Part shown: positions 1-64,000 of the stretch, in pieces | How positions within the stretch are numbered: the stretch's first letter is position 1 | How the letters are laid out: each line of letters starts with the position of its first letter | Assembly: GCA_029881495.1 (NCBI GenBank) | Contig: JAOUMJ010000002.1 | Location: 2,087 to 66,086, forward strand | DNA: 64,000 bases | Direction: 5' to 3' | DNA from: Nitrospinota bacterium | GTDB taxonomy: Bacteria; Nitrospinota_A; UBA7883; JACRGQ01 | Program-made: the position numbers and the translations under genes | The notes under the pieces: model-generated | Databases searched by the model: none | What the model saw: only the letters and a program-made list of their open reading frames with translations | Told to the model about the DNA's origin: nothing

Positions 1-511
1 CGACACGCTGAAAGGGGAGATAGAGGCGGAGCTTTCCTCCATCGCTATGTCGGTGGGGAGGGCGGCCTTCTGGCTCGTGGTCGGGCTTGTGATCCTTATT
101 GCCAGTTCGAGGATGCTCGTTTGGGGGTCCGTGGAGATAGCCCGCGCGCTGGGTGTGAGCGACCTTATAATCGGCCTTACGATAGTTGCGGTCGGGACAT
201 CCCTTCCGGAACTCGCTTCATCGCTGATAGCGGCGCGAAAGGGTGAGCATGACCTCGCCATCGGCAACGTGATAGGTTCCAACCTTTTCAACACCCTTAC
301 GGTTGTTGGCATAGCCGGGGTGATAAACCCTATGATGATAGAGCCGGAGGTGCTTTCGCGCGATGTCCTCGTAATGAGCCTGTTGACCCTATTCCTATTT
401 TTACTCGGCTACGGATTCCGCGGGGAGGGGCGTGTAAACCGTCTGGAGGGGGGGATACTGCTGTTCTCCTACATCGGCTATACGGCCTATCTGATACATA
501 GCGTCTTTTAG
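1..511 (+). CDS. Ca2+/cation antiporter (CaCA / YrbG-like), 3' part; 5' end lies upstream of the window
   Basis: The ORF is open from base 1. Alpha-2 repeat signature GTSLPELASSL..NVIGSNLFN plus multiple TM segments typical of Na+/Ca2+ exchanger family. Confidence 0.8.
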   Translation, partial: DTLKGEIEAELSSIAMSVGRAAFWLVVGLVILIASSRMLVWGSVEIARALGVSDLIIGLTIVAVGTSLPELASSLIAARKGEHDLAIGNVIGSNLFNTLTVVGIAGVINPMMIEPEVLSRDVLVMSLLTLFLFLLGYGFRGEGRVNRLEGGILLFSYIGYTAYLIHSVF

Positions 512-898
512 AACATTTTCCTGTTCCCCTTGCGGCGCCGCACTCCGCACCGCGTAACGCCGTAAAAGTTGTCGTCACAGAAACCAGAAATTGCCGATTG
601 AGCAGATAAACCGCATCGGAAATCGGACGATAGCGAAATATGGCGGGAGAGCGGTTCTTTAAGCGACGATATCGACGCGTGTCCCTATCTTTGAGCGTTC
701 AGCGGCGGAGATGCGTTGCCATGTGGAATCTTTTCTCTGTTGTGATTCGCTTTGCAGGACTTCGCGCCCGTGGTCGGAAAGCTCCCTGTTCGGCCTGGTG
801 ACCGCCTCTAGAGGCGGTAGTCTGTCGGTTGGTGATACTGCCATAGCTCCTCCGATCCCCATTTTACCAGAGATGAGGGTTTTTCGGATTTTGGGAGG

Positions 899-1654
899 TC
901 AGCCGTTCATCTTCTTCAGCTCGGTTTTTGCTTCCAAGGCGGAGTCCGTGTCGCCATAGCTTGCGACCAGATCTTCGAAAACCTTTTTAGCTTTTGCGAA
1001 CGCCTCTTCGTTCTGATACGACTTCCCCTTGAGGAGGAGGGCGCGCGGGACTAGTTTGGAAGAGGGGAAAATGGCAACGAATTCGTCAACGCGCCTGATG
1101 CAGGAGCCGAAGGCGTCTATCCTGAAATAGAATTCGATTATGTACATCTGCTTTTGCGCGAGGAGTTCTTCCAGTGAGCCAAGTTTTTCCTTCGCGAAAC
1201 CGTGTGCCGGGTGGCCCGGGTATTTCATGACAAAATTCGTGAAGGCCTCAATAGTCTCCTCGGTAGCCGACTGGTCGCGCGGGATATCCTTGATATCCCG
1301 GTAATAGCTCATCCCTTCGTAAAAGAGGGCGTGAGGTGTCCTCTCATCGAGCGGATATAGCTCCTGGAAACGCTTGTACACCGGAGCGGCGAGGTAGAAA
1401 TCACCCTGCATATAGTATGAGTCGGCTGAGCCGAGCAGCGCGTGTAGCCTCAGCGGGCTGTCCGGGAACTCATCGAGGATCTCCTGGTACTTTTTTTGCG
1501 CAAACTCGTATTTCCCCTTGGCGAAATAGTAGTTTGCTTCGTCGAAGCTCTCGTTTGCAAGTATCTGCTTATCGGTCGTGGCGCAACCGGAGAGGATGGC
1601 TCCGCAGATCAGGAGGGAGCCGATGTTCCGTATCAGTTTGGCATTCATTTTCAT
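899..1654 (-). CDS. bamD: outer membrane protein assembly factor BamD (TPR lipoprotein)
   Basis: Lipobox LSGC at the N-terminus. TPR-like YYFAKGKYEFA..YYMQGDFYLAA..LFYEGMSYY repeats. Size 251 aa. Confidence 0.8.
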   Translation of the reverse strand: MKMNAKLIRNIGSLLICGAILSGCATTDKQILANESFDEANYYFAKGKYEFAQKKYQEILDEFPDSPLRLHALLGSADSYYMQGDFYLAAPVYKRFQELYPLDERTPHALFYEGMSYYRDIKDIPRDQSATEETIEAFTNFVMKYPGHPAHGFAKEKLGSLEELLAQKQMYIIEFYFRIDAFGSCIRRVDEFVAIFPSSKLVPRALLLKGKSYQNEEAFAKAKKVFEDLVASYGDTDSALEAKTELKKMNG

Positions 1655-1742
1655 CGGGACATTCTACCCTGTAAAGGGGGGATGGCAATACTGCTATTCT
1701 TTTTCTGTTTTCATCCCCCAAAACGGGTAAAATTACCCGGAT

Positions 1743-3116
1743 ATGGTTTCAGGAAAGCGCGTATGGTCCCGGCTGTCGCCGCCGCATGTTATGGCCCTTA
1801 TGTTCCTCGTGGTTATTCTCATTGGCGTCGTTCTGCTCATGCTCCCTGTTTCGCACAAAGTGCCGATATCGTTCATTGACGCGCTCTTCACGTCGACATC
1901 CGCCACATGCGTAACGGGACTGATGACCGTAAACGCGGCTGAGACCTTTACCTTTTTCGGGCAGGTGGTGCTCCTCTTTCTTATCCAGATAGGGGGGATG
2001 GGGATTACGTTCGTATCTTCGTTCTTCATGATCATGCTCGGGAGGTCGATGTCGATACGGGGCTCCTCGATGGTTCATGAAAGTTTTTCCTCTTCATACA
2101 GGATAGATCTCCACAAACTTATACTTTCCATACTTGTCCTGGTGCTCGCTTTTGAGGCGCTGGGAACCGTGAGCCTCACCTGGTACTTGTGGGACATGTT
2201 CCCGCCGGCGACGGCAATCTGGGTAGGGCTTTTTCATTCCGTTTCGGGATTTTTCAACGCCGGGATATCGATATTGCCGGAAGGGCTCGACTCCCTGCCA
2301 AAGAATCCGATACAGGATATTATATTCACCGTGCTGATATGGGGGGGCGCTCTCGGCTTCATGACATACCGTGAGTTTTACGAGAGGATCAAATATCCCA
2401 GCGTCGCGAAGAGGAACTGGTCGCTTCAGACGAGGATAGTTATGGTTTATACAGCGGGTTTGACCGTTGTCGGGGCGCTTGGGATATATCTGTTTGAGCG
2501 CAACGGCGTCCTTGCCGGATTGCCGTTTTATGAGCAGGTAACGAATTCGATCTTCCATTCCGTCTCCGCGCGAACCGCCGGTTTTTCAAACGTCGATTTT
2601 TTCTATTTGAACAATTCCACCCTCTACCTTTTCATGTTGCTCATGTTCATAGGGGGGGGGCCTGGCTCGGCGGCGGGGGGTATCAAGGTTACGACCTTTG
2701 CCATACTGATAGGTCTTGCGATGTCGAGATACAGGGGGCACGAATCTGCGCATATATTCAACCGGGCCATACCGGAGGAGATAGTTTCCAGGTCGATATC
2801 GATAGTCTTTTTATCCGTTATTGTAATGACGATATTCCTCTTTTTTCTTCTCGTTTCGGAAGCGCATCTTGTGGATCCGCATACGGGGGGGAGGGCGACA
2901 TTCATGGAAATTCTTTTCGAAGCGGTGTCGGCGCATGGCACCGTGGGGCTGAGCATGGGGATAACGCCGAAACTTTCCGGTATCGGGAAATTCCTTGTTG
3001 TGCTGATGATGTTTACCGGGAGGCTGGGACCGCTTGCCATTGCGGTGCTGGTCGGTACCAGGGAGAAGGGGAAAGCGTCGTTCAAGTTGTCAGAAGAATC
3101 GGTTATGGTAGGATAG
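1743..3116 (+). CDS. trkH: Trk/Ktr-type K+ uptake membrane subunit TrkH
   Basis: N-terminal RLSPP motif. Repeated pore-loop signatures CVTGL, GGMGITF, GG(P)GSAAGGIKVTT. 457 aa polytopic. Confidence 0.88.
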   Translation: MVSGKRVWSRLSPPHVMALMFLVVILIGVVLLMLPVSHKVPISFIDALFTSTSATCVTGLMTVNAAETFTFFGQVVLLFLIQIGGMGITFVSSFFMIMLGRSMSIRGSSMVHESFSSSYRIDLHKLILSILVLVLAFEALGTVSLTWYLWDMFPPATAIWVGLFHSVSGFFNAGISILPEGLDSLPKNPIQDIIFTVLIWGGALGFMTYREFYERIKYPSVAKRNWSLQTRIVMVYTAGLTVVGALGIYLFERNGVLAGLPFYEQVTNSIFHSVSARTAGFSNVDFFYLNNSTLYLFMLLMFIGGGPGSAAGGIKVTTFAILIGLAMSRYRGHESAHIFNRAIPEEIVSRSISIVFLSVIVMTIFLFFLLVSEAHLVDPHTGGRATFMEILFEAVSAHGTVGLSMGITPKLSGIGKFLVVLMMFTGRLGPLAIAVLVGTREKGKASFKLSEESVMVG

Positions 3117-3120
3117 CGCT

Positions 3121-3789
3121 ATGAAAAAGACAAAGAGGTTTGCGGTAATAGGTCTTGGGAAGTTCGGGTTTTATCTTGCGCGCAGTCTGTTCGAGCGCGG
3201 GCACGATGTGATCTCCATCGACATCGACAAGGATGTCGTACAGGAAATAAAAGACTATTCAACGCAGGCGATAATCGCTGATGCCACCAACAAGGATACG
3301 CTTCTCTCGCTGGGGATAAAGGATGTCGATATCGCGATCGTCAGCCTGGGAACAAGAATGGATCACTCCATCCTCGTCACCCTCCACCTGAAGGAGATAG
3401 GGTTGAATGAGATAGTCGTAAAGGCTATCACAGAGGATCACAGGAAGATACTCAGCATGATAGGCGCGACTGAAGTGATCTTTCCAGAGAGGGACATGGC
3501 CGAAAAGCTCGCTCACTCCCTTTCATCTCCGAACATAATGGATTTCCTCCCGCTTACGGAAGGGGTCTCCATAATGGAGGTGGTACCTTTGAAGTCGTTT
3601 GTCGGGAAGAGCATAAAGGATATTCAGTTGCGCAATAAATTCGGAGTTCAGGTAATAGCCGTAAAGGAGATAGTCCCTGAGAGAATGAATCTCATACCGG
3701 CCCCGGATACGATAGTGAAAGAGTCGGACGTCCTCGTGTTGATGGGACGTGATGAAGACCTGGCGAAACTGGAAGATCAAAGCGAGTAA
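3121..3789 (+). CDS. trkA: K+ uptake regulatory subunit TrkA/KtrA (RCK N+C domains)
   Basis: GLGKFG Rossmann motif; TrkA-N and TrkA-C domains. Starts 5 nt after the trkH stop. Confidence 0.88.
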   Translation: MKKTKRFAVIGLGKFGFYLARSLFERGHDVISIDIDKDVVQEIKDYSTQAIIADATNKDTLLSLGIKDVDIAIVSLGTRMDHSILVTLHLKEIGLNEIVVKAITEDHRKILSMIGATEVIFPERDMAEKLAHSLSSPNIMDFLPLTEGVSIMEVVPLKSFVGKSIKDIQLRNKFGVQVIAVKEIVPERMNLIPAPDTIVKESDVLVLMGRDEDLAKLEDQSE

Positions 3790-3859
3790 GTCATTCTCTT
3801 TTTCTGAGCCGGATGCGGACTCAAATAGACGGAAACGCAAACCTGAAAAGGAAGGGGCG

Positions 3860-4117
3860 CTATTTGAGGGTTATACCGGCCTGACGAATAACCTGTTTGG
3901 CGCTTATTTTCACGACTGCCATCTCGGAGAGGTTTGACATAAGCACCGAAAGGGTATTCATCGGATCGCCTTCAATCTCCTTTACGGTCATGTCGTCGTT
4001 GAGGATGACGCCTGATCTCTCAAAAATGGATCTGATCCTTTCATTTTCCGTGCTGACCCTCATGGCAGTTATGAGGATATCATTAAATATTCCTGCGGGA
4101 TTATCCATCATATGCAA
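3860..4117 (-). CDS. hypothetical small protein (85 aa) immediately downstream of the ODP-like gene
   Basis: Clean ORF with an 8-nt gap to the upstream gene on the same strand. No recognisable motif. Confidence 0.4.
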   Translation of the reverse strand: MHMMDNPAGIFNDILITAMRVSTENERIRSIFERSGVILNDDMTVKEIEGDPMNTLSVLMSNLSEMAVVKISAKQVIRQAGITLK

Positions 4118-4124
4118 TACATCC

Positions 4125-4913
4125 CTACTGAGAATGCTTCAGTTTTATGCCGTGTTTTGCCGCCAGCGCGTCGACTTCTCCTCCGACATGCAGTTCATGG
4201 GCGGCTTTGATATAGGCGGCGATTATACCCTTAGGGATGAGGCAGCCGTGTTGCGGGCAAATCAGCTCGATCCCGTAATGATCGTCCAGTTTTTCGATCC
4301 TCTTCAGCGCGTACTCAAGAGCCTTTTTCGATCCGAGGTACTGCCCGAGGAACGCCGAAAGCTGTGCCGGGTACTCTACCTCGACATAAAGGCTCGACTT
4401 CCCGGTGAATCCTCCAAACGCGTCAGATGAGAAGAGGCTTTTTGTTTTGAAATCGTAGGTGACCATTGAACCTACGAAGTGGCAATACGGCGTCATTATG
4501 AATTGAAGGGTGCGGTCGTTGCCGAATGTCAGTTCGTCGTCGTCGTCAAGAGGTACCATAGGGGAGGTGAAGCCGTAATGTTGCACAAGGACTTTCGCCT
4601 CCAGTGGAGCATAGACCTTGACGTCCGGATGAACCTCCTTTTCAATAAGCGGAATGGCGGCGCAGAGGTCTGGGTCCTGATGCTGGACGATGATATGCTT
4701 TATCTTCTTCATGTCGATAACCCCTCTGATCTTTTTCATCACGACATTAAAGAATTCAGGTTTGGCCGAGCCGGGGTCGATTACGACCGCTTCACCGCCG
4801 TCTACGATGAGATAAGGGATATTGTTGAAGCTGTTTGGAATGTCTTGAACTCCCAGGTGGTAGACACCTGGCGCGATCTCAATAGCATCACTGTCGTTGT
4901 AAGTATCTTTCAA
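4125..4913 (-). CDS. stand-alone flavodiiron-like metallo-beta-lactamase-fold protein (ODP-like, no flavodoxin domain)
   Basis: MBL fold with degenerate metal motif HQDPD, Gly-rich DPGS loop, 262 aa. Resembles the N-terminal domain of FprA/FDP. Located next to cheY/cheR. Confidence 0.6.
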   Translation of the reverse strand: MKDTYNDSDAIEIAPGVYHLGVQDIPNSFNNIPYLIVDGGEAVVIDPGSAKPEFFNVVMKKIRGVIDMKKIKHIIVQHQDPDLCAAIPLIEKEVHPDVKVYAPLEAKVLVQHYGFTSPMVPLDDDDELTFGNDRTLQFIMTPYCHFVGSMVTYDFKTKSLFSSDAFGGFTGKSSLYVEVEYPAQLSAFLGQYLGSKKALEYALKRIEKLDDHYGIELICPQHGCLIPKGIIAAYIKAAHELHVGGEVDALAAKHGIKLKHSQ

Positions 4914-5005
4914 TTTTGCATTGCTCCGGATTATTAGCTCAATTATTCAACAATCTGTGTCATTTTAACCTACTCATGCAGGATAATAAAACTAAATCGT
5001 GAAAT

Positions 5006-5392
5006 CTACAAAAAATTCGGGATGTTTTTCAATTCAGCAAAGAGCTCTGACGGTTTGAACGGTTTTTGGAGATAGGCGTTCGCGCCCAGGGATTTTGCCA
5101 AATTCCTGTCCTCCTCCATGGCATCGGTGGTGATCATGATCACCGGTATGTTCCTGAATTTCTCGTCGCCTTTTATGGTTTTCAGGAATTCCAGTCCATC
5201 CATGTTCGGCATATTAATGTCGCAGATTATAAGATCTATCTCGTTTTTAGCGAGCGCGTCGAGCGCTTCCAATCCGTCGGCGGCCTGAATATGGTTATCG
5301 AGGGAGGCCATCTTTTTCAAGGCGAATGTTACCATCGTTCTGAATGTCGAGGAATCATCCACTACCAATACAGTTTTAGAATTATTCGACAT
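5006..5392 (-). CDS. cheY: single-domain response regulator CheY
   Basis: VLVVDDS..ICDINMPNMDG..ITTD..GANAYLQKPF receiver signature. 128 aa. Confidence 0.85.
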   Translation of the reverse strand: MSNNSKTVLVVDDSSTFRTMVTFALKKMASLDNHIQAADGLEALDALAKNEIDLIICDINMPNMDGLEFLKTIKGDEKFRNIPVIMITTDAMEEDRNLAKSLGANAYLQKPFKPSELFAELKNIPNFL

Positions 5393-5417
5393 GGTTTTTT
5401 ATTCTATTATTGTTTGG

Positions 5418-6296
5418 CTATTTAGGCAAAGCATTCTTGCCTCCAGCGGAAATAAGAGGTTTTTGGTACATTATGACCTTGGACATCGGTTTCATGTCGA
5501 AAAGTGTTGTTATTTTGAACAAGGACTCAGTTTGTCCTATTAACAGGAATCCCCCAGGAGCCAGCGAATCATAGAAGTTCTTTACGATCTTGCTCTTCCC
5601 GTCAGAATCGAAGTAGATAAGGGCATTTCTGCAAAGTATAAGATCAATGTCCTTCACGAACGCCATCTGGCTACTGTTGAAGAAATTGATTCTTGAGAAT
5701 TTCACCATGTCGATAATTTTTTTATCCAGTTTGAAATACCTGCCGCTGTCATGGGAGAAATATTTTGTTCTTATGTTTGCATCAGTGGCCCTGAAATCAA
5801 ATTCGTTGTAGATGCCCTGTTTTGCTACGTTGAGGGCTTCGGTATTTATGTCGGATCCCAATATTTCTATTGTCCATTCTTTGGGACTAAAAAGTCCACT
5901 TTCCACGATGAGAATAGCCATCGTATACGGTTCGGCTCCGGTTGAACAGGCGGCGGACCATATGCGGATCTTTTTAATTCCGCTTTTTTGTTTGCTTTCC
6001 TTCAGCATCGGGAGGAAAGAATTTTTCAGCATTTCCATCTGCGGAGGTTCCCTGAAAAAGTATGTCTCGTTTACGGTGACAAGATTCAAAAGAAGTATGA
6101 TCTCCTCTTCCTTTTTGGAATCAAACCGGAGGAAATGGTAGTAGTCCTTGACGCTGCCGAGGCTGTTGGCTTCCACCCTCATGAGGATTCTTTTTTTGAA
6201 AAGATCTTCCTGGGCGCCTTTGAAGACAAGCCCTGAGTATTCCCGCAGGTAATCCTCAAACAGTTTCAGCTCCTCCGCGGAGATTGTTAGCGCCAT
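5418..6296 (-). CDS. cheR: chemotaxis protein methyltransferase CheR
   Basis: CheR N-terminal helical domain plus SAM-binding core (TVNETYFFRE, IWSAACSTGAEPYT, LAPGGFLLIG). Confidence 0.88.
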   Translation of the reverse strand: MALTISAEELKLFEDYLREYSGLVFKGAQEDLFKKRILMRVEANSLGSVKDYYHFLRFDSKKEEEIILLLNLVTVNETYFFREPPQMEMLKNSFLPMLKESKQKSGIKKIRIWSAACSTGAEPYTMAILIVESGLFSPKEWTIEILGSDINTEALNVAKQGIYNEFDFRATDANIRTKYFSHDSGRYFKLDKKIIDMVKFSRINFFNSSQMAFVKDIDLILCRNALIYFDSDGKSKIVKNFYDSLAPGGFLLIGQTESLFKITTLFDMKPMSKVIMYQKPLISAGGKNALPK

Positions 6297-6344
6297 ATTA
6301 GACTGTTATCCTTGTTTTTCGCGAAAGGCGTTTTCTTTCGGCTT

Positions 6345-6683
6345 CTATTTGCTAAAACTTTTTACGGCGTCGTCCCTGCCTGTAAAAACACCAAACTTCG
6401 ATAAAAGTCCGGTAACCTCGAAAGGGGTTTTAATATCGGGATTCAGGGAAGCAAGGGCGACATTGCCGCCATTGGCCTGAGAATTCCTGAGAATGCTTGC
6501 AAACGCACCGAGTCCGTAGCTCGAGATGAATTCAGTCAGTTTCATGTCTATAACTAATTTGTATCTTCCGTCTTTCATGAGTTTTTCCGCAAACTCCATG
6601 AATACTGGCGTCGAGTGCACATCCAATTTCCCGTCGATTTGAACTACTGTTATATCCCCGATATTTTCAGATTCAATGATCAC
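6345..6683 (-). CDS. STAS-domain anti-sigma-factor antagonist-like protein
   Basis: SpoIIAA-like length (112 aa) and pattern: VVQIDGKLDVHS..FISSYGLGAF. Confidence 0.75.
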   Translation of the reverse strand: MIIESENIGDITVVQIDGKLDVHSTPVFMEFAEKLMKDGRYKLVIDMKLTEFISSYGLGAFASILRNSQANGGNVALASLNPDIKTPFEVTGLLSKFGVFTGRDDAVKSFSK

Positions 6684-6704
6684 ATTACCTCCAATGGCAA
6701 AATA

Positions 6705-9119
6705 TTAGCTTGTAAGTTTCTTGATCCAGGGGTCATTTTCACCTTCAACCCCTTTTTGTAACAGGTCAATTATCTTGCTGTCGGCAGACGACGACAGGGC
6801 AAGCGCGGATATTCTTCTGATCGAAGGAGACGCGGCTTGGAGTCCCTTGAAAAGGAATTCTACGGATTCACTCTTTTCTATAAAAGCTGGGAGTGAATAG
6901 ACGAATTTCCGTATAGTGTGATTTGTAATCGCAGACGGGTCGAATACGATCCCATGTTTGTCCGTTATAGTATTTAACGCGGAGTACGCCTCAAACCTGT
7001 GTTTTTCAACACCGAGATACTCAAGGAGCATTTCCGCATGTTCGGCCCCTCCGATAACAGAGAGCGCCTTCATGGCTTTGTGCAAAAGAAGAATGTTCGA
7101 ATCGTCCCTTGGCAGGAGCTTTAAAAAGGTTTCCACCCGGGGTAGGGCGCTGTCGATTGTGTAGTCCGTTATATATCCGAGAACGGCAGATTGTATTATC
7201 CAGCTCTCCCTTTCGAGGCAGGGGAGGATGGATTCCGATTCCTTTTCACCGCCTAGCAGAGCAAGAGTTGAGACAGTTTCTGCAACTAATTCCGGTATTT
7301 CATCGTCAAGGATGTTCCTTAGCGCCGGTATTGCCTTTTCGTCGCCGCATTTACCAAGAGCTGTGATGGCAACTATTTTAGTTTCGGAATTCGTATCTGA
7401 GGTAAGCAGTTTCAAAAGAGGCTCGGAAGCTTCCGTCAGGCGGCGCTTCCCTATAGCCCTTACCACATAATTAAGGGTATCTGGTTTTACCTCGCCAAGC
7501 AGATTTACCAGGAGTTCATTTGCTGTCGGATGGACGATACTGCTTAAGGTCCATATCGACTGTACTCTAACCGAGAAATCATCATCGTTGAACAGCTTTG
7601 AAATGGATGTGAAAAGATCCTTTTCGGAAATGTTGTCTCTGTTCTTGTTTCCCTGGTATCCAAAGGAGTGTACGGCCGCGGCGCGGGCCTTTGGGGAGGG
7701 ATCAGAAAATCCATTGAGGAGAATAGGCGCCACGTCGCCCATTGATGAAAAGCCGAGAGCCCGGTACGCGCCCCATCGGATATTTTCATTGCCGGATCTG
7801 GTGAGAGCCTTGATTTTTTCCCTGTTGAATTTTTGCAGGAGAGACATCCCGCCTACGGCCGCTTTCCTTATGGACTCTTCGGGGGATGAAAGCATCGGTA
7901 CGATTTTGTCAAACTGCAGAGATGCCTGCATCATCCCGAGTGATTTGATCGTATCTGCAACGATATCGCTGTCGGGAGAGTCAAGGAAAGGAAGGAGTCT
8001 TTCAGAGTCGTCTTCCTTTCCGAGGAGGCCGATAATCCTTATAAGATTGCTCAATACCTGCTTTTTATCGGATTTCAATCCGGCAAAGATATTTGCCAAT
8101 ATGCCCGGGCCCTGCACTGTTATCAGTTCGCGAACTTCATTTTCAAAAGCGGGGTCCTCAAGTAGCGGGAGAAGATGCTCAACGGAGAATTTGCCTCTGA
8201 AATCCCAAAGTATGTTCAGGGCGGATTTGACTTCTTCCGTTTTTCCTCCAGAGAGCATCTCGATTATCGCGTCTATAATATGCGATGAATCGAGTTTTTT
8301 CAGTTCAAGGTTGGCTTTGTAATAATAAAATCCATGCCGGGTTATCTTCGCGAATTCCCTTTCCCTGTCCCTTATCATCGCCAGGGAGGTTATTCCAGCC
8401 TTTATAAGGTTTTTGTCATCGGTGCCTGAGATGACGTTTATTATCGGGAGGAGACCGCCAAGCTCTCCTATCATCCCGATGGCGGAAATTGCCGGGTAGC
8501 CGAGGATTGGATCATCAAGCATTTCAATCAGCGAAGGGAGCGCGCGCTCATCCCCGATCAATCCAAGCGCGGTTATATAGGGGAATTTGGACCAAGTTTC
8601 TTCCTTTACAACCGCTTCAAGTAGTGTGTCGACAGCCTCCGGGGACCCTATTCTTCCGAGCGCCTCGACGATGGCGTATCGGACGTTTTCATCCGGATCG
8701 TAAATCGAATTAAGAAGATAATTCAGAGCTTCCTTCTTCCCGAGGTTGCCGAGAGTATTAGCGCAGTAGATGCGGACATCGACAGTCGGATCGCTATTTA
8801 GTATTTCTCCAAGCGGCTGGGCAACATCTTCCCCCATCTCCTGAAGCACCGTCATGGCTGTATTTCTTACGGCTGCTCCCGGATCCCTCAAACAGTCAAT
8901 AAGAGGGGCGATACTCTCTTTTTCCTTTATTTTCACCAATGAAGTGGCGGCTGTATTTCGCACCTGCCAATGATCGTCCCCCAGAAGTGCAAGAAGGGGT
9001 TTTACGGCTGTACTCTCGCCGAATTCACCGAGCATCTCCGCGGCCTGTCTGCGAACGGAGAATTCCTCCGATTCCAACTGGCTGATAAAGAATTCAACTT
9101 CATTCATGGTATTAATCAT
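6705..9119 (-). CDS. large HEAT/PBS-lyase-repeat protein (804 aa)
   Basis: More than 15 repeats of the VR..AA.ALG.IG..A...L..LL.D type (PBS lyase HEAT-like) along the whole protein. Confidence 0.8.
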   Translation of the reverse strand: MINTMNEVEFFISQLESEEFSVRRQAAEMLGEFGESTAVKPLLALLGDDHWQVRNTAATSLVKIKEKESIAPLIDCLRDPGAAVRNTAMTVLQEMGEDVAQPLGEILNSDPTVDVRIYCANTLGNLGKKEALNYLLNSIYDPDENVRYAIVEALGRIGSPEAVDTLLEAVVKEETWSKFPYITALGLIGDERALPSLIEMLDDPILGYPAISAIGMIGELGGLLPIINVISGTDDKNLIKAGITSLAMIRDREREFAKITRHGFYYYKANLELKKLDSSHIIDAIIEMLSGGKTEEVKSALNILWDFRGKFSVEHLLPLLEDPAFENEVRELITVQGPGILANIFAGLKSDKKQVLSNLIRIIGLLGKEDDSERLLPFLDSPDSDIVADTIKSLGMMQASLQFDKIVPMLSSPEESIRKAAVGGMSLLQKFNREKIKALTRSGNENIRWGAYRALGFSSMGDVAPILLNGFSDPSPKARAAAVHSFGYQGNKNRDNISEKDLFTSISKLFNDDDFSVRVQSIWTLSSIVHPTANELLVNLLGEVKPDTLNYVVRAIGKRRLTEASEPLLKLLTSDTNSETKIVAITALGKCGDEKAIPALRNILDDEIPELVAETVSTLALLGGEKESESILPCLERESWIIQSAVLGYITDYTIDSALPRVETFLKLLPRDDSNILLLHKAMKALSVIGGAEHAEMLLEYLGVEKHRFEAYSALNTITDKHGIVFDPSAITNHTIRKFVYSLPAFIEKSESVEFLFKGLQAASPSIRRISALALSSSADSKIIDLLQKGVEGENDPWIKKLTS

Positions 9120-9154
9120 TTAATGCTAACATCATCTAATGATGCAGTTCATTC

Positions 9155-9514
9155 CTAATGTTTCATTTTTTTCAGGTATTCCGCAAGCACCTTCGGATCC
9201 ATTGGAGCCCCCGGCAATACGCTGCTCTTTTTACCCTGTTTGAGCCAGTTTTTAACAACACCGATGACAAGGTCGGGCGTTTCATCCGCCATGATTTTTA
9301 TCGTGAACATGTTTCTCGGAATTCCCTGGGGAATTATGACCTTTCCATCCGGCAGTATAGTGAGCTTTGGTATGTCCGATCTCCTTTTTAACTCTTTTTT
9401 CAGCTTCGGAACAGGCGGGAGGGATTCGACGGTCTTGACGGGCGGTTTTTGCGCGGGAGAGGATATATAGGCGATAAGGGCAATGACGAGCGAGGCCACA
9501 AGGACGAAGACCAA
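9155..9514 (-). CDS. hypothetical N-terminally membrane-anchored protein (119 aa)
   Basis: Single N-terminal TM (VFVLVASLVIALIAYI) followed by a Lys/Pro-rich segment. Tightly spaced between xerD and the HEAT gene. Confidence 0.5.
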   Translation of the reverse strand: MVFVLVASLVIALIAYISSPAQKPPVKTVESLPPVPKLKKELKRRSDIPKLTILPDGKVIIPQGIPRNMFTIKIMADETPDLVIGVVKNWLKQGKKSSVLPGAPMDPKVLAEYLKKMKH

Positions 9515-9534
9515 ACCGATTGCGATGTTGATAA

Positions 9535-10428
9535 CTACCCCCTTGGATGGGCTTTCGAATGTATTTTTGAAAGCCTTTCCCGGTTGATATGTGTATAGAT
9601 CTCCGTGGTCGTAAGCGTTGAATGTCCCAGCATGGACTGCACCGACCTAAGGTCGGCGCCTCTTTCCAGCAGATGAGTTGCAAAGGAATGGCGCAGTATG
9701 TGAGGCGATACGCCTCTCCTGATCTCTGCGGTAAGCGCATATTTTTTTAACATAAGCCAGAACGTCTGGCGCGTCATCGGTTTCCCAAGCCTCGAAAGGA
9801 AGAGGGCTTTAACGGGGCGTTTCCCCTTTTCGTATAGGGGCCTGCTTTCAAGCAGATACTTTTCCAGTTTTTCAATGCTTCTCTCGCCAATAGGGATAAG
9901 CCTCTCTTTAGAACCTTTGCCGGAAACCATTATATAGCCTGCCGACAGGTTCAGGTCGGAAGTATTTATCCCGACCAGTTCCGAAACCCGGATGCCTGTG
10001 GAGTAGATCAGCTCGAGCATGGCGGAATCCCTTATTCCTTCGGCTGTTGTTTCGTCGGGCTGCTCAAGCAACCTGTCGATCTCAGACAAGTTCAGAAATT
10101 TTGGGAGTCTTTTCGTGTTTACCGGGTGTTTCATGTTCCGGGTCGGGTCGTTCTCAAACCGGTTCCGGGCAACGCCATACCTGAAAAACATCCTGAGAGA
10201 GGAGAGTTTTCTTGAAATGGAGCGGGATGTGATGTTCTGTTTTCGCAGGAGGGTCATCCACGCTGTCACATCGTGCTGATCGATATTGCCGGAAACATCC
10301 TTTCCGGAGGTTTTCAGCGACTCGATAAAAGATTCCATATCCCGCCTGTACGCATCGACGGTATTTTCGGAAAGATTTCTTTCAACTGTAAGGTGTGTGA
10401 TCCATTCATCCAGAATGGGGAGCATCAA
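9535..10428 (-). CDS. xerD: tyrosine site-specific recombinase XerD/XerC family
   Basis: N-terminal SAM-like core-binding domain (LSENTVDAYRRDM). C-terminal catalytic R..HxxR..Y motifs (RHSFATHLLERGADLRSVQSMLGHSTLTTTEIYTHI). Confidence 0.88.
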   Translation of the reverse strand: MMLPILDEWITHLTVERNLSENTVDAYRRDMESFIESLKTSGKDVSGNIDQHDVTAWMTLLRKQNITSRSISRKLSSLRMFFRYGVARNRFENDPTRNMKHPVNTKRLPKFLNLSEIDRLLEQPDETTAEGIRDSAMLELIYSTGIRVSELVGINTSDLNLSAGYIMVSGKGSKERLIPIGERSIEKLEKYLLESRPLYEKGKRPVKALFLSRLGKPMTRQTFWLMLKKYALTAEIRRGVSPHILRHSFATHLLERGADLRSVQSMLGHSTLTTTEIYTHINRERLSKIHSKAHPRG

Positions 10429-11066
10429 GCGTATCCTTCCAGCTGCCGGAGAAACGGATTATGCTCCTTTTCTTCCCCAATGGTGGTGGTTTCACCATGT
10501 CCTGGGAACACGATCGTGTCATCCGGCAAAATGAAAAGTTTTTCCTTGATGGAAGCAAGAAGCTGCATGTGGTTCCCCCCGGTAAGGTCCGAGCGTCCGA
10601 TGGAGTTAAGAAACAGGGTATCTCCTGAAATCAGGAACCCATCACCATATATGCAAATCCCTCCAGGTGTATGACCGGGGGTATGTATTATTCTGATGCT
10701 GAAATCTTCGCACAGGTCGATTATTTCGCCGTCGGAAACGGTGGCGTCGTTTTTTGGGGCCTTCTTCACCCCCAGGTAGTCCGCGATATCCTGTTGTTCC
10801 TTGCTGGTCAGCATCCAGGCATCGTCCTCGTGGCAGAGGAAGGGTATGCTGAAGTGCCGAGCCACAGCTTCAACCCCGCCGGTGTGGTCGGAATGGCAGT
10901 GGGTATTGAGGACGAGCTTTGGGATCAGTTTCCTCTCTTCCATGAATTTGATGATCCTTGCCGCACTATCCCCAGGATCAATAACAATTGCCGACAGATG
11001 TTCATCGCAATAGAGAATGACGCAGTTCACGTCTATCGGACCGACGGTAATAACTTCAATTTTCAT
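10425..11066 (-). CDS. MBL-fold hydrolase, glyoxalase-II-like
   Basis: THCHSDHTGG metal motif. Start chosen at MKIEV with an AAGG RBS; the ORF track extends 14 codons further. Confidence 0.8.
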   Translation of the reverse strand: MKIEVITVGPIDVNCVILYCDEHLSAIVIDPGDSAARIIKFMEERKLIPKLVLNTHCHSDHTGGVEAVARHFSIPFLCHEDDAWMLTSKEQQDIADYLGVKKAPKNDATVSDGEIIDLCEDFSIRIIHTPGHTPGGICIYGDGFLISGDTLFLNSIGRSDLTGGNHMQLLASIKEKLFILPDDTIVFPGHGETTTIGEEKEHNPFLRQLEGYA

Positions 11067-11486
11067 AACCAGCCTTTTCTCTGAATAATTTCCGATATTG
11101 TACATCACTTGAATAGATTGAGCAGTTCCATTTATTAAATACTTTTACCTGAATTCAGTACAAGCGGACAAGCGGACAGGGTGATAAAATTTGGTGAGAG
11201 GGAAAGTATTTAGACCTGCCGGGGAGATGGAGGAGCAGGATATGTATGGCGGATCGCGATCTTCGGGTTTGTAACCCCGATATATCGCGTGCAGATGGTG
11301 CAAAATGGGCATTATGCCGAGTCATTTGCATCGCTTGTAGGCTCACGGTTGGAACAGATGGAAAAGAGCTGGAAAGATAAGTAAAATCCGGGCGTAAAAA
11401 ATCTGCTTTTTCCACTGGTTGCTTTAGGTTATTATATGTAAGTTAGAAAAAAGAACATTATCTTGAAATTTTAATAGGTGAGATTA

Positions 11487-12224
11487 ATGGGAAAAACTGC
11501 CTTAATAGTTGATGATGAGATGGAAGTGAGGCGTTGGGTCTCCAACCTGCTGACCACACAACTTGGCTTTGCAAAAACCATGGACGCTCCAAGCGGCGAA
11601 GCCGCGGTAGACCTTATAAAATCTGGCGAAAACTTTGACCTGATCTTCAGTTCGTGGGAGATGCCCAGGATGAAAGGGGATGAGCTCCTTGGCGAACTGA
11701 GGAAAATTCCTGAATCCCAGAATACGCCGTTCATCATGATGAGCTATAAAAAGGACAAGGATTCCCTTGTGAAAGCTATTCAGGCGGGAGTCAATAACTA
11801 CCTTGTAAAACCTCTCTCTGCCGGCATTTTCATGCAAAAGGTGAAAAAAACAATAAGCGACATGGAGAAGAAGGAGCTCGATTCCTTTAAAACAAAACGG
11901 AAGAATCCGGTTGATATTATTCTTGGCGATGATTTTTCCCATCCGGCCTCACTGCACAGCGTGACAAAATCAGGGTGTGTCGTTAGAGCGCCGTTGATAA
12001 AAGGGGGAGAAGTGGGGATTTACAGCCAGGTACATCTGGCAATATTCATGGATGGGATCCCTTTTAAGGTCCCTTCTGAGCTGGTAGCGCTGGAGGCGGA
12101 CAGGGTGGATTCATCAACAAGGCATTTTATAATGGTCACATTCAAATTTGGCGAACACGACCTGAAAATAGACGGAAAGATCGACAGGCTGATAAACAGC
12201 TTTTCTGCGGCAAATCAAAAATAA
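11487..12224 (+). CDS. response regulator with C-terminal PilZ-like domain (REC-PilZ)
   Basis: Receiver motifs LIVDDE..DLIFSSWEMPRMKG..MMSYK..NNYLVKP. C-terminal about 100 aa beta-rich domain consistent with PilZ. AGGTGA RBS 6 nt upstream of the ATG at 11487. Confidence 0.7.
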   Translation: MGKTALIVDDEMEVRRWVSNLLTTQLGFAKTMDAPSGEAAVDLIKSGENFDLIFSSWEMPRMKGDELLGELRKIPESQNTPFIMMSYKKDKDSLVKAIQAGVNNYLVKPLSAGIFMQKVKKTISDMEKKELDSFKTKRKNPVDIILGDDFSHPASLHSVTKSGCVVRAPLIKGGEVGIYSQVHLAIFMDGIPFKVPSELVALEADRVDSSTRHFIMVTFKFGEHDLKIDGKIDRLINSFSAANQK

Positions 12225-12307
12225 CAGATACTGAAGAGTCTCCCCGTTTCCGCTAAACCAAAAAGAATCCCCCTTTTTATTCGCTGAGCCAGTTTTAAAA
12301 AGCCTTT

Positions 12308-12607
12308 TTAACCCCCTTCGGCGACTTTAATTATGGTCCTTTCGATTTCAAGCCTGTTCTCTTCGGTAACAGGGCAGACGATATGGAACTTCTGTGCTCC
12401 GGCTCCCCCAAAGGTCAGGTCAAATCCGCTTCTGGTAGTGGTGGAGATCTTCATCCTGTTCCGGCCATGGGAGTTGTTGTTTATTACATCCGGGACTATC
12501 AGCGAGATGAAAGGGAGTTTTTGAAGCTGTTCAACGTATGGCAAAGCTTCCTTGAGGATATGGTGCCTGGTCTTTACCTTGTTTACCCGATATGTATGTT
12601 TTTTCAA
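12308..12607 (-). CDS. hypothetical protein (99 aa) downstream of ddl
   Basis: Clean ORF co-directional with ddl and separated by 14 nt. No recognisable family. Confidence 0.4.
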   Translation of the reverse strand: MKKHTYRVNKVKTRHHILKEALPYVEQLQKLPFISLIVPDVINNNSHGRNRMKISTTTRSGFDLTFGGAGAQKFHIVCPVTEENRLEIERTIIKVAEGG

Positions 12608-12621
12608 GGCGTCAGGCGAAA

Positions 12622-13794
12622 TCAGTGAGCCGATTTTTTCAGGTACTCCGTCACCGCTGAAAAGCCCGAAGTACGGCGGAGCATTTTTTTTCTTCTGAAA
12701 GTCGCTTCGGCATAGCCGACAAGTTTTTCAGTAAGTTTCGGGAAAGGGATACCGCTGGCTTCCCAAAGATAGAACGAGAGCGAGCCAGGGATGGAATTCA
12801 GCTCGGTCACCGTAAGCTCTCCATTACGCCCAAGGAGGAAATCAACACGGCAACAGCCGCTGCAGTCAAGCTCCCTGAAAGTGTTTTTCGCGATATCTTT
12901 TATCTTTTTCTCAGTCTCCGCAGGGATATCTGCCGGTATCGTTCTGGCTACGTTCGACATCCCTCCCTGTCCCTTTTTCCCCCCTTTGAGGTACTTCTGT
13001 TCGTAATCGAGGAATCCCTTGCTGTAAACCTCCTCGCAAACAGAGGTGATTATCTCGGTATCGTCTCCAATAACGGCGCAATTTATCTCTCTCGGCTCCT
13101 CGACACCTTCCTCAACTATTATCTTGCGGTCGTATCGGCACGCTTCATCCAGCGCAACGGAGAGAAACTCCTCGGAGTTCACGCGTGATATTCCAACGGA
13201 CGAGCCGGATGACGCAGGCTTTACGAACACGGGGAATTTGAAATTCCCGATGATCTCCTGCTTTATCCTGTCATGGCTCTTCTCGATATCGGCCTTTAGG
13301 TAATAGCGGTATTTCACTATCGGGACGCCCGCGGATTGAAGGATACGCTTTTGAAGCACCTTGTCCATTCCCACGGCACTGCCCGCTATTCCAGCGCCTA
13401 CGTATGGGAGGTCGGCAAGCTCCAGCAACCCTTGCAGGGAGCCGTCTTCCCCTCCAACTCCGTGGATGAGAGGAAAGGCAACATCGATATTCAGTTTTTT
13501 GTCCTGGAACTTTTGAAGAAATCCCGCGTCACCATGCCTTGCAGGGTAGGGGGGGATATACATCCTGTTGAATTTTGCGATATCGCTCTTTTTGCCGGTG
13601 AATATTTCTCCATATCTTGTTACGTCCTTCAGCCTGTCGTCGCATACCCAATCGCCGTCCTGTGTAATGTAGATCGGTATAGGATCGAACTTGGAAGTAT
13701 CGAAATTTTTAAATACCTGATGGAATGTGATTATGGATATTTCGTGTTCGGTAGAAGATCCTCCGAATATCAGTCCAACGCGTTTTTTTGACAT
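12622..13794 (-). CDS. ddl: D-alanine--D-alanine ligase family ATP-grasp enzyme (long form)
   Basis: Ddl N-domain GLIFGGSSTEHEIS. HGVGGEDGSLQGLLELADLPYVGAGIAGSAVGMDK. ATP-grasp C-domain. Confidence 0.8.
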   Translation of the reverse strand: MSKKRVGLIFGGSSTEHEISIITFHQVFKNFDTSKFDPIPIYITQDGDWVCDDRLKDVTRYGEIFTGKKSDIAKFNRMYIPPYPARHGDAGFLQKFQDKKLNIDVAFPLIHGVGGEDGSLQGLLELADLPYVGAGIAGSAVGMDKVLQKRILQSAGVPIVKYRYYLKADIEKSHDRIKQEIIGNFKFPVFVKPASSGSSVGISRVNSEEFLSVALDEACRYDRKIIVEEGVEEPREINCAVIGDDTEIITSVCEEVYSKGFLDYEQKYLKGGKKGQGGMSNVARTIPADIPAETEKKIKDIAKNTFRELDCSGCCRVDFLLGRNGELTVTELNSIPGSLSFYLWEASGIPFPKLTEKLVGYAEATFRRKKMLRRTSGFSAVTEYLKKSAH

Positions 13795-13881
13795 AGTGGT
13801 TAAATATACATTCTTTTACGTATTAATCAAACGGGTGGTTCAAATGATTTTATTGTCGGCGTCCAATAAGAGGTATAGAAT

Positions 13882-14271
13882 GTGCCGATGGAACTCAAGT
13901 TTATCAGCGCAAAGGATGCCCCCAAGGCTATTGGACCTTATTCACAGGCGGTCAAGGCCGGAAATACCATTTATCTGGCAGGCCAGATCCCTCTGGACCC
14001 CGCCACGATGGAACTCGTACCGGGGGGGATAAAAGAGCAGACAAAGAGGGTTCTGGACAACCTTGAAGCTGTGCTAAAGGAGGCTGGAGCCGGTTTCGGG
14101 AACGTCGTCAGGTCTACCGTATATATGAAGGACCTTTCGATGTTTGCCGATATGAACATGGTTTATGAATCAATGTTCAAGGACCACAAGCCTGCAAGAG
14201 TTACCATCCAGGTGGCGGGATTGCCGAAAGAGGCGCTTGTCGAGATAGAGGCCGTGGCGGTAATCGGCTGA
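13882..14271 (+). CDS. ridA: RidA/YjgF family reactive-intermediate deaminase
   Basis: PKAIGPYSQAV..IYLAGQIPLDP..EIEAVA signature. AAGAGG RBS 8 nt before a GTG start at 13882. Confidence 0.88.
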   Translation: MPMELKFISAKDAPKAIGPYSQAVKAGNTIYLAGQIPLDPATMELVPGGIKEQTKRVLDNLEAVLKEAGAGFGNVVRSTVYMKDLSMFADMNMVYESMFKDHKPARVTIQVAGLPKEALVEIEAVAVIG

Positions 14272-14316
14272 TTCGAATAAATCCCTTCTTGCAGGAAAGG
14301 TTGGGCGGAGGGGAGA

Positions 14317-14922
14317 TTACTTGTCCGGTTTTCTGAGTGTCTCCTTGTCCTGTCTGCTTTTCTGGTGCGTGGATTTCTGATGCGCAGTTTTTACCTGTTT
14401 TCCGGCATCGGGCCTGTTTGTTTTTGCCTTGCTGTCCCGGATGATGAATTTCTGGTCGATCCCGTAGAAGTAATCGGCGGAATCTATCATTATCTGTGAG
14501 CAGGTCTCAGGATAGCTCCAGACCTCGGCCTTGCACCCCCTCGATTTGATGTACCAGATAAGGGGAAGATAATCCTTGTCCCCACCGACGATGACAACTA
14601 CGTCGAGTTTTTCCGCCATTGTTACGGCATCGATTATCAGCCATGCGTCGACGTTCTTTACCGGCTGCTTTATCTCGCCTCCCTGTTCATGCCAGAACTT
14701 CTTGAAATCATCGGTTATATCCTTGTGCTGAGGCTTGTAATAGATGATCCTGGTTATCTGCCGTATTCCGCCTATCGCTTCGATAAGCTTTTTATAGTCG
14801 GTACGTCCGTTGTGGATAGTGTAACCGGACATTTCAACATTCTCAGCGTCTATGAAAATGCCGATTTTCTGGTTGATAAGGAATTTCCCTACTGTCGACT
14901 GCTCTTTTTGATACGTTACCAT
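14317..14922 (-). CDS. NYN-domain (LabA-like) protein
   Basis: IGIFIDAENV..VVIVGGDKDYLPLI pattern of LabA/NYN nucleases. Basic, Lys/Gln-rich C-terminal tail. Confidence 0.7.
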   Translation of the reverse strand: MVTYQKEQSTVGKFLINQKIGIFIDAENVEMSGYTIHNGRTDYKKLIEAIGGIRQITRIIYYKPQHKDITDDFKKFWHEQGGEIKQPVKNVDAWLIIDAVTMAEKLDVVVIVGGDKDYLPLIWYIKSRGCKAEVWSYPETCSQIMIDSADYFYGIDQKFIIRDSKAKTNRPDAGKQVKTAHQKSTHQKSRQDKETLRKPDK

Positions 14923-15269
14923 CCGTGAATATTATCACGGCCTACGAAAATAAAACAAAAAATCACTCAAAATTTGTGTCATTTATTTTCTACCAACAAA
15001 ATTTGTAGCTAGTCAGGCGACTATTGATCTTCTTCATGACTAACTGCATGATATATAAGGAGATAAGCGGAAATAAATAAACGGCACAATGATTGCTCTA
15101 TAAGTAGTCAAGCGGGTAATGCCGCTAAAGTTCGGATGGCGGGGTTCCGTCCGTTAAAAAGCCCTGAACGCCTCCAACGTTTAGAACGGGTACGGAATTT
15201 CCGAAAAAGTTTATCCCCAATAAACGCCCCCCGCCCCGAACTTTGTTTTCACTTCCAGATTCCCGGTAT

Positions 15270-15506
15270 CTATGTTGTCTTGCGGTATCCGCCTTCGCCG
15301 TCGCGCACAAACTTTGAAAACCCTTTATCCTTGAGATTGGAGTTGGAAAGGTGATTTTTCCCATGTGAGAAGGGGGAGAGGATTCGAATTACCCGATCTT
15401 GGCATACGGGGCAGAAATCAAGAGGTTTTTCAGCTAGAGTAATGAATTCAAATGGATCCCTGCATTTTGTAGTTTTATCGACATGTTTATATTCAAATAT
15501 CGGCAT
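15270..15506 (-). CDS. FmdB-like zinc-ribbon protein
   Basis: MPIFEYKH...CPVCQ arrangement typical of FmdB-family putative regulatory zinc ribbons. Confidence 0.55.
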   Translation of the reverse strand: MPIFEYKHVDKTTKCRDPFEFITLAEKPLDFCPVCQDRVIRILSPFSHGKNHLSNSNLKDKGFSKFVRDGEGGYRKTT

Positions 15507-15640
15507 CTTTTTACCTTTCAGGCTGTATTCTATATGTATTAATTTGGAAAAAATTAAAAAAGATCATTTTTTAGCTAAACTTTTACAAATTTGTGCCGAA
15601 AGGACTATTAGGATAGTTTTTTTTAAAGAGGACAGGTGTT

Positions 15641-15865
15641 ATGCAAGTAGATATTAAGAGGCCGGGAACAGGAAGTATTAAACCTCCATCACAGAGCAGC
15701 GGTATAAATCCTGGAAAGGCGGCGGGGCGATTGAAATCGATGGCTTCCAATGTGCTCAGGAGCTCGAAGCAGGTCGAATCGCACGTTGCGCAGGAGACGC
15801 AGAAGAATGTTCAGGCCGGCAAAAATCCGAAAACTATAAAAGGCGGTATTGATCTAAAGGCTTAG
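15641..15865 (+). CDS. hypothetical small basic protein (74 aa)
   Basis: ORF preceded by AAAGAGGA RBS. No homology recognised. Confidence 0.35.
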   Translation: MQVDIKRPGTGSIKPPSQSSGINPGKAAGRLKSMASNVLRSSKQVESHVAQETQKNVQAGKNPKTIKGGIDLKA

Positions 15866-15954
15866 TCCTTTCCGCCCGTTTCAGGATTTTTGCACGCTAC
15901 GAATCGCGGATGCCGTGCGCGCATCCCCAAGACAGGAAGAGAGGCTTGCTCCCT

Positions 15955-16126
15955 ACGCCCCCCCCAAAAAAATATGGGAGGGATCTAACCCCAGAAAATA
16001 AGGCCCGGTATGTAAGGTGTGACCATATTCTTGTGATAGGGGAGTATCCTTATGGCGAAACCGTGAAGCCCCGCGCTGTCGCAAGGTATCGGCCCTTTGA
16101 AATGGTAGCTCCCTTTCTCGATTTCC
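15955..16126. repeat. left copy of a roughly 170-bp direct repeat; a displaced duplicate of the glgP 3' end (46 codons plus stop-proximal sequence)
   Basis: Near-identical (2-3 mismatches) to 19374-19542. On the minus strand it encodes EIEKGSYHFKGPIPCDSAGLHGFAIRILPYHKNMVTPYIPGLIFWG*. Begins with a C8-A7 homopolymer pair. Confidence 0.9.
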
Positions 16127-16470
16127 AGGAAGCTCTTGTAAAGCGCCAACAGGCATGGGGGACGTATCGGCTCCATGATCCCTCTGGCGCTTGAAGTGCG
16201 CGCTCACGACATGTTTTTAGGCTGTATTCCGAAAAAATCCAATTGCATATTTTAATTACAATTTTATGAAAATAAACTCATATTTACAGGTAATTAAATA
16301 AATACAAAGCTCTCCATCGTAATAAAAATATGCCGTTTTATTTATTTTGTTTGCTACCAGAAATAGGTATATTAATATAATATCGTGCCTATATTAATAC
16401 AGATGTAATGCGTAGTTAATTTATGTGTGACATTTGAGCTAATCAGTTCATTTTAATTTGGGGGTATTTT

Positions 16471-18951
16471 ATGGCGCAAAGAAAGGTTTCCGTTCTCTTC
16501 TCTTCACTCAGGACATTACTGCTCTTTTTTTCTCTTATCCCGTTATTAACGGCTTGTCCAGCCCCTACGGGAGAACCTGTACTGACATCATTGGTCATAT
16601 CGGGTGATTCAGCGATAAATGAAAACAGCAGTGCCACATATACGGCCATGGCGGAGTATGATGACGGCAGTTCCAAGGTTGTCAACGCGTACTGGTCGGA
16701 GGACAGCTCAGACGCTTCCGTGGATACCAGCGGAAAGGTAACAACAACAGAGGTGTCGGCTGACACACTTTTCACCTTGAGGGCCGAATTTGATACAAAG
16801 ACCGCTACCAAGGCGATTACCATTAAGGATGTATTAAATACGACTGACACCACCACTGACACCACGACTGACACCACGACTGACACCACGACTGACACGA
16901 CCACTGACACGACCACTGACACGACCACTGACACGACCACTGACACAGGTACTGGCACCGCCATTCCTTCTGTGACATCGGTTACAATAAACGATGGGGT
17001 CGCTTCGACAATTTCGGCTACCGTTAATGTGTCTATAGATGCTACGGATGACGTTGGTGTTACAGGCTACTTCCTCTCTGAATCAGCCACAACACCGGCG
17101 CTTGCCGATTTCATAGACGCTACATCCGCGGCAACTTTTAACGTCTCGACAACATTTACGCTTAGCGCGACATTTGGCACAAAGACGATTTATGTATGGG
17201 TAAGAGATGCGGCGGGGAATATTTCAGCTTCTGCTTCCGATTCCATAGGCCTTAATAAATTCTATTCAGATACATCTATTTCCATCCCTGATTATGACAA
17301 CGTCAACTGGAATCCCGGTGTTGCGACATCGACGATCAATATATCTGGAGCAACGTTTGTTACCAATGTAAGGGTAGGCGTCGATATCTCCCATGTCGAT
17401 GATCAGGACTTGGAAATAAATTTGATAAGCCCTTCGGGTCGTAGGGTAACTCTTTTCAATTACAGCCCATGGGAAAACCAGGCCACAAACCCTGGCAATA
17501 ATTTGACCTCGGCTGTTTTCGATGACTTTGCGAGCCAGGAAATCTTAAAGTCAACGGGGCCTTTCAGCGGATCGTATCGACCCGTCGGCTACCTCGCGTC
17601 ATTAGTTGGTGAAAGCATTAATGGGAACTGGCAGCTGGAGGTAAATGATTGGGGAGTAGATAACATCGGAACCATAAACGGCTGGAGCCTGGAGTTTGAA
17701 ACCGCCGCCACCGCGACTGTTCCGGTTCCTCCTGCTCCATTTATTTCTTGGAGGTTTTTAGAAAGTCAAGGTACGCCTTCCATGTACTGGCATCAGCTAA
17801 ATAACAGCCTGGAAACCGTAACGACAAATATATATATCGGCACTGCTCCTGGCGTTACTCCGGTTCCGACAAGTACGCCCGATATTTTAAAAATGGCGCC
17901 TGATTATAGCGGGGCCAATTGGTTCAGTCATACCTTCGCCGCCAGCGCTACGACATATTACTATGTGCTGACTTTTGAAACTGCCGCTGGTGAGAGCCTC
18001 CCGTCCGAAGAGTTCCAAATTACAACACCGGATTCAGGGTTAGGAACGCAAACACTGTTGACAAGCGATTACGCGGGTACCGGCGCGATCACCGGCTGGC
18101 TCGGTACAGGAACCTGGGGTACTACCAGCTCGACGGTAAACGCAGGTTCGACATCGTTTACCGATAGCCCGGCAGGGAACTACGCGCCTAATACTAATTA
18201 CTTCCTGACATCCACAACAGGCGTTGATATTTCAGGTTATACAAATCCGGTACTCTCCTTTGCCCACAAATATGATTTTGGTATTTGGACAAACGACACT
18301 GGATTTGTAGAAATTTCTACTGATGCCGGCGTAACGTGGAACCAGTTGGCAGCCTATAACTCCTATGACGGATCGGTGACAGCATGGACGCCAGAAGCGC
18401 TTTCGTTGGCATCTTATGCAGGTGCCCCTTCACTCAGGGTACGATTCAGGTTGTTTATTATGGATAACGGCGTTGCAAACACCTTTGATGGCTGGTATCT
18501 GGACGATATCGCGATCATAGACGTTCCTCCTTCTGGCGTCTATAACTCAACTGGGGCAGTGGCAATTTCAGATAATTCAACTGTGACTTCCACAATAACT
18601 GTTGCGGATACCGGGACAGTTGCCAGTGTCAAGGTATATGTGAATATAACTCATACATGGTCATCTGATATGACAATTGTTCTTATAAGTCCTAGTGGAA
18701 CCAGTCTAATACTGGCTGATGGGCTGGGGTCGATTGATTCTTTTGTCGATACGATCTTTGATGATTCCGCAACCTTGGACATCAATACCGCAGGTGATCC
18801 GTATACAGGCTCGCATAGAGCGGCTTCAATGCTTTCAAACTTAAACGGAGAAACCATAAATGGAACATGGACTCTTGAAGTGACAGATAGCGTGAACGGT
18901 GATGTAGGTACAATAAACAGCTGGTATGTCGAGATTGTTCCTGCTCCTTGA
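16471..18951 (+). CDS. surface lipoprotein with Big-like domains, a (TTDT)n linker and two proprotein-convertase P-domains but no peptidase domain
   Basis: Lipoprotein signal ...LLTAC. Two P-domain blocks: VGVDISHVDDQDLEINLISPSGRRVTLF...INGNWQLEVNDWGVDNIGTINGWSLEFE and VKVYVNITHTWSSDMTIVLISPSGTSLIL...INGTWTLEVTDSVNGDVGTINSWYVEI. No S8 Asp-His-Ser motifs. Confidence 0.8.
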   Translation: MAQRKVSVLFSSLRTLLLFFSLIPLLTACPAPTGEPVLTSLVISGDSAINENSSATYTAMAEYDDGSSKVVNAYWSEDSSDASVDTSGKVTTTEVSADTLFTLRAEFDTKTATKAITIKDVLNTTDTTTDTTTDTTTDTTTDTTTDTTTDTTTDTTTDTGTGTAIPSVTSVTINDGVASTISATVNVSIDATDDVGVTGYFLSESATTPALADFIDATSAATFNVSTTFTLSATFGTKTIYVWVRDAAGNISASASDSIGLNKFYSDTSISIPDYDNVNWNPGVATSTINISGATFVTNVRVGVDISHVDDQDLEINLISPSGRRVTLFNYSPWENQATNPGNNLTSAVFDDFASQEILKSTGPFSGSYRPVGYLASLVGESINGNWQLEVNDWGVDNIGTINGWSLEFETAATATVPVPPAPFISWRFLESQGTPSMYWHQLNNSLETVTTNIYIGTAPGVTPVPTSTPDILKMAPDYSGANWFSHTFAASATTYYYVLTFETAAGESLPSEEFQITTPDSGLGTQTLLTSDYAGTGAITGWLGTGTWGTTSSTVNAGSTSFTDSPAGNYAPNTNYFLTSTTGVDISGYTNPVLSFAHKYDFGIWTNDTGFVEISTDAGVTWNQLAAYNSYDGSVTAWTPEALSLASYAGAPSLRVRFRLFIMDNGVANTFDGWYLDDIAIIDVPPSGVYNSTGAVAISDNSTVTSTITVADTGTVASVKVYVNITHTWSSDMTIVLISPSGTSLILADGLGSIDSFVDTIFDDSATLDINTAGDPYTGSHRAASMLSNLNGETINGTWTLEVTDSVNGDVGTINSWYVEIVPAP
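16841..16948 (+). repeat. about 9 tandem copies of a 12-bp unit (actgacaccacg / actgacacgacc) encoding (TTDT)n inside the lipoprotein gene
   Basis: Read directly in the sequence. The unit is in frame, so copy-number change alters linker length, not reading frame. Confidence 0.9.
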
Positions 18952-18969
18952 CGAGTAATTCAAATGTCA

Positions 18970-19003
18970 GTCGCCATCGGCCCGATTCTGGGCCGATGGT
19001 GAC
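18970..19003 (+). terminator. putative intrinsic terminator after the lipoprotein gene
   Basis: 14-bp stem gtcgccatcggccc/gggccgatggtgac with loop gattct, followed by gtttaat and a T-rich stretch. Confidence 0.45.
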
Positions 19004-19373
19004 GTTTAATCCGCCAGATTTTTGATTTTGCAAAACTCCCCCTAATTCTGTTTGGGGGAGTTCCTTTGGTTTGCACAGCAGTTTGGGGTAGCCACAACCA
19101 AAAGCAACCCCCTTTTAAGGCTTTTGCGAAGGAAGTGAGCGTAGAGGAGCCGGGATTATACAGACCTTTGTGCTTTTCCGCTTCTAAACCGGTTTCCTTG
19201 CGGTTACATCCCCCCTGGGTAAATTTCGCCCCATGTTTGGAGCGTCGAGCGGTTTTTCCGGGAGGGATACAAGAGAATGGGAGAGATATCTGACGGTGCA
19301 GTCCGGTTTTTTTGATTATAGCGGTGCTGGAAACCACCCCCGGAGGTACAATGACGGGGATGAGAATAGAGGC

Positions 19374-19542
19374 TCGCCCCCCCCCAAATATGGGAGGGAT
19401 CTAACCCCAGAAAATAAGGCCCGGTATGTAAGGTGTGACCATATTCTTGTGATAGGGGAGTATTCTTATGGCGAAACCGTGAAGCCCCGCGCTGTCGCAA
19501 GGTATCGACCCTTTGAAATGGTAGCTCCCTTTCTCGATTTCC
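19374..19542. repeat. right copy of the roughly 170-bp direct repeat; the functional 3' end of glgP
   Basis: Begins with a C9 tract followed by aaatatgggagggatctaacc... It is contiguous with the intact glgP reading frame. Confidence 0.9.
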
Positions 19543-21959
19543 CCTTCACACGTCATCGCGATCGATTTACCTTCGTTTATCTCGCCGTTGCTGTCCAGAT
19601 TGCCGTAATAGCACTCTACGACGATATCGTCCGGGGTCAGGTCCCCCAGCCTTACCTTTACCTCGACCGGCTTCAGGTTGCCGACAGCTGGGTGGAGGAA
19701 ACTGTCCTCCTTTATCTCCAATATCTTTATGTGAGGCCAGCCGTTTTTCAGCTTGTGCTTCCAGGCCGCGAGCGATTTTATTATTTCGGGCTGCTGTTCG
19801 ACCTGTTCATGCCAGCGTCTGCCGAGATCGAGGTAGAACTTCTCGGTGTACTCCCTTACCATCCTGTTGGTATTGAAGATCGGGATGAGGTTCATCATGG
19901 CGCTCTTCATCTTCCCTATCCACCCTCTCGGGAGCCCGTCCGTGCCCCTTGTGTAGAAGAGGGGGATGATGTCCTTCTCAAGAATTTCATAGAGGTTTCT
20001 CCCCTCGATAGAATCCTGGATCGCTTCATCCTTGTACTCCTCGCCGGCGCCTATTGCCCATCCGTTTTCATGGGAGTAGATTTCGTCCCACCATCCGTCG
20101 AGAACGGAGAGATTGAGGACGCCGTTTGCGGCGGCTTTCATTCCGCTGGTACCGCTCGCCTCAAGGGGGCGCCGCGGGTTGTTCAGCCAGATGTCGCACC
20201 CCTGAACCATATAGCGGGCGATGTCGATATCGTAATTTTCAAGAAAGATGATCTTTCGAAGGAACCCCATCTCCCTGGCTGTATGGACTATCTTCTTGAT
20301 GAAGTTCTTTCCCTCGGTATCGGCGGGGTGGGCCTTTCCGGCGAATATTATCTGTACGGGCCTCTCCTTGTTCTCAAGGATCTTCTCGAGCCTTTTGAGA
20401 TCGCTTAGGATCAGCGTTCCCCTCTTGTATGTGGCAAATCTCCGGCCAAATCCGATGGTAAGCGCCTCGGGATTAAGCGATTCCTCCGCCTGTTGCATTT
20501 CGGAATCGGACGCCCCCCGCTTCTTCAGCTGTTCGAGGAGCCTTTTGCGCGAAAAGGCCACGAGACGCTCCCTGCGCCTTTCGTGCATGCGCCAGAGTTC
20601 CGCGTCCGGAATGGCGGCGATTTTTTTCCATATGGTGTCGTCTCCCGGTTTGGTTATCCATTTGGTGCCGAGATAGCGTTCGTAGAGGTTTTTCAGCTCC
20701 TCGGATACCCATGTGCGTATATGTATTCCGTTGGTGATCGAGCGGATAGGAACATGGCTCACCGGAAGGCCGGGCCAAATGTTGTGCCACATCTGCCTGG
20801 ATATCTTGCCATGGAGTTTCGAAACTCCGTTATTGCCGGCAGAGAGCCTGAGGGCAAGCACCGTCATGCCGAACGGTTCGTTATGGTCTTCGGGATTGAT
20901 CCTCCCCAGGGTGAGGAGCCTGTCGACATCAAGCCGGGTCTCCCTTAAAAGCGGCTCCATGTATCTTTTGAGCATGCTCTTTTCAAACAGCTCGTTGCCT
21001 GCGGGAACCGGCGTATGGGTTGTGAAAACGGTTGAAACCCTGCACGCCTCCTTTGCTTCAAAGAAGTCGAATCCGTGCTTTTTCATCAGGTGAGCGATAC
21101 GCTCGACCCCCAAAAAGGCGGAATGCCCCTCGTTCATGTGGAATACCGTCGGATTCAGCCCCAGAGCCTCGAATATCTTTATCCCGCCAATGCCGAGGAG
21201 TATCTCCTGCTGTATCCGCATCTCCCTGTCTCCGCCGTAGAGCTGGGATGTTATCTGCCTGTCCTCTGGGGAGTTCTCCTGAATGTTCGTATCGAGGAGA
21301 TAAAGGGGAATTCTGCCGACTTCCGCCTTCCAGATATGCGCATATACGTTTCTTCCAGGGAACGGTATTTCGACCTTTACTGGTATTCTATCCTTCTCCT
21401 CCCTTTTAAGCGGAAGAAGGTAGAGGCTGTTTTCGGGATATTTTTCCTGCTGCCACCCGTCGGGATTGAGGTACTGCGTAAAGTAGCCGTGCGAGTATGC
21501 CAAACCGATCCCGACAAGCGGAAGGCCGAGATCGCTTGCCGATTTCAGATGGTCCCCGGCCAGCACTCCAAGGCCGCCGGAGTATATCGGCAGGCATTCA
21601 TCTATTCCGAATTCAAGCGAGAAATAGGCGATCTTTGTATCCTTGCTCCATTTCTGCAAGTGCTTCTCCTTGAACCATGTATCCGCTTTGAGATATTCCT
21701 CCAGGCTTATCAAAACCGTCTCAAGATGGGTAAGGAATCCGTCGTCCTCGGCAAGTTCGCGCAATCTCTCCTGGGTTGCGGTGCCGAGTACCTTGACCGG
21801 ATTGTGGTTGCAGGAATCCCAAAGGTCGGAATCAATCCTGCGAAGAAGGTTTACCGCGTCATGGTTCCAGGTCCACCAGAGGTTATATGCGATATCTTCA
21901 AGCGGTTTTAGCTTTTCCGGCAGTGAAGGTTCAACTATAAATTTTCTGTACTCAGGCAT
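19401..21959 (-). CDS. glgP: alpha-glucan (glycogen/maltodextrin) phosphorylase, GT35 family
   Basis: 852 aa. PLP-site region EASGTSGMKAAANGVLNLSVLDGWWDE. Overall architecture of the alpha-glucan phosphorylase family. Confidence 0.88.
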   Translation of the reverse strand: MPEYRKFIVEPSLPEKLKPLEDIAYNLWWTWNHDAVNLLRRIDSDLWDSCNHNPVKVLGTATQERLRELAEDDGFLTHLETVLISLEEYLKADTWFKEKHLQKWSKDTKIAYFSLEFGIDECLPIYSGGLGVLAGDHLKSASDLGLPLVGIGLAYSHGYFTQYLNPDGWQQEKYPENSLYLLPLKREEKDRIPVKVEIPFPGRNVYAHIWKAEVGRIPLYLLDTNIQENSPEDRQITSQLYGGDREMRIQQEILLGIGGIKIFEALGLNPTVFHMNEGHSAFLGVERIAHLMKKHGFDFFEAKEACRVSTVFTTHTPVPAGNELFEKSMLKRYMEPLLRETRLDVDRLLTLGRINPEDHNEPFGMTVLALRLSAGNNGVSKLHGKISRQMWHNIWPGLPVSHVPIRSITNGIHIRTWVSEELKNLYERYLGTKWITKPGDDTIWKKIAAIPDAELWRMHERRRERLVAFSRKRLLEQLKKRGASDSEMQQAEESLNPEALTIGFGRRFATYKRGTLILSDLKRLEKILENKERPVQIIFAGKAHPADTEGKNFIKKIVHTAREMGFLRKIIFLENYDIDIARYMVQGCDIWLNNPRRPLEASGTSGMKAAANGVLNLSVLDGWWDEIYSHENGWAIGAGEEYKDEAIQDSIEGRNLYEILEKDIIPLFYTRGTDGLPRGWIGKMKSAMMNLIPIFNTNRMVREYTEKFYLDLGRRWHEQVEQQPEIIKSLAAWKHKLKNGWPHIKILEIKEDSFLHPAVGNLKPVEVKVRLGDLTPDDIVVECYYGNLDSNGEINEGKSIAMTCEGEIEKGSYHFKGSIPCDSAGLHGFAIRILPYHKNMVTPYIPGLIFWG

Positions 21960-22184
21960 AATTGCCCCCTGTTTTTACCTGTTCGTAACCGCGTATATGA
22001 TCAATCCGCAAAAAGTTAACCCTCATCACGTTCATTTTAACGTGTTGTGAGGATTTTCTAAATCATTATTATGCCGGATTTGAAAAGTAAACCTTGGATA
22101 TAAAGGGAATTCTCCCCCCCTTCAAAAAAGGGGGGACTCGCTAAATCGGAATCGGAACGGAGATGTAGAGCGAGCTTCCGGGGT

Positions 22185-22841
22185 TCAAAGCGAGATAATC
22201 GCGTTTGAATATTCCCTGTAATGATGCAGCACTTTGTCCGCATAGTAATACTTTATCCTTTTTCTCCTCTTCAGGTCTTTGCTTATGGAAGCGGGCCCAC
22301 GGTTGTATGCCTCAAGGGCCAATCGGACGTTCCCGAACTGCTGAAGAAGTTTTGAAAGATAATATGTCCCAAGCGCGATATTTTTCCTGCTGTCGTACAG
22401 GTTGCCTTCGTGATAATAGGCGACATTGGCTTTGTCGGCCACATAGCTGGCGGTAGGGGGGAGAAGCTGCATCAGACCTACGGCCCCCTTGTGCGAAACA
22501 GCAAATCGCTGAAAATTGCTCTCGGTCCTGATTACTGCAAGTATCAAAACAGGATCAATATTGTGCTCCTCGCTCTTGGCGAGAATGAGCCTGGCCAGTT
22601 TTTCAGGATTATGGTAGAGATTGCCGTCGGATTCCTTTAGGAGCGCCTCAACCTTGGCGCAAAATTCCGCCCTTAGCATCCAGTCGTTGTATTCCACCTT
22701 GAGACTTTTCAATTCTGCAATAAGGCCAGGCTTGGCATCTGCACTCTCCTGCTGTTTAAAATCCTCCACTGTGCGCAAATATCCAAACCCGAGAAGAAAT
22801 GGTATCGAAATAATTATGTAAAAAAAGCCTTTTATCCTCAT
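22185..22841 (-). CDS. membrane-anchored lytic transglycosylase (SLT domain)
   Basis: N-terminal TM. SLT motif ILAVIRTESNFQ...AVGLMQLLPPTA...YN.G. Confidence 0.8.
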   Translation of the reverse strand: MRIKGFFYIIISIPFLLGFGYLRTVEDFKQQESADAKPGLIAELKSLKVEYNDWMLRAEFCAKVEALLKESDGNLYHNPEKLARLILAKSEEHNIDPVLILAVIRTESNFQRFAVSHKGAVGLMQLLPPTASYVADKANVAYYHEGNLYDSRKNIALGTYYLSKLLQQFGNVRLALEAYNRGPASISKDLKRRKRIKYYYADKVLHHYREYSNAIISL

Positions 22842-23100
22842 CCTTTTCTCCTGTTTTTCCGTAGAGTACAGTATAGTTTGCGCTTGCCATTTATGGCTGG
22901 CAGAGTGGAGAGAGCCAAAATTTTAGTTCTGCATAGTCTCCACTTACGATACCGTGCTCAATTTAAAAGTTTGTTAAGCCGTATTTTGTTAGTAATTATA
23001 TATATAATGTATTTAAAAGAGAAGTATTTTATTAAAAAAATAAATTCAGATAACACCAATAAATACAGCGTGATAGACTTGGGCTGGGTTGTGAAATATG

Positions 23101-23109
23101 TGTTATAAT
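23101..23109 (+). promoter_or_regulatory. candidate extended -10 element (TGtTATAAT) in the AT-rich region upstream of the giant gene
   Basis: tgttataat at 23101-23109, about 115 nt upstream of the ATG at 23226. Surrounding region is over 70% AT. Confidence 0.3.
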
Positions 23110-23225
23110 GTACCAGTAGGAGGAGAAAGACCAAATATGTATGTCTTTCTATTGCCAATTATGTGTATTTGCATAACCATATTTGGAGTGAAATCTGGAT
23201 ATGTAGGTTTCCAAGGTAAAAAAAG

Positions 23226-26200
23226 ATGATAGTTTCCTGCCCAAACTGCGAAAGCAGGTACGATATCGAGCCTGGCGGAATTCCGCAAGGGGGGACATAC
23301 GCGCATTGCACCAATTGCGAAAACATTTTCTTCCTGAAAAAACGTAAAAAGGGTGAAAAACCTCGCGCCGCCGCCGTCGGAGCCGGCTCCGCATTGTCGG
23401 AAAGGGATACCGGCGAGATGAGGATTGCTGAAGATAACGGATTTAATCCAGATACCGACTCATTCCCGACCGGAGAAGAGGAGACGGCGCAGGAGCCGGA
23501 ATCGCTCTTTGATGAGATGTTGAATGAAGGTTTCGACGAAGGCCAGCCTCCGGGCGAACCTATGGAGGAGACATTCGCAAGTCAACAGAACGGTGTTCAG
23601 ACATTTTCAATCGAGGATGAGAACGGAGGTGTTGAAGAGAGCATCGCCGACGCGGTAGAAGAGGATATTGACGAGTTTTCTGACGGCACATCCGAGGTGT
23701 TGGAGCTTGAAGCGCCAAATCTCCTGATGGATGAATCTCTAGCAGAGATTGAAGAGGCCGATTTCGAGAGGGATTCTGAGGACCATATTCTTAATTTCGA
23801 AGATGAGGAAAGCGATGAGCCCCAGACGGTAGAAAATGAGATCAGCGACATTCTTCAGTCGGCAGGTCTGTTCGGCAATGGTGAGGCCGAGCCTATCAAG
23901 GCGGAGAGAGGGTTTTCCAGCATGGAAGAGGCGGGCGGGAGCGAATCCGAAGCGGATATCTTTGATGAAGTTAAATCCGAGATGGATATGTTTGAAGAGG
24001 TGAAATCTGAAATCGAAAAAACCGCGCCCCCCGAGACAATGACTGCCGACCTGGCGGAAGAGAGCGAGGTAGGGAGGATATTTGATGACATAAAGAGCGG
24101 AGCCGTTTCAGACGACAGCGGATCTCCTTCAAGCGAAACCGAATTCCAGGACGAAATAGACAAGCTGTTTGCGATGGCGGATGGGGAGGGAGACGCGTCA
24201 ACGCAGGCAGTCGGAAGAGGGGTGATCGATTCAATACTGGATGATTCCAGTTTTGATACAGAGGAGCATGAAGGGGACGCAATCAACGGCAATGGCGGGT
24301 ACAACAATCCGTTTGAAGAGTCGCTCCTTGGAACAGATTCCGATCCGGTGCATGACGAGGTTGATGATATCTTTTCAAGCGGGGGATTGTTCGATGATGA
24401 ATCTACAGGAGCGAATGCAAAGGAGCGGGGGCTCAAGGAGGGGACAGCGTCAGTACCAATGTCCGTGCAGGATGAGATAGATGAGCTTTTTGAACGTAAC
24501 CAGGAAAAGGGACAGACCTACATCATGCCTGAAAGCGCGGTTGAGGATGTGCTTGCACAGGCGGATCAAAGTTCCAAATCCGGCTTTGACGATGTCGACA
24601 TCGACGCTATATTTGCCGAATCGAGCCAGCAGGAGTTTTCACATGGCACAGAGCCGACTGATACGGAGATAGTAAATCTGGAATATACGCCCTTGCCTGG
24701 AGAGTCCTCCCCAATGGATGAATTTGCTGGCGAGGATATTGAATCCCTCTTTTCGGAAGAAAGCGAAGTTCCAGGCAAAAAAGACTCATTGGCGGAAGTT
24801 GATTCAGAAAAAACGGAATATGGCGGAGGTGGCGTGGAGCTCTCCCTGCAGGATGAAATAAACTCTATCTTGTCAGATTCATCTTCGGATTCGGATTCGC
24901 CGCTTGAATCGCCCGAGGCGCTTAGCGAACTGGATACGATAATATTTGAAAGTACAAAGAGAGGTGATTCTGCAAAAGGGCAGTCTGATGTTGATTCACT
25001 TTTCGATGTGTCAAAAGAGAATGACAAGCCCGAGCCAGCGCCAGCAGAGTTACCCACATCTTCCGGTTCCGGCGCTCAATTCAACATAGACGCCATATTT
25101 GCCGAGGCGGCCGGCGGCGGGTCTACAGGCTCGGCAGAGCCGGAGGCTTCAAAAGGTGTTTCATCAGGCGAAGAGATAGACATAGACGCGATATTTGCCG
25201 AGGTTAAAGGTGGCGGGTCTACAGGCTCGGCAGAGCCGGAGGCTTCAAAAGGTGTTTCATCAGGCGAAGAGATAGACATAGACGCAATATTTGCCGAGGT
25301 TAAAGGTGGCGGGTCTACAGTCTCGGCAGAGCCTGAGGCATCAAAAGACGTTTCGTCAGACGAAGAGATAGACATAGACGCAATATTTGCCGAGGTTAAA
25401 GGTGGCGGGTCTACAGTCTCGGCAGAGCCTGAGGCATCAAAAGATGTTTCATCAGATGAAGAGATAGATATAGACGCAATATTTGCCGAGGTTAAAGGTG
25501 GCGGGTCGACAGGCTCGGCAGAGCCTGAGGCATCAAAAGACGTTTCGTCAGATGAAGAGATAGACATAGACGCGATATTTGCCGAGGCTCAAGGCGGCGG
25601 GTCTACAGTCTCGGCAGAGCCGGAGGCTTCAAAAGATGTTTCGTCAGACGAAGAGATAGACATAGACGCGATATTTGCCGAGGCTCAAGGCGGCGGGTCG
25701 ACAGGCTCGGCAGAGCCGGAGGCTTCAAAAGATGTTTCGTCAGACGAAGAGATAGACATAGACGCGATATTTGCCGAGGCGACAGAAGGTATAGACGCAG
25801 AGCTGACAGATTCAGATACTTCCTCCAGCGTAGATCAAGGGGGACAGGCTGATATTGATGCCTTCTTTGCCGAGACAACCGGTGAAAAGAATGTAATTCC
25901 TGTTGTTGCGGATAAGGAAATTGACGTTAACCTGGGGGGACAGAACGATATAGACGCTATGTTTGCCGAGGCGGCAGGGGGGGAGACCGCTACGGTATCT
26001 GAGGCCCCTTCCGGCGACGACCTCGGCGGTCAGGATGATATTGATTCGATGTTTGCCGAAGCGGCAGGCGGGGAAACTGCTACGGTATCTGAGGCCCCTT
26101 CCGGCGACGACCTCGGCGGTCAGGATGATATTGATTCGATGTTTGCCGAGATGACAGACGGGGAACCCCCCGCGGTATCTGAGGCCCCTTCCGGCGACGA

Positions 26201-27995
26201 CCTCGGCGGTCAGGATGATATTGATTCGATGTTTGCCGAGATGACAGACGGGGAAACCCCCGCGGTATCTGAGGCCCCTTCCGGCGACGACCTCGGCGGT
26301 CAGGATGATATTGATTCGATGTTTGCCGAGATGACAGACGGGGAACCCCCCGCGGTATCCGAGACCACATCAAGCGACGACCTTGGTGGAGATAACGATA
26401 TAGACGCTATGTTTGCCGAGGCGGCAGGGGGGGAGACCGCTACGGTATCCGAGACCCCATCAAGCGACGACCTCGGCGGAGATAACAATTTAGATTCATT
26501 ATTTGGCGAATCAGCCGATAACACGGAGAAGGGGGAATTGGCCTCTGGAGGTGACTCTATGAATGAAGGTATTGATGTTTCATCTGACGATGATTTGGAC
26601 GCTCTTTTCGATGGAGATGCCTCGGAACCTACAGATATTTCCACTCCTGCAGAGCCGAGTTCCGCAGAGGGGACATCAAAGCAGGAAGAGGATGGGGCTG
26701 TAATAAGTCAGGATGATCTGGACGCCTTGTTTTCAGAAGAGGGTGGAGGGGACCCTGGTTCCATGGCAACTGCAGATAGTGCCGCTGATGGAGGGGAAAC
26801 TGACAGCTCCGAAGTAGATTTCGGGATATCCGGCGATAAGGATCTTGATTCGCTGTTCGATGCTGAAGCCGAGACGGCAATAATAGGAGACGAGCCTTCC
26901 TTTGACGCCACCCCTGCTGAAAGCGCGGGCGGAAGCAGCGAAGGGGGGATTGACACTTCAATGCTTGAGAGCGTTTCGGAATCGAATGAGCCTGATCATG
27001 AACTTGAGGAGACAAGCGTAGTCGAAACCCAGAGCGTGGATGGTGAGCAGAAAGTAGGAAAACTCGCCAAAGCAGTGCTGGGGGAGGAGGACGAGTTGGA
27101 TTTTGACGAGCCGGCAGAAAAGAAAAAATTTGGCCTCATAGGGAAATTGGCAAAAGTTGCCATGGCTGCCATGCTCCTTGTAGCAGTCGGGCTTGGAACA
27201 GTAACCTACACAAAAAACCAGAATCCGCTGGCGGTAATTGAGCAGGTAAAATCAAAAGGCTTCGGAGGCCTGGGGATAGGTATGTCTGAGATCCTTTCGT
27301 TCAAAGGTTCCGCCGATGTCGAAGAGATGGAGAAAAAGAGAGAAGAGGGGAAGGAAAGCGCTTCTTCAAAAGTGGATGAATCGAAATCAGACGATCAGGT
27401 CGCTGAAGGTACCGGAGAAGCTGCAGGTGATGGAGGCGGCGACACAAGTGGGGATGGCACAAGTGTTGTGGAACAGAAAGAGTTGACCGGCGTGGTACCT
27501 GTACCTGAAAGAGGTGGAACGGTGGTAGCCGACAAGACTCCGTCGCCGGAATCGTCTCTGCCGCCTTTGGAAGAGGACGCGATAGAGACAGCCGCATTGG
27601 AGCCCGCTCCGGTAAAAGCGGCCGTAACAAAAGCGATACCACCCCCGGGCGAGCGCGGAGAGGAATTTCAGTCGGAAGTCTATGAGAGAAACACGGAGCT
27701 GAAGATAGGGGTAATCGTTCCGGTAGACTTCAACGCCGAAGCCGTGAAGGTTATGACTGCTGATGTTCTGATCACGTTCCAGAACACGTCTGAATACGAT
27801 ATGGCCGACACGAAAAGATATCTGTACGAGATGGCGGTAGAAGAAGAGATCGAGAAATTTTTCCTTGATAAGTTTTATGAAGATACTCTGTATGTTCAGG
27901 ACAAAATCATTGCCCAGCTTAATACTAAATTTAAAAAACGGCCCGAGATGGGGAAAATTGCCGAAATAGATATCGAAAACTTCAAGCTGAAATGA
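23226..27995 (+). CDS. giant (1589 aa) hyper-acidic protein with an N-terminal MJ0042-type zinc ribbon, a roughly 1250-aa repeat-rich acidic linker, one TM helix and a DUF3426-like C-terminal domain
   Basis: N-terminus MIVSCPNCESRYDIEPGGIPQGGTYAHCTNCENIFFLKK (CxxC...CxxC). TM KKKFGLIGKLAKVAMAAMLLVAVGLGTVTY near aa 1300. About 230-aa beta-rich C-terminal domain. Single uninterrupted ORF. Confidence 0.8.
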   Translation: MIVSCPNCESRYDIEPGGIPQGGTYAHCTNCENIFFLKKRKKGEKPRAAAVGAGSALSERDTGEMRIAEDNGFNPDTDSFPTGEEETAQEPESLFDEMLNEGFDEGQPPGEPMEETFASQQNGVQTFSIEDENGGVEESIADAVEEDIDEFSDGTSEVLELEAPNLLMDESLAEIEEADFERDSEDHILNFEDEESDEPQTVENEISDILQSAGLFGNGEAEPIKAERGFSSMEEAGGSESEADIFDEVKSEMDMFEEVKSEIEKTAPPETMTADLAEESEVGRIFDDIKSGAVSDDSGSPSSETEFQDEIDKLFAMADGEGDASTQAVGRGVIDSILDDSSFDTEEHEGDAINGNGGYNNPFEESLLGTDSDPVHDEVDDIFSSGGLFDDESTGANAKERGLKEGTASVPMSVQDEIDELFERNQEKGQTYIMPESAVEDVLAQADQSSKSGFDDVDIDAIFAESSQQEFSHGTEPTDTEIVNLEYTPLPGESSPMDEFAGEDIESLFSEESEVPGKKDSLAEVDSEKTEYGGGGVELSLQDEINSILSDSSSDSDSPLESPEALSELDTIIFESTKRGDSAKGQSDVDSLFDVSKENDKPEPAPAELPTSSGSGAQFNIDAIFAEAAGGGSTGSAEPEASKGVSSGEEIDIDAIFAEVKGGGSTGSAEPEASKGVSSGEEIDIDAIFAEVKGGGSTVSAEPEASKDVSSDEEIDIDAIFAEVKGGGSTVSAEPEASKDVSSDEEIDIDAIFAEVKGGGSTGSAEPEASKDVSSDEEIDIDAIFAEAQGGGSTVSAEPEASKDVSSDEEIDIDAIFAEAQGGGSTGSAEPEASKDVSSDEEIDIDAIFAEATEGIDAELTDSDTSSSVDQGGQADIDAFFAETTGEKNVIPVVADKEIDVNLGGQNDIDAMFAEAAGGETATVSEAPSGDDLGGQDDIDSMFAEAAGGETATVSEAPSGDDLGGQDDIDSMFAEMTDGEPPAVSEAPSGDDLGGQDDIDSMFAEMTDGETPAVSEAPSGDDLGGQDDIDSMFAEMTDGEPPAVSETTSSDDLGGDNDIDAMFAEAAGGETATVSETPSSDDLGGDNNLDSLFGESADNTEKGELASGGDSMNEGIDVSSDDDLDALFDGDASEPTDISTPAEPSSAEGTSKQEEDGAVISQDDLDALFSEEGGGDPGSMATADSAADGGETDSSEVDFGISGDKDLDSLFDAEAETAIIGDEPSFDATPAESAGGSSEGGIDTSMLESVSESNEPDHELEETSVVETQSVDGEQKVGKLAKAVLGEEDELDFDEPAEKKKFGLIGKLAKVAMAAMLLVAVGLGTVTYTKNQNPLAVIEQVKSKGFGGLGIGMSEILSFKGSADVEEMEKKREEGKESASSKVDESKSDDQVAEGTGEAAGDGGGDTSGDGTSVVEQKELTGVVPVPERGGTVVADKTPSPESSLPPLEEDAIETAALEPAPVKAAVTKAIPPPGERGEEFQSEVYERNTELKIGVIVPVDFNAEAVKVMTADVLITFQNTSEYDMADTKRYLYEMAVEEEIEKFFLDKFYEDTLYVQDKIIAQLNTKFKKRPEMGKIAEIDIENFKLK
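25084..25780 (+). repeat. coding tandem array A: 96-bp unit x about 7.25, encoding DIDAIFAEVKGGGSTGSAEPEASKGVSSGEEI
   Basis: Unit boundaries at 25084, 25180, 25276 and so on up to 25757. Copies differ by a few synonymous or conservative substitutions. Confidence 0.9.
25935..26500 (+). repeat. coding tandem array B: 90-bp unit x about 6.3, encoding GGQDDIDSMFAE(A/M)(A/T)(G/D)GE(T/P)(A/P)xVSEAPSGDDL
   Basis: Read directly in the sequence. Distinct from array A but carrying the same DIDxMFAE core. Confidence 0.9.
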
Positions 27996-28097
27996 CGTAT
28001 CGGCGCGCCCAAACCTGAATATTTCTCTTTTGCAAAGTTTTCATTTTCTTTTTTTTGTCTCCTTGTTTTATCCTTTCCGAGATGAGAATATCTATAC

Positions 28098-28760
28098 ATG
28101 GCAAAAATATTGATCGTTGATGACGACCCGAATATAGCCCTTCTCCTTGAGATGACGCTTCAGAAAAAAGCCGAGTATTCCATCGAAAAGGTGACAGACG
28201 GGCAGAAGGCGCTTGAGCGTATAAATGAAACGAAGCCGGATCTTATCCTTCTTGACATCATGATGCCGGGAATTGACGGGTATGAAGTATGCCGAAGGCT
28301 GAAGATGTCAAACGATACCAAGTATATCTCGGTCATTATCCTTTCGGCGAAGAGGGATATCCAGGACAAGATCAAGGGTATGGATATCGGGGCGGACGAC
28401 TATATTGTCAAGCCTTTCAATCCCGACGAGCTTCTTACACGGGTTCAGGTGCAGTTGCGGATTCGAAAGCTGGAATCGGAAATAGTGGATAAAAAGCAGC
28501 TTGAAACGGTCCTTGCGATGTCCGTTACCCTTCAGCATGAGATCAACAATCCCCTGGCAGGGATACTGGGGAACGCTGATCTTTTAAAGGAGTGGAAGAA
28601 TCTCAGCGACGAAGAGGTGGACGAATCGATCCAGGCGATCGTGAAACAGTCTGCAAGAATAAGGGACATCGTACATAAGATGTCCACGGCGACAAAGGTG
28701 GTTGAATCCACCTATCTCGGCGATACCAAGATGATAGATATTACAAGGCTTAATCCGTAG
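28098..28760 (+). CDS. response regulator receiver fused to a HisKA dimerisation/phosphoacceptor domain, with no HATPase domain
   Basis: REC motifs ILIVDDD..ILLDIMMPGIDG..ILSAK..DDYIVKPF. H-box SVTLQHEINNPLAGILGNADLL. The protein ends about 60 aa later with no ATP-binding N/G boxes. Confidence 0.75.
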   Translation: MAKILIVDDDPNIALLLEMTLQKKAEYSIEKVTDGQKALERINETKPDLILLDIMMPGIDGYEVCRRLKMSNDTKYISVIILSAKRDIQDKIKGMDIGADDYIVKPFNPDELLTRVQVQLRIRKLESEIVDKKQLETVLAMSVTLQHEINNPLAGILGNADLLKEWKNLSDEEVDESIQAIVKQSARIRDIVHKMSTATKVVESTYLGDTKMIDITRLNP

Positions 28761-28799
28761 TATTAGAGCCTTTTCAATTTAATCAGGGAGTGGGGATTG

Positions 28800-29345
28800 C
28801 TACTTCAGCAGTTCCGCAACGACATGCTCCATCGCGTCAAATCCTTTAGCAGCGTCCCTTACTGCACGGATCGTCCCGAGCCTGTCGGCAACATAGAATG
28901 TCGCGTATGAAGCGTGACGGAATTTTTTTCGTTCAGTATTATCAATATCCGCGAAGGCGTAAAATCCGTCAGGCGTATCGCTGAAATTTATGGAGCCATA
29001 TTTCTTTCTCTGTTCGTCCGACGCTGGAACCTCTATGGCGAGAGTTACAAGCCCCGATAGATGGTACTTCTTCTGAAGCTTGTAGGACCACGAAAGCATC
29101 TCTCTGCTTATTTCGACGTCACCTTTTGCGAAAAACAGGAGAATGACCTTCCCCTCCGTGTCGTCCATTGAGAGGGGAGCGGTAAGCCATTGGTTGGATA
29201 TGATCTCCGGCAAAGGCTCTCCTTCCATAAGCCGGGACTGGAAAACGTTGAACTTGACCGCGATTATGAAAAACCCAACGAGCAGAAAAGATCCGATGAA
29301 GATATTGCGGCTTGTCCTTTGTATGTTCTTAAGTGCGGGTTCCAT
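28800..29345 (-). CDS. membrane-anchored thioredoxin/TlpA-like fold protein lacking the CxxC active site
   Basis: Redoxin-like topology. GKVILLFFAKGDVEISREM occupies the position of the usual W-C-x-x-C. Confidence 0.55.
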   Translation of the reverse strand: MEPALKNIQRTSRNIFIGSFLLVGFFIIAVKFNVFQSRLMEGEPLPEIISNQWLTAPLSMDDTEGKVILLFFAKGDVEISREMLSWSYKLQKKYHLSGLVTLAIEVPASDEQRKKYGSINFSDTPDGFYAFADIDNTERKKFRHASYATFYVADRLGTIRAVRDAAKGFDAMEHVVAELLK

Positions 29346-29424
29346 TTCTATCCGGTAAAATGCGCGGCGTTTCGCAATTCTATGCGGTGAGCAAAAATCC
29401 TATTGCCCCATCCGCCGGGAGGCA

Positions 29425-30897
29425 TCAGAGTGTCGGCGTCTTGGCGGAAATGGAAGGGTCGCGAAGTTTCTCATAGGCCGATGCGGCTGTAAAGAGGGCA
29501 GGTTCGCCCCAATGGTTTGCCAACATCTGAACTCCCAAAGGTCTGCCGTTTTTGGATGAGAATCCGGCCGGTATAGTAATTCCCGGTATGCCGGCGAGGT
29601 TTGCGCTTACAGTGAAGATGTCGCTGAGGTACATCTCAAGCGGGTCGCTTGTTTTTTCACCGATATTGAAAGCAGGGGAAGGGGTCGTGGGGGTTAGGAT
29701 GATGTCGCATTTGCCGAATGCCTTTGTGAAATCCTCCGTAATGAGCGTCCTTACCTTTTGCGCCTTGATGTAATAGGCGTCGTAATATCCGCTGGAGAGC
29801 GCATATGTTCCTACCATTATCCTTCGCTTCACTTCGGTGCCGAAGCCTTCAGTGCGGGAATTGATATACATTTCGGCAAGGTTCTCGCCGTTTTTGCTTC
29901 TGTACCCGTATTTCACGCCGTCGTATCGCGAGAGGTTGGAGCTTGCTTCCGCAGGGGCGATAACATAATAGACAGGTATGGCGTATTCAGTATGAGGGAG
30001 CGATATCTCCTCAATCCGCGCCCCTTCGCTCTCAAGCCTGGAGGCGGCCCCCTTCACGGCGGCGAGCGCTTCCGCATCGGTTCCTTCAATCAGGTACTCC
30101 TTTGGAATCCCTATCACCATCCCTTTAACACCCTTGTTCAGGCTTTCCGAATAGTCCGGGACCGGGAGGTTGACCGAGGTGGAGTCCATCGGGTCGAATC
30201 CGGCGATGGCCTGCAGGATAGTGGCCGAATCTTCAACGGTGTGAGACATAGGGCCGATCTGGTCCAGAGATGAAGCGAAAGCGACAAGGCCGAACCTGGA
30301 GACCCTTCCATATGTAGGCTTTAATCCGACAATTCCGCAAAGGGCGGCGGGCTGGCGTATGGAACCTCCGGTGTCGGAACCGAGAGAGCCGGGGCAGAAT
30401 CCGGCGGCAACAGCCGCGGCTGAACCGCCGCTGGAACCGCCCGGCACCGCCTTCAAATCCCACGGATTTTTACACACTCCGAAATGCGATGTTTCGTTTG
30501 ATGAACCCATGGCGAATTCGTCCATATTGGTCTTCCCAAGAAATACGGCTCCCGCCTGCTCGAGCTGTTTTATGACGAAAGCCGAGTATGGGGAGCGGAA
30601 GTTTTCGAGGATCTTCGAAGCGCAGGTAGTTACGACCCCTTCGATGTTTATGAGGTCTTTTATGGCAAGCGGAACACCGAGTAAAGGGCCTTTCTCGCCG
30701 GCGGCAATCCTTTTATCAGCCTCCTCCGCGTTTTTAAGGGCTATTTCCCTTCCAACGGTAATAAACGAGTTGATATCCCTGTCATGTTTTTCGATCCTGC
30801 CAAGGTATGCCTCGGTTATTTCCCGGGAGGTGATTTCGCGCTTTCCGAGTTTCTCCGAAAGCGACCGGATTGTCTGGTAGAAAATGTCAGCCATCAA
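29425..30897 (-). CDS. gatA: Glu-tRNA(Gln)/Asp-tRNA(Asn) amidotransferase subunit A
   Basis: Amidase signature [14 protein letters not shown]...[13 protein letters not shown]. 490 aa. Confidence 0.92.
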
Positions 30898-30906
30898 GCA
30901 ATCCCA

Positions 30907-31203
30907 CTATTCAATTATGCGGGGGACGGAAAAATAATTCCTGTCCTTTGCGGGGGCGTTGTCCAGGGTCAGTTCGGTTTTGAAATTATTTGTATGTTCG
31001 TCCGCCCTGAACACGTTTTCCGACTGAAGCGCGTGGCTTGTGGGGGGGACGTTGCCGGTATCGAGCTTTTTCAGCATGTCGATATGCCCAAGTATCTGGG
31101 CGAGCGTCCCTGTCATTTTTTCCAGCTCGGCGTCATCGAACCTCAGGTTTGCAAGGGTCGCTACTTTCCTCACCTCATCGCCTGTCAATTTGGCCATTGT
31201 CAT
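30907..31203 (-). CDS. gatC: Glu-tRNA(Gln) amidotransferase subunit C
   Basis: Start taken at MTMAKLTGDEVRKVATLANLRF. GatC-like 98 aa sits directly upstream of gatA with a 9-nt gap. The ORF track's longer N-terminal extension is unlikely. Confidence 0.75.
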   Translation of the reverse strand: MTMAKLTGDEVRKVATLANLRFDDAELEKMTGTLAQILGHIDMLKKLDTGNVPPTSHALQSENVFRADEHTNNFKTELTLDNAPAKDRNYFSVPRIIE

Positions 31204-31279
31204 CTGTGGGACGCTCTCTTGGACCGCCATCGTTTCTTTCTTTTTTTCTTCTTGGTCGAGCTTGCCATTTGTCCTCCTG

Positions 31280-32113
31280 TTACAGTTTTTGGTAAACGGG
31301 TATCCCGTTAGCGTTGACAAGTTTAAAGTTTTTCGAAACATTGTGCAACGTTTCCGAGTGTCCCGTAAAAAAATAGCTGTTATCCCCCATTATTTTCGAT
31401 ATTCCATCAACGACCTTTCTTTTGGTTTCAATGCCGAAGTAGATAAGGATGTTGGCGCAGAATACGACGTCGAAGTTATCATATCCCTGAGGGTATTTGG
31501 GATTGAGCAGGTTGATCCTGTCGAACCGAACTTTGGGGAGTTTCTCCTTTTTCAGCTTGTACCAATCGGTGTGATTTTCGAAGAAATTCTCCCTGTATTC
31601 CGGCGGCATGTTTCGAAGGGAGTGTTTTGAGTAGTTTCCGGCTTCGGCCATTGCCAGAACTTCCGTATTTATATCGCTTGCGTACAGTTCAAGGGATATC
31701 CCTTTTGGGATTGCGTTTTTACGCGCAAGTATCATCGCGATGGTATATATCTCTTCACCGGAGGAGCTTGCGGCGCTCCATATCTTTACCTTGTTATTGC
31801 CGGATGTTTTTTTTACACGCAATATTTCTGGCAAAAGTATGTTTACAAGGGCGTCTATCTGCGCGACGTTTCTGAAGAACGACGTTTCATTCGTGGTTAC
31901 GGCGTTTATGAAGTGTTCGATCTCGGTTTTACTACTCTTTGGGCCGTCAATAAGGGGAAGGTATTCTGTGAAACTCGAAAGTCTCAGGTCGTAAAGCCTC
32001 TCCTGAAGCCGGGCTTCAAACAGGTATTTTTTAGCGGAATCATAAAGGATGCCGCATTCCCGGTTGATGACTTTTGACATCACCGCAAGCTCTTCGTCCG
32101 TGAGTTTGATCAT
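31280..32113 (-). CDS. cheR: second CheR-type chemotaxis methyltransferase paralogue
   Basis: TTNETSFFRN, KIWSAASSSGEEIYT and MGDNSYFFTGHSE motifs of CheR. Confidence 0.85.
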   Translation of the reverse strand: MIKLTDEELAVMSKVINRECGILYDSAKKYLFEARLQERLYDLRLSSFTEYLPLIDGPKSSKTEIEHFINAVTTNETSFFRNVAQIDALVNILLPEILRVKKTSGNNKVKIWSAASSSGEEIYTIAMILARKNAIPKGISLELYASDINTEVLAMAEAGNYSKHSLRNMPPEYRENFFENHTDWYKLKKEKLPKVRFDRINLLNPKYPQGYDNFDVVFCANILIYFGIETKRKVVDGISKIMGDNSYFFTGHSETLHNVSKNFKLVNANGIPVYQKL

Positions 32114-32319
32114 TTCTCCCCGATTATCACTCCTGGGTATTCCCAGACTTATTTTAAATATATCCCTCCATTATCCTCCCGGCAAATCTGGAAAACCATC
32201 GGTAAAATAAAATATTTTCAGCATCCTCCTTCAGTCTCCACGCATTATTCAGGGATGTATGGGGAAAAATAAATCAATTGAAACATTGACTGAAAACAAA
32301 TGACAGGTAAAATGAAGGA

Positions 32320-32796
32320 ATGTTTGAAAAAACCATTGAAAGGCTGGAAGAAGAGCTGATGAAGCTGAACTACCAGTTTACGGTCGAAATACCGAAAGAG
32401 CTCAATACCGCGGTTGCGCTTGGGGACCTGAGCGAAAACGCCGAGTATCACGCGGCAAAGGAAAAAAAACGGAACTGCGAGAGAAGACTGTCGATGATAA
32501 AGGGGCGCATCCGGGATCTTAAAAAGCTCGACATCTCCAAAATTTCAAAAAGCGGGGTAGGGCTCGGAAGCATAGTAACCCTCGAGGACCTCGATTCCGG
32601 CGAGGAGAAGATCTACGAACTGGCCGTGGCGGACGACGTGGACGCGGAGAACGGCAAGATTTCCATCATGGCACCGGTAGGGAAGGCTCTCCTTGGGAAA
32701 CAGGTTGACGACGAGGTGGTAATAAACATCCCAGCCGGCAAAAAGGAGTATGTGGTCACAAAGCTAGTCACCATTCACGACCGTTCGGATCTGTAG
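32320..32796 (+). CDS. greA: transcription elongation factor GreA
   Basis: LGDLSENAEYHAAKE coiled-coil tip with acidic residues. FKBP-like C-terminal domain. 158 aa. Confidence 0.9.
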   Translation: MFEKTIERLEEELMKLNYQFTVEIPKELNTAVALGDLSENAEYHAAKEKKRNCERRLSMIKGRIRDLKKLDISKISKSGVGLGSIVTLEDLDSGEEKIYELAVADDVDAENGKISIMAPVGKALLGKQVDDEVVINIPAGKKEYVVTKLVTIHDRSDL

Positions 32797-33005
32797 TATC
32801 CCCTGGGCAGTTTCGGAATCACCACCCCGGTAAATCCATACACGCTTTGCTGTTTAGTTAAAAATGAGGATCCCGCTCCTCTCCTGGCGAAATGCCGTCA
32901 GAATAGGTGAAATAACCGCTGAAAAAGCCCCGAAAAAGATTCTGCGAAACTTACATCCGGCTGGGGCGTGCCAGTTTTTTATAAAGAAGCTCTATACCGG
33001 TTCCG

Positions 33006-34706
33006 TCAATTACCGATCATTTCCCTGGCGTGTTGGCGGGCGGTTTCGGTGACCTCTTTTCCTGCCTGCATACGCGCAAGCTCTTCGACACGCTCCTCGT
33101 CGCTCAATTTCACGATGGAGACGTCCGTATCGTTGTTCTTCACCGTTTTCTTTACGACGAAGTGATGGTCCGCCTGGCGCGCTATCTGGGAGAGGTGCGT
33201 GATGCAGAATATCTGGCAACTCTTGGAGAGCTTTTTCAACTTCTCCCCGACAAGGTCAGCCGTCTTCCCTCCGATGCCGCTGTCTATCTCATCGAACACC
33301 AGTACCGGGACCGGCTGTATCTTCCCGATGGCGGTTTTGAGAGCGAGCATGATGCGGGATACTTCTCCCCCGGAAGCGATCTTCACTAGCGGCCTTGGCT
33401 CCTGCCCTTCATTGGTGGATATAAGGAACTGGAAACTACCGAAACCGTGGTGGAACATCCTGGCCGGTTTTCCATCGAGAGTATAACCTTCGCCTCCATC
33501 CGATTCCGGAAGCAATACTTCCACGGCAAAGCGGGCGGAGCCCATGTTGAGACCCGCCAGCTCTTCTTCGACAGTTTTCTTGAAACCGGCGATCCCTTCG
33601 ATACGTTTTTTATGCAATCCCTCGGCTTTCCGACCGAGGGCAAGTTTTTGGGAGGCTATCTCCTTTTCGAGCTTTTCGGTAACGTCGCTTGCCGTGACGA
33701 TCGAATCAAGTTCTTCCCTCGTTTCGTCCAGCATCTTCAGGAGTCCGGGGAGATCCGACTTGTACTTTTTTTTCAGCCTCTCAATGAGAGCTATCCTCTC
33801 TTCGACCGTTTCCAGGCGCGCCGGGTCGTCCTCCACGTCGGTCGTGCGCGAGAGTATCTCCCTTGCGCTGTCGGAGATCTGCGCGGACATATCGGAGAAG
33901 AGAGCGGAGTATTGGCTGAAGAAGGGGTCTATCCTGCCGAGTTTTTCAATATCCTTTGCAGATTCCTCCAGGCCGGAGAGGATTGACGTTTCGGAATCGT
34001 AGAGGCGGTCGAACAGTCTCTGCCCCGCCTGTCGAAGCTCTTCGGCGTTCGCGAGCACCTTTTGTTCCTTTTCCAGCTCCCCCTCCTCGTCGATATTGAG
34101 GCCCGCCTTTTCGATCTCATTCAGTTTGAATTCGAGGAGTTCTCGTCTTTCGACGGCATTCTTCTGTCGCTCGTTGTGCTCAGCGAGTTTCTCTTCCAAC
34201 TCTCTTATCTGCGTGAGGAGTTTCGAAACTTCGCCCGATTCCTTTATCAATTTCAGGTAGAGATCGAGCCAGGGGAGGTGGCTGTCCTTTTTCAGCAGGG
34301 CTTGGTGCTCATGCTGTCCGTGGATATCGACCATTTTTTCCGCGCCGTTCTTGAGCGATGCGAGGGTGATGGCATTCCCGTTTACCACGATGCGGCTTTT
34401 GCCCTCTTTTTGAAGCAAACGTCTGATTATGTATTCCCCCTCTTCGGGCTCTATTCCCTGTTCCACAAAATCGGGGATAGGGGAGAGTATCGTTTCAGCG
34501 GATATCAAGGCTTCGGCAAATCCGTCCAGGTTTTTATCCTTCAGGTTGGAGTAGTCCGCTCGCTCCCCAAGGAGAAGGTTGAGCGCGGAGAGGATCATCG
34601 ATTTTCCGGCGCCTGTTTCGCCAGTCAGGATGTTGAGCCCTTCGCCGAACTCCATTTCGAGGCCGGATATGAGCCCTATGTTCTTTATCTTCAGCTTTTT
34701 AAGCAT
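33006..34706 (-). CDS. recN: DNA repair protein RecN (SMC-like ATPase)
   Basis: Walker A GETGAGKS. Long coiled coil. C-terminal signature and Walker B (LVFDEIDSGIGG). Confidence 0.92.
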   Translation of the reverse strand: MLKKLKIKNIGLISGLEMEFGEGLNILTGETGAGKSMILSALNLLLGERADYSNLKDKNLDGFAEALISAETILSPIPDFVEQGIEPEEGEYIIRRLLQKEGKSRIVVNGNAITLASLKNGAEKMVDIHGQHEHQALLKKDSHLPWLDLYLKLIKESGEVSKLLTQIRELEEKLAEHNERQKNAVERRELLEFKLNEIEKAGLNIDEEGELEKEQKVLANAEELRQAGQRLFDRLYDSETSILSGLEESAKDIEKLGRIDPFFSQYSALFSDMSAQISDSAREILSRTTDVEDDPARLETVEERIALIERLKKKYKSDLPGLLKMLDETREELDSIVTASDVTEKLEKEIASQKLALGRKAEGLHKKRIEGIAGFKKTVEEELAGLNMGSARFAVEVLLPESDGGEGYTLDGKPARMFHHGFGSFQFLISTNEGQEPRPLVKIASGGEVSRIMLALKTAIGKIQPVPVLVFDEIDSGIGGKTADLVGEKLKKLSKSCQIFCITHLSQIARQADHHFVVKKTVKNNDTDVSIVKLSDEERVEELARMQAGKEVTETARQHAREMIGN

Positions 34707-35751
34707 TGGTTATTTCTGTTTCGGTAGCGACACGGTTCCTCCCCCCGGTTTTGGCCAGATATAGCGCCTTGTCCGCCCTCTTTACCGTTGAATTTATGTC
34801 GTCGGACTTGGAGAGTTCGCTTACGCCGACGCTGACGGTTACCGGCACCCTCTCACCTCTGACGGTGAATTCCCAATCGTATACCACTCCCCTTATTTTA
34901 TCCGCTATTTGTGCCGCCTCATCAAGCGGCATGCCGTGGCAGATTACGGCGAATTCCTCCCCGCCGTACCTGCATACTGTGCATCGCTCCGTGACCGATT
35001 TTTTCATCTTGTCCGAGACGGCGACTAGAAGCTTATCCCCGATGATATGTCCGAAGGAGTCGTTGAATTTTTTAAAGTGGTCGATATCTATAAGAACAAG
35101 CGAGCATTTATTGTCGTTGGAGACGTATTTAAGCGCTTTTTCCATCGACTCGTTGAACGACCTCCGGTTAAGAAGTTTGGTGAGGGTGTCGATCCTGGCT
35201 TCGGATTGAGATTCCTCAAGTTGCTGGTTGAGATTGTGCAGAAGTTTGTTCGAATCTTCAAGTTTGTTGAGAATGTTCTGGTTCTGTTTGTGTGTTTCGG
35301 CAGTGTCTTTCAGGAGTTGCTGGAGGAGTTCCTTAAGATCGTTGAGCGATTTTGTCTTTTCCGCCTTCTTGCTGAAGTGGCTCAGATTCTCGCCGTAATC
35401 GGAGGTGGATTCGATCCCCGCTATTACTTCCTTGATGGCTTTCAAAAGGATCTCGCCGGCCTTGCTGCTCACCGCCTCCGCTGTGGAAATTTCACCCTGC
35501 ACTTTTTTGGTAAGTTCTTCGTTGAGATCCCGAACGTAGAATTTTTTGTATACCCTTTCCAGGAGGTCTGGCGTGAAATGCGTTCCGGCCTTGATAAGAG
35601 TGTCGACTTCCTTCACTATCTCGTCCTTTGCCCCCTGGAAGTAATCAAAGAACAGGCGGTAGTTGTCGGGGGTCATCTTGATCTTCTTCTCAGTTAGGAA
35701 AGGAAGGAGTTTCTTTACGGTATCGCTGGTACTTGGATATTTCCTAGCCAT
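34699..35751 (-). CDS. diguanylate cyclase (GGDEF) with N-terminal coiled-coil region
   Basis: RYGGEEF active-site motif. An I-site RxxD-like motif upstream. Start taken at MARKYPS, which overlaps the nadK stop. The end overlaps the recN start by 8 nt. Confidence 0.82.
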   Translation of the reverse strand: MARKYPSTSDTVKKLLPFLTEKKIKMTPDNYRLFFDYFQGAKDEIVKEVDTLIKAGTHFTPDLLERVYKKFYVRDLNEELTKKVQGEISTAEAVSSKAGEILLKAIKEVIAGIESTSDYGENLSHFSKKAEKTKSLNDLKELLQQLLKDTAETHKQNQNILNKLEDSNKLLHNLNQQLEESQSEARIDTLTKLLNRRSFNESMEKALKYVSNDNKCSLVLIDIDHFKKFNDSFGHIIGDKLLVAVSDKMKKSVTERCTVCRYGGEEFAVICHGMPLDEAAQIADKIRGVVYDWEFTVRGERVPVTVSVGVSELSKSDDINSTVKRADKALYLAKTGGRNRVATETEITNA

Positions 35752-36631
35752 TTGGTTTTGACGAGCCTCCCCATCCGAGTTTGCTACGCAAGGTATCAAA
35801 ATGCGTCCTTCCTGGAACCTTGACAAGCCGGGTGATCTTTTCCGAGCATGAGATAGTCAGATGGTCATGTTCCTGTATATCGATGCTCTCCTGACCGTCC
35901 AGGGTGGCGATGATCGTTTCCTGCCCTTCATGCAGGTCAACCTCTATGACGAAATTGCCGGGTACAACGAGAGGGCGGTTCGAAAGCGTGTGAGGGCAGA
36001 TGGGGCATATGACAAGCGCGTCGAGGGTGGGGTAGAGGATCGGACCTCCGGCGCTAAGGGCGTACGCGGTGGAGCCGGTGGGGCTTGATATAATCAGTCC
36101 ATCCGCCTTGTAATCGGTAACGTATTCCTTGTTTACGGTGATGGAGAGTTCAATCATCTTGGCGATATTTTTCCTTGAGAGCACCACGTCGTTCAAAGCG
36201 ACCAGGTTGATGGAATCCTTGTCGCTCTCGACGGTCACGTTCACCATTAGCCGGTTCTCGATGTCGAAATCGCCATGTTTCAGCTTTTCCAGGGCACGCT
36301 CCATTTCTTCATAGGCGACCTCGGTGATGAATCCAAGACTTCCAAGGTTTACGCCGAGTAGAGGCACTGAATGGTTGGTCGCCATCCTTGCGGAGGCAAG
36401 GAGCGTACCATCCCCTCCAAGGATAAGGAGTACGTCTACCGAATCGAGAAGTGTGGAGTGTTCCACCCCTTTTTCCTTTACGATCTTTCCGGTTGTTCTG
36501 TCGGTCAGGATCTCCACCCCGTTTTTAGCCCCCCATTCCATGACGCGGGCAATGGCCTGAGGAGCGAGCGGACTTTTCGGTTTCACGATGATACCGATGG
36601 ATTTGACAGGTTTATTTTTCATGTTTTTCAA
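35744..36631 (-). CDS. nadK: NAD+ kinase
   Basis: GGDGT(L) motif LGGDGTLLASARM. NAD kinase C-terminal beta domain. 295 aa. Confidence 0.9.
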   Translation of the reverse strand: MKNMKNKPVKSIGIIVKPKSPLAPQAIARVMEWGAKNGVEILTDRTTGKIVKEKGVEHSTLLDSVDVLLILGGDGTLLASARMATNHSVPLLGVNLGSLGFITEVAYEEMERALEKLKHGDFDIENRLMVNVTVESDKDSINLVALNDVVLSRKNIAKMIELSITVNKEYVTDYKADGLIISSPTGSTAYALSAGGPILYPTLDALVICPICPHTLSNRPLVVPGNFVIEVDLHEGQETIIATLDGQESIDIQEHDHLTISCSEKITRLVKVPGRTHFDTLRSKLGWGGSSKPNG

Positions 36632-36642
36632 TTATCTCATTT

Positions 36643-37617
36643 TTAGGGGGCTAGAAGCGAAAGAATCCATTCCGCGCTTTCAGCAAACTCGTCTATTTTC
36701 ACTATGTTTGATTTTACATAATCGAAGGTATTCGGTACATATTTCAGGAAAAAGGGATTTTTCCTCGATTCAGCCTGGAAGCCGAATGTGCCGAGCGCCT
36801 TGATATTGCGCTGAAGCGAGATCCTGATGAGGTTTTTTGCTATGTTGACACCCTTTACGGGATTTCCCTCCTCACTGTTCAGCTTTTCAATGTAATATGC
36901 GGCGAGCCTGTTTCGTATACCGTCATCAAGCCTGACGTAGCTGTCGAACAGAAGGGAGACGAGGTCGTACTGTGCCGGGCCCATCATGGCATCCTGAAAA
37001 TCGAGGATGAAATAATTACCATCCTTGATCATGATATTGCGTGAATGATAATCCCTGTGGGAGAAAACAAGCGGCTCTTCCTCAAGCGGGGTTACAAGTT
37101 TCAGGAACCAGTCGGTCAGCTTTCTGTCTTCCTCCGGCGAGAGGTTCTTTTTCAAATGGCCGATGATGAACCACTTTTTCGCATGTTCAAGCTCATACAT
37201 GTACTTTGCAGTATCGAATTTCCTGGTTGTAGCCGGATTCCCGATTGCCAGTGAGGATGTGCAGTGCACCTGCATTTTCACGAGGATATCTATTACGTTC
37301 ATATAGTGTCGCGTAATTTCATCGGCGCTGGCGGATGTCAAGGCCCCTTCAAGGAGGAGGTCACCGCAGTCGTCGAGGTAGATCTCCCCTTCGGCGGGGC
37401 GTTTCCCGAAAATTTCCGGGACCGGAACGCCGCAATCGTGCAGGTACTCCCGAAGTATCAGAAAGTCGTTTTCAGCTTCGATGAAAGGGGCCGGGAGTTT
37501 CATAAGTATCATGGTTTTCGGCAAGTGGGCCGGATCGTCGAAGTTCAACCGGAAATATTCCCTCGTGGAGGCGTCGCCCTGAAGTTTTATAATGGAGCGG
37601 TTTGTAGGAATTTCCAT
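36643..37617 (-). CDS. aminoglycoside-phosphotransferase-fold kinase (AmgK/MurNAc-GlcNAc anomeric kinase-like)
   Basis: APH-family Brenner motif HRDYHSRNIMI and DFQD metal site. 324 aa. Lies in a cell-envelope operon. Confidence 0.65.
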   Translation of the reverse strand: MEIPTNRSIIKLQGDASTREYFRLNFDDPAHLPKTMILMKLPAPFIEAENDFLILREYLHDCGVPVPEIFGKRPAEGEIYLDDCGDLLLEGALTSASADEITRHYMNVIDILVKMQVHCTSSLAIGNPATTRKFDTAKYMYELEHAKKWFIIGHLKKNLSPEEDRKLTDWFLKLVTPLEEEPLVFSHRDYHSRNIMIKDGNYFILDFQDAMMGPAQYDLVSLLFDSYVRLDDGIRNRLAAYYIEKLNSEEGNPVKGVNIAKNLIRISLQRNIKALGTFGFQAESRKNPFFLKYVPNTFDYVKSNIVKIDEFAESAEWILSLLAP

Positions 37618-37620
37618 ATT

Positions 37621-38922
37621 TTAGCTTTTCACGCTCTCTTTATTTCTTATGAGTTTTGATATCTCTATAAAACTGTTTTTCAAGGCTCCCCGGTTGTTCA
37701 GTATGGTCTCATAACCGGCAAGTCCAGCTCTTTTCCTTTCAGGTTCGTCCTTTAGAAGCCTTTCAATTTCGGTTTCCAGCTCTTTTATGTCTGCCGTTTC
37801 GAAAGCGGCTCCAGCATCTATCAGCTGAGGGGTAATGGTTCTGAAGTTTTCCATATGCGGGCCGAACAGAACAGGGATCTTCCATGAAGAGGCCTCAAGC
37901 GGATTCTGTCCGCCGTGAGGGATGAAACTCCCTCCTATCACCGCAATATCGGTTGCGCCGTAGAGGTTTCCCAGTTCCCCTATCGTGTCGAGGAGGAGAA
38001 GTGTATCCGGCTTTTCCCTGTTCGATCGTCTCGCCGGATAGATGCCGACCGTTTTGCATATATCCGATATTTCATCCGCTCTGTTCGGGTGGCGGGGCGC
38101 GATGATTGCGAAAAGAGCGTTTATCTTTTCACGAAGCCTCAGGAAGGCCTCAAGTAGAGGGCGATCCTCGCCTGAATGAGTGCTTGAATAAATAATTACC
38201 GGGACATCCAGCGGTATCTGGAACTCCCGGCGAATCTCTTCCCTGCTGTGCACCTTCTGGAGTGACTGGTCGAATTTCATGTTTCCGCAAACTTTTACAG
38301 TTTCGGGTCTTGCCCCAAGTATGACTATCTTTTCAAGATCTTTTTGCGACTGCATCAGGAGGAGAGTAATTGAAGAGATATATGGCGCGATAAATATCCT
38401 TGCTTTCATATAGCGCGTCATCGACCTATCGGAGATCCTGCCGTTCACCAGCACGGTCGCAACACCTCTATTGCGGCATTGATGGAGGAAGTTCGGCCAT
38501 ATTTCCGTTTCGAAGAATATGAAAGTTGCCGGGTCGATGTGCCGAAGCGAGGCTTTCACGGCGAAGGGGAAATCGTATGGGAAGTGAATTATGTTAAGCC
38601 TGCCAGGATTTTCATCCATCTGTCTTTTGAGTTTTGAGCGGGCCAATCCCATCCCTGTGGATGTGCTTGCCGAGAAGGTTATCGTCTTGTCCTTATACTC
38701 CCTGAGGAGCGTATCTATCAGCGGTATCGATACGTTCGTTTCACCCACGGAGACGGCATGTACCCAAATCCCGCCGCCGGGCGGAGGGGGGCTTTTGATA
38801 AATCCCATCTTCTCGCGAAGACTGTCGGCACTCTCTTTCCCTATCGCAACGCGATATATGAAATATGGAAGGATAAAGGGGAGGAGTATGAGAAGAAGGA
38901 GGTTGTAGAAAAAGTGAATCAT
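37621..38922 (-). CDS. waaA: 3-deoxy-D-manno-octulosonic acid (Kdo) transferase
   Basis: N-terminal glycosyltransferase domain with HAVSVGE. GT-B C-terminal domain. 433 aa. Confidence 0.88.
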   Translation of the reverse strand: MIHFFYNLLLLILLPFILPYFIYRVAIGKESADSLREKMGFIKSPPPPGGGIWVHAVSVGETNVSIPLIDTLLREYKDKTITFSASTSTGMGLARSKLKRQMDENPGRLNIIHFPYDFPFAVKASLRHIDPATFIFFETEIWPNFLHQCRNRGVATVLVNGRISDRSMTRYMKARIFIAPYISSITLLLMQSQKDLEKIVILGARPETVKVCGNMKFDQSLQKVHSREEIRREFQIPLDVPVIIYSSTHSGEDRPLLEAFLRLREKINALFAIIAPRHPNRADEISDICKTVGIYPARRSNREKPDTLLLLDTIGELGNLYGATDIAVIGGSFIPHGGQNPLEASSWKIPVLFGPHMENFRTITPQLIDAGAAFETADIKELETEIERLLKDEPERKRAGLAGYETILNNRGALKNSFIEISKLIRNKESVKS

Positions 38923-39590
38923 GACGGGAAGGACGAGGCCGCGGTTTCCGTCAGCCGGTTCAGTTCGTTTTCCAGCTCAAGATTATTTCTCATGAGCTCC
39001 TCCGAGTCGGCCTTGTTGTCGATGTATATCGGGCTTCCAACGGCGACGGTTATCCTTGTGAAAGGGTAGGGGAAAAGGGTCTTGTCCCAGGTTCTCAGCC
39101 TCTTTCCTTTCTCCGCTTCATACGCGATAGGTACGATAGGCAATCCGGTGAGTTTGGCCAGGAAGACCGAGCCGGGCTGTGATTTTCTCGCGGGGCCGCG
39201 CGAACCGTCCGCCACCATTGAAGCGGCGGCTCCCTGCTCGCGTTCCTTTTTGAGCCTTCGCGCCATGCCAAGGAGGGAGCTTCGAGGATTCTCGTGTGTC
39301 GACCCTCTCACGGTGAAAAATCCAAGGAGGCGCAACATGCCGTCCATGATATCTCCGTCGGAACTTGGGGAGACGAGGACGTAAAACCTCTTTCGCCATC
39401 TGAGGTGAAAAGGGACGTAAAAGAGGTGGCAATGCCACAAGGCAACGATGCAGCCGTTCTTGAGCATGAAATCGTTGTTCTCTTTCCCGATTATCCTTAT
39501 CCTTTGCGTATATCCGCAAAAGAGCATCATGAGAAAAATGATGAACGGTGCGATATACCCCTGAAGGGCTCTTTTAAGCAGTCGTTTCAC
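38919..39590 (-). CDS. DUF374 lysophospholipid-acyltransferase-like protein
   Basis: DUF374 family with the HCH..Y..S.DGD motif block (ALWHCHLFY..SPSSDGD). Overlaps waaA by 4 nt, the classical waaA-DUF374 pairing. Confidence 0.75.
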   Translation of the reverse strand: MKRLLKRALQGYIAPFIIFLMMLFCGYTQRIRIIGKENNDFMLKNGCIVALWHCHLFYVPFHLRWRKRFYVLVSPSSDGDIMDGMLRLLGFFTVRGSTHENPRSSLLGMARRLKKEREQGAAASMVADGSRGPARKSQPGSVFLAKLTGLPIVPIAYEAEKGKRLRTWDKTLFPYPFTRITVAVGSPIYIDNKADSEELMRNNLELENELNRLTETAASSFPS

Positions 39591-39609
39591 TTGTCGATGT
39601 TATTCCGGG

Positions 39610-40368
39610 CTATTTATCCGAAATTTTATCAGCAATGGTTTTGACGGCGGTTATCATGTCCATCGGGATGGGGAACAGCGTGACGGAGTTGTTCTCCGAG
39701 GCTATTTCCCTGAGAGTCTGAAGGTATCTCAGCTGTATGGAAACCGGGTGGCCTCCCATGATATCTGCCGCCTCCCGAAGTTTGTGGGATGCCTGCAGTT
39801 CACCTTCCGCGTTTATGACCTTCGCGCGCCTCTCCCTTTCGGCTTCCGCCTGCTTGGCCATCGCCCTTTTCATCTCCTGCGGGAGGTCGACATGTTTTAT
39901 GGAAACAGAGGATACCTTGATACCCCAAGGGTCTGTCTGCATGTCGAGCACTTCCTGTATGCGCGAATTTATCTTCTCCATTTCGGAGAGAACTTCATCT
40001 AGTTCGGACTGTCCCATTATCGCGCGAAGGGTGGTTTGCGCCAGCTGGGAGGTGTTGTAATGGTAGTCTTCCACCTTGATGATGGCCTTTTCCGCTTCCA
40101 TTACGCGGTACATGACAACCGCGTTAACCTTTATTGAGACGTTGTCCTTCGTGATGATGTCCTGCGGCGGCACGTCGAGCGCGACAATTCTCATATCGAC
40201 CCTTTGCATGGTCTGGAGTACAGGGATCAGTATCTTGATACCCTTTGTATAGGTGGCAAAATACCTTCCGAGCATGAAAACCACCCCCCTTTCGTACTCC
40301 ATGATTATCTTGATGGAGCTCGCAAGGAGCATCAGAACTATCAGTGCCAGGGCGTATAGGGAAATCAT
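39610..40368 (-). CDS. SPFH/band-7 (stomatin-like) membrane protein
   Basis: N-terminal TM plus SPFH core ([29 protein letters not shown]..) and C-terminal coiled coil. Confidence 0.85.
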
Positions 40369-40462
40369 TTATACTTCTCCTCCAGGGTTTCTCTTCTTTT
40401 ATGTATCATACTTCAATTGGCTGGCGTTAAAAAGGAGCCTTTTCCAATTGCCGAAATCGGGA

Positions 40463-41125
40463 CTATTCTATCTTTTTCTGCAATACCATATTGTAAAAAC
40501 CGTCGCTGTTTTCGGAAATGCCAGTAATGGAAAAATATCGGCTGAAGATGGCAATTAGCTCCTTTCTCGACGAAAATCTGTCGTAATGGCCGTGGTGGCA
40601 GGCGTACCCATTCTTGTAGGTTTTTCCGTTTGCGTGCCGGAATTTTCGGCTGAAACATGTGAGGATAATATACCCCCCCGGCACGAGGAGAGAAAAAAGG
40701 AAATTCAGGAATACCTTTGTATCTTTTCTGCGAATATGGTGAAAAACGCCGTAGTCTATCACCAGGCCGAAACTATTCTCCTTGACGGGGATGCGAAAGA
40801 TATCTCCAAGAATATATAAAACACCCTTCCCCTTTCTTCTGCCGGCGTTTTTCAAGGCGGTCTCCTGCATGTCAATCCCGATAACCTTAAAACCGTTCTC
40901 CGAAAGGTACGAAGAGTGTCTCCCTTCGCCGCATCCGAGGTCTAGCGCAATTCTATTAGGGAGTTTTTGTGCGATCTCCTTCAGCGATTTTTGCAGGTTC
41001 CCTGACGGTTTTCCGTCAACGGACCAGGGGGTATGCCCGGTTTTATAGGCATTTTCGTAAAAATTGTTCTGACTGCGGTAAAGCTTTTCTTCCGAAAGTT
41101 TTGTCAGCCCTGCTTTTAACATCAA
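40463..41125 (-). CDS. class I SAM-dependent methyltransferase
   Basis: Motif I ALDLGCGEGRHS. Motif post-I KVIGIDM. Confidence 0.75.
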   Translation of the reverse strand: MMLKAGLTKLSEEKLYRSQNNFYENAYKTGHTPWSVDGKPSGNLQKSLKEIAQKLPNRIALDLGCGEGRHSSYLSENGFKVIGIDMQETALKNAGRRKGKGVLYILGDIFRIPVKENSFGLVIDYGVFHHIRRKDTKVFLNFLFSLLVPGGYIILTCFSRKFRHANGKTYKNGYACHHGHYDRFSSRKELIAIFSRYFSITGISENSDGFYNMVLQKKIE

Positions 41126-41436
41126 TATCCTAACCTGAAAATATGTTGTGCTTAGTTACACTTTTCATTTTGCAATTTTGTTTCAAAGAGAGCAACCAAG
41201 TCAACCCAAACGGGTCTTTTTTAATGTAAAATGCGCCATACGAATAAAAATTTAACTGACAATGAAAACCGGGGGGGCAAGTTGCGGCATTTGAAATTCC
41301 GTAATGGAATAAACTTGGGAATGATCACAACTCCATTCGGACTGACAGTTCTTGGTGAGCGAACGGTTTTAAGGAACAGTAGCGTTCAATGCAATGTATC
41401 CACTAATGGTTTTCAAATGAATGAAGTGGATGTTGC

Positions 41437-43077
41437 ATGGTGAATCCTTTGTTTGGCATTGGGACAGACAATGCAGAGAAGCGTTTCGAAAAAATGTTCG
41501 GCCTTGTTAAAGATATTGGCGCGCTGAATCATGTCAGAAACAGGGATCTGCGTCATGTCATGCAGGAAGCCGCCAGGCTATTTGTAGAAAATGGCATAGC
41601 TGAATTTTGCTCCATTCTTTTCTGTCCCTCCCCTGTATCCTGTTTCAACCGCGTATTTGCCGTGAGGGATCGCAACGGCGGGGTTACCACGGAAATTTTC
41701 ACAGACCGCATCTCGGTTGAAGATTCCCCTTTCCTGCTGAAAATGATGGAGGATGGGGTCCCGGTGTTTATCGATTCGATCGGTGATATTGAGCGGGAAG
41801 CCAGGATCAACATGATCGTGCCGGAAGGTTACAACTCCCTCTTTAGCATACCGGTCACATCCAATTCTGATACGTTCCTGTCTCTTACTTTCGGATATTC
41901 CGAAAAAAGATCAAAACCTGAAGAAAGCGAGATGGATTTCCTTGTTCATCTGGCACACCAGATCTCTGATATCCAGGCGATACAGTATTCGGACGAGCTT
42001 TTCCAAAACTATGAAATGGAATACCGTGAGCTTTTTGAAAATTCGGCTGACGTTGTCATCAAGATTAACGCTCAAGGGGAGATCGAGGATATAAACTCGC
42101 AGTTTACCGCGGAGACTGGTCTGGACGCCGGGGACTGGATAGGAAAACCGATATCGTCACTTTTCACCGGCGTTGAAAACGCCGGGTATGAGATATTCAG
42201 GAAAAATATGGACCGCTTTTCCGGCCTTGAATGCGTGTTGAACGGCAACAGAGAACAGAAATTTTATCTCCTCTCTTCGTGGCCAAGATTCAACAGCGAG
42301 GGGAAAATGATCGGAAACTGGATAGCGGCACGTGATCTGACCGAGAGGAAAAAAAAGGAGATGGATCTCCTCAGGCTGAAAGAAAAGGCGGAGGCGGCCA
42401 ACTTCTCAAAACTCTCTCTGCTGAATAACGTCTCGCACGAATTGAAAACCCCTCTGACTTCAATCATCGGTTTTGGCAAGCTGATTTCATGCAATGAAAA
42501 GATCGATACGAAGGTGAGAGAGCAGGCCGCGATAGTCGAGAAGGAGGGGAAGGATCTCCTGACCATCATTAACAGTCTGCTGGATGTGGCAAGCGCTGAA
42601 AAGGAGTGGGGAGAATTAAAACACACAAGGATACAGCTGGGAAAATTCCTTAAATTCATTGCCAACGGCGGCAAACGTGGAGTGCTTGAAATTTCCATTG
42701 ATAATGATCTGCCTGAAACGATCATTGCTGACGAGAAAAAACTAATGATCGTGCTGGATCAGCTTGTGGATAATGCTTTCAAATTCTCGATGGGGAAGAA
42801 GGTATCGCTAACCGCCAGGAAATCGGAAGGCGACATTGTCTTTTCAGTAAAGGATGACGGCGTAGGGATAGAAGAGAAAAACCTGGAACGCGTTTTCGAA
42901 CATTTCGTGCAGGAAGACAGCGGATTATCACGGGAGTTTGAAGGGATGGGCCTCGGCCTTCCGCTTGCCAAGACGGCGGTACTGGCGATGGGTGGGAGGA
43001 TTTGGGTCGACAGCATTAAAGGGGAGGGGAGCACCTTCCATTTTGCCATTCCGTTTGTTACGGCAACTGCCGAATAG
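41437..43077 (+). CDS. cytoplasmic sensor histidine kinase (GAF-like plus PAS plus HisKA plus HATPase)
   Basis: H-box LNNVSHELKTPLTSIIGF. N box (DNAFKFS), G1 (KDDGVGI) and G2 (GMGLGL) boxes. No TM segments or REC domain. Confidence 0.85.
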   Translation: MVNPLFGIGTDNAEKRFEKMFGLVKDIGALNHVRNRDLRHVMQEAARLFVENGIAEFCSILFCPSPVSCFNRVFAVRDRNGGVTTEIFTDRISVEDSPFLLKMMEDGVPVFIDSIGDIEREARINMIVPEGYNSLFSIPVTSNSDTFLSLTFGYSEKRSKPEESEMDFLVHLAHQISDIQAIQYSDELFQNYEMEYRELFENSADVVIKINAQGEIEDINSQFTAETGLDAGDWIGKPISSLFTGVENAGYEIFRKNMDRFSGLECVLNGNREQKFYLLSSWPRFNSEGKMIGNWIAARDLTERKKKEMDLLRLKEKAEAANFSKLSLLNNVSHELKTPLTSIIGFGKLISCNEKIDTKVREQAAIVEKEGKDLLTIINSLLDVASAEKEWGELKHTRIQLGKFLKFIANGGKRGVLEISIDNDLPETIIADEKKLMIVLDQLVDNAFKFSMGKKVSLTARKSEGDIVFSVKDDGVGIEEKNLERVFEHFVQEDSGLSREFEGMGLGLPLAKTAVLAMGGRIWVDSIKGEGSTFHFAIPFVTATAE

Positions 43078-43205
43078 CCTTGCCGGCTATCCTCTCTATT
43101 CTTCGAATCCCGATATCTGATAAGATTGTATCAGCAGAAAAGGATTGGCGTTTCGATTAGTAAAGTGATTAACAATCCCCTTTTCTGTTTAAGGGGTTTC
43201 CCTCC

Positions 43206-44567
43206 ATGAGCAGATCGGTTTTGATTTCGTTATCATTGATAGCGGTAGCAGTGATTTGCCACGCGCTCGGCATTTATTCGGGCTGGTGGGGGATCACAAA
43301 AGCCGAATCGATATCATTTACCATCCTTGCGATAACCGCCATCTTCTGGATAAGTGAAACCGTACCGCTGTTTGTCACGAGCTTTCTGATAATTGCGTTG
43401 CAGACAGTTTGGCTCCTCCCCGCCATCAATGAAGGGGGAAAGGATATATCCGGCCAGATGTTCCTCACGCCGTTCTTTTCGGATATTATCCTGCTGTTCC
43501 TGGGGGGATTCGTCCTCTCCGCAATGCTGCACAAATTCAATCTGGACCAGCGCATAGCCAAATGGATACTGGCGCGTTCAGGGGGGGAGCCGTCCATACT
43601 CCTTCTGTCAGTTATCGTTATCTCCTCCTTTTTCTCGGCCTGGATGAGCAACACCGCGACCGCCGCCATGATGTTCGCCATTATCCTGCCGATCCTGAAT
43701 GATCTGCCAAAGGGTTCCGTTTTTCCTGTCGCGCTTTCCCTCTCAATTCCCTTCGCTTGCAATCTTGGCGGACTGGCAACGCCGATAGGCACTCCGCCGA
43801 ACGCCATCGCTTTAAGCTATCTTGCGAAACAGGGTGTAGAGATATCCTTTGCATTTTGGATGGTACTTGCCATACCGCTTGTACTCCTTTTAATGTTTCT
43901 CCTTTGGCGCGCGCTGATGTGGCTCTTTCCTCCGGAGGGCGAAAAGCTCTCTCTTAGCGCCATCGACGTGGAAAGGCTGTCGCCGAAACATTATTCGGTT
44001 ATTGCGATATTTTCCATTACCTGCCTCGGGTGGCTTACCACCGACCTGCATGGCCTTTCCACAGGGATGGTCGGCATTTTTCCGGTCATCGCGACCTTCG
44101 GCTTCCGGCTTTTGAACACGCGCGATTTCAGAACCCTTTCATGGGATGTGCTGATAATGCTCGGCGGCGGTCTTTCGCTGGGGGTCGGATTGGAGCAGAG
44201 CGGTCTTGTGGGGGAGATCATCAAGGTAGTGCCGGACAGCATGCCTCTGTGGGGCTTGCTCGCGGTTATTGCCTTTATCGCGCTACTTATGTCCACCTTC
44301 ATCAGCAATACGGCGACTGCCAATCTGCTTATCCCAGTGGCTGTATCCATTTCTTCCGGTTCGGCTCTCCACGCGCTGGTAGTTGCGATGGCGTGCAGTG
44401 GAGCAATGGCGCTCCCGGTAAGTTCGCCGCCGAATGCCATTGCCTTCGGTTCGGGAACTATCACCTCACGCCAGATGTTTCTAGCCGGAGGGCTGATAAG
44501 CCTGTTAACGCTTGCTGTCCTCTTGCTGGCGGGCGTATTCTATTGGGAGATGCTCGGCATCAAATAA
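43206..44567 (+). CDS. DASS/SLC13-type anion:Na+ symporter (ArsB/NhaD permease superfamily)
   Basis: Duplicated hairpin motifs SAWMSNTATAAMM and TPIGTPPNAIA / SSPPNAIAFG. 453 aa polytopic. Confidence 0.8.
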   Translation: MSRSVLISLSLIAVAVICHALGIYSGWWGITKAESISFTILAITAIFWISETVPLFVTSFLIIALQTVWLLPAINEGGKDISGQMFLTPFFSDIILLFLGGFVLSAMLHKFNLDQRIAKWILARSGGEPSILLLSVIVISSFFSAWMSNTATAAMMFAIILPILNDLPKGSVFPVALSLSIPFACNLGGLATPIGTPPNAIALSYLAKQGVEISFAFWMVLAIPLVLLLMFLLWRALMWLFPPEGEKLSLSAIDVERLSPKHYSVIAIFSITCLGWLTTDLHGLSTGMVGIFPVIATFGFRLLNTRDFRTLSWDVLIMLGGGLSLGVGLEQSGLVGEIIKVVPDSMPLWGLLAVIAFIALLMSTFISNTATANLLIPVAVSISSGSALHALVVAMACSGAMALPVSSPPNAIAFGSGTITSRQMFLAGGLISLLTLAVLLLAGVFYWEMLGIK

Positions 44568-44582
44568 ACAGGGAGAAGGAAA

Positions 44583-44906
44583 TTGGAAATTCACCGTCAA
44601 ACATGCCAGAAATGCGGAAGCCGGGAGATGCGCAACCTGCTTGCGCGCGCCGTGGGGGAGAGCGACAAGGTTTTCGTGCAGTGCGTCAAGTGCGGAGAGC
44701 TTGTGGCGCGGTACACGATAGGGCAGGGTGGGTATTACCATCACGGCAAGGGCTATGAGAGCTATCTGCGGAGCCTGAACCGCGGCGGAGATTACGAAAG
44801 CACGCGCGATATGAATAACGCGTTCAATACGATCGTAGAGAGCTGTGAAAAGGAGTTTGCTGAAATACTGAAACATCTTGAGGAAAAGGAACGGAAAGGT
44901 GGCTGA
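44583..44906 (+). CDS. small C4 zinc-ribbon protein (107 aa)
   Basis: CQKCG...CVKCG pair. Starts 16 nt after the transporter stop. Confidence 0.5.
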   Translation: MEIHRQTCQKCGSREMRNLLARAVGESDKVFVQCVKCGELVARYTIGQGGYYHHGKGYESYLRSLNRGGDYESTRDMNNAFNTIVESCEKEFAEILKHLEEKERKGG

Positions 44907-45102
44907 ATCAGGCTCGACATTTTGCGGGACTATTGGGAAGTGATATAGTGCAGGGATAGTTGCAATTGCAATTAAACAGACCAATTCGAACCGTTTGTAT
45001 ATCAGAGGTGAGGTGAAGCATCTTGAATTAAAACAGGCACCTACGAAAATCTAAGATACGGCATTTCCAATTTCAATTTGACCGCATAGGAGGTTATGCA
45101 GA

Positions 45103-46008
45103 ATGGCACATCGTAATATTTCTCTCATAGCGTTTATTTTGTTATCAACTGTCATGATGTCGTTTTCGAATGTTCGCGCGGAGGAGACGGTTGGAAAAAT
45201 TAAAGCCGACTTCATGAATCATCCCGTGCTGGCCGCCGAAAACTTCAGCGTGGAGATCAAGGATTTCAAGCAGGGTTTCCTGTCTCTCTATATACCGAGG
45301 CACCCAGGCAAAACAATGGACGATATGGAATCATCCTACGGGAAAAAATGGAAGGATTTGATGGAGAAGGCTGAGGCTCTCGCGCTTAAAAATCCCGAGG
45401 TAAGGGACGTAACATGGTTCGTGAAGGGAGATGGGGGTAGCGAAGACGCCATATATTACTATAAGCGACGCTATTTCACTGAATGGACAGCCCACATACA
45501 TATGGGCGGAGGAGAGCTTTCATGGGCTGGTGACACGTCCTGGGATGGCGGCTCGACCAAGGAGGTGTGGGCGTCAAGTTTTGATATAGGGAAGAAAAGC
45601 TGGCCCGCTCTTCTCCACTTCAGCTCCACCGGAACAGCCGCAAGGTTTGCACTGACCGGCGGAAGCGGCGACCGATACCGCGTTCACGAAAGTTCATTCG
45701 GTTTCAGGAGATATTTCTCCTTAATGGGGATCTCGCCGTACCTTGGCGCTGGCGGAACTCTGGTGACTGTAAGCGCGGACTATTACATGAACAGCCAGAA
45801 CAACAATACAAATAACGCAAATATGATCGACGATGTTACTTCTTCGAAAGGTGGATACGTCAATCTCGGAATAATGAAGAAAATGGGAAAATATTTTGAG
45901 GCCGGGATAGACGCCAAGGCAGTGCGAGGCGAAAAGGTTACGGTCGAATTGATTGAAAATGACATCAATTACAACTCGGCATCGGTATTCGTGGGATTCG
46001 GGTTTTAG
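45103..46008 (+). CDS. secreted putative outer-membrane beta-barrel protein
   Basis: Signal peptide ...SNVRA-EE. Alternating amphipathic strands. C-terminus VFVGFGF with terminal Phe, typical of the BAM-substrate signature. Confidence 0.55.
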   Translation: MAHRNISLIAFILLSTVMMSFSNVRAEETVGKIKADFMNHPVLAAENFSVEIKDFKQGFLSLYIPRHPGKTMDDMESSYGKKWKDLMEKAEALALKNPEVRDVTWFVKGDGGSEDAIYYYKRRYFTEWTAHIHMGGGELSWAGDTSWDGGSTKEVWASSFDIGKKSWPALLHFSSTGTAARFALTGGSGDRYRVHESSFGFRRYFSLMGISPYLGAGGTLVTVSADYYMNSQNNNTNNANMIDDVTSSKGGYVNLGIMKKMGKYFEAGIDAKAVRGEKVTVELIENDINYNSASVFVGFGF

Positions 46009-46084
46009 CCGGATAGTATAAAACGCCTGAACGGCGGAAGCCGTTCAGGCATCGGCGACCGGTTTCATGATGAAGCGGATCCGT

Positions 46085-46696
46085 TTAAACGCGTTTCCTC
46101 GCTTCGAAGAGTTTAACCATGTCCAGGTAGATGTTGTATTCCCTCGTAATCCTGAATCCCGCCTTCTCTACATTCTCGCCGGTGCGGCGATTGATGTCGG
46201 GCCCCATAAGCGAAATTAGCGGAGCCATTATATCCATCATTGTTCCAAGGAGCAGGTTCGACGGCCGCACATGCTCGAACATCAGGAGCGTGCCGTCGTC
46301 CTTCATTACCCTGTGCAGTTCGCGAAGGCCTTTCACAGGATCGGGAACGGAGCAGAAGGTGCATGAGGTGACAATCGTATCGAATGATCTGTCCTTGACG
46401 CCTAGTTCCTGCACGTCGGCGTGAAGTAGTTTTACGCCCCTTCCTGTCCTCCGGATCTTTTTTCCGGCCTCTTCAAGCATTTTTTCGGAGAAGTCGACTG
46501 CGGTAAGCTCCACGTTGTCCGGTATGTACGGAAGGTCGAGGCCTGTGCCGACGGCTACAAGCATCACCCTCCCTCTGCACCTGGAGAACCACTCCTTCTT
46601 GAAGCGTCCGTATCTCTTCTCAACGCCGACGCTGAATTTGTCAAAGCCGGGGGCAGACTTGTCCCACTTCGCCGAAGCCTTTTTAACGCTGGTCAT
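46085..46696 (-). CDS. class I SAM-dependent methyltransferase (UbiE/Methyltransf_11-like)
   Basis: VMLVAVGTGLD motif I. DTIVTSCTFCSVPD. Start placed at MTSVKK to avoid a 23-codon overlap with the upstream gene. Confidence 0.75.
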   Translation of the reverse strand: MTSVKKASAKWDKSAPGFDKFSVGVEKRYGRFKKEWFSRCRGRVMLVAVGTGLDLPYIPDNVELTAVDFSEKMLEEAGKKIRRTGRGVKLLHADVQELGVKDRSFDTIVTSCTFCSVPDPVKGLRELHRVMKDDGTLLMFEHVRPSNLLLGTMMDIMAPLISLMGPDINRRTGENVEKAGFRITREYNIYLDMVKLFEARKRV

Positions 46697-47081
46697 CGCT
46701 TTCCGGTCTCGCCGTTTCGCCGTGAAGCTTCGCGTCGTAAATATGGAACACGAATTGAACGACAACGGCGATAATTACACCTGTTATTGTCAGCGAGGCA
46801 AAGGGTATCTCGCCGTCTCCCTTCATCGCGGATATCATCCCGGCGACCATTCCGATTATCATCCCCGGCATGAGGATGTCGAAACTGGTAGAAACGCGGA
46901 TGAACGCGACAAGGACAGGTATCTGCACAAGCATCCCTATAAACATGCCGAGAAACATCGCGATGGCGTGATGGAGAGTGGCTGGGAGTATAAGCGCTGG
47001 GGTAATGGCGGCGAGGATGCCGATGGATATGGAGGCGGTGTAATCGTATAGTCTGAAAAGTCTCAGTTCGTCAGGTTGCAT
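46683..47081 (-). CDS. hypothetical polytopic membrane protein (132 aa)
   Basis: Three or four hydrophobic segments rich in Gly and Met. No known family recognised. Confidence 0.45.
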   Translation of the reverse strand: MQPDELRLFRLYDYTASISIGILAAITPALILPATLHHAIAMFLGMFIGMLVQIPVLVAFIRVSTSFDILMPGMIIGMVAGMISAMKGDGEIPFASLTITGVIIAVVVQFVFHIYDAKLHGETARPESDDQR

Positions 47082-47179
47082 CAGATTAATATAGCCACTG
47101 TTTTGATCATATGAAAGGGATTTCGGAATTGCGAAAGTGCGTCATGGAAAAGCCGGCCTGCAGGGACTACTATATGGGT

Positions 47180-47549
47180 GGAGGCGGACGGATGGTCGCC
47201 TTGCCGCTTTACCGCGGTGGGGAGGAAAGTCCGGACACCGCAGAGCAGGGCACTTCCTAACAGGAAGCGGGAGCGATCCCAGGGAAAGTACCACAGAAAA
47301 TATACCGCCCGCCTATGGCGGGTAAGGGTGAAATGGCGAGGTAAGAGCTCACCGGGTCTGCGGCGACGCAGGCCGCATGGCAAACCCTGCCCGGTGCAAG
47401 GCCAAATAGGGGAGCGCGCCCCGCAAGGGGCAGGAGGCGGCTCGCCTTCGGCTCCCGGGTAGGCCGCACGACGTTGCCGGCAACGGCAATGCTAGAGGAA
47501 TGACCGTCGCCCCGAAAGGGGTACAGAATCCGGCTTACAGTCCGCCTCC
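47180..47549 (+). ncRNA. rnpB: RNase P RNA (bacterial type A)
   Basis: P1 helix ggaggcggac...gtccgcctcc. Conserved blocks GGAGGAAAGTCCGGAC, ACAGAAAATATACCGCC, GGTAAGGGTGAAATGGCGAGGTAAGAGCTCACC, GCAAGGCCAAATAGGGG, CCGGGTAGG and ACAGAATCCGGCTTA, all in canonical order. Confidence 0.92.
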
Positions 47550-47640
47550 ATTTATTGCTAAACGGATGAGGTTGCATTCAGAGACAGATACAGTGAAATG
47601 ATATTTCCCGCGCCGGGGCAGGGGGCGGTTCGGCAGAGGA

Positions 47641-48363
47641 TCAGCTGGCGGTCTGGAAAAGCCTGGGGGAGTAGAGGAACCTGCTACAGCTTGGGCAGGT
47701 ATGTATGGCGGAGCCGGTGTTTATTTCAACGATCATCTGCGGTCTGACCGTGGTGTTGCAGACGGTGCAGATATCCTCTTTCAGTTCCGAAACCGCGATA
47801 CCAGCCCTGCTTTTGAGAAGGCTGTCATATTTCTTTGCGTATGAGTTGTCGACGCGCGCGTAGATGTCATTCCTGCTTGCTATGAGCGCATCCTTTTCGG
47901 ATTTCACTTCGGCGATGCGGGCGTCGTTCTCCGATTTTATCTTCGAAAACGCTTTTTCTTCTTCGGTGACTTTTTTCTTTAGTTCTTCCTGCTTTGAGGC
48001 GCTGGAGTCTACCTCTTCCATCAGTTCCAGTTGTTCGTCCTCCAACAGGCCTACGGCGGCGGTAAGGTTTTCTATCTCTTTCAGGGCGGCGGTATATTCC
48101 TGATTGGTTTTTATCTCGTGAAGTTTGGTCTTTGCCTTGGCTACGGCGGCATTTTTGTCTTCGACTTCCTTCTCCTTTTGGAGCCGTGATTTCTTTTTCG
48201 CTTCGATCTCCTTCTGGAAAGTCGCAAATTCCTCTTTGGCTTTATCCATATCCATGGAATGTGCCTTGATCTCCTCCGGGAGCGATACGAGAAGGTTGTC
48301 GATAGTTTTTATCTTGTCGTCTATTTTCTGAAGTTCTACCAGCTGTTCAAGTATGTTTACCAC
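47641..48363 (-). CDS. COG1579-type coiled-coil protein with C-terminal C4 zinc ribbon
   Basis: Long heptad-rich region followed by CTVCNTTVRP...HTCPSCSRFL. Canonical upstream neighbour of Nif3. Confidence 0.75.
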   Translation of the reverse strand: MVNILEQLVELQKIDDKIKTIDNLLVSLPEEIKAHSMDMDKAKEEFATFQKEIEAKKKSRLQKEKEVEDKNAAVAKAKTKLHEIKTNQEYTAALKEIENLTAAVGLLEDEQLELMEEVDSSASKQEELKKKVTEEEKAFSKIKSENDARIAEVKSEKDALIASRNDIYARVDNSYAKKYDSLLKSRAGIAVSELKEDICTVCNTTVRPQMIVEINTGSAIHTCPSCSRFLYSPRLFQTAS

Positions 48364-48373
48364 GCCTTGTGTC

Positions 48374-49144
48374 CTATAAGTAATCGTACAGTTCTTTTTC
48401 GTTGAAGAGAGTAATTCTAATATTTTTTTTCAATTTTGTCAGATTCTTTTTCAGATAGTTCCCGACAAGCGGAACCATATGCTTTTCGGTGCCGAGATGC
48501 CCGGCATCAATGACCGGAAAGCCGAGTTCGTTACACTCTACTCCGTTGTGATGTTTTACATCGCCCGTTACAAGAATATCTGCTCCTGCTTCAAGCGAGC
48601 CGGTGACAAGATCTCCTCCGCTTCCGGTGCAGACGGCGACATTTTTCACTTTTTTCGCCGGTCCGTAATGCCTTACTCCGGCAAGTGAGAGATTTTTTTT
48701 GACAGTTTCCGCAAATTGGTGCGAATCGACCGTTTTCGATACCTCTCCTATTCTGAAAATGATGCCGTCTCCGGCTACCGCGCGGATCTTTTTAAGGCCG
48801 AGGAGTTCTGCCACATACTGGTTTAGGCCGTTCGGCGCCGAGTCGAGGTTTGTGTGCATAGCGTATAGCGAGATGTTGTTTTTCAGTAGGCGGGCAAGGA
48901 TGTTTCCGGTTGCGCTTTCGATATTGACGGCTTTCAGCGGAGTAAATATGAGAGGGTGATGAACGATTATCAGGTTTGCACCGGTATTTATAGCGGTATC
49001 GACGACATCGCTTGTGGCGTCCAGCGCGACGACGATACCCTTTACGGAGATGTTGCCGCTTCCTGCCAGAAGGCCGATGTTATCAAATGGTGACGCTGAA
49101 GCAGGAGGCGCAAGTTTTTCCAGAAGGGGGATGAGTGTTCTCAC
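48374..49144 (-). CDS. Nif3-family dinuclear-metal-centre protein (YqfO/YbgI-like)
   Basis: NIGLLAGSG..VVALDATSDVVDTAI..NLIIVHHPLIF signature. GTG start at 49144 has a GGAG RBS 9 nt upstream and avoids overlap with the mrcA 3' end. Confidence 0.8.
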   Translation of the reverse strand: MRTLIPLLEKLAPPASASPFDNIGLLAGSGNISVKGIVVALDATSDVVDTAINTGANLIIVHHPLIFTPLKAVNIESATGNILARLLKNNISLYAMHTNLDSAPNGLNQYVAELLGLKKIRAVAGDGIIFRIGEVSKTVDSHQFAETVKKNLSLAGVRHYGPAKKVKNVAVCTGSGGDLVTGSLEAGADILVTGDVKHHNGVECNELGFPVIDAGHLGTEKHMVPLVGNYLKKNLTKLKKNIRITLFNEKELYDYL

Positions 49145-49187
49145 CTGTAGTCTCCGGGGTAATGCAGGAAAGCAGACCCCGGCATTT

Positions 49188-51662
49188 TCATGACCGCGGC
49201 GCGGGCGGGATATATTCCAGAGGAACCTGCCCTTCCTTGAATGATTCAAACATTGCGTTTGGATTATCCGGCGTGGCGAGCGCGCCCGTTTCAGAATCGA
49301 TCCTTACGAAAACGATATTTTGCGGAGGGATGAACGGTGTCTTTGGCGCTTCGTTTACCATGTATTTCATGTAATTTAGCCAGATAGGCGCGGCGGCACG
49401 GGCGCCTGTTTCGTTCATGCCGAGGGTCTCTTCCCTGTCTTTTCCTATCCAGACGCCGCAAACCATCCCAGGAGTGTATCCAATGAACCATGCGTCGAGA
49501 AAATCGTTCGTAGTGCCGGTTTTTCCCCCGGCTGGAACTCCGATGGAGCGGACCGAAGTGGCCGTTCCTTCGGTGACCACCGACCTCATGATGCTGTTCA
49601 TAAGATAGGCTACATCTTCCGGGATAACCTGTTTTGGATTTGGGGCATGTTCTTCGATAACGGTTCCGTCGGGAGCTTCTATCCTGTTTATGAAATACGG
49701 CTCGTTCCTTACCCCGCCGTTGGCAAAAACGCCGAAGACGGACACCATCTCCTGGAGGGTTACGCTGGAAGCGCCGAGCGCGAGGGAGAGATTGTCGTCC
49801 AGGTGGGATTCAATTCCGAGCTTGCGCGCCCAGTCGATGACATACGGGATGCCTATCCTGTCGAGTACCTTTATCGTAACGATGTTTCGTGAATGCGTAA
49901 CCGCCTTGCGGATTGTAGTAGGGCCGAAAAATTTCTGATTGAAGTTGACCGGCTTCCAGTTCTTGAAATCGCTTATATCCTTTTCGAAGATGATCGGAGC
50001 GTCGATAACTATAGTTGCCGGCGTATATCCCTTGTTCAGGGCGGCGGAGTAGATGATCGGCTTGAACGAGGAGCCAACCTGCCGTTTTGCCTGCACGGTC
50101 CTGTTGAAGGAGCTTTTCTCGTAATCATATCCGCCTACCATTGAAAGGATCGAGCCGGTCTTGTAGTCGATGCTTAATATCGCCCCTTGAACGGTCGGCT
50201 CCTGGTCGAGGAAAAAGGCAATGGTGCCATCCTCTTCATTTTCGATGGTTCGCACTTCAATGACGTCCCCCTCATTGAGATTCAATTCGGTGGCATCGGT
50301 AACCCTCTTGGCGAAATAGCCGTCTTCCTCCGGATTTGGTGGATGCGCCCATTTGAATCCAGGTTGTTCGATCAGACGTATATAGCCGTTTATCTCGATG
50401 AGGATATACTCCTTCTCAACCCCTTTTACTATTGCTCGCAACCTTTTTCCCGGTTTGAACCAGTCGTTTTCATCCATGTTTACAAGCTGAGGATTGAGTT
50501 TCTCCCAATTTAGTTGCGGATTGTCCCTGAACTCCTTTTCAGAGTCCCACCCTGTATATCCCTGCCATACGGTTTCAGTTTCAGTCCCTTCCTCGGAATC
50601 GGTATCCGTATCGGAGTCGGTGGATTCCCCGGTCTTTATCGGGTCTATTTCGCCAGTATCCATGTTCCAGCGGCCGACAGGCCCCCGGTATCCGAGCCGT
50701 CTGTCGGTGATCTCTATTCCTCTTTCCAGCGCTTCCTGAGCCTTTTTCTGCCATGAGAGATTCAGCGTGGTTACTATTTTCAGGCCGTTATGGTAGAGGT
50801 TTTTTGTCCCATACTCGTTTTCAATATATCTGCGCACATGCTCGGCGAAGAAGGGGGCCTTGTTCAGTTGCGGTTTTTTCTCGGCCAATTCAATAAAGTC
50901 GTATTTTGCGCTCATTGCTTCGCCTGCCGATATGTATCCAAGCTCGGCCATCCGCACGATAACCAGGTTTTTCCTGTTTTCGGCAGCTTCCATATCGTTA
51001 AAAGGGGAGAAGGCGTTTGGTGATTTTGGAAGCCCGGCGAGGATGGCCATTTCCGCAAGAGAAAGCTCTTCCACCGATTTGTCGAAGTAGAGTTGCGATG
51101 CCGCCTCAACTCCATAACAGCCGTGACCGTAATAAATCTGATTTAGGTATATCTCCAGTATCTCGTTTTTAGTTAGATTCTTTTCAATCTGGAGGGAGAG
51201 GAGAACTTCCTTTATCTTTCTTTTGAAAGTGCGCTCGCGCGTGAGGTATAGGAGCTTGGCGACCTGTTGTGTGATGGTGCTTCCTCCCTGCACGATGGTG
51301 CCTGCCTTGAAATTGACGATCGCCGCTCTGGCGATACCCCACAGGTCTATGCCATGGTGATTGTAAAAGTTGTCATCCTCTATCGCGAGGCTCGCCAGCT
51401 TCATGAGTTCCGGTATTTCATCGAGCGAGCGGAGGATACGCTTTTCTATGTAATATTCCGCGATCTTTTCCTCGGTAACGTCGTATATGGTGGTTATCAG
51501 GGAAGGGGAATAGTTCTTCATCTCCTTTACGTCGGGTATTGCCGCGCTCAGCCTGAAATAGGCCAAAGTAATCATCAGCACGGCCGCGCCAGCGAAAAAA
51601 AAGCTCAGATACGCGATAACGTCCAGGAATTTATTTCTTTTTCCGCTTTTCTTTTTTGTCAT
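49188..51662 (-). CDS. mrcA: bifunctional class A penicillin-binding protein 1A (glycosyltransferase GT51 plus transpeptidase)
   Basis: GT51 motifs EDDNFYNHHGID, GGSTITQQ and KEVLLSLQIE. Transpeptidase SSFK, SxN and KTGTT motifs. Confidence 0.92.
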   Translation of the reverse strand: MTKKKSGKRNKFLDVIAYLSFFFAGAAVLMITLAYFRLSAAIPDVKEMKNYSPSLITTIYDVTEEKIAEYYIEKRILRSLDEIPELMKLASLAIEDDNFYNHHGIDLWGIARAAIVNFKAGTIVQGGSTITQQVAKLLYLTRERTFKRKIKEVLLSLQIEKNLTKNEILEIYLNQIYYGHGCYGVEAASQLYFDKSVEELSLAEMAILAGLPKSPNAFSPFNDMEAAENRKNLVIVRMAELGYISAGEAMSAKYDFIELAEKKPQLNKAPFFAEHVRRYIENEYGTKNLYHNGLKIVTTLNLSWQKKAQEALERGIEITDRRLGYRGPVGRWNMDTGEIDPIKTGESTDSDTDTDSEEGTETETVWQGYTGWDSEKEFRDNPQLNWEKLNPQLVNMDENDWFKPGKRLRAIVKGVEKEYILIEINGYIRLIEQPGFKWAHPPNPEEDGYFAKRVTDATELNLNEGDVIEVRTIENEEDGTIAFFLDQEPTVQGAILSIDYKTGSILSMVGGYDYEKSSFNRTVQAKRQVGSSFKPIIYSAALNKGYTPATIVIDAPIIFEKDISDFKNWKPVNFNQKFFGPTTIRKAVTHSRNIVTIKVLDRIGIPYVIDWARKLGIESHLDDNLSLALGASSVTLQEMVSVFGVFANGGVRNEPYFINRIEAPDGTVIEEHAPNPKQVIPEDVAYLMNSIMRSVVTEGTATSVRSIGVPAGGKTGTTNDFLDAWFIGYTPGMVCGVWIGKDREETLGMNETGARAAAPIWLNYMKYMVNEAPKTPFIPPQNIVFVRIDSETGALATPDNPNAMFESFKEGQVPLEYIPPAPRS

Positions 51663-52396
51663 TTCATTCTCTTTATCTGTTCATCTCTTAACATTTGCAG
51701 GTCTACCCATGCAAGTTTCTTCATATTCGGCGAGCGGAGCAGAAACGAAGGGTGATAGGTCGGAATAAGCGGGACGCCGTGGTAATCGTGCAGTCTACCC
51801 CGCATATTTCCGATAGATTCATCCGTTTTAAGCAGCGTCTGGGCCGCATGTGTGCCGAGGGCGCATATTATCACAGGTTTCACCGCTTTTATCTGTTCGA
51901 TGAGAAAATGTTCGCATGCCGCCACTTCATCAGGCTTTGGGTCGCGGTTTCCAGGGGGACGGCATTTAAGGACGTTTGCTATGAATACCTCTTCCCTTTT
52001 AAATCCGATTGCCGCGATCATTTTCGTAAGTAGGTTCCCCGCGCGCCCCACGAACGGTTTCCCCTGTTTGTCCTCTTCCTCCCCTGGCGCCTCGCCTACG
52101 AACATTATCCTTGCCTGCGGGTTTCCGGTTCCGAAAACAACCATGTTCCTGGTTTTGTGTAGACCGCATGCTACGCACGCTTCAACTTCCGTTTGCAATG
52201 ACGAGAGGTTAAATGTTCGCGGAGTTTCTGCGGAATCCACCACAGCTACGGGATTCTCACTTTGCCTTTCGACCTGCTTGGCAACCGGTGAGAGAACTGC
52301 GGTATCCCCTTGGGCCGGCTCGACATACTCTATGCCAATCGATTTCAGAAAGGAAAAATATGCAATTCCCTTTTTCAGCGCTTCTTCTTTTTCCAT
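51659..52396 (-). CDS. family 4 uracil-DNA glycosylase
   Basis: CxxC Fe-S ligands (CVACGLH). GEAPGEEEDKQGKPFVGRAG motif. C-terminal HPS motif (YHPSFLLR). Confidence 0.88.
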   Translation of the reverse strand: MEKEEALKKGIAYFSFLKSIGIEYVEPAQGDTAVLSPVAKQVERQSENPVAVVDSAETPRTFNLSSLQTEVEACVACGLHKTRNMVVFGTGNPQARIMFVGEAPGEEEDKQGKPFVGRAGNLLTKMIAAIGFKREEVFIANVLKCRPPGNRDPKPDEVAACEHFLIEQIKAVKPVIICALGTHAAQTLLKTDESIGNMRGRLHDYHGVPLIPTYHPSFLLRSPNMKKLAWVDLQMLRDEQIKRMK

Positions 52397-52421
52397 CTAG
52401 GGATAAGATTGTACACTTTTT

Positions 52422-53645
52422 TCATCCGCCTTTGCCGAGAACATAGGAATCCTTTGAACCGCTCAGCTGGGTAACCTTATCAAGAACCTTCTGGGCAAGG
52501 ACTCTTTTCGGGAGTCTCCCGGTCTTTTCAAGCTCCTGTGTGCGCGATATGAATGTCAGCTCGTTGAATTCGCTGTCAAATCCGATATCGTTCCTGCTCA
52601 CGTCGTTGAGGCATATAAGGTCGATATTTTTCTTCAGCATTTTTTCCCTGGCGTTTTGTATCCAGTTATCGGTCTCCGCGGCAAACCCTACTATGAATTG
52701 ACCCTTCTTCCTGATCCCGATCTCCTTGAGGATGTCGGGATTTGGCGAAAGCGGGATTGTCATCTCGGCCGTTTCTTTCTTGATCTTCGAGTCGTATATC
52801 TTGGCCGGGCGGAAGTCGGCAACAGCGGCGGCCATAATTAGAATGTCGCATGAGGGGAAGAGATTTGAAACCTCGCTGAACATCTCCTCAGCCTGCCTTA
52901 TGCCGATATTTTTTGTGGTTTCGGGGAGCGGTTCCGAAATGGAGCCGTGGATAAGGGTCACGTCGGCGCCACGTTCCGCGGCGGCAATGGCGATGGCTAT
53001 ACCCATTTTCCCCGATGACCGGTTGGATATATAGCGGACGGAATCTATCGGCTCCTCCGTTCTCCCGGCGGTAACGACGATTTTTTTCCCTTCGAGATCG
53101 TTTTCCAGCCCAAGGCCGTGTTCAACGATGGCAAGTAGTCTTTCCAGGCCGGGAAGCCTCCCTTCACCGGCTTCACCGCATGCCATATCCCCCTCATCGG
53201 GCTGGATGATCTGGCATCCTCTTCGCTTCAGTGTGAGGAGGTTTTCCTTTACCGCGCTGTTGTTGTACATCCGTGGGTTCATCGAAGGGGCGATATAGGG
53301 AGGGGTGACCAGCGCGAGTGATATTGTGGTCAGCGGGTCGTCGGCAATCCCTCCGGCAAGTTTTCCGATGATGTTTGCGGTCGCGGGGGCAATAAGAGCC
53401 ATGTCGTAGTGTAGGCTCTCGGAAAGGTGCAAAAGTGGATCATCCTGATTGCTCCAATCATGAACCCAGACCTTGTTACCGGAAACGGCCTCCATGGTGA
53501 GAGGGGTCACGAATTTTTCCGCACTTCTGGTCATGACAACCCTTACGTCAATACCCTTTTTTTTCAGCATTCTGACGAAATCGGGCATTTTATATGCGGC
53601 TATCCCCCCACTGATGCCAAGAAGCACCTTCTTCCTTCTTCCCAT
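52422..53645 (-). CDS. coaBC: bifunctional phosphopantothenoylcysteine decarboxylase/phosphopantothenate-cysteine ligase
   Basis: N-terminal flavoprotein (LLGISGGIAAYK) and C-terminal DFP ligase domain (TAGRTEEPIDSVRYISNRSSGKMG). Confidence 0.92.
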   Translation of the reverse strand: MGRRKKVLLGISGGIAAYKMPDFVRMLKKKGIDVRVVMTRSAEKFVTPLTMEAVSGNKVWVHDWSNQDDPLLHLSESLHYDMALIAPATANIIGKLAGGIADDPLTTISLALVTPPYIAPSMNPRMYNNSAVKENLLTLKRRGCQIIQPDEGDMACGEAGEGRLPGLERLLAIVEHGLGLENDLEGKKIVVTAGRTEEPIDSVRYISNRSSGKMGIAIAIAAAERGADVTLIHGSISEPLPETTKNIGIRQAEEMFSEVSNLFPSCDILIMAAAVADFRPAKIYDSKIKKETAEMTIPLSPNPDILKEIGIRKKGQFIVGFAAETDNWIQNAREKMLKKNIDLICLNDVSRNDIGFDSEFNELTFISRTQELEKTGRLPKRVLAQKVLDKVTQLSGSKDSYVLGKGG

Positions 53646-53800
53646 TACTACATTGTAACCGAGGGAAATGTCGTTTCAAAATAACATCGTGTTCCTACTC
53701 TGTTTTCTTTTATGACAAAGAGAGTTTGCATGAAGATTCACAGAACCTACATGTGGGAAATGTGGAGGGGGAGGGGAGAGTTTAAGAAAATATAGTTTAG

Positions 53801-53832
53801 AAAAAAAGCCCCGGCAATCTGATTGCCGGGGC
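53801..53832 (-). terminator. intrinsic terminator downstream of groEL
   Basis: On the minus strand a perfect 12-bp inverted repeat (gccccggcaatc / gattgccggggc) is followed by a T7 run. It lies 40 nt after the groEL stop. Confidence 0.8.
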
Positions 53833-53870
53833 GAGGAATGTTTTCCTTTGTGCCTAATCTGGGAGGGGGC

Positions 53871-55544
<1,674 letters not shown>

Positions 55545-55581
55545 TTAAAAGATTGTTGTTTGTTAATAGCTGAAAACCGGT

Positions 55582-55875
55582 TTATGCGATAACTCCAAGG
55601 ATGTCGTCTTCCCTGAGAAGGAGGTATTCCACGTCGTCATATTTGATCTCGGTACCTGCATACTTGCCGTATATCACCTTGTCGCCAACCTTGACCGACA
55701 TAGGCTGAATATTGCCATCATCCTTGGTTCTGCCAGGTCCGACCGCCACAACCGAGCCTTCAACCGGTTTTTCCTTGGCTGTGTCGGGGATGATGATCCC
55801 GCTTTTTCGTACTTCTTCCTCTTTCGAGGGCTGTATAAGAACCCTGTCTCCGAGAGGTTTTATTTTGACTGCCAT
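55582..55875 (-). CDS. groS: co-chaperonin GroES
   Basis: [15 protein letters not shown]... 97 aa. AGGAGG RBS 5 nt upstream. The ORF track's longer N-terminal extension is unlikely. Confidence 0.93.
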
Positions 55876-55977
55876 TAACTGTCCTCCTAAATAAAATAAG
55901 ATATTTCTTGTTATGGAAAAGGCTTGCGCCCCCCTCTTCACACTTTAAAAACAAGTATATCAATGAGATATACTGCT

Positions 55978-56004
55978 TTAGCACTCAATATGCCAAAGTG
56001 CTAA
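55978..56004. promoter_or_regulatory. CIRCE operator (HrcA binding site) upstream of groES
   Basis: TTAGCACTC-aatatgcca-AAGTGCTAA, with one mismatch to the consensus TTAGCACTC-N9-GAGTGCTAA. Lies 103 nt upstream of the groES start. Confidence 0.85.
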
Positions 56005-56210
56005 TAAGATAATAATACCCCGTTGGGAAAAAGCAAGCTCCAGGGCAGAAAAAAGTCGCTATTTTTTTCCGAAATTTTGCGAAGGCGGGGGGCGGGGAAA
56101 AGTAAATTATCAAGCGATTCATCCGGTTTTCCGATAAGTGAAAAGAGGGAAATATTTTTTAATGCAGGATTTTAATGTAAAATACCAGAGAAAGAGAACT
56201 ATTTGAAAAG

Positions 56211-57662
56211 ATGAAGAAAAACTACGATTTTGCGATACGTGAATTTGTCCGGCTATCAGACATAGCGACGATATTCCTCTCTTTTTATATCGCATATTCC
56301 ATCCGGGCATCCGAAAAATTTGCTCCGCTTGTTACAAAGTATTTAGGCGCATATTTATCAAATCCGATTTCATTAAACTTTGGAGAAAACGAAGTAGAAA
56401 AGATACTTTGGCTTATTGTTCCTCTCTGGCTTTTCCTGTACTCCTTTTTCCAGACATACTCGTTTGAGAGGACAGATACGTTCTTCAAGATTTTCAGGAA
56501 CCTTTCCAAGGTTCATATAGTTGGCGCTCTTGTTGTCGCGACGTTCATATTTTCAACGAATGCCTGGGAATACAGACGTTCCTTTTATGTTCTTTTCGTT
56601 CTGTTCATCTTTGGATTGTCAGCTTCTATCCGTTTCGTCATTTTAATGGGGATGAGGGTGTTCAGGGCGCATGGAAGGAATACAAATCGGGCAATCATTA
56701 TAGGGAGCGGGCAGAAGGCGTTCCAGATACTTTCCGAGCTGAAGAACCACAGCTACTGGGGATTCAGGCTTGAAGGTCTCGTAACGGAAAAAAGGATAAG
56801 CGAACAGACTATGCTGGGGCAGAAGGTATTGGGCTCCATGGATGATCTCGAGATGATTTTACGCAAGATGCCTATCGACGACGTATTCCTGGCCACCGAA
56901 GAGGGGAAATTCCTCGAATTGAAGGGGCTTTTAAGAATCTGCGAAAACATCGGCGTAAACGTATATCTCATCCCGGATAAATACGATATGGAAATAGCAC
57001 ACTCAACAGTGGGGAATTTCGGTGATCTTGACTATATCTCCTTCTCGACCATTCAAACCAATATTGCCCAGAAAGGGGCGAAGAGAGTCATAGATCTCAT
57101 TCTTTCCATGATGCTGATGCCTCTTTTTGCTGTCGCCTACGTTGTTGTCGGTATTATCATAAAGCTCGATTCCAAAGGGCCTGTTCTCTATAAATCACAA
57201 AGGGTGACCAAAAGCAGGCGGCTATTCACTTTTTACAAGTTCCGCACGATGGATGCCGGCGCGGAGGAGAAGTTCCATCTTGTTTCGCGTGAAAATCAGA
57301 TGGAAGGGCCAATATCGAAGATCAAGGATGACCCGCGCGTAACCAAAGTCGGCAGGTTTTTACGAAAGTATTCCATCGACGAGTTGCCGCAGATACTCAA
57401 TGTTTTAATGGGTGATATGAGCCTCGTCGGGCCTCGTCCTCCTACCGCAGAAGAGGTAGCTCATTACTCCGTTCCGCAACTCCGCAAGCTCAGCATGCAC
57501 CAGGGGATGACCGGTCTTTGGCAGGTAAACGGTAGGGACAAGATAGTCCGTTTTGAGGACAGGTTGAAACTCGACCTGGAGTATATAGACAACTGGTCGC
57601 TCTGGCTCGATATAAAGATAATGCTGAAGACTCCGTTCATCATAGTCAAGGGAGCGATGTAG
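56211..57662 (+). CDS. polyprenyl-phosphate hexose-1-phosphate transferase (WbaP/EpsE-type bacterial sugar transferase)
   Basis: N-terminal TM bundle plus CoA-like NAD-binding domain. C-terminal bacterial sugar transferase motifs (KRVIDLILS..., DELPQILNVLMGDMSLVGPRP). Confidence 0.85.
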   Translation: MKKNYDFAIREFVRLSDIATIFLSFYIAYSIRASEKFAPLVTKYLGAYLSNPISLNFGENEVEKILWLIVPLWLFLYSFFQTYSFERTDTFFKIFRNLSKVHIVGALVVATFIFSTNAWEYRRSFYVLFVLFIFGLSASIRFVILMGMRVFRAHGRNTNRAIIIGSGQKAFQILSELKNHSYWGFRLEGLVTEKRISEQTMLGQKVLGSMDDLEMILRKMPIDDVFLATEEGKFLELKGLLRICENIGVNVYLIPDKYDMEIAHSTVGNFGDLDYISFSTIQTNIAQKGAKRVIDLILSMMLMPLFAVAYVVVGIIIKLDSKGPVLYKSQRVTKSRRLFTFYKFRTMDAGAEEKFHLVSRENQMEGPISKIKDDPRVTKVGRFLRKYSIDELPQILNVLMGDMSLVGPRPPTAEEVAHYSVPQLRKLSMHQGMTGLWQVNGRDKIVRFEDRLKLDLEYIDNWSLWLDIKIMLKTPFIIVKGAM

Positions 57663-57772
57663 GAGACTCTCTCCTGCTGAATCCGTCACATGTTCTTTCT
57701 TTCCGAGGGTATCCCTCGTCAGGAATTTAGTGAAAAAACGGTGTGAGACTCCCCCTTTTAGCGGGGGAGCTG

Positions 57773-58141
57773 TTAGAGCGTGCCCGCGTTCTGGCGGGTA
57801 ATTTCCATAGGATCGATAACGTCGGTAACGCGAATGCCGAACCGTTCATTGACCACGACAACCTCGCCTCGGGCTATCAGGAGCCCGTTAATGAATATTT
57901 CCATAGGTTCGCCTACGAGCTTGTCCAGCTCCAGCACGGCGCCGTCGTTCAGTTTCAGGACTTCGCGGATGGTGATGCTCGCCCTGCCGAGCTCGGCATT
58001 GACTACCAGCGGTATATCAAGGTATTGGGCAAGGTCGTCCTTGATCTTGGTAAGGGCTATTTTTTCTTCATCGGTTTTTTCGACAATTTGCAACGTTTCC
58101 GCGTCGGCATCATCGTCCATTATGTCTTTTTCTTTGCCCAT
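57773..58141 (-). CDS. fliN: FliN-like SpoA-domain protein (flagellar motor switch C-ring family)
   Basis: LVVNAELGRASITIREVLKLNDGAVLELDKLVGEPMEIFINGLLIARGEVVVVNERFGIRVTDVI is a near-canonical FliN/SpoA core. Only 122 aa. Confidence 0.75.
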   Translation of the reverse strand: MGKEKDIMDDDADAETLQIVEKTDEEKIALTKIKDDLAQYLDIPLVVNAELGRASITIREVLKLNDGAVLELDKLVGEPMEIFINGLLIARGEVVVVNERFGIRVTDVIDPMEITRQNAGTL

Positions 58142-58142
58142 C

Positions 58143-58559
58143 TTATCCTTTCTTTACTTCTTCAACATATCTCATTCGAAGTTCATAAAGGGACGTATCA
58201 AGGAGCTGTTTTTCTTCATCGGTAAGGTTGCCCTTTGTTTTCTCCTGTATTATAGCCAAAATATCGATCGATTGTTTTGCATGGTCGAGGTTTTTTGGGA
58301 TATGGCCTGAAACCGGGTCCTGATACCCTCCGAGGTTCATGGCCGCGGAAGAGCTGAGTGATATGATGAAAGTGGAAAAATCTATCGGAGGGAAACTCCT
58401 CTTTGAGCGTTCCTTCTCCCCCTTATCGGCGTTTTTCGCCGCTCCCTCCTTCTTTACTTCCGAAGAACCGGCGGTTTCACGGGAAGCATCTGAGTCAGGT
58501 TCCGAAGAGCCTCTCTTGTCCTTGATAACAAAAGACTTTTTCTCTTCTTCGCTGACCAT
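58143..58559 (-). CDS. acidic hypothetical protein with a conserved hydrophobic segment (DUF1844-like)
   Basis: N-terminal Ser/Glu/Lys-rich region followed by FSTFIISLSSSAAMNLG. The family assignment is from memory and uncertain. Confidence 0.45.
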   Translation of the reverse strand: MVSEEEKKSFVIKDKRGSSEPDSDASRETAGSSEVKKEGAAKNADKGEKERSKRSFPPIDFSTFIISLSSSAAMNLGGYQDPVSGHIPKNLDHAKQSIDILAIIQEKTKGNLTDEEKQLLDTSLYELRMRYVEEVKKG

Positions 58560-58564
58560 GATCT

Positions 58565-58804
58565 TTATCCGTCCAGATGTCCTTTGGAGAGGGTAATTGT
58601 CTTGATCTCTTCCAGTTTCTTAACCTGGATTTTCTGCTCGACGATTTCCTTGAGAGCTATGTCGAACAGCGAGAGGCCATCGGGATCTACCATCGGCTCA
58701 ACACCCCCCTGAAGCTGTCGGATCCTCATAGACATTGCGTTTACAAGGAGGTAATGCTCCGGGATGACTTCTAGCGCTTTTCCATATAATTTCAGATCAA
58801 ACAT
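58565..58804 (-). CDS. rpoZ: DNA-directed RNA polymerase subunit omega
   Basis: 79 aa. Pattern IPEHYLLVNAMSMRIRQLQGG..P.V.......IALKEI matches the RpoZ core. Confidence 0.55.
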   Translation of the reverse strand: MFDLKLYGKALEVIPEHYLLVNAMSMRIRQLQGGVEPMVDPDGLSLFDIALKEIVEQKIQVKKLEEIKTITLSKGHLDG

Positions 58805-58831
58805 TTGATTTTGGTTCCTTCTCTTTTCCGG

Positions 58832-59230
58832 TTACTCGTTTGCGCCGAACTTGTAGGTTTCGTTTGCGCCTGTGTCGTCTTCTTCCTTCTTTTCAAATTC
58901 TTCCTGGCAATCGATGCAGAATTTCACGAAGGGTCTTGCCGCCAATCGTTTAATCTCTATCTGCTCCTCGCAGTTCTCGCAGACGCCATAGATGCCGCCA
59001 TGCAGTTTTTCAAGGGCTTCGTTGATAAGCTGGAGTTCCTGGTTGATCCGGTGCCTAAGCGTCATTGACATTTCGAGCTCCGTTGCATGTTCGGCTACGT
59101 CAAGCTCGTCTCCGTGTGGAGCTTCTATCTGCGTAATTCTGTCGTCCGCATGGTTGGATTCAAGGGCTATCAGCTCTTTTTTCCTGTCTTGCAACTGCCC
59201 AAGAAGCTCTTTGTATTCTTTACTTAACAT
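58832..59230 (-). CDS. DksA/TraR-family C4 zinc-finger protein
   Basis: N-terminal coiled coil (with an acidic tip DEL). C-terminal CENCEEQI...CIDCQ four-Cys finger. Confidence 0.75.
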   Translation of the reverse strand: MLSKEYKELLGQLQDRKKELIALESNHADDRITQIEAPHGDELDVAEHATELEMSMTLRHRINQELQLINEALEKLHGGIYGVCENCEEQIEIKRLAARPFVKFCIDCQEEFEKKEEDDTGANETYKFGANE

Positions 59231-59567
59231 CCAACGAATTCCCTATATTAAATTTATTGGTATTTTATTTCGCATAAACTGAACGTCATTAGATACCATA
59301 CAAAACAGCGTTTAGCAATAACAATAAACAAATAACCATCTTCTGCCTAAGCGCCATTAAAAACAATAAGTTGCGCTCAAGGCCGGTCCTTTTGCCGAAA
59401 AGGGCCGAATAGATATCATTTATTTATCGGTCATTTGACCTATTTGATGAATAGCGCGGTATCTAAAGAGAAATTGAAACTTATTTGTATTTTGTGCCTC
59501 TAAAGGGGGTGTGGAAAAGGGTGAAGCATGGTAAAATTCGTTTGTTTTTGCAAGGGATAACATATTT

Positions 59568-59795
59568 TTGAAGAGGAAGAAGATGCTTGTAAACGTTTCT
59601 TGGGGTATTCTGGCGCTGTTTGCCGTTGTAATGACATTCGCACCGCTTGGGTATACGCCTCACCTGGTTGAAAAGTGGCAGATGTTCAAGGAAGGGACAT
59701 TGAAAAAGCCGATCGATATCTTTGACGTCTTTTTTCATCTCTCCCCCTATTTTCTTATGGCGATAAAGGCATACGAGGAGTTTTTCAAGGAGTAA
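59568..59795 (+). CDS. hypothetical small membrane protein
   Basis: One TM (VSWGILALFAVVMTFAPL). The true start may be the ATG at 59583 after a GAGGAAG RBS. An overlapping minus-strand ORF was rejected. Confidence 0.35.
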   Translation: MKRKKMLVNVSWGILALFAVVMTFAPLGYTPHLVEKWQMFKEGTLKKPIDIFDVFFHLSPYFLMAIKAYEEFFKE

Positions 59796-59905
59796 CCGCC
59801 GCCTACCGCTCTATCTTTTTTTGCCACTCCTCCATTCACGATTATTTCCCGTAATCACCGCGTATTGTTTAAAATAGTCCGGATTTCGTTAATCGATGAT
59901 CAAGA

Positions 59906-60520
59906 ATGGAGGGGGACATTAAGGGCAAATTTATCGTGCTTGAAGGGCTGGACGGCTCCGGTAAAAGCACACAGGCGAAAAGGCTTGTCGAGAGGCTCAA
60001 TCTCTCCGGGATAAAAGCGGTCTCGCTCAGGGAGCCAACGGATGGACAATGGGGGAGGAAGATAAGGGAGATAGCCGCAAAAGGGCGCGAAGGTATCACC
60101 CCTGAAGAGGAACTGAGCTACTTTGTGAACGACCGGCGCGAGGATGTGGAGAAGAACATCATCCCGGCGTTAAACGATGGCATGGTGGTGGTGATGGACA
60201 GGTATATCTATTCAAACATGGCGTACCAGGGGGCGCTCGGGATAGACGTAGACCATATAGCAGAGATTAACAGAGAATTTCCGAGGCCGGACCTGGTGAT
60301 CTTTCTTGATTTCAAGCCTGGAGAAGGGCTTGGCAGGGTAGAGATGAGGGGAGCCGCGAACGCGGGCTTTGAAAAGAGGGAGTTTCTGGAAAAGGTCTAC
60401 GAAACATATCAGCTTCCGCAGTTTGAAATTATGTCGAGGATCAGTGCGAAGGGGAGCGTCGAAGAGGTCGGCGAGAGGATATGGGGAGTTGTTGCGCCGT
60501 ATCTGGAGGATTTTCAGTGA
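59906..60520 (+). CDS. tmk: thymidylate kinase
   Basis: P-loop EGLDGSGKST. DRY motif (MDRYIYS). LID region. Confidence 0.92.
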   Translation: MEGDIKGKFIVLEGLDGSGKSTQAKRLVERLNLSGIKAVSLREPTDGQWGRKIREIAAKGREGITPEEELSYFVNDRREDVEKNIIPALNDGMVVVMDRYIYSNMAYQGALGIDVDHIAEINREFPRPDLVIFLDFKPGEGLGRVEMRGAANAGFEKREFLEKVYETYQLPQFEIMSRISAKGSVEEVGERIWGVVAPYLEDFQ

Positions 60521-60972
60521 AGGACGATGACGAATTCAGGACTATCTACGAGCTGAATCCGAGCCAGATACGGGATCTGGAGCTGTTATACAGGAAAGAG
60601 TGGTGGGCCAGTACGAGGGAGTTCAAGGATATAAAAACCATGCTTGAGAACAGCGATCTGGTGATCGGGATATTGGAATCCGCAACCGGGAAGTTGGTAG
60701 CATTTACCCGCGTTCTCTCCGATTTCGTATACAAGGGGCTGATACTGGATGTGATCGTGGCGCACGATTACCGGCAAAAAAAGCTGGGACGGAGGCTGAT
60801 GGATACGATCCTGAATCATCCTAAGCTGAAAGCGGTACACCGTTTCGAACTCTACTGCCTCCCGGAGATGGCTCCGTTCTATGAGAAGTGGGGTTTCGTG
60901 GAGACGAAAAAGGTTTTATTCATGGTCAGGGAATCGGTTAAGCCGGGGGAAAAAATAGACGAACTCGCATAG
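60517..60972 (+). CDS. GNAT-family N-acetyltransferase
   Basis: Acetyl-CoA motif A-like Q..G.G..L (YRQKKLGRRLM). A GTG start overlaps the tmk stop (GTGA). Confidence 0.7.
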   Translation: MKDDDEFRTIYELNPSQIRDLELLYRKEWWASTREFKDIKTMLENSDLVIGILESATGKLVAFTRVLSDFVYKGLILDVIVAHDYRQKKLGRRLMDTILNHPKLKAVHRFELYCLPEMAPFYEKWGFVETKKVLFMVRESVKPGEKIDELA

Positions 60973-60997
60973 CGCGATGGAACGGATTTTTTTTTTA

Positions 60998-63376
60998 CTA
61001 CTCTTGCTGGTCGCTGTCCGAACCGGCTGAGGCGAGGGATTCTTCCTTCTCTCCGTCATCGCCGGCATTCACCTTCGATTCATCGATGTGCTTCTGCCGG
61101 GTGAAATCGCACTCCTTGTTGGGGCACTTCAGCTTGATCGTGTTGTTGTCTATCTTCCTCGCGAATACGAGATACTTGCTGCCGCAGACTTCGCATGGGA
61201 GATCGAAAGGTTTTTCCCAGCTTGTGAAATCGCAATCGGGATATTTGGTGCATCCGTAGAAGCTTCTCCCTTTCTTGGATTTTCTCTCCGCGATCTCGCC
61301 GATACATCCGTCCTTGGGGCATTTGATGCCGAGAGTGAACGGTTTTGTGGTTTTGCATTCGGGATAGTTCGAGCATGCGATGAATTTTCCGAATTTTCCA
61401 GACTTGATGAGAAACTCGCCGTCTCCGCAGACATGGCATTTTTCGCCTGTCTTGACAGGTTCCGCGGCCCCTTTCCCTATCTGCCTGGTGCTCTTGCACT
61501 CCGGGTATCCGGTACAGGCGAGGAACTGGCCGAAGCGACCGTATTTAATCTCCATCTCCTTGCCGCACTTATCGCACTTCTCTTCGTACTCGGTCCCTAT
61601 CTTGTAGTTCTTCATCTCCTTGCCCGCCTTTTCGAGCGCGGAAACAAAAGGCGTGTAGTATTCGTTCATCAGGGATACCCAGTCTTTCCTTCCGCCTTCA
61701 ACCTCGTCGAGGTTCTCCTCCATCTGCGCCGTGAAACCTATGTCCATGATGGCAGGGAAGTGGAGCACAAGCGCCTCCGTGATCAGCTTTCCGAGTTCCG
61801 TAGGCCAAAGCCTCCTCTCCTCAAGCTCCGCGTAGTCGCGGTCGATTATCGTCGACATGATTGAGGCATATGTGCTCGGACGCCCGATACCCTTATCCTC
61901 AAGCTCCTTGATAAGAGTTGCCTCGCTGTACCTCGGCGGAGGCTGTGTGAAGTGCTGGTTAGGTGTTATCTCGTTTAGCGCGAGCCTCTCCCCCTCCTCA
62001 AGGTTCGGGATAACGCTCTCATCATCCTTGTCCGTCTTGTCGTCATCCTTGTAGACTTTCAGGTAACCCTCAAACTTCACGTTCGAACCGGAGGCGCGCA
62101 ACAGATGACGTCCCGCGTTGATATCCACCGAGAGGGTGTTGATGATCGCCGGGCTCATCTGGCTGGCGACAAACCTTTTCCAGATAAGATCGTAGACCTT
62201 GTACTCTTCCGGCTGGAGCATATCTTTCAGCGACGCCGGCGTCCTGAGTACCGATGTCGGCCTTATGGCTTCGTGCCCCTCTTGCGCAGATTTCTTTACC
62301 TTGAAGGTGTTTGGCGCTTCAGGAAGAAAATCCTTCCCCATTGTTTCAGTGATGTATCCTCGAACCTCTTCAAGCGCTTCCGTTGCCGTCCTGGTTGAGT
62401 CCGTTCTCATATAGGTGATAAGACCGACCCTTTCGTCGTGCCCGATGTCTTCGCCTTCATATAGCCTTTGAGCAAGCCTCATGGTCCTTGAGGCGGAGTA
62501 TCTGAATCTTTGGGATGCCGCCTGCTGGAGTGTGCTGGTGATAAACGGAGCAGGAGCGTTTCGCTTTTTATCCTTGACGGTCAGCGTCGTAACGGCAAGA
62601 GCTTCTTTTTTTATTTCGTCGACTGTCTTCTGCGCGTCCGCGCCGTTATCGAGTTCGAATTTTTTACCGTCGGTGTGGAAGAGCTTTGCATCGAACTCAT
62701 CCTTTCCGTTCGGTTTCAGTTTGCATGTGACGGTCCAGTACTCTCTCGGTACGAAAGCCGTAATTTCGTTCTCCCTGTCTACAAGCACCCGGAGGGCCAC
62801 CGACTGCACGCGCCCCGCGGATAGACCTCTCCGCACCTTTTCCCAGAGAAGGGGGCTGAGTTTGTATCCCACTATTCTGTCAAGGGCGCGCCTTGCCTGC
62901 TGGGCCTGTACGCGGTTTACGTCGATCGTGAGCGGGTGCTCTATCGCTTCGGTGATAGCCTTCTTTGTTATCTCGTTGAACTGTATCCTGTAGATCTGTC
63001 CCTTTGTGTCTATTACGTCGTTGATGTGCTGGGCGATCGCCTCCCCTTCGCGATCAGGGTCAGGGGCAAGGTAGATGTTGTCCGCACCTTTTGCCGCCGC
63101 TTTCAGCTCCTTTATTACAGAAGCCTTCCCTTTAATGGTTACAAGCTGAAGGGCGAATCCGTTCTCAACGTCGATCCCCAGCTTGCTTTTCGGCAGATCG
63201 CGTATGTGACCGATGCTTGCCTTTACGTCGAAACCTCGCCCAAGGTATTTGCGTATTGTATTCGCCTTGGCTGGAGACTCTACGATAACGAGGTTCTTAA
63301 CCTGTTTCCTTGAGGCGCTCTTTGCGCTTTTTTTCGCTGAGGTTGTCTTTTTTGCTTTCTTCTTCGCTTCTGCCAT
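60998..63376 (-). CDS. topA: DNA topoisomerase I
   Basis: Toprim domain (LVIVESPAKA). Catalytic Tyr region (GLITYMRTDS). Three C-terminal C4 zinc ribbons and a Lys-rich N-terminal extension. Confidence 0.95.
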   Translation of the reverse strand: MAEAKKKAKKTTSAKKSAKSASRKQVKNLVIVESPAKANTIRKYLGRGFDVKASIGHIRDLPKSKLGIDVENGFALQLVTIKGKASVIKELKAAAKGADNIYLAPDPDREGEAIAQHINDVIDTKGQIYRIQFNEITKKAITEAIEHPLTIDVNRVQAQQARRALDRIVGYKLSPLLWEKVRRGLSAGRVQSVALRVLVDRENEITAFVPREYWTVTCKLKPNGKDEFDAKLFHTDGKKFELDNGADAQKTVDEIKKEALAVTTLTVKDKKRNAPAPFITSTLQQAASQRFRYSASRTMRLAQRLYEGEDIGHDERVGLITYMRTDSTRTATEALEEVRGYITETMGKDFLPEAPNTFKVKKSAQEGHEAIRPTSVLRTPASLKDMLQPEEYKVYDLIWKRFVASQMSPAIINTLSVDINAGRHLLRASGSNVKFEGYLKVYKDDDKTDKDDESVIPNLEEGERLALNEITPNQHFTQPPPRYSEATLIKELEDKGIGRPSTYASIMSTIIDRDYAELEERRLWPTELGKLITEALVLHFPAIMDIGFTAQMEENLDEVEGGRKDWVSLMNEYYTPFVSALEKAGKEMKNYKIGTEYEEKCDKCGKEMEIKYGRFGQFLACTGYPECKSTRQIGKGAAEPVKTGEKCHVCGDGEFLIKSGKFGKFIACSNYPECKTTKPFTLGIKCPKDGCIGEIAERKSKKGRSFYGCTKYPDCDFTSWEKPFDLPCEVCGSKYLVFARKIDNNTIKLKCPNKECDFTRQKHIDESKVNAGDDGEKEESLASAGSDSDQQE

Positions 63377-63425
63377 CAGGGAACTCTAGACAAAATGTTT
63401 CGGGTTAGTCAAGTCTTGATAAAAA

Positions 63426-64000
63426 TTATCTGTTTTTTAATTGCGGGAAGAGTATTACTTCGCGGATGGTATCGTGACCCGTCAGGAGCATCGCGAGGCG
63501 GTCAATCCCTATCCCTTCGCCTGCCGTAGGGGGCATTCCATACTCCAGCGCGGTGACGAAATCTTCGTCCATTCCATGCGCTTCGTCGTCGCCGGAATCT
63601 TTCATCTTCACCTGCTCTTCGAACCGCGCGAACTGGTCGTCGGGGTCGTTAAGCTCAGTATAGGCATTCGCTATCTCTTTCGCGCCGATGAACAGCTCGA
63701 ACCTCTCCACTATCTCGGGATTATCAGCTCTTTTCTGGCTGAGCGGAGAGAGTGAAAGAGGGTAGTCGTATATGAATGTCGGCTGTATCAATTTCGGCTC
63801 AACGCAGAAATCAAAAAGTTTTTCGAGGACTTTCGCGCCACGTTCCGTCTTTTCCGTCTTAACGCCATGCTCATGGAGCCACTTTTTTGCCTTCTCTATG
63901 TCCTTTACGATATCTTCCGGCACTCCGCCTACCTCGACAAGGGATTGAAAGAAGGTGTAGCGTTTATACTTCCCGCCCATTTCGATCTCGTTTCCGCCCC
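63426..64000 (-). CDS. lysS: lysine--tRNA ligase (class II), C-terminal part; the start lies beyond the window end
   Basis: Class II motif 3 region GMPPTAGEGIGIDRLAMLLT. Motif 2-like FELFIGAKEIANAYTELNDP. Confidence 0.85.
   Translation of the reverse strand, partial: GGNEIEMGGKYKRYTFFQSLVEVGGVPEDIVKDIEKAKKWLHEHGVKTEKTERGAKVLEKLFDFCVEPKLIQPTFIYDYPLSLSPLSQKRADNPEIVERFELFIGAKEIANAYTELNDPDDQFARFEEQVKMKDSGDDEAHGMDEDFVTALEYGMPPTAGEGIGIDRLAMLLTGHDTIREVILFPQLKNR

Follow-up and report, generated by a model that had tools for sequence, protein, structure and literature searches.

Little is understood of chemosensory pathways with outputs other than motility, and the sole HEAT-repeat component studied so far is, to our knowledge, Cpc7 of Myxococcus. 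The genes of the Myxococcus Che7 system are ordered cheY-cheA-cheW-mcp-cpc-cheR-cheB. Within this system, Cpc7 is the target bound by CheY7 (PMC11514114, a review citing Darnell et al. 2014, J Bacteriol 196:3160). Fusions of CheR to TPR repeats, such as WspC and FrzF, are typical of ACF clusters (PMC3447774); in Treponema denticola, an ODP is coupled to the receptor TDE2496 (PMC7666581). Anti-sigma-factor antagonists occur along with a serine phosphatase in the stage-1 (ancestral) F7 clusters of gamma-proteobacteria (PMC7184735). Chemotaxis and flagellar genes are encoded in the Nitrospina/Nitromaritima core genome (PMC5029188), a point in favour of the reading proposed below; the MAGs that carry the block are not, however, the marine Nitrospina with these reported chemotaxis genes, which counts against it.

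The locus lies in a 64-kb window, the whole stretch of Nitrospinota DNA that was analysed, and shows the following genes, listed from upstream to downstream:

9155-9514, minus strand: protein of 119 aa with a hydrophobic N-terminus, 35 nt upstream of the HEAT gene
6705-9119, minus strand: HEAT-repeat protein of 804 aa (Pfam HEAT_2 in six stretches, E=4e-84)
6345-6683, minus strand: STAS protein of 112 aa (PF01740, E=9e-18)
5418-6296, minus strand: CheR of 292 aa (CheR_N and CheR, E=2.9e-52)
5006-5392, minus strand: CheY-like single-domain receiver of 128 aa (PF00072, E=9e-29)
4125-4913, minus strand: ODP of 262 aa (PF19583, E=2.7e-50)
3860-4111, minus strand: small ODP-linked protein of 83 aa, 13 nt past the ODP gene

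The original prediction of four minus-strand genes with gaps of 21-48 nt is confirmed by the open reading frames and by family searches, with 21 nt between HEAT and STAS, 48 nt between STAS and CheR, and 25 nt between CheR and CheY; the ODP gene, placed some 300 bp beyond cheY, is in fact separated from it by 92 nt. The co-directional 83-aa gene had been overlooked as a sixth member. Two further assemblies of the locus, annotated with independent gene callers, yield the same genes. Searches with phmmer seeds, and with Pfam on the scanned large ORFs, detect no CheA, CheW or MCP in the window, as had been claimed, and a complete chemosensory pathway (CheA, CheW and at least one MCP) is not encoded within its 64 kb. 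With PADLOC the block gives only partial, generic HEAT-repeat matches, and no match for STAS, CheR, ODP or the 83-aa protein. The block is interpreted here, at a probability of roughly 0.55, as a co-directional accessory sub-operon of an MCP/CheA-type pathway with its kinase core (CheA, CheW and receptor) located elsewhere in the genome; this distant core is assumed, and the parent pathway is most likely non-flagellar and similar to the 'alternative cellular function' type. Against the sub-operon stand the absence nearby of CheA, CheW and MCP (with the exception of an MCP at one related locus, L007), the absence nearby of a kinase or phosphatase for STAS, and the retention of CheR without CheB, which is unusual for an adaptation branch.

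The AF2 model of the HEAT protein (pLDDT 94.6, pTM 0.88) consists of some 49 helices, with no further domain, and its best Foldseek matches in the PDB are CAND1, SF3B1, karyopherins and PP2A-A; the protein is thus modeled as a pure solenoid that would resemble known binding scaffolds. Full-length orthologues share 38-70% identity within Nitrospinota, and relatives at 24-29% identity adjoin cheR in other phyla. In at least five lineages the gene of this family directly precedes cheR, mostly within complete Che clusters and frequently with a spacing of 0-4 nt; a STAS gene between HEAT and cheR occurs only in Nitrospinota. Current annotation of the family is merely 'HEAT repeat domain-containing protein', and databases hold fusions of HEAT and CheR (e.g., P0199) that are possibly assembly artefacts. 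As in the CheR-TPR fusions, α-solenoid repeats are paired one-to-one with CheR in non-flagellar chemosensory clusters, which by analogy suggests that the scaffold tethers or regulates the methyltransferase; however, the repeats of the window are of the HEAT type and belong to a separate 800-aa polypeptide encoded upstream of cheR, rather than to a C-terminal fusion.

STAS passes the family thresholds of both TIGR00377 (68.4 bits against a cut-off of 53.45) and PF01740 (64.4 against 22.6). [quoted passage not shown] Neither an anti-sigma kinase (RsbW/SpoIIAB) nor a PP2C is found among the inspected window genes or in the flanks of the related loci L003, L004, L007, L014 and L015. A STAS-type antagonist clustered with cheR and cheY is also a feature of the stage-1 F7 clusters; however, these have cheA, two cheW, aer2-type and mcpA-type receptors, cheD, cheB and a serine phosphatase and lack a HEAT gene, whereas the window has none of the cheA, cheW, receptor, cheD, cheB or phosphatase genes and falls outside the stage-1 class.

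The product of the gene at 5418-6296 contains PF03705 (E=1.2e-7) and PF01739 (E=2.9e-52) domains that both pass their cut-offs, and aligns over its full length with the solved CheRs 5ftw, 5xly and 1af7; its best solved relatives are the CheR of B. subtilis (5ftw, E=2.6e-32), CheR1 of P. aeruginosa and the CheR of Salmonella. Judged by sequence, it is a predicted CheR-type protein-glutamate O-methyltransferase. It is 47-59% identical to the HEAT-linked CheRs of relatives and 34% identical to an Acidobacteriota HEAT-linked CheR, compared to only 31% for the second CheR of the window. The receiver has CheY PRK10610 as its top NCBIfam match (95 bits, under the equivalog cut-off of 189), and its residues D12, D13, D58, T88 and K110 are conserved in orthologues; with the CheY at the head of complete HEAT-containing clusters it shares 42% identity. 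Both CheR and CheY of the block resemble their HEAT-linked counterparts in other phyla more closely than they do the other CheR or REC genes of the same window.

These comparisons bear on an alternative based on two-component rewiring, by which an ordinary sensor histidine kinase would phosphorylate the CheY-like receiver, which would then bind HEAT/STAS and so regulate some process downstream, while CheR would serve the receptors of another pathway. No CheA is present nearby, and the surroundings of the loci are rich in sensor kinases and orphan receivers, in the window itself as GAF-PAS-HK (41437-43077) and REC-HisKA (28098-28760) genes; HK and REC genes adjoin the block in L004 and L015, and the second CheR of the window is an orphan. 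This alternative is nevertheless considered possible but unlikely, as the receiver is most similar to CheY, both by its best NCBIfam model and by its identity to the CheY preceding CheA in complete HEAT clusters, and as no kinase next to the block is conserved across relatives.

Conservation as a unit in relatives, the test that the original prediction had set for itself, is seen across Nitrospinota MAGs, and backs the proposal of a chemosensory-type module. The order HEAT-STAS-CheR-CheY-ODP-small is found in L001, L002 and L014 (70% HEAT identity), and HEAT-STAS-CheR-CheY in L015 (46% HEAT identity); L003, L012 and L013 display HEAT-STAS-CheR-CheB-CheY-ODP-small, L007 has this same block followed by a HAMP-MCP, and L004/L010 contain HEAT-STAS-CheR-CheB-CheY. 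CheB is therefore located between CheR and CheY in most relatives and is missing from the sublineage of the window; its usual membership had escaped the earlier analysis. Carriers of the block include the assembly with locus tag OEY64_00990, GCA_040960095.1 and GCA_016200345.1. Apart from the MCP of L007, no CheA, CheW or MCP is found within 8-10 kb of the Nitrospinota loci. Only L001, L002 and L014, the closest relatives, have the 119-aa gene in this place, and its product has no family match in Pfam, NCBIfam or PADLOC; other small unannotated ORFs occupy its position in L015 and L004. Its membership of the module is uncertain.

The missing CheA, CheW and MCP, the loss of CheB in the sublineage and that of ODP in some relatives could also be taken to indicate that a formerly complete Che cluster is decaying here, or that unrelated genes have come to lie side by side by chance, without joint function. 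This is highly improbable: all reading frames of the block are intact, the residues for catalysis, phospho-acceptance and metal binding are retained in CheR, CheY, STAS and ODP, and order and spacing are kept where HEAT identity is just 38-46% and the flanking genes are wholly different.

Outside the Nitrospinota, the HEAT-CheR pair is found in a fuller mcp/cheR/cheA/cheW/cheB/cheY setting, compared to the HEAT-(STAS)-CheR-CheY of the window. Acidobacteriota have CheY-CheA-CheW-MCP-HEAT-CheR-CheB, with CheR/CheB beside HEAT in 57 of the 61 loci with enough downstream sequence and, among soil loci, CheA in each of the 18 whose upstream sequence spans 6.5 kb or more; Nitrospirota have MCP-MCP-CheW-HEAT-CheR-CheB with CheA close by, and Thermoanaerobaculia have CheY-CheA-CheW-REC-HEAT-CheR. 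In the wider family, L005 has HEAT-CheR-CheB-CheY. The order seen in the Acidobacteriota is that of Che7, which likewise encodes a HEAT protein in a chemosensory cluster with CheR, CheB and a single-domain CheY. The window differs from Che7 in having no CheA, CheW, MCP, CheB or desaturase gene, in the insertion of STAS and in the appended ODP pair; the likeness of its HEAT protein to Cpc7 is one of repeat type and gene context, with no Myxococcus-named protein among the top HEAT matches. The claim that the combination is not a described pathway does not hold for the HEAT family, which in other phyla regularly forms part of complete CheA-CheW-MCP-HEAT-CheR-CheB clusters, and is further weakened by the precedents of Cpc7 as the CheY7 target (PMC11514114) and of STAS in ancestral F7 clusters (PMC7184735). 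It stands for the location of STAS between HEAT and CheR in a block without CheA or CheW nearby, an arrangement that is apparently undescribed as far as could be found.

The complete clusters also weigh on a self-contained, CheA-independent switch, in which CheR (with CheB in relatives) would reversibly methylate HEAT or STAS in place of an MCP, ODP would gate the process by O2, and STAS would provide a partner-switching output, e.g., to a sigma factor. The Nitrospinota blocks are conserved without adjoining CheA, CheW or MCP, HEAT is almost invariably encoded directly before cheR, and STAS retains its phospho-Ser; however, the same HEAT-CheR pair lies beside canonical MCP and CheA in other phyla, and L007 has an MCP within its block. 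Furthermore, the HEAT family does not contain a conserved MCP-type methylation motif, [ASTG]xx[EQ][EQ]xx[ASTG], CheY requires a kinase, and the inspected window genes and flanks encode no anti-sigma kinase or PP2C, which makes such a switch quite unlikely.

ODP scores 171.4 bits for PF19583 (cut-off 27.2) and has an MBL/flavodiiron-core fold without a flavodoxin domain; its best PDB matches are the ODPs 6qrq (E=1.2e-19) and 6qnm. Its ligand motifs HQDPD, H, D and PQHG recur unchanged in 6qrq, a diiron ODP of solved structure; the metallo-beta-lactamase-fold protein said to resemble ODPs is thus a true ODP, and the degenerate metal site attributed to it is refuted, as every ligand motif matches the solved diiron proteins. 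Like the ODPs of Treponema denticola and Thermotoga maritima (6qnm, 6qrq), it is a stand-alone diiron ODP among chemotaxis genes; the window differs in that no receptor gene is adjacent and in the conserved 83-aa protein that follows ODP, for which we know of no description in the Treponema or Thermotoga systems. ODP is part of the block in L003, L007, L012, L013 and L014 and is missing from L004/L010 and L015; a receptor (HAMP-MCP) directly follows the ODP pair in L007 only. The 83-aa gene trails ODP in every ODP-containing relative, and also in L097. Its family is rare, with 27 representatives at E<=1e-3 among 1.84 billion proteins. The AF2 model (pLDDT 94.3) has a helix-helix-strand-strand-helix-helix order; a PDB fold search gives no match at an E-value <1, and the protein has no Pfam, NCBIfam or PADLOC match.

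As an accessory sub-operon, the block would operate as follows. ODP, probably together with its 83-aa partner, would sense O2 and/or Fe(II) and act on a chemoreceptor, as the T. denticola ODP does on TDE2496, and CheR would methylate this ODP-coupled receptor. The HEAT solenoid is hypothesized to be a docking scaffold that keeps CheR at its work site, in the manner of the TPR region of CheR-TPR fusions; it may also be a target for the binding of phosphorylated CheY, as Cpc7 is for CheY7. The phosphoryl group of CheY would come in trans from a CheA whose gene lies elsewhere. STAS would be a lineage-specific and probably phospho-regulated adaptor, linking the module to a partner-switching kinase/phosphatase pair at another location. 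CheB appears to have been cleanly lost in the sublineage of the window, and demethylation would consequently be absent or supplied in trans. Overall the block looks like the accessory portion of a chemotaxis-type pathway, with HEAT as an uncharacterised partner, and not like a new kind of system.

A more radical possibility is that the Nitrospinota HEAT-STAS-CheR(-CheB)-CheY genes form an autonomous circuit without CheA or MCP. CheR and CheB would add and remove methyl groups on the HEAT solenoid or STAS, O2 or iron would set this methylation state through ODP and the 83-aa protein, and the methylated HEAT scaffold would release or capture STAS, leading to a partner-switching output. This is a long shot; if true, the adaptation enzymes of chemotaxis would for the first time be seen to act on a substrate other than an MCP, and to work without a kinase.

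The sub-operon interpretation draws attention to a full-length HEAT family of roughly 800 aa that is encoded near-constantly upstream of cheR in at least three phyla, and of which the Nitrospinota version is pared down to HEAT, STAS, CheR, CheY and, in some lineages, CheB, with the addition of a probable O2/iron sensor. The proteins form a compact soluble set, with HEAT-CheR, HEAT-CheY and HEAT-STAS contacts amenable to direct testing. The 83-aa partner of ODP, with its confident model and no known fold relative, may link ODP to the receptor, and the module as a whole would have a bearing on redox sensing in an oxygen-sensitive chemolithotroph lineage.

The block lies on the minus strand of the window, with HEAT as its first gene, and consists of the following features.

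Genes of the block in the window
6705-9119, minus strand: HEAT, 804 aa, built solely of HEAT/PBS-lyase-type repeats
6345-6683, minus strand: STAS-domain protein, 112 aa
5418-6296, minus strand: CheR methyltransferase
5006-5392, minus strand: single-domain receiver (CheY), 128 aa
4125-4913, minus strand: ODP (oxygen-binding diiron protein), 262 aa, with a Pfam ODP family score of 171 bits (cut-off 27)
3860-4111, minus strand: 83-aa gene, 13 nt after ODP

The first five genes stand where the original prediction had placed them, while the 83-aa gene past ODP had been overlooked; the same six genes are called independently in two other assemblies of the locus. The short gaps reported between HEAT, STAS, CheR and CheY were recovered (21, 48 and 25 nt); ODP had been put about 300 bp beyond cheY, but the measured gap is 92 nt. 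The metal site of ODP had also been described as degenerate, but alignment with the solved ODP 6qrq shows no difference at any of HQDPD, the internal His, the bridging Asp or PQHG. As was first stated, neither phmmer seeded from related loci nor Pfam on the larger ORFs found CheA, CheW or MCP within the 64-kb window; because these components were looked for and not found, the window is not a complete chemosensory system. A promoter and terminator scan of 3500-11600 gave 13 elements against 9.6 and 9.8 expected from shuffles, no better than shuffled sequence, and is uninformative on operon structure; PADLOC gave the module proteins no defence-system assignment, and Rfam and tRNA scans had no match in the module region. 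Situated 35 nt upstream of HEAT is a 119-aa protein (9155-9514, minus strand) whose N-terminus is hydrophobic; it has no family match and is present in the closest relatives only.

HEAT is 100% identical over its whole length to a protein four residues shorter from a 'Nitrospinota bacterium' MAG, and its full-length orthologues of ~800 aa (38-70% identity) are confined to Nitrospinota-type MAGs. Scanning one genome per GTDB species with a pattern from a Nitrospinota-only alignment returned seven HEAT loci, of which six carry the title Nitrospinota or Nitrospinales and the seventh comes from an unclassified 'bacterium' MAG; gene order and orientation of the block are kept in all seven, and the flanking genes are wholly different.

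Gene orders of the block in Nitrospinota-type loci (small, the 83-aa gene)
HEAT-STAS-CheR-CheY-ODP-small: window, L001, L002 (other assemblies or closest relatives) and L014 (close relative, 70% HEAT identity)
HEAT-STAS-CheR-CheY: L015
HEAT-STAS-CheR-CheB-CheY-ODP-small: L003, L012, L013
HEAT-STAS-CheR-CheB-CheY-ODP-small, then directly HAMP-MCP: L007
HEAT-STAS-CheR-CheB-CheY: L004/L010

Since this order is conserved across the Nitrospinota loci, the block is a unit, the property on which the original prediction had depended. ODP and the small gene are an optional appendage; CheB lies within the block in most relatives and is absent from the window's sublineage, where the cheR-cheY spacer is only 25-41 nt. 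A decaying remnant or a chance juxtaposition is highly improbable as an explanation of the block.

Distant HEAT relatives (24-29% identity) align full-length and sit in chemosensory clusters; the orders include HEAT-CheR-CheB-CheY, without STAS, at L005, MCP-MCP-CheW-HEAT-CheR-CheB with CheA nearby at a Nitrospirota locus, and CheY-CheA-AAA-CheW-REC-HEAT-CheR at a Thermoanaerobaculia locus. A JGI metagenome scan for the Acidobacteriota-type clade yielded 156 loci, and 80 of these were retained; source names are Vicinamibacteria and Blastocatellia, and G+C is ~70% in the three loci checked. Mapping with phmmer gave the order CheY-CheA-CheW-MCP-HEAT-CheR-CheB; CheR/CheB adjoin HEAT in 57 of the 61 JGI loci with sufficient downstream sequence, an MCP ends beside HEAT in 28 of 37, and CheA is present wherever at least 6.5 kb lies upstream (18/18). 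Pfam assignment of one such locus, L047, reads CheY-CheA-CheW-(binding protein)-MCP-HEAT-CheR-CheB-(DUF4388+REC)-GAF. The spacing from HEAT to cheR is frequently just 0-4 nt. Compared with the HEAT-linked CheR proteins of L005 and L047, the module CheR shows 47% and 34% identity, respectively, but it shares only 31% with the window's second CheR, and the module CheY has 42% identity to the first CheY of complete HEAT clusters; from these identities and the gene orders of the relatives, the HEAT-cheR pair is therefore the invariant element. The HEAT family is thus an accessory that complete MCP/CheA systems regularly carry.

The complete Acidobacteriota clusters close with DUF4388(PATAN)-receiver and GAF proteins after CheB (L047 14342-16054, plus strand; also L028 and L064), an ending that suggests a non-flagellar output, possibly pilus- or development-type, for this class of system. 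A HEAT-CheR_N fusion (P0031; L006 7989-12004) is probably a frameshifted assembly, with CheR in fragments there, and was left out of the evidence. Database proteins P0199, P0207 and P0212 combine HEAT with CheR, MCPsignal with HEAT, or HEAT with CheR, CheB, REC and DUF4388; these HEAT-CheR, MCP-HEAT and HEAT-CheR-CheB fusions may be assembly artefacts and were likewise excluded, although any one of them, if real, would be direct evidence of a physical HEAT-CheR or HEAT-MCP complex.

The AlphaFold2 model of HEAT (50-sequence alignment) is a confidently predicted, unbroken solenoid of ~49 helices with a pLDDT of 94.6 and a pTM of 0.88; its best PDB matches by Foldseek, CAND1, SF3B1, karyopherins and the PP2A A subunit, are generic solenoid scaffolds only, which bind partners and have no catalytic domains. 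Non-repeat residues invariant in both clades are W51, R54, R85, N86, W176, E579 and W640. The STAS protein scores above the anti-sigma-antagonist threshold and its aligned orthologues keep the phosphorylatable serine (SSYGLG versus DSTGLG of RsbV); no RsbW-type kinase or PP2C phosphatase was found near it. CheR aligns end to end with solved CheRs, and CheY keeps all five signature residues. An autonomous circuit, with HEAT or STAS as the methyl acceptor of CheR, is improbable; MCP-type methylation consensus matches in the HEAT family are scattered, none of them conserved.

The 83-aa protein follows ODP in the window, L003, L007, L012, L013, L014 and L097, and carries an invariant C-terminal NLSEMAVVKISAKQVIR motif. 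The family is rare: a word-based homologue search found only four clusters, and with a profile search 27 representatives were recovered from 1.84 billion proteins. The contigs of two distant members are too short to tell much, yet L097 still shows ODP upstream. The AF2 model is confident (pLDDT 94.3; helix-helix-strand-strand-helix-helix), with no PDB fold relative at an E-value < 1 by Foldseek; the protein is a candidate ODP partner.

The remaining window genes are housekeeping, apart from a second CheR, a GAF-PAS histidine kinase and two receiver proteins. The second, stand-alone CheR (31280-32113, minus strand, 277 aa, CheR_N + CheR) has a GatA-like amidase on one side, GreA on the other and no further che gene in its vicinity, which implies that methyl-accepting substrates are encoded elsewhere in the genome. 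A 248-aa protein (11478-12224, plus strand), transcribed divergently from the run of genes that leads into the module and conserved at this position in L001, L002 and L015, has an N-terminal receiver and ~120 C-terminal residues without a Pfam match; by eye this C-terminal half looks PilZ-like. A 220-aa protein (28098-28760, plus strand) combines a receiver with a HisKA dimerisation/phospho-acceptor domain without HATPase, which may make it a phosphotransfer intermediate or else a truncated hybrid kinase. A 1589-aa ORF (23226-27995, plus strand) has an N-terminal zinc-ribbon match only and lies where GC skew (+0.19) and AT skew (+0.16) are at their strongest in the window; the sole Rfam match in the window is the housekeeping bacterial class A RNase P RNA (47180-47553, plus strand, 317.6 bits). 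An ordinary histidine kinase feeding the module's receiver is unlikely; such a kinase does occur in the window, and the closeness of CheY to its counterparts in complete HEAT clusters speaks against this reading.

Each part of the block has a precedent: Che7 of Myxococcus for HEAT with CheY, CheR-TPR proteins for a solenoid with CheR, spirochaete and Thermotoga chemotaxis for ODP, and F7 stage-1 clusters for STAS. The block is not itself an F7 cluster. Details of Cpc7/CheY7 were reportedly set out by Darnell in 2014. Three features appear to be undescribed in the searchable literature: the linkage of HEAT to cheR as a general rule across phyla; the layout in Nitrospinota, where STAS is inserted, ODP is added, no kinase core adjoins and one sublineage has lost CheB; and the ODP-linked 83-aa family.

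The most economical reading, to which we give a probability of roughly 55%, is that the block is an accessory part of an MCP/CheA pathway with its core elsewhere in the genome; it draws on the co-conservation of the genes, the pairing of HEAT with cheR within complete clusters and the functional residues, which are intact. Chemotaxis and flagellar genes are reported for the Nitrospina/Nitromaritima core genome, a phylum-level statement (PMC5029188). In such a pathway the HEAT solenoid would dock CheR, much like the TPR domain of the CheR-TPR fusions in ACF (alternative cellular function) clusters (PMC3447774), and may also be what CheY-P acts on, in the way that CheY7 of Myxococcus targets Cpc7 (PMC11514114). 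The STAS protein may link the module, as an adaptor specific to Nitrospinota, with a partner-switching pair encoded elsewhere; STAS antagonists occur in ancestral F7 clusters (PMC7184735). By analogy with T. denticola, where ODP provides input to a receptor (PMC7666581), ODP and its small partner would feed O2/Fe(II) input to a receptor, and CheR would methylate the receptor on which ODP acts.

Follow-up and report, generated by a model that had tools for sequence, protein, structure and literature searches.

Integrases that target protein-coding genes restore the coding sequence of their target with a gene fragment stored in attP, and the int gene normally lies close to one end of the island (PMC7192596). 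The e14 element of Escherichia coli, as measured here, starts 165 bp inside icd and leaves a 165-bp icdC fragment at its far end; by our own count of the alignment the end of icd and icdC are ~93% identical, and the homology trails past the stop codon into the terminator hairpin. The 3′ end of fda in Streptococcus thermophilus provides an example of a CIME. CIMEs are elements that have lost the integration and transfer genes and kept attL and attR (PMC5704250). Here we describe an islet at the 3′ end of glgP in a 64-kb window (the whole stretch of DNA that was analysed) from a Nitrospinota bacterium, where, as we conclude with high confidence, a real lineage-specific insertion was accompanied by duplication of the end of the gene.

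The insertion target, glgP (19401..21959, minus strand), is intact and encodes an 852-aa alpha-glucan phosphorylase composed of DUF3417, Phosphorylase and GlgP_C, which aligns over its full length with orthologues. The end of this gene is present twice. Gapped alignment pairs a left copy of the repeat, termed R, at 15956..16126 (171 nt, minus strand) with a right copy at 19375..19542 (168 nt, minus strand), while an ungapped repeat search gives 166 nt at 96% (15961-16126 vs 19377-19542). The duplicated glgP end at 3.4-kb spacing, reported in the initial annotation, is thereby confirmed, the two copies differing by two substitutions in the coding part and by one homopolymer-length change just past the stop codon (C8A7 vs C9A3). 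They are ~98% identical, with uninterrupted identity blocks of 10, 78, 43 and 34 nt. No other dispersed direct repeat in the window reaches 40 nt, and even one exact repeat of 30 nt is expected by chance only at ~2e-9. On the minus strand both copies are translated as EIEKGSYHFKG[P/S]IPCDSAGLHGFAIRILPYHKNMVTPYIPGLIFWG, followed by the stop; the variable residue is encoded by CCG (Pro) in the left copy and TCG (Ser) in the right one, and the second coding substitution is synonymous (AGG/AGA). Homology was not found to extend past R into the flanks: the local alignment of 15800-15960 with 19215-19376 scored 17, which was matched by 75 of 300 shuffles, and local alignment on the other side of R found nothing.

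The left copy consists of 46 glgP codons, the stop codon and ~29 nt with a CCCTCCC/GGGGGGG hairpin, and it is recognized as the displaced glgP 3′ end from the repeat alignment, its translation and its position in relatives with an empty site. The right copy is continuous with the glgP body and supplies the functional last 46 codons and stop. It had been called the genuine end of the gene, which is true of its function; the ancestral position, as judged by synteny, is held by the left copy, because it lies 119 bp from the conserved small ORF orf74, and the closest relatives have 98-128 bp between that ORF and the real stop codon of glgP. In the integration model, the right copy would be the end supplied by the element. 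As described before, the displaced codons belong to an ORF of 63 codons (15985..16176, minus strand), in which they follow 17 insert-derived codons, and the 852-aa glgP reading frame was likewise recovered at its earlier coordinates. The chimeric ORF is annotated at NCBI as hypothetical protein OEY64_01070, matches Pfam GlgP_C (PF28476) and is probably a pseudogene fragment.

The state of the locus before insertion can be read from relatives. In those with an empty site orf74 (15641..15865 in the window, plus strand) lies directly downstream of glgP and is convergent with it, so it marks the ancestral flank. The site is unoccupied in seven of seven related loci (L086, L088, L082, L083, L084, L001 and L085), all of them from outside the window's species. 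L086 is a co-occurring congener from the same ENA sample, with GlgP 88% identical in amino acids and 78% in nucleotides, and L088, a contig from JGI that shares 99.6% identity with L086, was counted as an independent assembly of this congener; both show glgP, 128 bp, orf75 and NYN with no insert. L082, L083 and L084 (72-73% amino acid identity) have glgP, a gap of 98-118 bp, an orf74-type ORF and NYN, and L001 and L085 are also without the insert. These five more distant Nitrospinota-type loci have glgP and then, after ~100-190 bp, orf74 and NYN, with NYN following directly at one locus. The empty site anticipated in the initial annotation, glgP without the insert, is therefore found in the congener (two assemblies) and in five more distant loci. 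Synteny is retained on both sides of the site, with SLT and a Zn-ribbon protein on one side and NYN, RidA, Ddl, a response regulator and XerD on the other. The sampling of GlgP in this clade is very thin, with none between 88% and 100% identity. The R of the congener is only 78% identical (orthologous glgP ends differ by 22%), as compared with 98% between the two copies of the window, and the incoming copy must therefore have come from the same species lineage.

The insert itself, termed U, spans 3,248 bp (16127-19374) and together with one R copy forms a unit of ~3.4 kb. The left junction reads orf74 flank-R-AGGAAGCTC and the right one GAGGCTCG-R-CCCTTCACACG, and neither microhomology nor extended homology is significant at the junctions of U; the modelled empty site would read CCCTACG-R-CCCTTCACACG and the modelled circle GAGGCTCG-R-AGGAAGCTC. 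The left arm of U (16127..16470, plus strand) has 74 nt of normal GC and then a 270-nt AT-rich region (GC 0.27) located 5′ of the cargo gene, and nothing similar to it was seen in the rest of the window or among the fetched loci. The AT-rich leader pointed out earlier (16200-16470, GC 0.27) is real and includes the lowest 200-nt GC of the window (0.235), but it is not diagnostic of foreign origin, because AT-rich intergenic regions of promoter type are common in this genome, others in the window falling to GC 0.27-0.28. The right arm (18952..19374, plus strand) starts with two strong hairpins after the cargo stop (18955-19065), which are followed by ~310 nt of structured non-coding DNA in which no remnant of a gene can be recognised and no Rfam family reaches threshold; the only sub-threshold match, to Vault (24.5 bits vs a gathering score of 34), was taken as chance. 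A derivation of the right arm from a donor region downstream of glgP was rejected, since its DNA resembles neither the region downstream of glgP in the chromosome nor the corresponding regions of five relatives, and an orf74-like match of 18.5 bits in this comparison is on the wrong strand and was judged spurious. Nor was the motif TTTTTAGGCTGTATTC, located upstream of both orf74 and the cargo gene, significant (three matches vs 0.72 expected; 5 of 100 shuffles reach three).

The sole gene of U (16471..18951, plus strand) encodes a predicted lipoprotein of 826 aa, whose signal peptide with an LLTAC lipobox was recognized by eye. Besides a TTDT tandem repeat, the protein combines Ig-like domains with a pair of proprotein-convertase P-domains and one Reelin-subrepeat-B/MAM-like domain; a protease domain was not found in it. 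A comparison of base composition and codon usage, which the initial annotation had proposed, gave a divided answer. Total GC does not set the insert apart: it is 0.467 for U vs 0.493 for the genome window, and the value for the cargo gene, 0.479, is inside the host range. The deviation resides in GC3 and synonymous codon choice, for which the cargo gene is the most atypical of 37 genes and outside the range of the 36 host genes, with GC3 of 0.468 vs 0.601 ± 0.051 (lowest host gene 0.507) and a synonymous-codon log-likelihood of -1.254 vs -1.064 ± 0.054 (lowest host gene -1.156). A search for orthologues that could identify a donor gave only domain-level matches to large multidomain surface proteins and no collinear full-length homologue.

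Neither an integrase nor an excisionase, relaxase, transposase, tRNA, dif-like site, phage or plasmid similarity was found in U. Six-frame pieces of both non-coding arms had no Pfam match and the ORFs of U had no PHROG match, by which a remnant integrase or other gene in the arms was rejected; the P-domain lipoprotein is the only ORF of U with family matches, and the earlier statement that the segment carries a single cargo gene and lacks an integrase is borne out by these searches. Arm-type repeats, sought as words of 9-12 nt, direct or inverted, common to the two insert arms, are absent. A transposon or IS is not indicated, as there is no transposase and no terminal inverted repeat at the ends of U, and, to our knowledge, a duplication of ~170 nt is far longer than any transposon target duplication. 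The dif/Xer model was rejected, the best match in or near R reaching 11-14 positions, which is background for the references used (E. coli or B. subtilis dif, or the core consensus, which may not be those of the host); the XerD gene 6 kb away is syntenic housekeeping in relatives without the insert. Ten candidate ORFs of 277-483 aa elsewhere in the window were considered as mobile-element genes, and all are ordinary metabolic, transport or signalling genes. IMG/VR, queried with the cargo protein, with the C-terminus of GlgP and with a 51-nt pattern from R, gave no matches, and blastn against phage and plasmid records yielded no related element or free glgP-end fragment, so that a phage, satellite or plasmid origin was set aside. 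A pattern scan of JGI metagenomes returned only the empty site of the congener and not the window's own species. The search for the repeat elsewhere, also suggested at the outset, found no second glgP end within the fetched flank of any of 84 other glgP loci. No autonomous ICE, IME or phage of the same att specificity came from IMG/VR, the phage and plasmid records, the JGI scan or the 84 loci, and glgP is for this reason not a demonstrated recurrent attB.

How might this arrangement have arisen? We judge that there is about an even chance that the islet is a decayed or non-autonomous integrative element inserted in the Campbell manner, of the e14/icd design and CIME-like, a reading built on analogy with those systems. 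A single reciprocal crossover between the chromosomal glgP 3′ end and a circular DNA on which this end is present in near-identical form (its final 46 codons, stop and ~29 nt including the hairpin) would bring the ~3.4-kb unit of U and one R into the chromosome. The product would have the order glgP body, right R, U, left R and orf74, in which glgP remains whole and a 3′ fragment of 46 codons is left behind beyond U. As the agent, the site-specific integrase of an integrative element with a mimic of the glgP end in its attP would be the most likely; the integrase module may since have been deleted, or its function may always have been supplied in trans, giving a CIME-like non-autonomous islet whose sole surviving payload would be the gene for the surface lipoprotein, accompanied by the AT-rich region upstream of it and by its terminator hairpins. 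The earlier proposal of an insertion that carries a replacement end and leaves a displaced one is thus upheld by the empty sites and the codon usage, whereas integration by an integrase is suggested by analogy only. It may also be observed, against this reading, that a single gene of ordinary appearance, complete with upstream region and terminators, takes up nearly all of U and leaves little trace of a larger decayed element, and that the same-species source of the incoming R fits homologous recombination or in-situ duplication equally well.

Homologous recombination is the basis of one alternative, in which a circular non-replicating DNA (for example an excised circle, a small plasmid or transformed DNA) with a same-species glgP end beside the cargo recombined over ~170 nt in a RecA-dependent Campbell insertion, no site-specific recombinase ever being involved. 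It is favoured by the 98% identity of the R copies with uninterrupted blocks of 78, 43 and 34 nt, and such block lengths suffice for RecA-mediated exchange (minimal processing segments). The much greater similarity of the incoming R to this species than to the congener (78%), as well as the lack of integrase or att-arm features, agrees with it, but the prior joining of a glgP end to a foreign gene on the circle is left unexplained, no circle, plasmid or donor arrangement was found (IMG/VR, phage and plasmid records, JGI scan, 84 loci), and a gene-end mimic that reaches only a little past the stop and hairpin is what integrase attP sites typically contain; altogether we regard it as fairly unlikely. 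A related idea, for which we see only a slim chance, is that the islet is a minimal recombinase-free mobile cassette, one gene with a ~170-nt mimic of a host gene end, which would move between strains and in and out by host homologous recombination or a helper recombinase encoded elsewhere, the mimic making its insertion harmless. Duplication in situ would require no incoming R: U would have been taken up where the glgP end was broken, and long staggered-end fill-in or template switching would have duplicated ~170 nt, giving copies first identical and later drifted. The very high copy identity, the absence of recombinase, terminal inverted repeats and att-arm signals, and the placement of one R boundary at a hairpin and C/A homopolymer run, where stalling or slippage is plausible, are in line with this. 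We nevertheless hold it unlikely, since we know of no regular outcome of bacterial illegitimate recombination that yields target duplications of ~170 nt, the junctions lack significant microhomology or extended homology, and a coincidence is needed for the span to run from inside the gene to just past the stop and hairpin with glgP exactly preserved, although selection for intact glgP could account for part of it.

Two further explanations were considered. The contig could have been assembled wrongly, a separate ~3.4-kb circle or an R-bearing segment of another strain having been threaded into the chromosome. Both available assemblies are short-read metagenomes of essentially the same strain and may share reads, and the contig of a 96.5%-identical strain (L087 lineage) breaks 65 nt before the left R. 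The second assembly (L081; ENA ERZ27296367 k141_300392, 277 kb) has, however, the same R-U-R structure, agrees with the window base for base at all four junctions and differs from it only inside tandem repeats. The copies differ at three places and share no 141-mer; every 141-mer in R spans at least one variant site, so that an assembly graph at k=141 keeps the copies distinct and ties each to its own flanks. Both outer flanks are, moreover, syntenic chromosome, which makes an artefact very improbable. The remaining view, that U is native, the cargo being ancestral at the locus and the repeat an old segmental duplication, both since lost by the relatives, can draw on the total GC of 0.467 near the window's 0.493. 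It is disfavoured, and to us barely credible, as seven empty related loci would require repeated precise losses, the cargo codon usage falls outside the range of 36 host genes, and a repeat 98% identical contrasts with the 22% divergence of orthologous glgP ends.

The locus offers a clean, base-resolved gene gain in Nitrospinota, a phylum for which nearly all knowledge comes from metagenomes, in which the insertion site, the stranded gene end and the unoccupied site of a co-occurring congener are all visible, and glgP joins the protein genes that can receive an insertion and have their end restored. As the footprint surrounds a single adaptive-looking surface-protein gene and no recombinase, island finders anchored on integrases would miss the islet. 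From the ~170-nt near-identical repeats, loss of the islet by simple recombination is predicted, and with it presence/absence variation of a cell-surface protein in the population. Nothing here departs from known principles, and the general importance is accordingly modest; if the cassette reading were true and general in uncultured lineages, homology-guided single-gene cassettes would constitute a cheap route of gene gain that finders keyed to integrases miss.

Among known systems, the islet shares with IMEX, which use XerCD at dif, an integrase-less state and flanking direct repeats, and a XerD gene lies 6 kb from it; unlike IMEX, its R has no dif-like site, the best match, 13-14 of 28, being at background against a reference dif that may not be that of Nitrospinota. 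With islands in tRNA and tmRNA genes (Islander-type; PMC7192596) it shares an intact target gene at one end and, at the opposite end, a displaced 3′ fragment, but its target is protein-coding, the window has no tRNA, and no integrase is located near either end. The resemblance to e14 and phage 21 in the icd gene of E. coli (PMC13626634) extends further: the element boundary is inside the 3′ end of a metabolic gene, a near-identical replacement end is supplied (165 bp in e14; 141 nt plus ~29 nt in the islet), the original end is stranded at the far side as a fragment, as in the icdC pseudogene, the homology continues a short way beyond the stop codon into a hairpin, and most of the few differences are silent or conservative. 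It differs from e14, which has 15.2 kb with intE, xisE and phage genes, in the size of its insert (3.25 kb), whose single gene is not a phage gene and which lacks a recombinase, in the identity of the repeat (98% vs ~93%), and in its uncultured Nitrospinota host with glgP as target, no other glgP integration being present among the 84 loci. CIMEs, finally, differ from the islet in that it has no known parent ICE or IME of the same specificity and that its repeats, whose att role is putative, measure ~170 nt and not a few tens of nt. Like CIMEs, it occupies the 3′ end of a conserved protein gene, is bounded by direct repeats and has no integration or transfer genes, and it could in principle be excised or mobilised by the integrase of a related element.

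The 3′ end of glgP is present twice in the window. The glgP gene itself (19401-21959, minus strand) is intact and encodes an 852-aa α-glucan phosphorylase that carries DUF3417, Phosphorylase and GlgP_C domains and has the same sequence as MDH5541534.1, a Nitrospinota MAG protein; the terminal part of the gene is formed, on the minus strand, by the right copy of a direct repeat, R. A repeat search of the window paired 166 nt ungapped at 96% identity (15961-16126 and 19377-19542), and an alignment with gaps extended the pair to 171 nt (15956-16126) and 168 nt (19375-19542); the coordinates and description in the initial annotation were accurate within a base or two. The copies differ by two substitutions, one synonymous and one changing Ser to Pro at a position variable across orthologues (L, E or K), and by one homopolymer difference (C8A7 vs C9A3), with exact-match blocks of 10, 78, 43 and 34 nt. 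Past the stop codon R extends about 29 nt through a CCCTCCC...GGGGGGG hairpin. Across the 64 kb searched no other dispersed direct repeat reaches 40 nt, the remaining repeats being tandem arrays within a single gene. In the left copy the last 46 glgP residues and the stop are joined to 17 unrelated codons, forming a chimeric 63-codon ORF (15985-16176, minus strand), which is most simply a functionless by-product; in the MAG of MDH5541534.1 it is hypothetical protein OEY64_01070 and its 74-aa neighbour is hypothetical protein OEY64_01065.

The locus order is conserved in relatives (Zn-ribbon protein, SLT, glgP, small ORF, NYN, RidA, Ddl, response regulator, metallo-β-lactamase-fold protein, XerD), and the empty site that the initial annotation expected was found there. 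In L086, a co-occurring congener assembled from the same ENA sample and with a GlgP 88% identical in amino acids and 78% in nucleotides, a convergent 75-aa ORF lies 128 bp beyond glgP and is a clear orthologue of window orf74; the JGI contig L088, 99.6% identical to L086, has the same empty site. In L082, L083 and L084 (72-73% aa) a gap of 98-118 bp separates glgP from the small ORF, behind which lies NYN, and L001 and L085 are likewise without insert. The small Lys/Gly-rich orf74 (15641-15865, plus strand), immediately 3′ of glgP and convergent in the closest Nitrospinota relatives, is about 85-90% identical in the congener (by eye), is still recognisable at 72% GlgP identity, and has no match in Pfam, NCBIfam or PHROG. 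Since 119 bp separate the stop of the left R copy from orf74, this copy holds the position of the real glgP end as in every close relative; the glgP body sits 3.4 kb away from the ancestral end position. In a three-way alignment the congener is colinear with the right copy across the glgP body and R, and the left copy begins to match at the first base of R. The simplest history is that the window lineage gained the insert U (16127-19374, 3,248 bp) and one R after splitting from the L086 lineage. In the more distant L085 (GlgP 66% identical) ddl is followed by defence-like genes (15240-22562; AAA_14/DUF4143, PDDEXK_4, AAA ATPase, WYL/WCX, Nmad3), a block not in the window that looks like a separate variable spot close to the same locus.

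In the insert, 74 nt of unremarkable composition are followed by a 270-nt AT-rich part (GC 0.27), a cargo gene (16471-18951) for an 826-aa protein and a 423-nt non-coding tail (18952-19374) of normal GC (0.51). The AT-rich leader, initially pointed out as unlike its surroundings, does contain the lowest 200-nt GC in the window (0.235), but it is not diagnostic, since other intergenic regions of the window go down to 0.27-0.28. The tail opens with two strong hairpins directly after the cargo stop (z = -7.1) and as a whole is much more stably folded than shuffled sequence (z = -4.4, plus strand); it is possibly a small RNA or regulatory element. The cargo protein has an N-terminal signal sequence whose LLTAC lipobox was recognised by eye. 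Its further features are a TTDT tandem repeat, Ig-like domains, a pair of proprotein-convertase P-domains and a Reelin-subrepeat-B/MAM-like region; no protease domain was found in it. Two protein collections (5.8 billion and 1.8 billion sequences) yielded no collinear orthologue; all matches were at the level of domains, within large multidomain surface proteins. The suggested compositional comparison gave a divided answer: total GC of the cargo (0.479) is unremarkable, yet its GC3 (0.468 vs 0.601 ± 0.051, host minimum 0.507) and per-codon log-likelihood under host usage (-1.254 vs -1.064 ± 0.054, host minimum -1.156) lie outside the range of 36 host genes. Synonymous codon use thus supports a foreign origin of the cargo, although part of the deviation may stem from an unusual make-up in amino acids or from weak expression.

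No integrase, excisionase, transposase or phage-like gene was detected in U by Pfam (cargo, all stop-to-stop tail pieces of at least 58 aa and one 59-aa piece spanning the left arm) or PHROGs (ORFs in and adjoining U), which agrees with the single cargo gene without integrase noted at first. The window contains no tRNA or tmRNA, no Rfam family scored over threshold, U has neither terminal inverted repeats nor repeated words common to both arms, and there is no dif-like site in or near R. Further copies of the repeat or cargo, another proposed check, were not found: U has no similarity elsewhere in the window, in the 88 fetched loci, in phage and plasmid records or in IMG/VR, and a second glgP end occurs in none of 84 other glgP loci. 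A tyrosine recombinase gene 6 kb away (9535-10428, minus strand) scores as a XerD equivalog (362 bits, cut-off 330); being syntenic in insert-free relatives, it is a housekeeping gene and does not belong to the insertion. Elsewhere in the window two 552-aa ORFs overlap almost fully on opposite strands (53823-55481, plus; 53871-55529, minus).

The 277-kb ENA contig L081 (ERZ27296367) spans window positions 9365-25301 with an identical arrangement, its differences being confined to two tandem-repeat regions. The three variant sites of R are spaced so that the copies have no 141-mer in common, and in a k=141 graph each of them stays linked to its own surroundings, which makes an assembly artefact very unlikely. 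In the cargo, the array of 12-nt units that encodes (TTDT)n (16816-16983) differs in length by 36 nt between window and L081 (3 units; 826 vs 814 aa), either by real copy-number variation or by assembler collapse. All remaining differences fall in an array (24990-26559; a 96-nt unit occurs 8 times and a 90-nt unit 6 times) within the gene of a 1589-aa protein with N-terminal zinc ribbon (23226-27995), inside which the L081 contig terminates. A 2-kb contig from a 96.5% identical strain (L087; ENA ERZ27296335 k141_934905) corresponds to 13849-15891 and stops 65 nt short of the left R.

The right R runs on into the gene body and the left R into the ancestral downstream flank, a layout that a single reciprocal crossover between the chromosomal R and a circle bearing R and U would produce. 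The best-documented natural source of such circles is an integrative element whose attP holds a fragment of the target gene; integrases with protein-gene targets restore the reading frame by such a fragment (Mageeney et al., PMC7192596). With its integrase module absent, the islet (U plus one R) would be a decayed or non-autonomous, CIME-like derivative. By analogy with the e14/icd geometry we give this reading an even chance. The island of this kind proposed initially retains its insertion geometry, restored gene end and lack of integrase, while its integrative-element origin is not proven. The R copies are 98% identical to each other and the congener's R only 78%, so the incoming copy must have originated in this very species lineage. 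That fits equally well with a single RecA-mediated crossover involving a circle that had earlier acquired a glgP end, which we regard as rather unlikely, and with an unusual repair- or replication-made duplication at an illegitimate insertion, which seems unlikely. That the islet is a recombinase-free, homology-guided single-gene cassette is quite improbable, and an ancient native duplication is very unlikely.

With identical stretches of 78, 43 and 34 nt, the two R copies should allow host recombination to delete U and restore one glgP end. The islet may thus be unstable, and that the dominant population carries it suggests a recent arrival or selection for the lipoprotein. Among known systems, e14 in E. 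coli K-12 has the same geometry and nearly the same repeat length: as measured here, the last 165 bp of icd fall within the e14 feature, whose opposite end carries the icdC pseudogene, also 165 bp long. The two are about 93% identical over that length by our own count, with weaker homology continuing beyond the stop into the terminator hairpin (see also PMC13626634). The glgP insertion differs in the absence of an integrase module, a defining feature of autonomous integrative elements. CIMEs have lost integration and transfer genes and kept attL and attR (PMC5704250); the islet has flanking repeats, which are candidate att sites, and no integration genes, but it has no known parent element and so cannot be fully qualified as a CIME. 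By this comparison it appears to work like the e14/icd system, and it would be at most a putative member of any named element family. That integrating elements restore the gene end they interrupt and leave the displaced end as a footprint is known already; what sets this case apart is the lack of a recombinase, the very small size, a cargo of just one non-mobile gene, the phylum and glgP as target.

Follow-up and report, generated by a model that had tools for sequence, protein, structure and literature searches.

In kexin-like convertases (S8B), a subtilase domain with an Asp/His/Ser triad is located N-terminal to the P-domain, and the kexin/furin convertases and Aeromonas sobria ASP (MEROPS S8B; PDB 1p8j, 2id4, 3hjr) carry a single P-domain. 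Elsewhere in bacteria, P-domains and MAM-like modules alike occur as non-catalytic accessories of secreted peptidases of the S8, M6, M14, trypsin and reprolysin types. A survey of fibrillar adhesins (Monzon et al. 2022) described a tip-domain cluster for which P_proprotein was the best structural match (PMC9210967). The gene analyzed here lies in a 64-kb window (the whole stretch of DNA that was analyzed, 64,000 nucleotides) and occupies positions 16471..18951 on the + strand, exactly where the sequence-only reading had placed a lipoprotein gene; the ORF codes for 826 aa. Its product shares the P-domain fold with the convertases, but it has no subtilase domain, prodomain or triad motifs, and it has two P-domains, neither of which adjoins a catalytic domain; the S8B arrangement is not found in it. 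On balance, we favor the reading that the product is an envelope protein with a lipid anchor and no catalytic activity, built entirely from beta-sandwich modules, and that it would bind an external ligand.

Lipobox, module order and a proposed stalk and head

The ORF is also uninterrupted in a second assembly, the near-identical metagenome contig L001, where it is intact at ~99.9% identity; the sole length difference between the two assemblies is an in-frame 36-nt repeat change within the ORF. Neither the exact protein nor its 814-aa variant has an entry in the protein collection searched, and a search for full-length homologues returned no full-length relative, with module-level matches dominating (9-19% coverage). 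The protein begins with a lipoprotein signal peptide (16471..16557, + strand), MAQRKVSVLFSSLRTLLLFFSLIPLLTA-C29, in which a basic n-region and a hydrophobic h-region are followed by the lipobox LLTA-C29 (motif [LVI][ASTVI][GAS]C, aa 26-29), and C29 is the sole Cys of the whole protein. This complete signal peptide with its lipobox agrees with the lipoprotein assignment made earlier. The protein would be lipidated and may be exposed on the surface; in a diderm host, it may face the periplasm instead of the outside.

After the signal peptide, the modules follow in the order N-terminal beta module, (TTDT)9, Ig/FN3-like, P1, FN3-like, MAM-like and P2. The N-terminal beta-rich module (aa 33-121; 16567..16833, + strand) is Big_2-like by eye only, had no significant Pfam family or PDB match, and is 49-51% identical to the repeats of a protein from a Desulfobacteraceae MAG (P0014). 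The (TTDT)9 spacer was found as claimed, at aa 124-159, and is encoded by a 12-nt tandem repeat (16840..16947, + strand) whose copy number differs between the assemblies, the tract of L001 being 36 nt (12 aa) shorter. An antisense ORF at 16443-16964 was rejected as an artefact of the TTDT repeat. The Ig/FN3-like module (aa 160-262; 16948..17256, + strand) shares ~50% identity with repeats that are arrayed in tandem in metagenome proteins of 626 aa; it matched Big_7 at just E 0.37, and its profile matched the FN3 domain of chitinase A1 in the PDB at E 0.0065. The earlier label of Big-like domains is less secure than the rest of that reading. The second FN3-like module (aa 413-520; 17707..18030, + strand) had no direct Pfam match in the query protein itself and aligns with the Pfam-fn3-positive region of proteins P0047 and P0251.

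The module at aa 536-685 (18076..18525, + strand) is a MAM-like or Reelin-subrepeat-B-like jelly roll. As a single sequence, aa ~536-685 scored 25.8 bits against Pfam Reelin_subrepeat-B, just under the 27-bit threshold. Of 40 relatives, 21-22 have a homologous segment that passes the Pfam MAM/Reelin-type models, and homologues of the module bear InhA-like_MAM, Reelin_subrepeat-B and BNR. A 31-sequence profile matched both the MAM-like domain of the InhA metalloprotease (PDB 4yu5; E 1e-6) and Reelin structures (subrepeat B, PDB 3a7q; E 2e-14), upholding at the profile level the MAM/jelly-roll-like domain that had been read from the sequence. Embedded in the module at aa 616-623 is an Asp-box, STDAGVTW (pattern S-x-D-x-G-x-T-W), of the kind typical of Reelin subrepeats. 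Unlike InhA (M6), the 826-aa protein has no M6 catalytic domain.

From this all-beta-sandwich, lipobox-anchored architecture, an adhesin or binding function can reasonably be inferred to be plausible. In the mechanism that we propose, the protein would be exported by Sec and then lipidated at Cys29; its stalk would comprise the N-terminal beta module, then the (TTDT)n spacer, rich in Thr and Asp and variable in length, and the Ig/FN3-like module. Borne at the far end of this stalk, the P1, FN3-like, MAM-like jelly-roll and P2 modules would form a head that binds, but does not cleave, an external ligand, with a glycan or a protein polymer as the likeliest candidates. Here, the P and MAM-like modules would act alone instead of as peptidase accessories. 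Matrix and envelope proteins, too, typically have an all-beta modular build with a Thr-rich linker and an in-frame variable repeat number, and the giant homologues are long arrays of the same modules (an exhaustive search gave 12,224 cluster representatives, some of them giants of >5,000 aa). It is conceivable, though unlikely, that the protein is a structural component of the envelope or matrix (S-layer-associated or biofilm-matrix) with no specific ligand, its modules being spacers or self-association units; however, most of its modules are single-copy and form no long homogeneous array, and two close relatives lack the gene, which argues against a core structural role.

Two P-domains and no peptidase domain

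Pfam matched PF01483 to the whole protein in two stretches (E 6e-33), and the two were scored separately against the gathering score of 21 bits. P-domain 1 (17278..17700, + strand; Pfam envelope aa 298-409) scored 60.1 bits (E 2e-16) and P-domain 2 (18535..18948, + strand; aa 689-826, Pfam envelope 718-820) scored 68 bits (E 8e-19), confirming the two P-domains that the sequence-only reading had placed at about residues 290-400 and 720-826. Since P1 and P2 are just 37% identical, a recent internal duplication was rejected. P2 matched Aeromonas ASP among PDB sequences (E 2e-9). A full-length AlphaFold model from the single sequence had a mean pLDDT of 35, and in an alignment-based AF2 model of aa 410-826, P2 was the sole part to be resolved (pLDDT ~97), the FN3 and MAM parts remaining at pLDDT <50 because only ~8 homologues cover them in the alignment. 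When the P2 model was searched with Foldseek, the 27 best matches were all to ASP, furin or Kex2, with E values of 5e-7 to 8e-6 over ~150-190 aligned columns on their P-domains and an rmsd of ~3 Å in the better furin superpositions. As modeled, the beta-sandwich of P2, the one copy for which this was confirmed, can be superposed on the furin, Kex2 and ASP P-domains.

Peptidase_S8 (PF00082) had no match at E<=10 on any segment of the protein, the HGT and GTSxA motifs are absent from its 826 aa, and it contains only six His in total. Since all 826 aa belong to the signal peptide, the linker or the beta modules, there is no space for an S8 domain of ~300 aa. We considered a degenerate S8 domain in the 280 aa that separate the P-domains and rejected it, as this stretch consists of FN3-like and MAM-like modules with no S8 match or motifs. 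No S8 catalytic domain was detectable elsewhere within the 64-kb window, and proteins with both S8 and P-domains matched the window solely inside this gene, through their non-catalytic P, FN3 or Ig parts. The absence of a peptidase domain noted in the sequence-only reading was therefore borne out, with Pfam support for both P-domains and no degenerate S8 domain between them.

The premise that a P-domain without a peptidase is unusual was not supported. S8 was missing in 42 of 54 P-domain matches, and RefSeq/PGAP already uses the product name "proprotein convertase P-domain-containing protein"; S8 was listed among the families of none of the 18 size-matched P-domain matches. Most P-domains of the nearest relatives occur without S8. 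Because bacterial P-domain proteins without a protease are common, this gene is fairly ordinary. Its closest relatives (P0042, P0044 and P0045, with two P-domains each) are likewise peptidase-less, as are P0137 (five P-domains and a T9SS tail) and P0210 (six P-domains and FG-GAP), and the partner domains seen in relatives (HYR, DUF11, SdrD_B, SpaA, T9SS tail and dockerin) are typical surface or adhesin types. The co-occurrence of P and MAM-like modules was found in only two of the best 150 relatives, plus P0043, and a metagenome scan for relatives with the full architecture gave 10 loci, all of them differing in architecture. Rarity applies to the exact P-FN3-MAM-P combination alone. A bacterial P-domain should not be taken as evidence of a convertase, and a missing S8 domain is no anomaly.

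The missing catalytic domain also bears on a rather improbable alternative, that the protein serves in trans as the accessory or docking subunit of some secreted peptidase whose gene lies elsewhere, its P and MAM-like modules binding, stabilizing, tethering or regulating the protease and mimicking at the cell surface the in-cis role of the P-domain in kexins and ASP. The P-domain does support S8 folding and stability in characterized proteins (PMC2605481), it is the part of ASP that is touched by a chaperone (title of PDB 3wqb), and relatives of the two kinds of module occur in fusion with peptidases of the S8, M14, trypsin and reprolysin types; however, besides the lack of S8 in the window, three close relatives have no neighboring peptidase gene, and the gene came alone on a single-gene insert, its closest relatives being peptidase-less too.

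A single-gene insert at the 3' end of glgP

The gene lies within a ~3.4-kb insert flanked by a duplicated ~170-nt stretch from the 3' end of the neighboring glgP, the target gene (alpha-glucan phosphorylase by NCBI name, 852 aa; 19401..21959, - strand; Pfam DUF3417/Phosphorylase/GlgP_C). The left direct-repeat copy (15956..16126, - strand) is a displaced duplicate that contains the last 46 codons of glgP, the stop codon and ~25 nt downstream; its translation matches the GlgP C-terminus except for one S->P change, and an independent gene caller reported it as a 63-aa GlgP_C (PF28476) fragment. The right copy (19377..19542, - strand) provides the 3' end now used by glgP. The two copies are 96% identical over 166-171 nt and differ by two substitutions, as against ~22% divergence of orthologous DNA; comparison of these substitutions with L095 and L002 does not tell which copy is native. 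L002 and L095, two syntenic relatives, both lack the insert (empty sites), the empty site having been located through a GlgP cluster member. The empty-site DNA pattern had no match in JGI metagenomes, a collection from which the species may be absent. Among the 39 ORFs of the window, GC3 is lowest and codon usage most deviant in this gene. The horizontally acquired segment claimed in the sequence-only reading is thus supported by the target duplication, the two empty sites and the low GC3, and the P-domain gene is a recent insertion.

The upstream non-coding part of the insert (16127..16470, + strand) is AT-rich (GC 0.34; 0.27 over 16200-16470) and presumably contains the promoter and RBS; no match to the sigma-70 consensus was found on its + strand, so that the promoter is inferred only. 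The 3' non-coding part (18952..19376, + strand) has a terminator-like hairpin at 19039-19058. The sole Rfam match in the insert flanks, to Vault RNA, was sub-threshold (24.5 vs. 34 bits) and was judged to be due to chance. No integrase, transposase or tRNA was found in or beside the insert, and no substantial ORF other than the P-domain gene lies between the repeats. A nearby Xer-type recombinase gene (9535-10428) is syntenic in the insert-free L002 and therefore lies outside the insert. A phage origin was rejected, there being no relatives among viral contigs or in a phage collection.

In the proposed scenario, the gene would have reached this Nitrospinota-labelled MAG lineage as a single-gene insertion of ~3.4 kb at the 3' end of glgP, leaving the ~170-nt duplication behind. 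A bolder extension, which we regard as quite doubtful, is that peptidase-less P/MAM/Reelin-B-like proteins form a large class of bacterial surface receptors and that this gene is a strain-variable single-gene cassette that passes integrase-free among close relatives; recombination between the ~170-nt glgP-derived repeats would excise the gene, which would return to glgP by homologous re-integration of the Campbell type. That the gene is a non-functional remnant, either a former peptidase gene minus its catalytic domain or decaying junk cargo, is very improbable, for despite the classical tie of P-domains to S8, a function that is not demonstrable and an atypical codon usage, the 826-codon ORF is uninterrupted in two assemblies with only the in-frame 36-nt change in length, both P-domains are far above threshold, the signal peptide and lipobox are complete, and a whole clade of peptidase-less relatives exists. 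The gene product is probably a lipid-anchored, non-enzymatic binding protein of common beta-sandwich modules, and the locus represents a clean, datable case of single-gene surface-protein acquisition in an uncultured lineage labelled Nitrospinota.

Comparison with known systems

The locus resembles integrase-mediated islands in its insertion at a gene 3' end with restoration of the reading frame, its flanking direct repeat, its atypical composition and its absence from relatives. In contrast to such islands, the insert is only ~3.4 kb in length, contains one gene and encodes no integrase or recombinase of its own, and the ~170-nt duplication is far longer than the target duplication of a transposon. 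The unusually long target duplication, the lack of a recombinase and the in-frame variable-number spacer are the traits that characterize this locus.

The proposed binding protein would resemble fibrillar adhesins and "fibrillar enzymes" in its combination of Ig-like stalk modules with distal candidate binding domains (PMC9210967). However, its proposed stalk is short, with two to three heterogeneous modules and a low-complexity spacer in place of a homogeneous repeat array, and its anchor is an N-terminal lipobox, whereas the fibrillar adhesins are anchored through a sortase or T9SS signal at the C-terminus. In the exhaustive search, array proteins of the P-only and MAM-only kinds form a very large family, to which a small member such as the 826-aa protein would offer a tractable entry point.

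The bacterial P-domain proteins without a peptidase (P0042, P0044, P0045 and P0137, and the Aquisphaera and Chondrinema plasmid genes) are alike in having at least one PF01483 domain and no S8, and also in their secreted or surface context and beta-sandwich partners; the P-domains of these peptidase-less relatives are 44-47% identical to those of the 826-aa protein. Among the peptidase-less proteins retrieved, none has the order P-FN3-MAM-P together with a lipobox, a Big-like module and a TTDT spacer, and the best overall analogue is P0043, in which an FN3-like module, an InhA-MAM module, an fn3 module and a P-domain follow one another.

Module organization of the predicted P-domain lipoprotein

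In this source, labelled Nitrospinota bacterium MAG by NCBI, the P-domain gene is an 826-aa ORF on the forward strand at 16471..18951, exactly where the sequence-only reading had placed it. The complete protein matched PF01483 (P_proprotein) in two stretches with an E value of 6e-33 (Pfam), and when each segment was scored alone, the first copy (P1, aa 298-409) reached 60 bits (E 2e-16) and the second (P2, aa 718-820) 68 bits (E 8e-19), against a gathering score of 21 bits. The only sequence matches to solved structures were to the P-domain of Aeromonas sobria serine protease (ASP; 3hjr/3wqb, E 2e-9). A single-sequence AlphaFold model of the protein had a pLDDT of 35, and in a model of aa 410-826 based on a 43-sequence alignment, aa 689-826 (P2) were predicted with a pLDDT of ~97. 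The best 27 Foldseek matches of this second model in the PDB were ASP, furin or Kex2 and no others, with alignments spanning about 150-190 columns; the better of the furin superpositions had an rmsd of about 3 A. Because both copies score well in Pfam and the P2 model superposes on ASP, furin and Kex2, the claimed P-domain assignment, by sequence for both copies and by predicted structure also for the second, is solid. The two copies are 37% identical, ruling out a recent internal duplication as their source.

The N-terminus carries a signal peptide, MAQRKVSVLFSSLRTLLLFFSLIPLLTA-C29, in which a basic n-region and a hydrophobic core precede a canonical lipobox, and the lipobox cysteine is the only one in the protein; this motif agrees with the lipoprotein proposed earlier. 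The N-terminal module (aa 33-121) is 49-51% identical to repeats of a Desulfobacteraceae MAG protein and had no match in Pfam or the PDB. It is followed by the (TTDT)9 spacer, found as described at aa 124-159 and encoded by a 12-nt tandem repeat (16840-16947), and by a module (aa 160-262) with ~50% identity to tandem modules in 626-aa metagenome proteins. As to the Big-like domains that had been proposed, "Big_2-like" for aa 33-121 is our reading of a motif by eye, and aa 160-262 appear only weakly Ig/FN3-like (Big_7, E 0.37 in Pfam; profile match to the chitinase A1 FN3 domain, E 0.0065). Between the P-domains, an FN3-like module (aa 413-520) aligned with the fn3-positive region of two homologues (P0047 and P0251), and aa 536-685, containing an Asp-box (STDAGVTW), scored 25.8 bits as a single sequence against Reelin_subrepeat-B, slightly below the Pfam threshold of 27. 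With a 31-sequence profile the latter module matched Reelin structures (E 2e-14) and, in the InhA metalloprotease, the MAM-like domain (E 1e-6), bearing out the proposed MAM/jelly-roll-like domain. Signal peptide, linker and beta-sandwich modules thus take up all 826 residues.

The same locus in an ENA metagenome contig (ERZ27296367:k141_300392) is 99.85-99.97% identical, and its TTDT tract (~8356-8426, corresponding to 16840-16947 of the window) is shorter by 36 nt (three 12-nt units), giving an 814-aa product. The spacer is thus an in-frame variable-number tandem repeat that alters spacer length. A 173-aa antisense ORF at 16443-16964 (-), reading VVSVVVS..., was rejected as a gene, being the TTDT repeat in reverse complement.

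Absence of a catalytic domain and putative function

No protein segment matched Peptidase_S8 at E<=10 (Pfam), and the HGT and GTSxA signatures were not found in the protein sequence, which contains just six histidines, consistent with the earlier statement that a peptidase domain and catalytic triad context are missing. A degenerate S8 domain between P1 and P2 was rejected, since the FN3-like and MAM-like modules occupy the 280 residues separating them. A tblastn comparison of eleven S8+P proteins with the whole 64-kb window gave alignments solely within the P-domain gene and solely via the non-catalytic C-terminal parts of the queries; therefore neither an S8 catalytic domain nor a paired S8 peptidase gene was found in the window.

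The protein is probably a lipid-anchored, non-catalytic binding protein. A predicted lipid anchor would hold it at the envelope, and a short stalk, made up of the N-terminal module, the variable spacer and the Ig/FN3-like module, would offer a P-FN3-MAM-P head to a glycan or polymer ligand, the head acting by binding without catalysis. It is unlikely that the protein instead serves as a structural component of the envelope or matrix, and slightly less likely again that it is a trans-acting accessory subunit of a peptidase encoded elsewhere. That the gene is a decaying remnant is very improbable, given that its ORF is intact in two assemblies, that its signal sequences are complete and that similar proteins form a clade.

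Insertion at the 3' end of glgP

The P-domain gene lies between two direct repeats of 166-171 nt that are 96% identical. The right copy (19377-19542, -) is the working 3' end of glgP (alpha-glucan phosphorylase; 19401-21959, -), and the left copy (15956-16126, -) duplicates, at a displaced position, the last 46 glgP codons, the stop and ~25 nt beyond; it translates into the C-terminus of GlgP with a single S->P change, and an independent gene caller called it a GlgP_C fragment. Apart from the P-domain gene, the ~3.25 kb separating the copies hold only AT-rich sequence upstream of it (GC 0.27-0.34) and, on its 3' side, a stretch with a terminator-like hairpin. Two syntenic relatives keep the order SLT-GlgP-NYN-RidA-Ddl and lack the P-domain gene: L002, which is labelled Nitrospirae and represents its species in GTDB (GlgP 68% identical), and L095, a contig of the same metagenome sample (GlgP 88%, DNA ~77% identical). 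Their GlgP-NYN gaps are ~0.75 kb and 0.9 kb, respectively, compared to 4.48 kb in the window, and homology to the L095 intergenic DNA stops at 15846 and restarts at 19400. Among 39 ORFs, the P-domain gene has the lowest GC3 (0.469; others 0.507-0.697) and the most deviant codon usage. The direct repeat, the absence of the gene from both relatives and this GC3 uphold the proposed horizontal acquisition. Because the repeat copies are only two substitutions and a homopolymer indel apart, versus ~22% divergence of orthologous DNA, the insertion is recent relative to the L095 split, unless the copies have been made uniform by gene conversion.

No integrase, transposase or tRNA was found within or adjoining the insert, and no phage or viral relatives were found. 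A Xer-type recombinase (9535-10428) was rejected as part of the insert, being syntenic in L002. Among the possible routes, a circle that carried a glgP fragment may have integrated by a Campbell-type event, or the gene may have entered by homology-facilitated illegitimate recombination. A ~170-nt glgP duplication around a single-gene 3.4-kb insert with no recombinase is an unusual insertion signature. A Vault RNA match at 19186-19313 (+), within the non-coding 3' part of the insert, scored 24.5 bits in Rfam (E 0.043), below the gathering score of 34, and is most likely chance.

Elsewhere, a 74-aa ORF between NYN and glgP (15641-15865, +) had no Pfam match, and a 75-aa ORF was called at the matching position in the insert-free L095. 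A 1,589-aa ORF (23226-27995, +) has an N-terminal zinc-ribbon (Zn_ribbon_4) and, at 24990-26559, eight tandem copies of a 96-nt repeat and six of a 90-nt repeat, with strong local GC/AT skew; part of the ORF is conserved in L002 and L095. An 804-aa protein (6705-9119, -) consists nearly entirely of HEAT/PBS-lyase-type repeats, a complete bacterial RNase P class A RNA lies at 47180-47553 (+; 317.6 bits), and no tRNA genes were found across the 64 kb.

P-domains outside peptidases

A word-indexed homologue search with aa 265-826 gave 59 matches, 54 of them with PF01483; only 12 of these 54 also carry PF00082 (the S8 family), seven more carry trypsin, reprolysin-type or M6-type domains, and in the remainder the P-domain stands alongside HYR, DUF11, FN3, T9SS tails or partners of that kind. 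The nearest P-domain relatives (P0042, P0044 and P0045; 44-47% identity) have two P-domains each and no peptidase. When 1.84 billion cluster representatives were scanned exhaustively with HMMER, 12,224 matched at E<=1e-3, of which 571 reached E<=1e-30; the highest-ranked were giant proteins in which as many as 13 stretches matched. These giants (<=5,764 aa) form a very large group of uncharacterised proteins with arrays of either P-domains or MAM/Reelin-B-like modules; among the top 150, 79 carry only the former and 68 only the latter. Among the best 40 matches of <=1,250 aa, P_proprotein occurred in 18, Reelin_subrepeat-B in 22 and InhA-like_MAM in 21, and Peptidase_S8 was not among the 25 families listed for them. 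Near relatives of the query P-domain also exist as S8 fusions, as shown by a 1,522-aa metagenome protein (L085, 3157-7725, +) that joins Peptidase_S8 (aa 323-585) to a 46%-identical P-domain ~400 aa beyond it. The C-terminal stretch of this protein looks MAM-like by eye.

What is uncommon is the module combination, not the absence of a peptidase: P-like and MAM-like modules occurred together in only 2 of the top 150 HMMER matches and in P0043 (FN3-like, InhA-MAM, fn3, P), and the order P-FN3-MAM-P was not repeated in any retrieved protein or metagenome locus. The P-domain observation and the horizontal acquisition are confirmed, the function is putative, and the case is of modest interest. The unusual status that had been given to peptidase-less P-domains did not hold; the "orphan P-domain" is an ordinary trait of bacterial surface proteins, RefSeq already names such gene products "proprotein convertase P-domain-containing protein", and among the candidate tip domains in a survey of fibrillar adhesins is a cluster that in structure best matches P_proprotein (PMC9210967).

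What the first reader, a model, noticed from the sequence alone, without database searches (positions are those of the whole stretch)
23226..27995. Giant hyper-acidic zinc-ribbon/DUF3426-type membrane protein with a 1250-aa disordered linker
One uninterrupted 4.77-kb ORF encodes a protein whose two ends look like an ordinary small protein family. The N-terminus is an MJ0042-type CxxC...CxxC zinc ribbon. The C-terminus has a single TM helix followed by a roughly 230-aa beta-rich domain of the DUF3426 type. Between them, instead of the usual short linker, sits a roughly 1250-residue Asp/Glu/Ser/Gly-rich low-complexity region, which is highly unusual for this family. By topology the N-terminal ribbon and the acidic region should be cytoplasmic and the C-terminal domain periplasmic. 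That is the layout of polar hub and scaffold proteins, but no member of this family is functionally characterised. The gene has its own AT-rich upstream region (22842-23225).
Basis: partly seen in the sequence, partly recalled or inferred. Interest (0 to 1): 0.8.

Follow-up and report, generated by a model that had tools for sequence, protein, structure and literature searches.

The report
FliL-like membrane protein displaying EIDAL-motif array
This giant Nitrospinota gene is real, but its "linker" is an array of about 27 copies of the short peptide that flagellar switch proteins use to bind the chemotaxis signal CheY-P and the flagellar regulator FlhG, and it is tethered to the membrane by a FliL-like (not DUF3426) domain, so it is probably a multivalent docking or decoy scaffold at the flagellar motor.

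Summary
The 1589-aa ORF (23226-27995, +) is real and is NCBI MDH5541536.1 from a Nitrospinota MAG. The N-terminal MJ0042/Zn_ribbon_4 domain, the single TM helix and the very acidic composition are confirmed.

Two parts of the finding are wrong:
- **"Disordered linker".** It carries 27 copies, 20-68 aa apart, of [DE][IL]D[AS][ILM]F. About 0.03-0.7 copies are expected by chance.

In 20 relatives the motif consensus is h-S-Q-D-D-I-D-A-L-L/F. That is the "EIDALL" peptide of FliM/FliY, which binds CheY-P and FlhG. A second clade of the family, including Nitrospina gracilis, repeats the FliN N-terminal motif instead.

The family has 94 cluster representatives, nearly all Nitrospinota. It always sits divergently next to an SLT lytic transglycosylase.

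Best reading, inferred and untested: a FliL paralogue that presents a multivalent cloud of switch-protein peptides beside the motor. It is capped by a ZitP/GltJ-type Zn ribbon that may act as a lock or anchor.

Repeat copy number is uncertain, because other assemblies break or differ inside the arrays.

The parts
22185..22841 (-). SLT-domain lytic transglycosylase (218 aa), the divergently transcribed conserved partner gene
   Evidence: It matches Pfam SLT at 6e-28. Its best NCBIfam hit is BB0259 'flagellar assembly lytic transglycosylase' at 1.5e-27, which covers the catalytic domain only and is below the curated cut-off. The same divergent SLT gene lies next to family members in L001, L004, L016, L017 and N. 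gracilis L020.
22842..23225 (.). AT-rich divergent intergenic region (GC 0.34) with an extended -10-like TGTTATAAT at 23101-23109
   Evidence: The sequence is. TATAAT-like boxes sit at comparable positions upstream of the homologues in L004, L016 and L017 (my reading). The consensus promoter scan found no two-hexamer site here.
23226..27995 (+). Whole ORF, 1589 aa plus stop, equal to NCBI MDH5541536.1
23226..23333 (+). N-terminal CxxC...CxxC zinc ribbon (aa 1-36), of the ZitP/GltJ type
   Evidence: It matches Pfam PF13717 above the gathering score. The family profile hits the ZitP Zn ribbon 2nb9_A (E 1.4e-8) and the GltJ/AgmX Zn ribbon 7zok_A (E 5e-5).
23361..24131 (+). Acidic region aa 46-302 (D+E 31%) with only degenerate acidic-plus-Phe motifs (e.g. 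ESLFDE, ADIFDE, MDMFEE)
24132..26882 (+). Array of 27 EIDAL-like motifs, [DE][IL]D[AS][ILM]F, often preceded by Q (aa 303-1219). Spacing is 20-68 aa, most commonly 30-32.
25084..25779 (+). Tandem DNA array 1: 96 bp x 7.2 copies, 94% identical. Each 32-aa unit carries EEIDIDAIFAE.
   Evidence: The motif codons vary only synonymously, while the spacer codons vary non-synonymously.
25959..26479 (+). Tandem DNA array 2: 90 bp x 5.8 copies, 89% identical. Each 30-aa unit carries GQDDIDSMFAE.
   Evidence: L002 has three fewer units.
27135..27194 (+). Single transmembrane helix (aa 1304-1323), N-terminus inside
   Evidence: This is the only 20-aa window with mean Kyte-Doolittle hydropathy of about 2.0. 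EKKK precedes it.
27195..27695 (+). Periplasmic low-complexity linker (aa 1324-1490)
   Evidence: pLDDT is below 50 over the modelled part of this linker, model residues 1-40 = aa 1448-1487; composition.
27696..27992 (+). C-terminal FliL-like (SPFH-type) alpha/beta domain (aa 1491-1589)

Best explanation
The gene encodes a Nitrospinota-specific paralogue of the flagellar stator-associated protein FliL. Its cytoplasmic N-terminal tail has been expanded into a multivalent display of the peptide that flagellar switch proteins use as a docking site.

Shown:
- The architecture is Zn ribbon, about 1260 acidic residues with 27 EIDAL-like motifs, one TM helix (N-terminus inside), a periplasmic linker of about 165 aa, and a FliL-fold domain.
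- Only the two ends and the motif are conserved across the family. Motif-bearing units have been amplified independently in different lineages.

Inferred mechanism:
1. The periplasmic FliL-like domain places the protein at the flagellar basal body, where canonical FliL forms rings around stator units. It may work together with the co-conserved SLT peptidoglycan lytic transglycosylase.
2. The long polyanionic tail then fills the space beside the C-ring with EIDAL(L)-type peptides.
3. These peptides bind the proteins that normally read the motif on FliM/FliY, namely CheY-P and/or the MinD-like ATPase FlhG.
4. The array therefore either concentrates these proteins at the motor or acts as a decoy that buffers them.
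5. By analogy with GltJ and ZitP, the N-terminal Zn ribbon is a protein-binding module. It may lock onto one of the protein's own motifs until a signalling protein competes it off, or it may anchor the tail to another organiser.
For: FliL-like domain:
- The family profile hits C. jejuni FliL 9hmf_O at E 6.8e-4.
- 30 of 67 members hit Pfam FliL, and P0070 scores above the gathering cut-off.
- NCBI names the N. gracilis homologue FliL.

Motif:
- There are 27 copies against 0.03-0.75 expected.
- The consensus over 161 regex-selected instances (a few false matches fall in the C-terminal domain) in 20 other proteins is h-S-Q-D-D-I-D-A-L-L/F.
- The exact strings EIDALL and [DE]IDAL[LF] occur in relatives.
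- Within the arrays the motif codons change only synonymously.
- Independent expansions with different unit lengths are seen: 32 and 30 aa here, 27 aa in P0006, and about 36 aa in P0060.

Literature on the motif:
- EIDAL(L) at the N-terminus of FliM/FliY is the binding site for CheY-P, in the groove between CheY helices alpha4 and alpha5. It is also necessary and sufficient for FlhG binding (PMC9126983; bioRxiv 10.1101/2022.04.21.489128; PMC6946799).

Second clade:
- Clade B carries repeated SEDDLWAQAFADQ instead. This matches Pfam FliN_N (PF16973) above the gathering cut-off, for example 56 bits in P0060.
- It is an independent link to a C-ring protein N-terminus.
- Nitrospinota FliN proteins themselves lack that motif.

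Other context:
- The conserved SLT neighbour has the Borrelia flagellar lytic transglycosylase as its best NCBIfam hit.
- The window encodes a bona fide FliN, and the Nitrospinae core genome encodes flagella and chemotaxis (PMC5029188).
- Zn ribbon precedents: the GltJ Zn ribbon binds an 18-aa motif in its own linker and MglA-GTP competes with it (PMC11135422). The ZitP Zn ribbon binds PopZ (PMC5182065).
- FliL rings around stators are described in PMC8794807, PMC8931381 and PMC6426602.
Against: - No binding was tested.
- The AF2 run on a CheY-like REC fused to one motif gave only a short helix over QDDLDAL with pLDDT about 63 and no contact read-out. That REC also lacks the Lys119/Lys122 equivalents, by my alignment to E. 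coli CheY recalled from memory.
- Motif profiles searched against PDB sequences did not retrieve FliM. The best, non-significant hits were the MglB C-terminal helix, a PKS docking domain and paxillin LD motifs.
- In the window protein the last motif position is Phe rather than Leu, and the motifs are internal rather than N-terminal.
- The gene is never seen next to flagellar genes. Its neighbourhoods are housekeeping ones.
- No sigma-28- or sigma-54-type promoter was looked for by any tool; the TATAAT-like boxes I read by eye suggest a sigma-70 type, but the consensus scan found no site here.
Confidence: 0.4

Rival explanations
1. GltJ/ZitP-like polarity switch or hub. The acidic motifs are read mainly by the protein's own Zn ribbon, in cis or in trans. 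That gives a one-reader, many-sticker network that could cluster at a pole. They could also be read by a small Ras-like GTPase module (MglA/MglB-like) or a polar organiser, rather than by CheY or FlhG.
For: - The Zn ribbon is homologous to those of ZitP and GltJ.
- In GltJ the Zn ribbon binds a short motif in its own disordered linker, and MglA-GTP competes for the same motif (PMC11135422).
- The best PDB match to the window motif profile is the C-terminal helix of MglB, SDDDIDNLFSEGS.
- The acidic repeat region resembles HubP-type hubs (my own knowledge).
Against: - The MglB hit is not significant (E 1.2).
- No GYF domain, MglA/MglB-like gene or PopZ-like gene was seen in the window or in related loci.
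- This reading does not explain why a second clade carries the FliN N-terminal motif.
- It does not explain why the periplasmic domain is FliL-like.
Confidence: 0.2
2. Non-flagellar envelope scaffold. The SPFH/FliL-like periplasmic domain works with the adjacent SLT lytic transglycosylase in peptidoglycan remodelling or envelope organisation. The cytoplasmic polyanion is mainly an entropic spacer or cation-binding brush, and its motifs bind an unknown housekeeping partner.
For: - The only conserved neighbour is SLT, and the wider context is housekeeping (obg, rpmA, rplU, def, glgP, ddl).
- The pair is present in cultured N. gracilis, which has never been seen to swim.
- The sequence-level FliL hits are mostly below threshold.
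Against: - Two different C-ring N-terminal motifs occur in the two clades. That is hard to explain without a flagellar link.
- Foldseek ranks ten FliL chains ahead of any SPFH protein.
- The motif is under selection while the spacers are not. A pure spacer role does not fit that.
Confidence: 0.2
3. Assembly or annotation artefact. The giant size comes from mis-assembled repeats or from fusion of separate genes.
For: - Two other short-read assemblies begin inside the arrays.
- One of them has three fewer 90-bp units.
Against: - The repeat units are in frame and differ from each other by point substitutions.
- The same end-to-end architecture occurs in independent MAGs and in the 3.07-Mb N. gracilis contig, at 561-1312 aa.
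- Even without the two arrays the ORF would still be longer than 1100 aa.
Confidence: 0.03

Closest known systems
FliL (Pfam PF03748), the flagellar stator-associated single-pass membrane protein
   Same: - The topology is N-terminus inside, one TM helix, then a periplasmic C-terminal domain.
- Relatives give weak to moderate FliL sequence hits.
   Different: - Canonical FliL is about 150-200 aa with a short cytoplasmic tail and is encoded in flagellar operons.
- Here the tail is about 1300 aa and carries a Zn ribbon and 27 motifs.
- The periplasmic linker is about 165 aa.
- The window protein does not reach the Pfam FliL threshold.
- The gene sits next to SLT in housekeeping contexts.
EIDAL(L) peptide at the N-terminus of FliM/FliY, the docking site for CheY-P and FlhG
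   Same: The sequence pattern matches. The family consensus is h-S-Q-D-D-I-D-A-L-L/F, and the literature motif is EIDALL. Both are predicted or known to form a short acidic amphipathic helix.
   Different: - The family motif is internal and repeated up to 27 times, rather than present once at an N-terminus.
- The window protein mostly has Phe at the last position and Asp in place of Glu.
- No binding has been demonstrated.
FliN N-terminal motif (Pfam FliN_N, PF16973)
   Same: The second clade of the same family, including N. gracilis, repeats SEDDLWAQAFADQ and matches PF16973 above its gathering score.
   Different: - The window protein (clade A) has no copy of this motif.
- I found no described function for this motif in the papers I searched.
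ZitP (Caulobacter; Zn ribbon-TM-DUF3426) and GltJ/AgmX (Myxococcus; Zn ribbon-linker-GYF-TM-periplasmic domain)
   Same: - The N-terminal Zn ribbon is homologous.
- The overall logic is the same: a cytoplasmic Zn ribbon, a disordered linker containing a binding motif, one TM helix and a periplasmic domain.
- Both known proteins connect to motility machinery.
   Different: - There is no DUF3426 and no GYF domain.
- The linker is 10-15 times longer and multivalent.
- The periplasmic domain is FliL-like.
HubP/FimV-type polar hubs (my own knowledge, not tested here)
   Same: They are single-pass membrane proteins with a very acidic, repeat-rich cytoplasmic region. They recruit flagellar and chemotaxis regulators such as FlhG (mentioned).
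   Different: - The topology is opposite.
- No LysM or FimV domain was detected.
- The repeats are unrelated in sequence.

Membership tests
   PF13717 scores 37.9 bits against a cut-off of 30.3. The family profile hits the ZitP Zn ribbon 2nb9_A at E 1.4e-8.
   The last 357 aa give no Pfam or NCBIfam hit even at E <= 1. None of 67 family members hits DUF3426. The fold is FliL-like.
FliL (PF03748) | Single N-in TM helix followed by a periplasmic C-terminal domain | tested here: met
   One hydrophobic helix at aa 1304-1323 with KKK on its N-terminal side. Topology is inferred from the positive-inside rule.
FliL (PF03748) | FliL/stomatin-like fold of the periplasmic domain | tested here: met
FliL (PF03748) | Sequence match to the FliL profile above the curated threshold | tested here: not met
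   The window protein has no hit. Relatives score 17-21.7 bits against a cut-off of 24.6, and only P0070 scores above it, at 31.5 bits.
FliL (PF03748) | Gene in a flagellar or motor operon | tested here: not met
   The neighbours are SLT, glgP, a REC-HisKA gene, gatCA, and obg/rpmA in N. gracilis.
FliL (PF03748) | Ring assembly around MotAB stator units | not testable with these tools
   This needs cryo-ET or biochemistry.
EIDAL(L) CheY-P/FlhG-binding peptide of FliM/FliY | Sequence consensus (L)SQxEIDALL | tested here: inconclusive
   The clade consensus h-S-Q-D-D-I-D-A-L-L/F matches the literature motif. However, profile searches of PDB sequences did not retrieve FliM.
EIDAL(L) CheY-P/FlhG-binding peptide of FliM/FliY | Located at the extreme N-terminus of a C-ring protein with a CheC-like or SpoA domain | tested here: not met
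   The motifs are internal, at aa 310-1211, and no FliM or SpoA domain is present.
EIDAL(L) CheY-P/FlhG-binding peptide of FliM/FliY | Binds CheY-P at the alpha4-beta5-alpha5 face and/or binds FlhG | tested here: inconclusive
   AF2 on a REC+motif chimera gave a helix over the motif with pLDDT about 63, but no contact information. FlhG could not be tested.
FliN_N (PF16973) | Match to the FliN N-terminal profile | tested here: not met
   The window protein has no hit. The feature is met only in clade B relatives, for example P0060 at 56.4 bits against a cut-off of 24.
GltJ-type Zn ribbon-linker-GYF switch | Homologous Zn ribbon | tested here: met
   7zok_A (AgmX/GltJ Zn ribbon) is hit at E 5e-5 by the family profile.
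GltJ-type Zn ribbon-linker-GYF switch | GYF domain | tested here: not met
   No GYF hit in Pfam.
GltJ-type Zn ribbon-linker-GYF switch | Zn ribbon binds a linear motif in its own linker, competed by a signalling protein | not testable with these tools
This needs NMR, ITC or AF-multimer.
HubP/FimV polar hubs | Periplasmic LysM domain and C-terminal FimV domain | tested here: not met
   No such Pfam hits.

The most novel reading that the evidence does not exclude
A motor-tethered sponge or antenna for switch-protein ligands. In this reading Nitrospinota moved the CheY-P/FlhG docking peptide (clade A) or the FliN N-terminal peptide (clade B) off the C-ring. They placed it on a FliL paralogue in tens of copies per molecule, which would mean hundreds to thousands of copies per motor if it forms FliL-like rings. 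That would add a previously unknown layer of gain control or buffering in chemotaxis, or of flagellar number control. A Zn ribbon lock in the manner of GltJ might gate it.
Probability: 0.25. Interest if true: 0.85.

Novelty: new variant of a known kind. Interest (0 to 1): 0.68.

Why it matters
- **A new design principle, if the motifs bind CheY-P or FlhG.** This would be the first case of a flagellar signalling peptide displayed as a high-valency array on a membrane scaffold next to the motor. The closest analogy is paxillin LD motifs or other eukaryotic arrays of short linear motifs. It would make questions about local CheY-P buffering, motor gain and FlhG sequestration directly testable.
- **A job for a poorly understood motif.** It assigns a possible role to the FliN N-terminal motif, through the second clade of the family.
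- **A handle on Nitrospinota motility.** These are globally important marine nitrite oxidisers that encode flagella but have never been seen to swim.
- **Annotation.** The "zinc-ribbon domain-containing protein" entries in Nitrospinota should be described as Zn ribbon/EIDAL-array/FliL-like proteins, not as DUF3426 proteins.

Tried and rejected
- **DUF3426 assignment.** Rejected: no Pfam or NCBIfam hit, and the fold differs.
- **Homology search with a motif-rich segment (aa 1080-1230).** 709 candidates, none significant.
- **Motif profiles against PDB sequences.** FliM was not retrieved. Only non-significant hits appeared: MglB C-terminal helix, a PKS docking domain, paxillin LD.
- **AF2 of a chimera (window CheY-like REC 5006-5392 plus one motif).** The REC domain folded well and the motif formed a helix with pLDDT about 63. 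The tool gives no contacts, so this is inconclusive.
- **Co-variation idea.** I asked whether Nitrospinota FliN N-termini carry the same motif as the giant protein. They carry neither motif, so there is no co-variation, only a complementary distribution.
- **Upstream small ORF 23137-23229.** It has a strong AGGAGG and its stop overlaps the main ATG. It is not conserved in the nearest relative L004, so it is probably chance.
- **Promoter and terminator consensus scan.** Nothing in the intergenic regions.
- **REC-HisKA gene downstream as a functional partner.** It is conserved only in the nearest relative (L004) and absent from L001 and L020.
- **CheR at 31280-32113 as a linked gene.** It is absent at that position in L004.
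- **PopZ recollection.** I recalled that the ZitP Zn ribbon binds the acidic N-terminal helix of PopZ. The paper says the interaction does not need the first 26 residues, so I dropped this argument.
- **Beta-clamp-binding motif (QL[SD]LF) and zinc-binding anti-sigma factor.** Considered from my own knowledge and rejected. The Q is at the wrong spacing, and there is no HxxxCxxC motif or ECF sigma neighbour.
- **AFDB Foldseek library.** Not available.
Full report

The ORF 23226..27995 (+) is uninterrupted and encodes 1589 aa. It is identical to NCBI MDH5541536.1, [quoted passage not shown], on a 197-kb MAG contig.

- Residues 1-36 match Pfam Zn_ribbon_4 above the gathering score. As an isolated domain they match TIGR02098 MJ0042_CXXC.
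- The start codon is supported by almost identical N-termini in homologues, MIVTCPKCASRYEV....
- There is exactly one strongly hydrophobic segment, aa 1304-1323, preceded by EKKK. The Zn ribbon and the acidic region are therefore predicted to be cytoplasmic and the C-terminus periplasmic.
- Residues 46-1290 are 15% Glu, 13% Asp, 12.5% Ser and 11% Gly, with net charge -299.
- The upstream intergenic region has GC 0.34, against about 0.5 in the flanks.

So the coordinates, the ribbon, the TM helix and the composition are all correct.

**2.

The last 357 residues hit nothing in Pfam or NCBIfam, DUF3426 included. An AlphaFold2 model of the last 142 residues, built with three homologues, shows the first 40 residues disordered. 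They are followed by a confident domain of about 100 aa (pLDDT 83-90) with element order strand-strand-helix-helix-helix-strand.

- Foldseek gives FliL chains from H. pylori, Vibrio and C. jejuni as its ten best hits, ahead of stomatin.
- At sequence level, a profile of this domain finds 94 cluster representatives among 1.8 billion proteins. In most of them the match ends within a few residues of the C-terminus.
- 30 of 67 of those representatives hit Pfam FliL. Most are below the gathering score and P0070 is above it.
- The full family profile hits the C. jejuni FliL chain 9hmf_O at E 6.8e-4.
- NCBI names the Nitrospina gracilis Nb-211 homologue "FliL".

The domain is therefore a divergent FliL/SPFH-type domain, not DUF3426. 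About 165 low-complexity periplasmic residues separate it from the membrane.

**3.

The acidic region contains 27 copies of [DE][IL]D[AS][ILM]F, often preceded by Q. Examples are vQDEIDELF, sQDDLDALF, gQDDIDSMF and eiDIDAIF. The copies lie 20-68 aa apart between aa 310 and 1211. One thousand shuffles of the same residues give 0.75 copies for the loose pattern and 0.03 for the strict one.

Part of the array is recent tandem DNA: 96 bp x 7.2 copies at 94% identity, and 90 bp x 5.8 copies at 89% identity. Within these arrays the motif codons show only synonymous differences, while the spacer codons vary non-synonymously.

The motif is the only element of the cytoplasmic region that is shared with homologues:

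- The 478-603-aa Nitrospinota proteins P0001-P0003 have the same ribbon, 2-6 motifs (QDDIDALFGG, ISQADLDSLF), a TM helix, a Pro/Ala-rich linker and the same C-terminal domain.
- Over 161 instances in 20 non-window proteins the consensus is h-S-Q-D-D-I-D-A-L-L/F. At the last position Leu is 0.57 and Phe 0.37.
- Exact EIDALL and [DE]IDAL[LF] strings occur in relatives.
- Different lineages have amplified different motif-bearing units: 32 and 30 aa here, 27 aa in P0006, and about 36 aa in P0060. This points to repeated selection for high valency.

**4. What the motif resembles.**

- The literature describes a conserved "EIDAL(L)" motif at the N-terminus of FliM and FliY. It is the docking site for CheY-P, in the groove between CheY helices alpha4 and alpha5. 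It is also necessary and sufficient for binding the MinD-like ATPase FlhG (PMC6946799; bioRxiv 10.1101/2022.04.21.489128; PMC9126983). The family consensus is essentially this peptide.
- The family splits into two clades according to the cytoplasmic motif.
  - Clade A, which includes the window protein and P0001-P0029, carries the EIDAL-like motif.
  - Clade B, P0033-P0096 including N. gracilis, repeats SEDDLWAQAFADQ instead.
- The clade B motif matches Pfam FliN_N (the N-terminus of the switch protein FliN) above its gathering score, for example 56 bits in P0060. 15 of 67 members match, with a best E of 4e-19.
- So two different peptides, each normally found at the N-terminus of a C-ring protein, occupy the same position in two branches of one family. 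I take this as the strongest argument for a flagellar-switch connection.
- Nitrospinota FliN proteins themselves are short and lack the FliN_N motif.

Caveats on the resemblance:

- Profiles of the motif searched against PDB sequences did not retrieve FliM. The best, non-significant hits were the C-terminal helix of MglB (SDDDIDNLFSEGS), a PKS docking domain and paxillin LD motifs.
- The resemblance to EIDAL therefore rests on comparing the consensus with the published motif. It is not a statistical hit, and no binding was tested.
- An AF2 run on a chimera of the window's CheY-like REC (5006-5392) and one motif folded the REC domain well. It made a short helix over QDDLDAL with pLDDT about 63, but the tool reports no contacts.

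**5. The zinc ribbon.**

The family profile hits the NMR structures of the ZitP Zn ribbon (2nb9_A, E 1.4e-8) and the GltJ/AgmX Zn ribbon (7zok_A, E 5e-5). Both are protein-binding modules of single-pass membrane proteins linked to motility or polarity.

- The ZitP Zn ribbon binds the polar organiser PopZ.
- The GltJ Zn ribbon binds an 18-aa motif in GltJ's own disordered linker. MglA-GTP competes for that motif, and the released ribbon recruits MglB (PMC11135422).
- This is a direct precedent for a mechanism of [quoted passage not shown]. It also motivates the main rival reading.

**6. Surroundings and distribution.**

- The one conserved neighbour is a divergently transcribed SLT lytic transglycosylase (22185-22841, -). 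It is present next to family members of both clades, including cultured N. gracilis.
- Its best NCBIfam match is the Borrelia flagellar-assembly lytic transglycosylase BB0259. The match covers the catalytic domain only, at E 1.5e-27, below the curated cut-off.
- The REC-HisKA gene just downstream (28098-28760) is conserved only in the nearest relative.
- The wider context is housekeeping. No flagellar operon is adjacent in any locus.
- The genome-collection scan found the family only in Nitrospinota MAGs, two of them labelled Nitrospirae. One partial representative is labelled Scalindua.
- The window does encode a bona fide FliN at 57773-58141 (-), scoring 98 bits on TIGR02480 against a cut-off of 84.
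- It also encodes a HEAT-STAS-CheR-CheY-like cluster at 5006-9119.
- The Nitrospinae core genome is reported to encode flagella and chemotaxis, although motility has never been observed in culture (PMC5029188).

**7. Reliability of the length.**

- An ENA assembly of a 99.3%-identical strain starts inside array 1 and has three fewer 90-bp units in array 2.
- A Logan contig that is 100% identical starts at the end of array 2.
- The copy numbers, and hence the figure of 1589 aa, are uncertain or polymorphic.
- The units are in frame and differ from each other by point substitutions. Homologues of 561-1312 aa in independent genomes have the same architecture. The gene itself is therefore not an artefact.

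**8. Mechanism.**

Shown: the domain and motif architecture, its conservation, the two-clade motif swap, the SLT pairing and the FliL-like fold.

Inferred (confidence about 0.4):

- The FliL-like domain places the protein at the flagellar basal body, where FliL forms rings around stator units (PMC8794807, PMC8931381, PMC6426602).
- The roughly 1300-aa polyanionic tail displays EIDAL-type peptides next to the C-ring.
- These peptides bind CheY-P and/or FlhG and act as a local concentrator or as a decoy buffer.
- The Zn ribbon acts as a lock or anchor in the manner of GltJ or ZitP.

Rivals:

- A GltJ-like self-binding polarity hub read by the protein's own Zn ribbon or by a small GTPase (0.2).
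- A non-flagellar envelope scaffold working with SLT (0.2).
- An assembly artefact (0.03).

**9. Novelty.**

Searches of the paper library for "EIDAL" returned four papers, all about FliM, FliY or CheF. Searches for FliL together with zinc-ribbon returned two listed papers, neither about such a fusion protein. I therefore found no description of a FliL-like protein with a Zn ribbon, or of any protein with an array of EIDAL motifs. I rate this as a new variant of a known kind: a FliL paralogue with a new cytoplasmic module. It has a credible chance of revealing a new regulatory principle.

Noticed in passing
window 57773-58141 (-), with 58143-58559 (-) and 58565-58804 (-): A bona fide fliN (122 aa, TIGR02480 98 bits against a cut-off of 84) sits alone in a housekeeping string, dksA-like / rpoZ / DUF1844 / fliN, not in a flagellar operon. 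Its N-terminus has neither the EIDAL motif nor the FliN_N motif, and the same holds for about 120 Nitrospinota-type FliN homologues. In at least three genomes fliN lies on the same contig as the giant gene.
   Followed up: partly
window 5006-9119 (-): A small chemosensory-like cluster: an 804-aa HEAT-repeat protein, a STAS anti-sigma antagonist, CheR and a 128-aa CheY-like REC. The REC has the Tyr106/Lys109 equivalents but lacks the Lys119/Lys122 equivalents. A second CheR lies at 31280-32113 (-) and is absent at that position in the nearest relative.
   Followed up: partly
window 28098-28760 (+): A REC + HisKA (DHp) protein with no HATPase domain lies immediately downstream of the giant gene. 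It is conserved in that position only in the closest relative (L004). It may be a phosphotransfer or phosphatase-type protein.
   Followed up: partly
window 23137-23229 (+): A 30-codon hydrophobic upstream ORF (MYVFLLPIMCICITIFGVKSGYVGFQGKKR) has a strong AGGAGG Shine-Dalgarno sequence, and its TGA stop overlaps the main ATG (ATGA). It is not conserved upstream of the homologue in L004, so it is probably fortuitous.
   Followed up: yes
window aa 1242-1249 of the ORF (about 26949-26972): A second conserved cytoplasmic element, [IV][DN]TSMLE, lies about 55-115 aa before the TM helix (about 55 aa in the window protein and P0006). It is shared only with P0006 and P0015.
   Followed up: partly
window 25084-26479; L002 and L003: Short-read assemblies of near-identical strains break inside the two tandem arrays, and one differs by exactly three 90-bp units. 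The repeat copy number is polymorphic or collapsed.
   Followed up: yes
window 16471-18951 (+): An 826-aa protein has two proprotein-convertase P-domains and a weak reelin-subrepeat hit. This is unusual for a bacterium.
   Followed up: no
window about 14923-16470: This 1.5-kb stretch has no ORF of 110 aa or more. In another assembly a 63-aa GlgP_C fragment is called here (L018 2944-3135), which suggests a gene remnant beside the intact glucan phosphorylase at 19401-21959.
   Followed up: no
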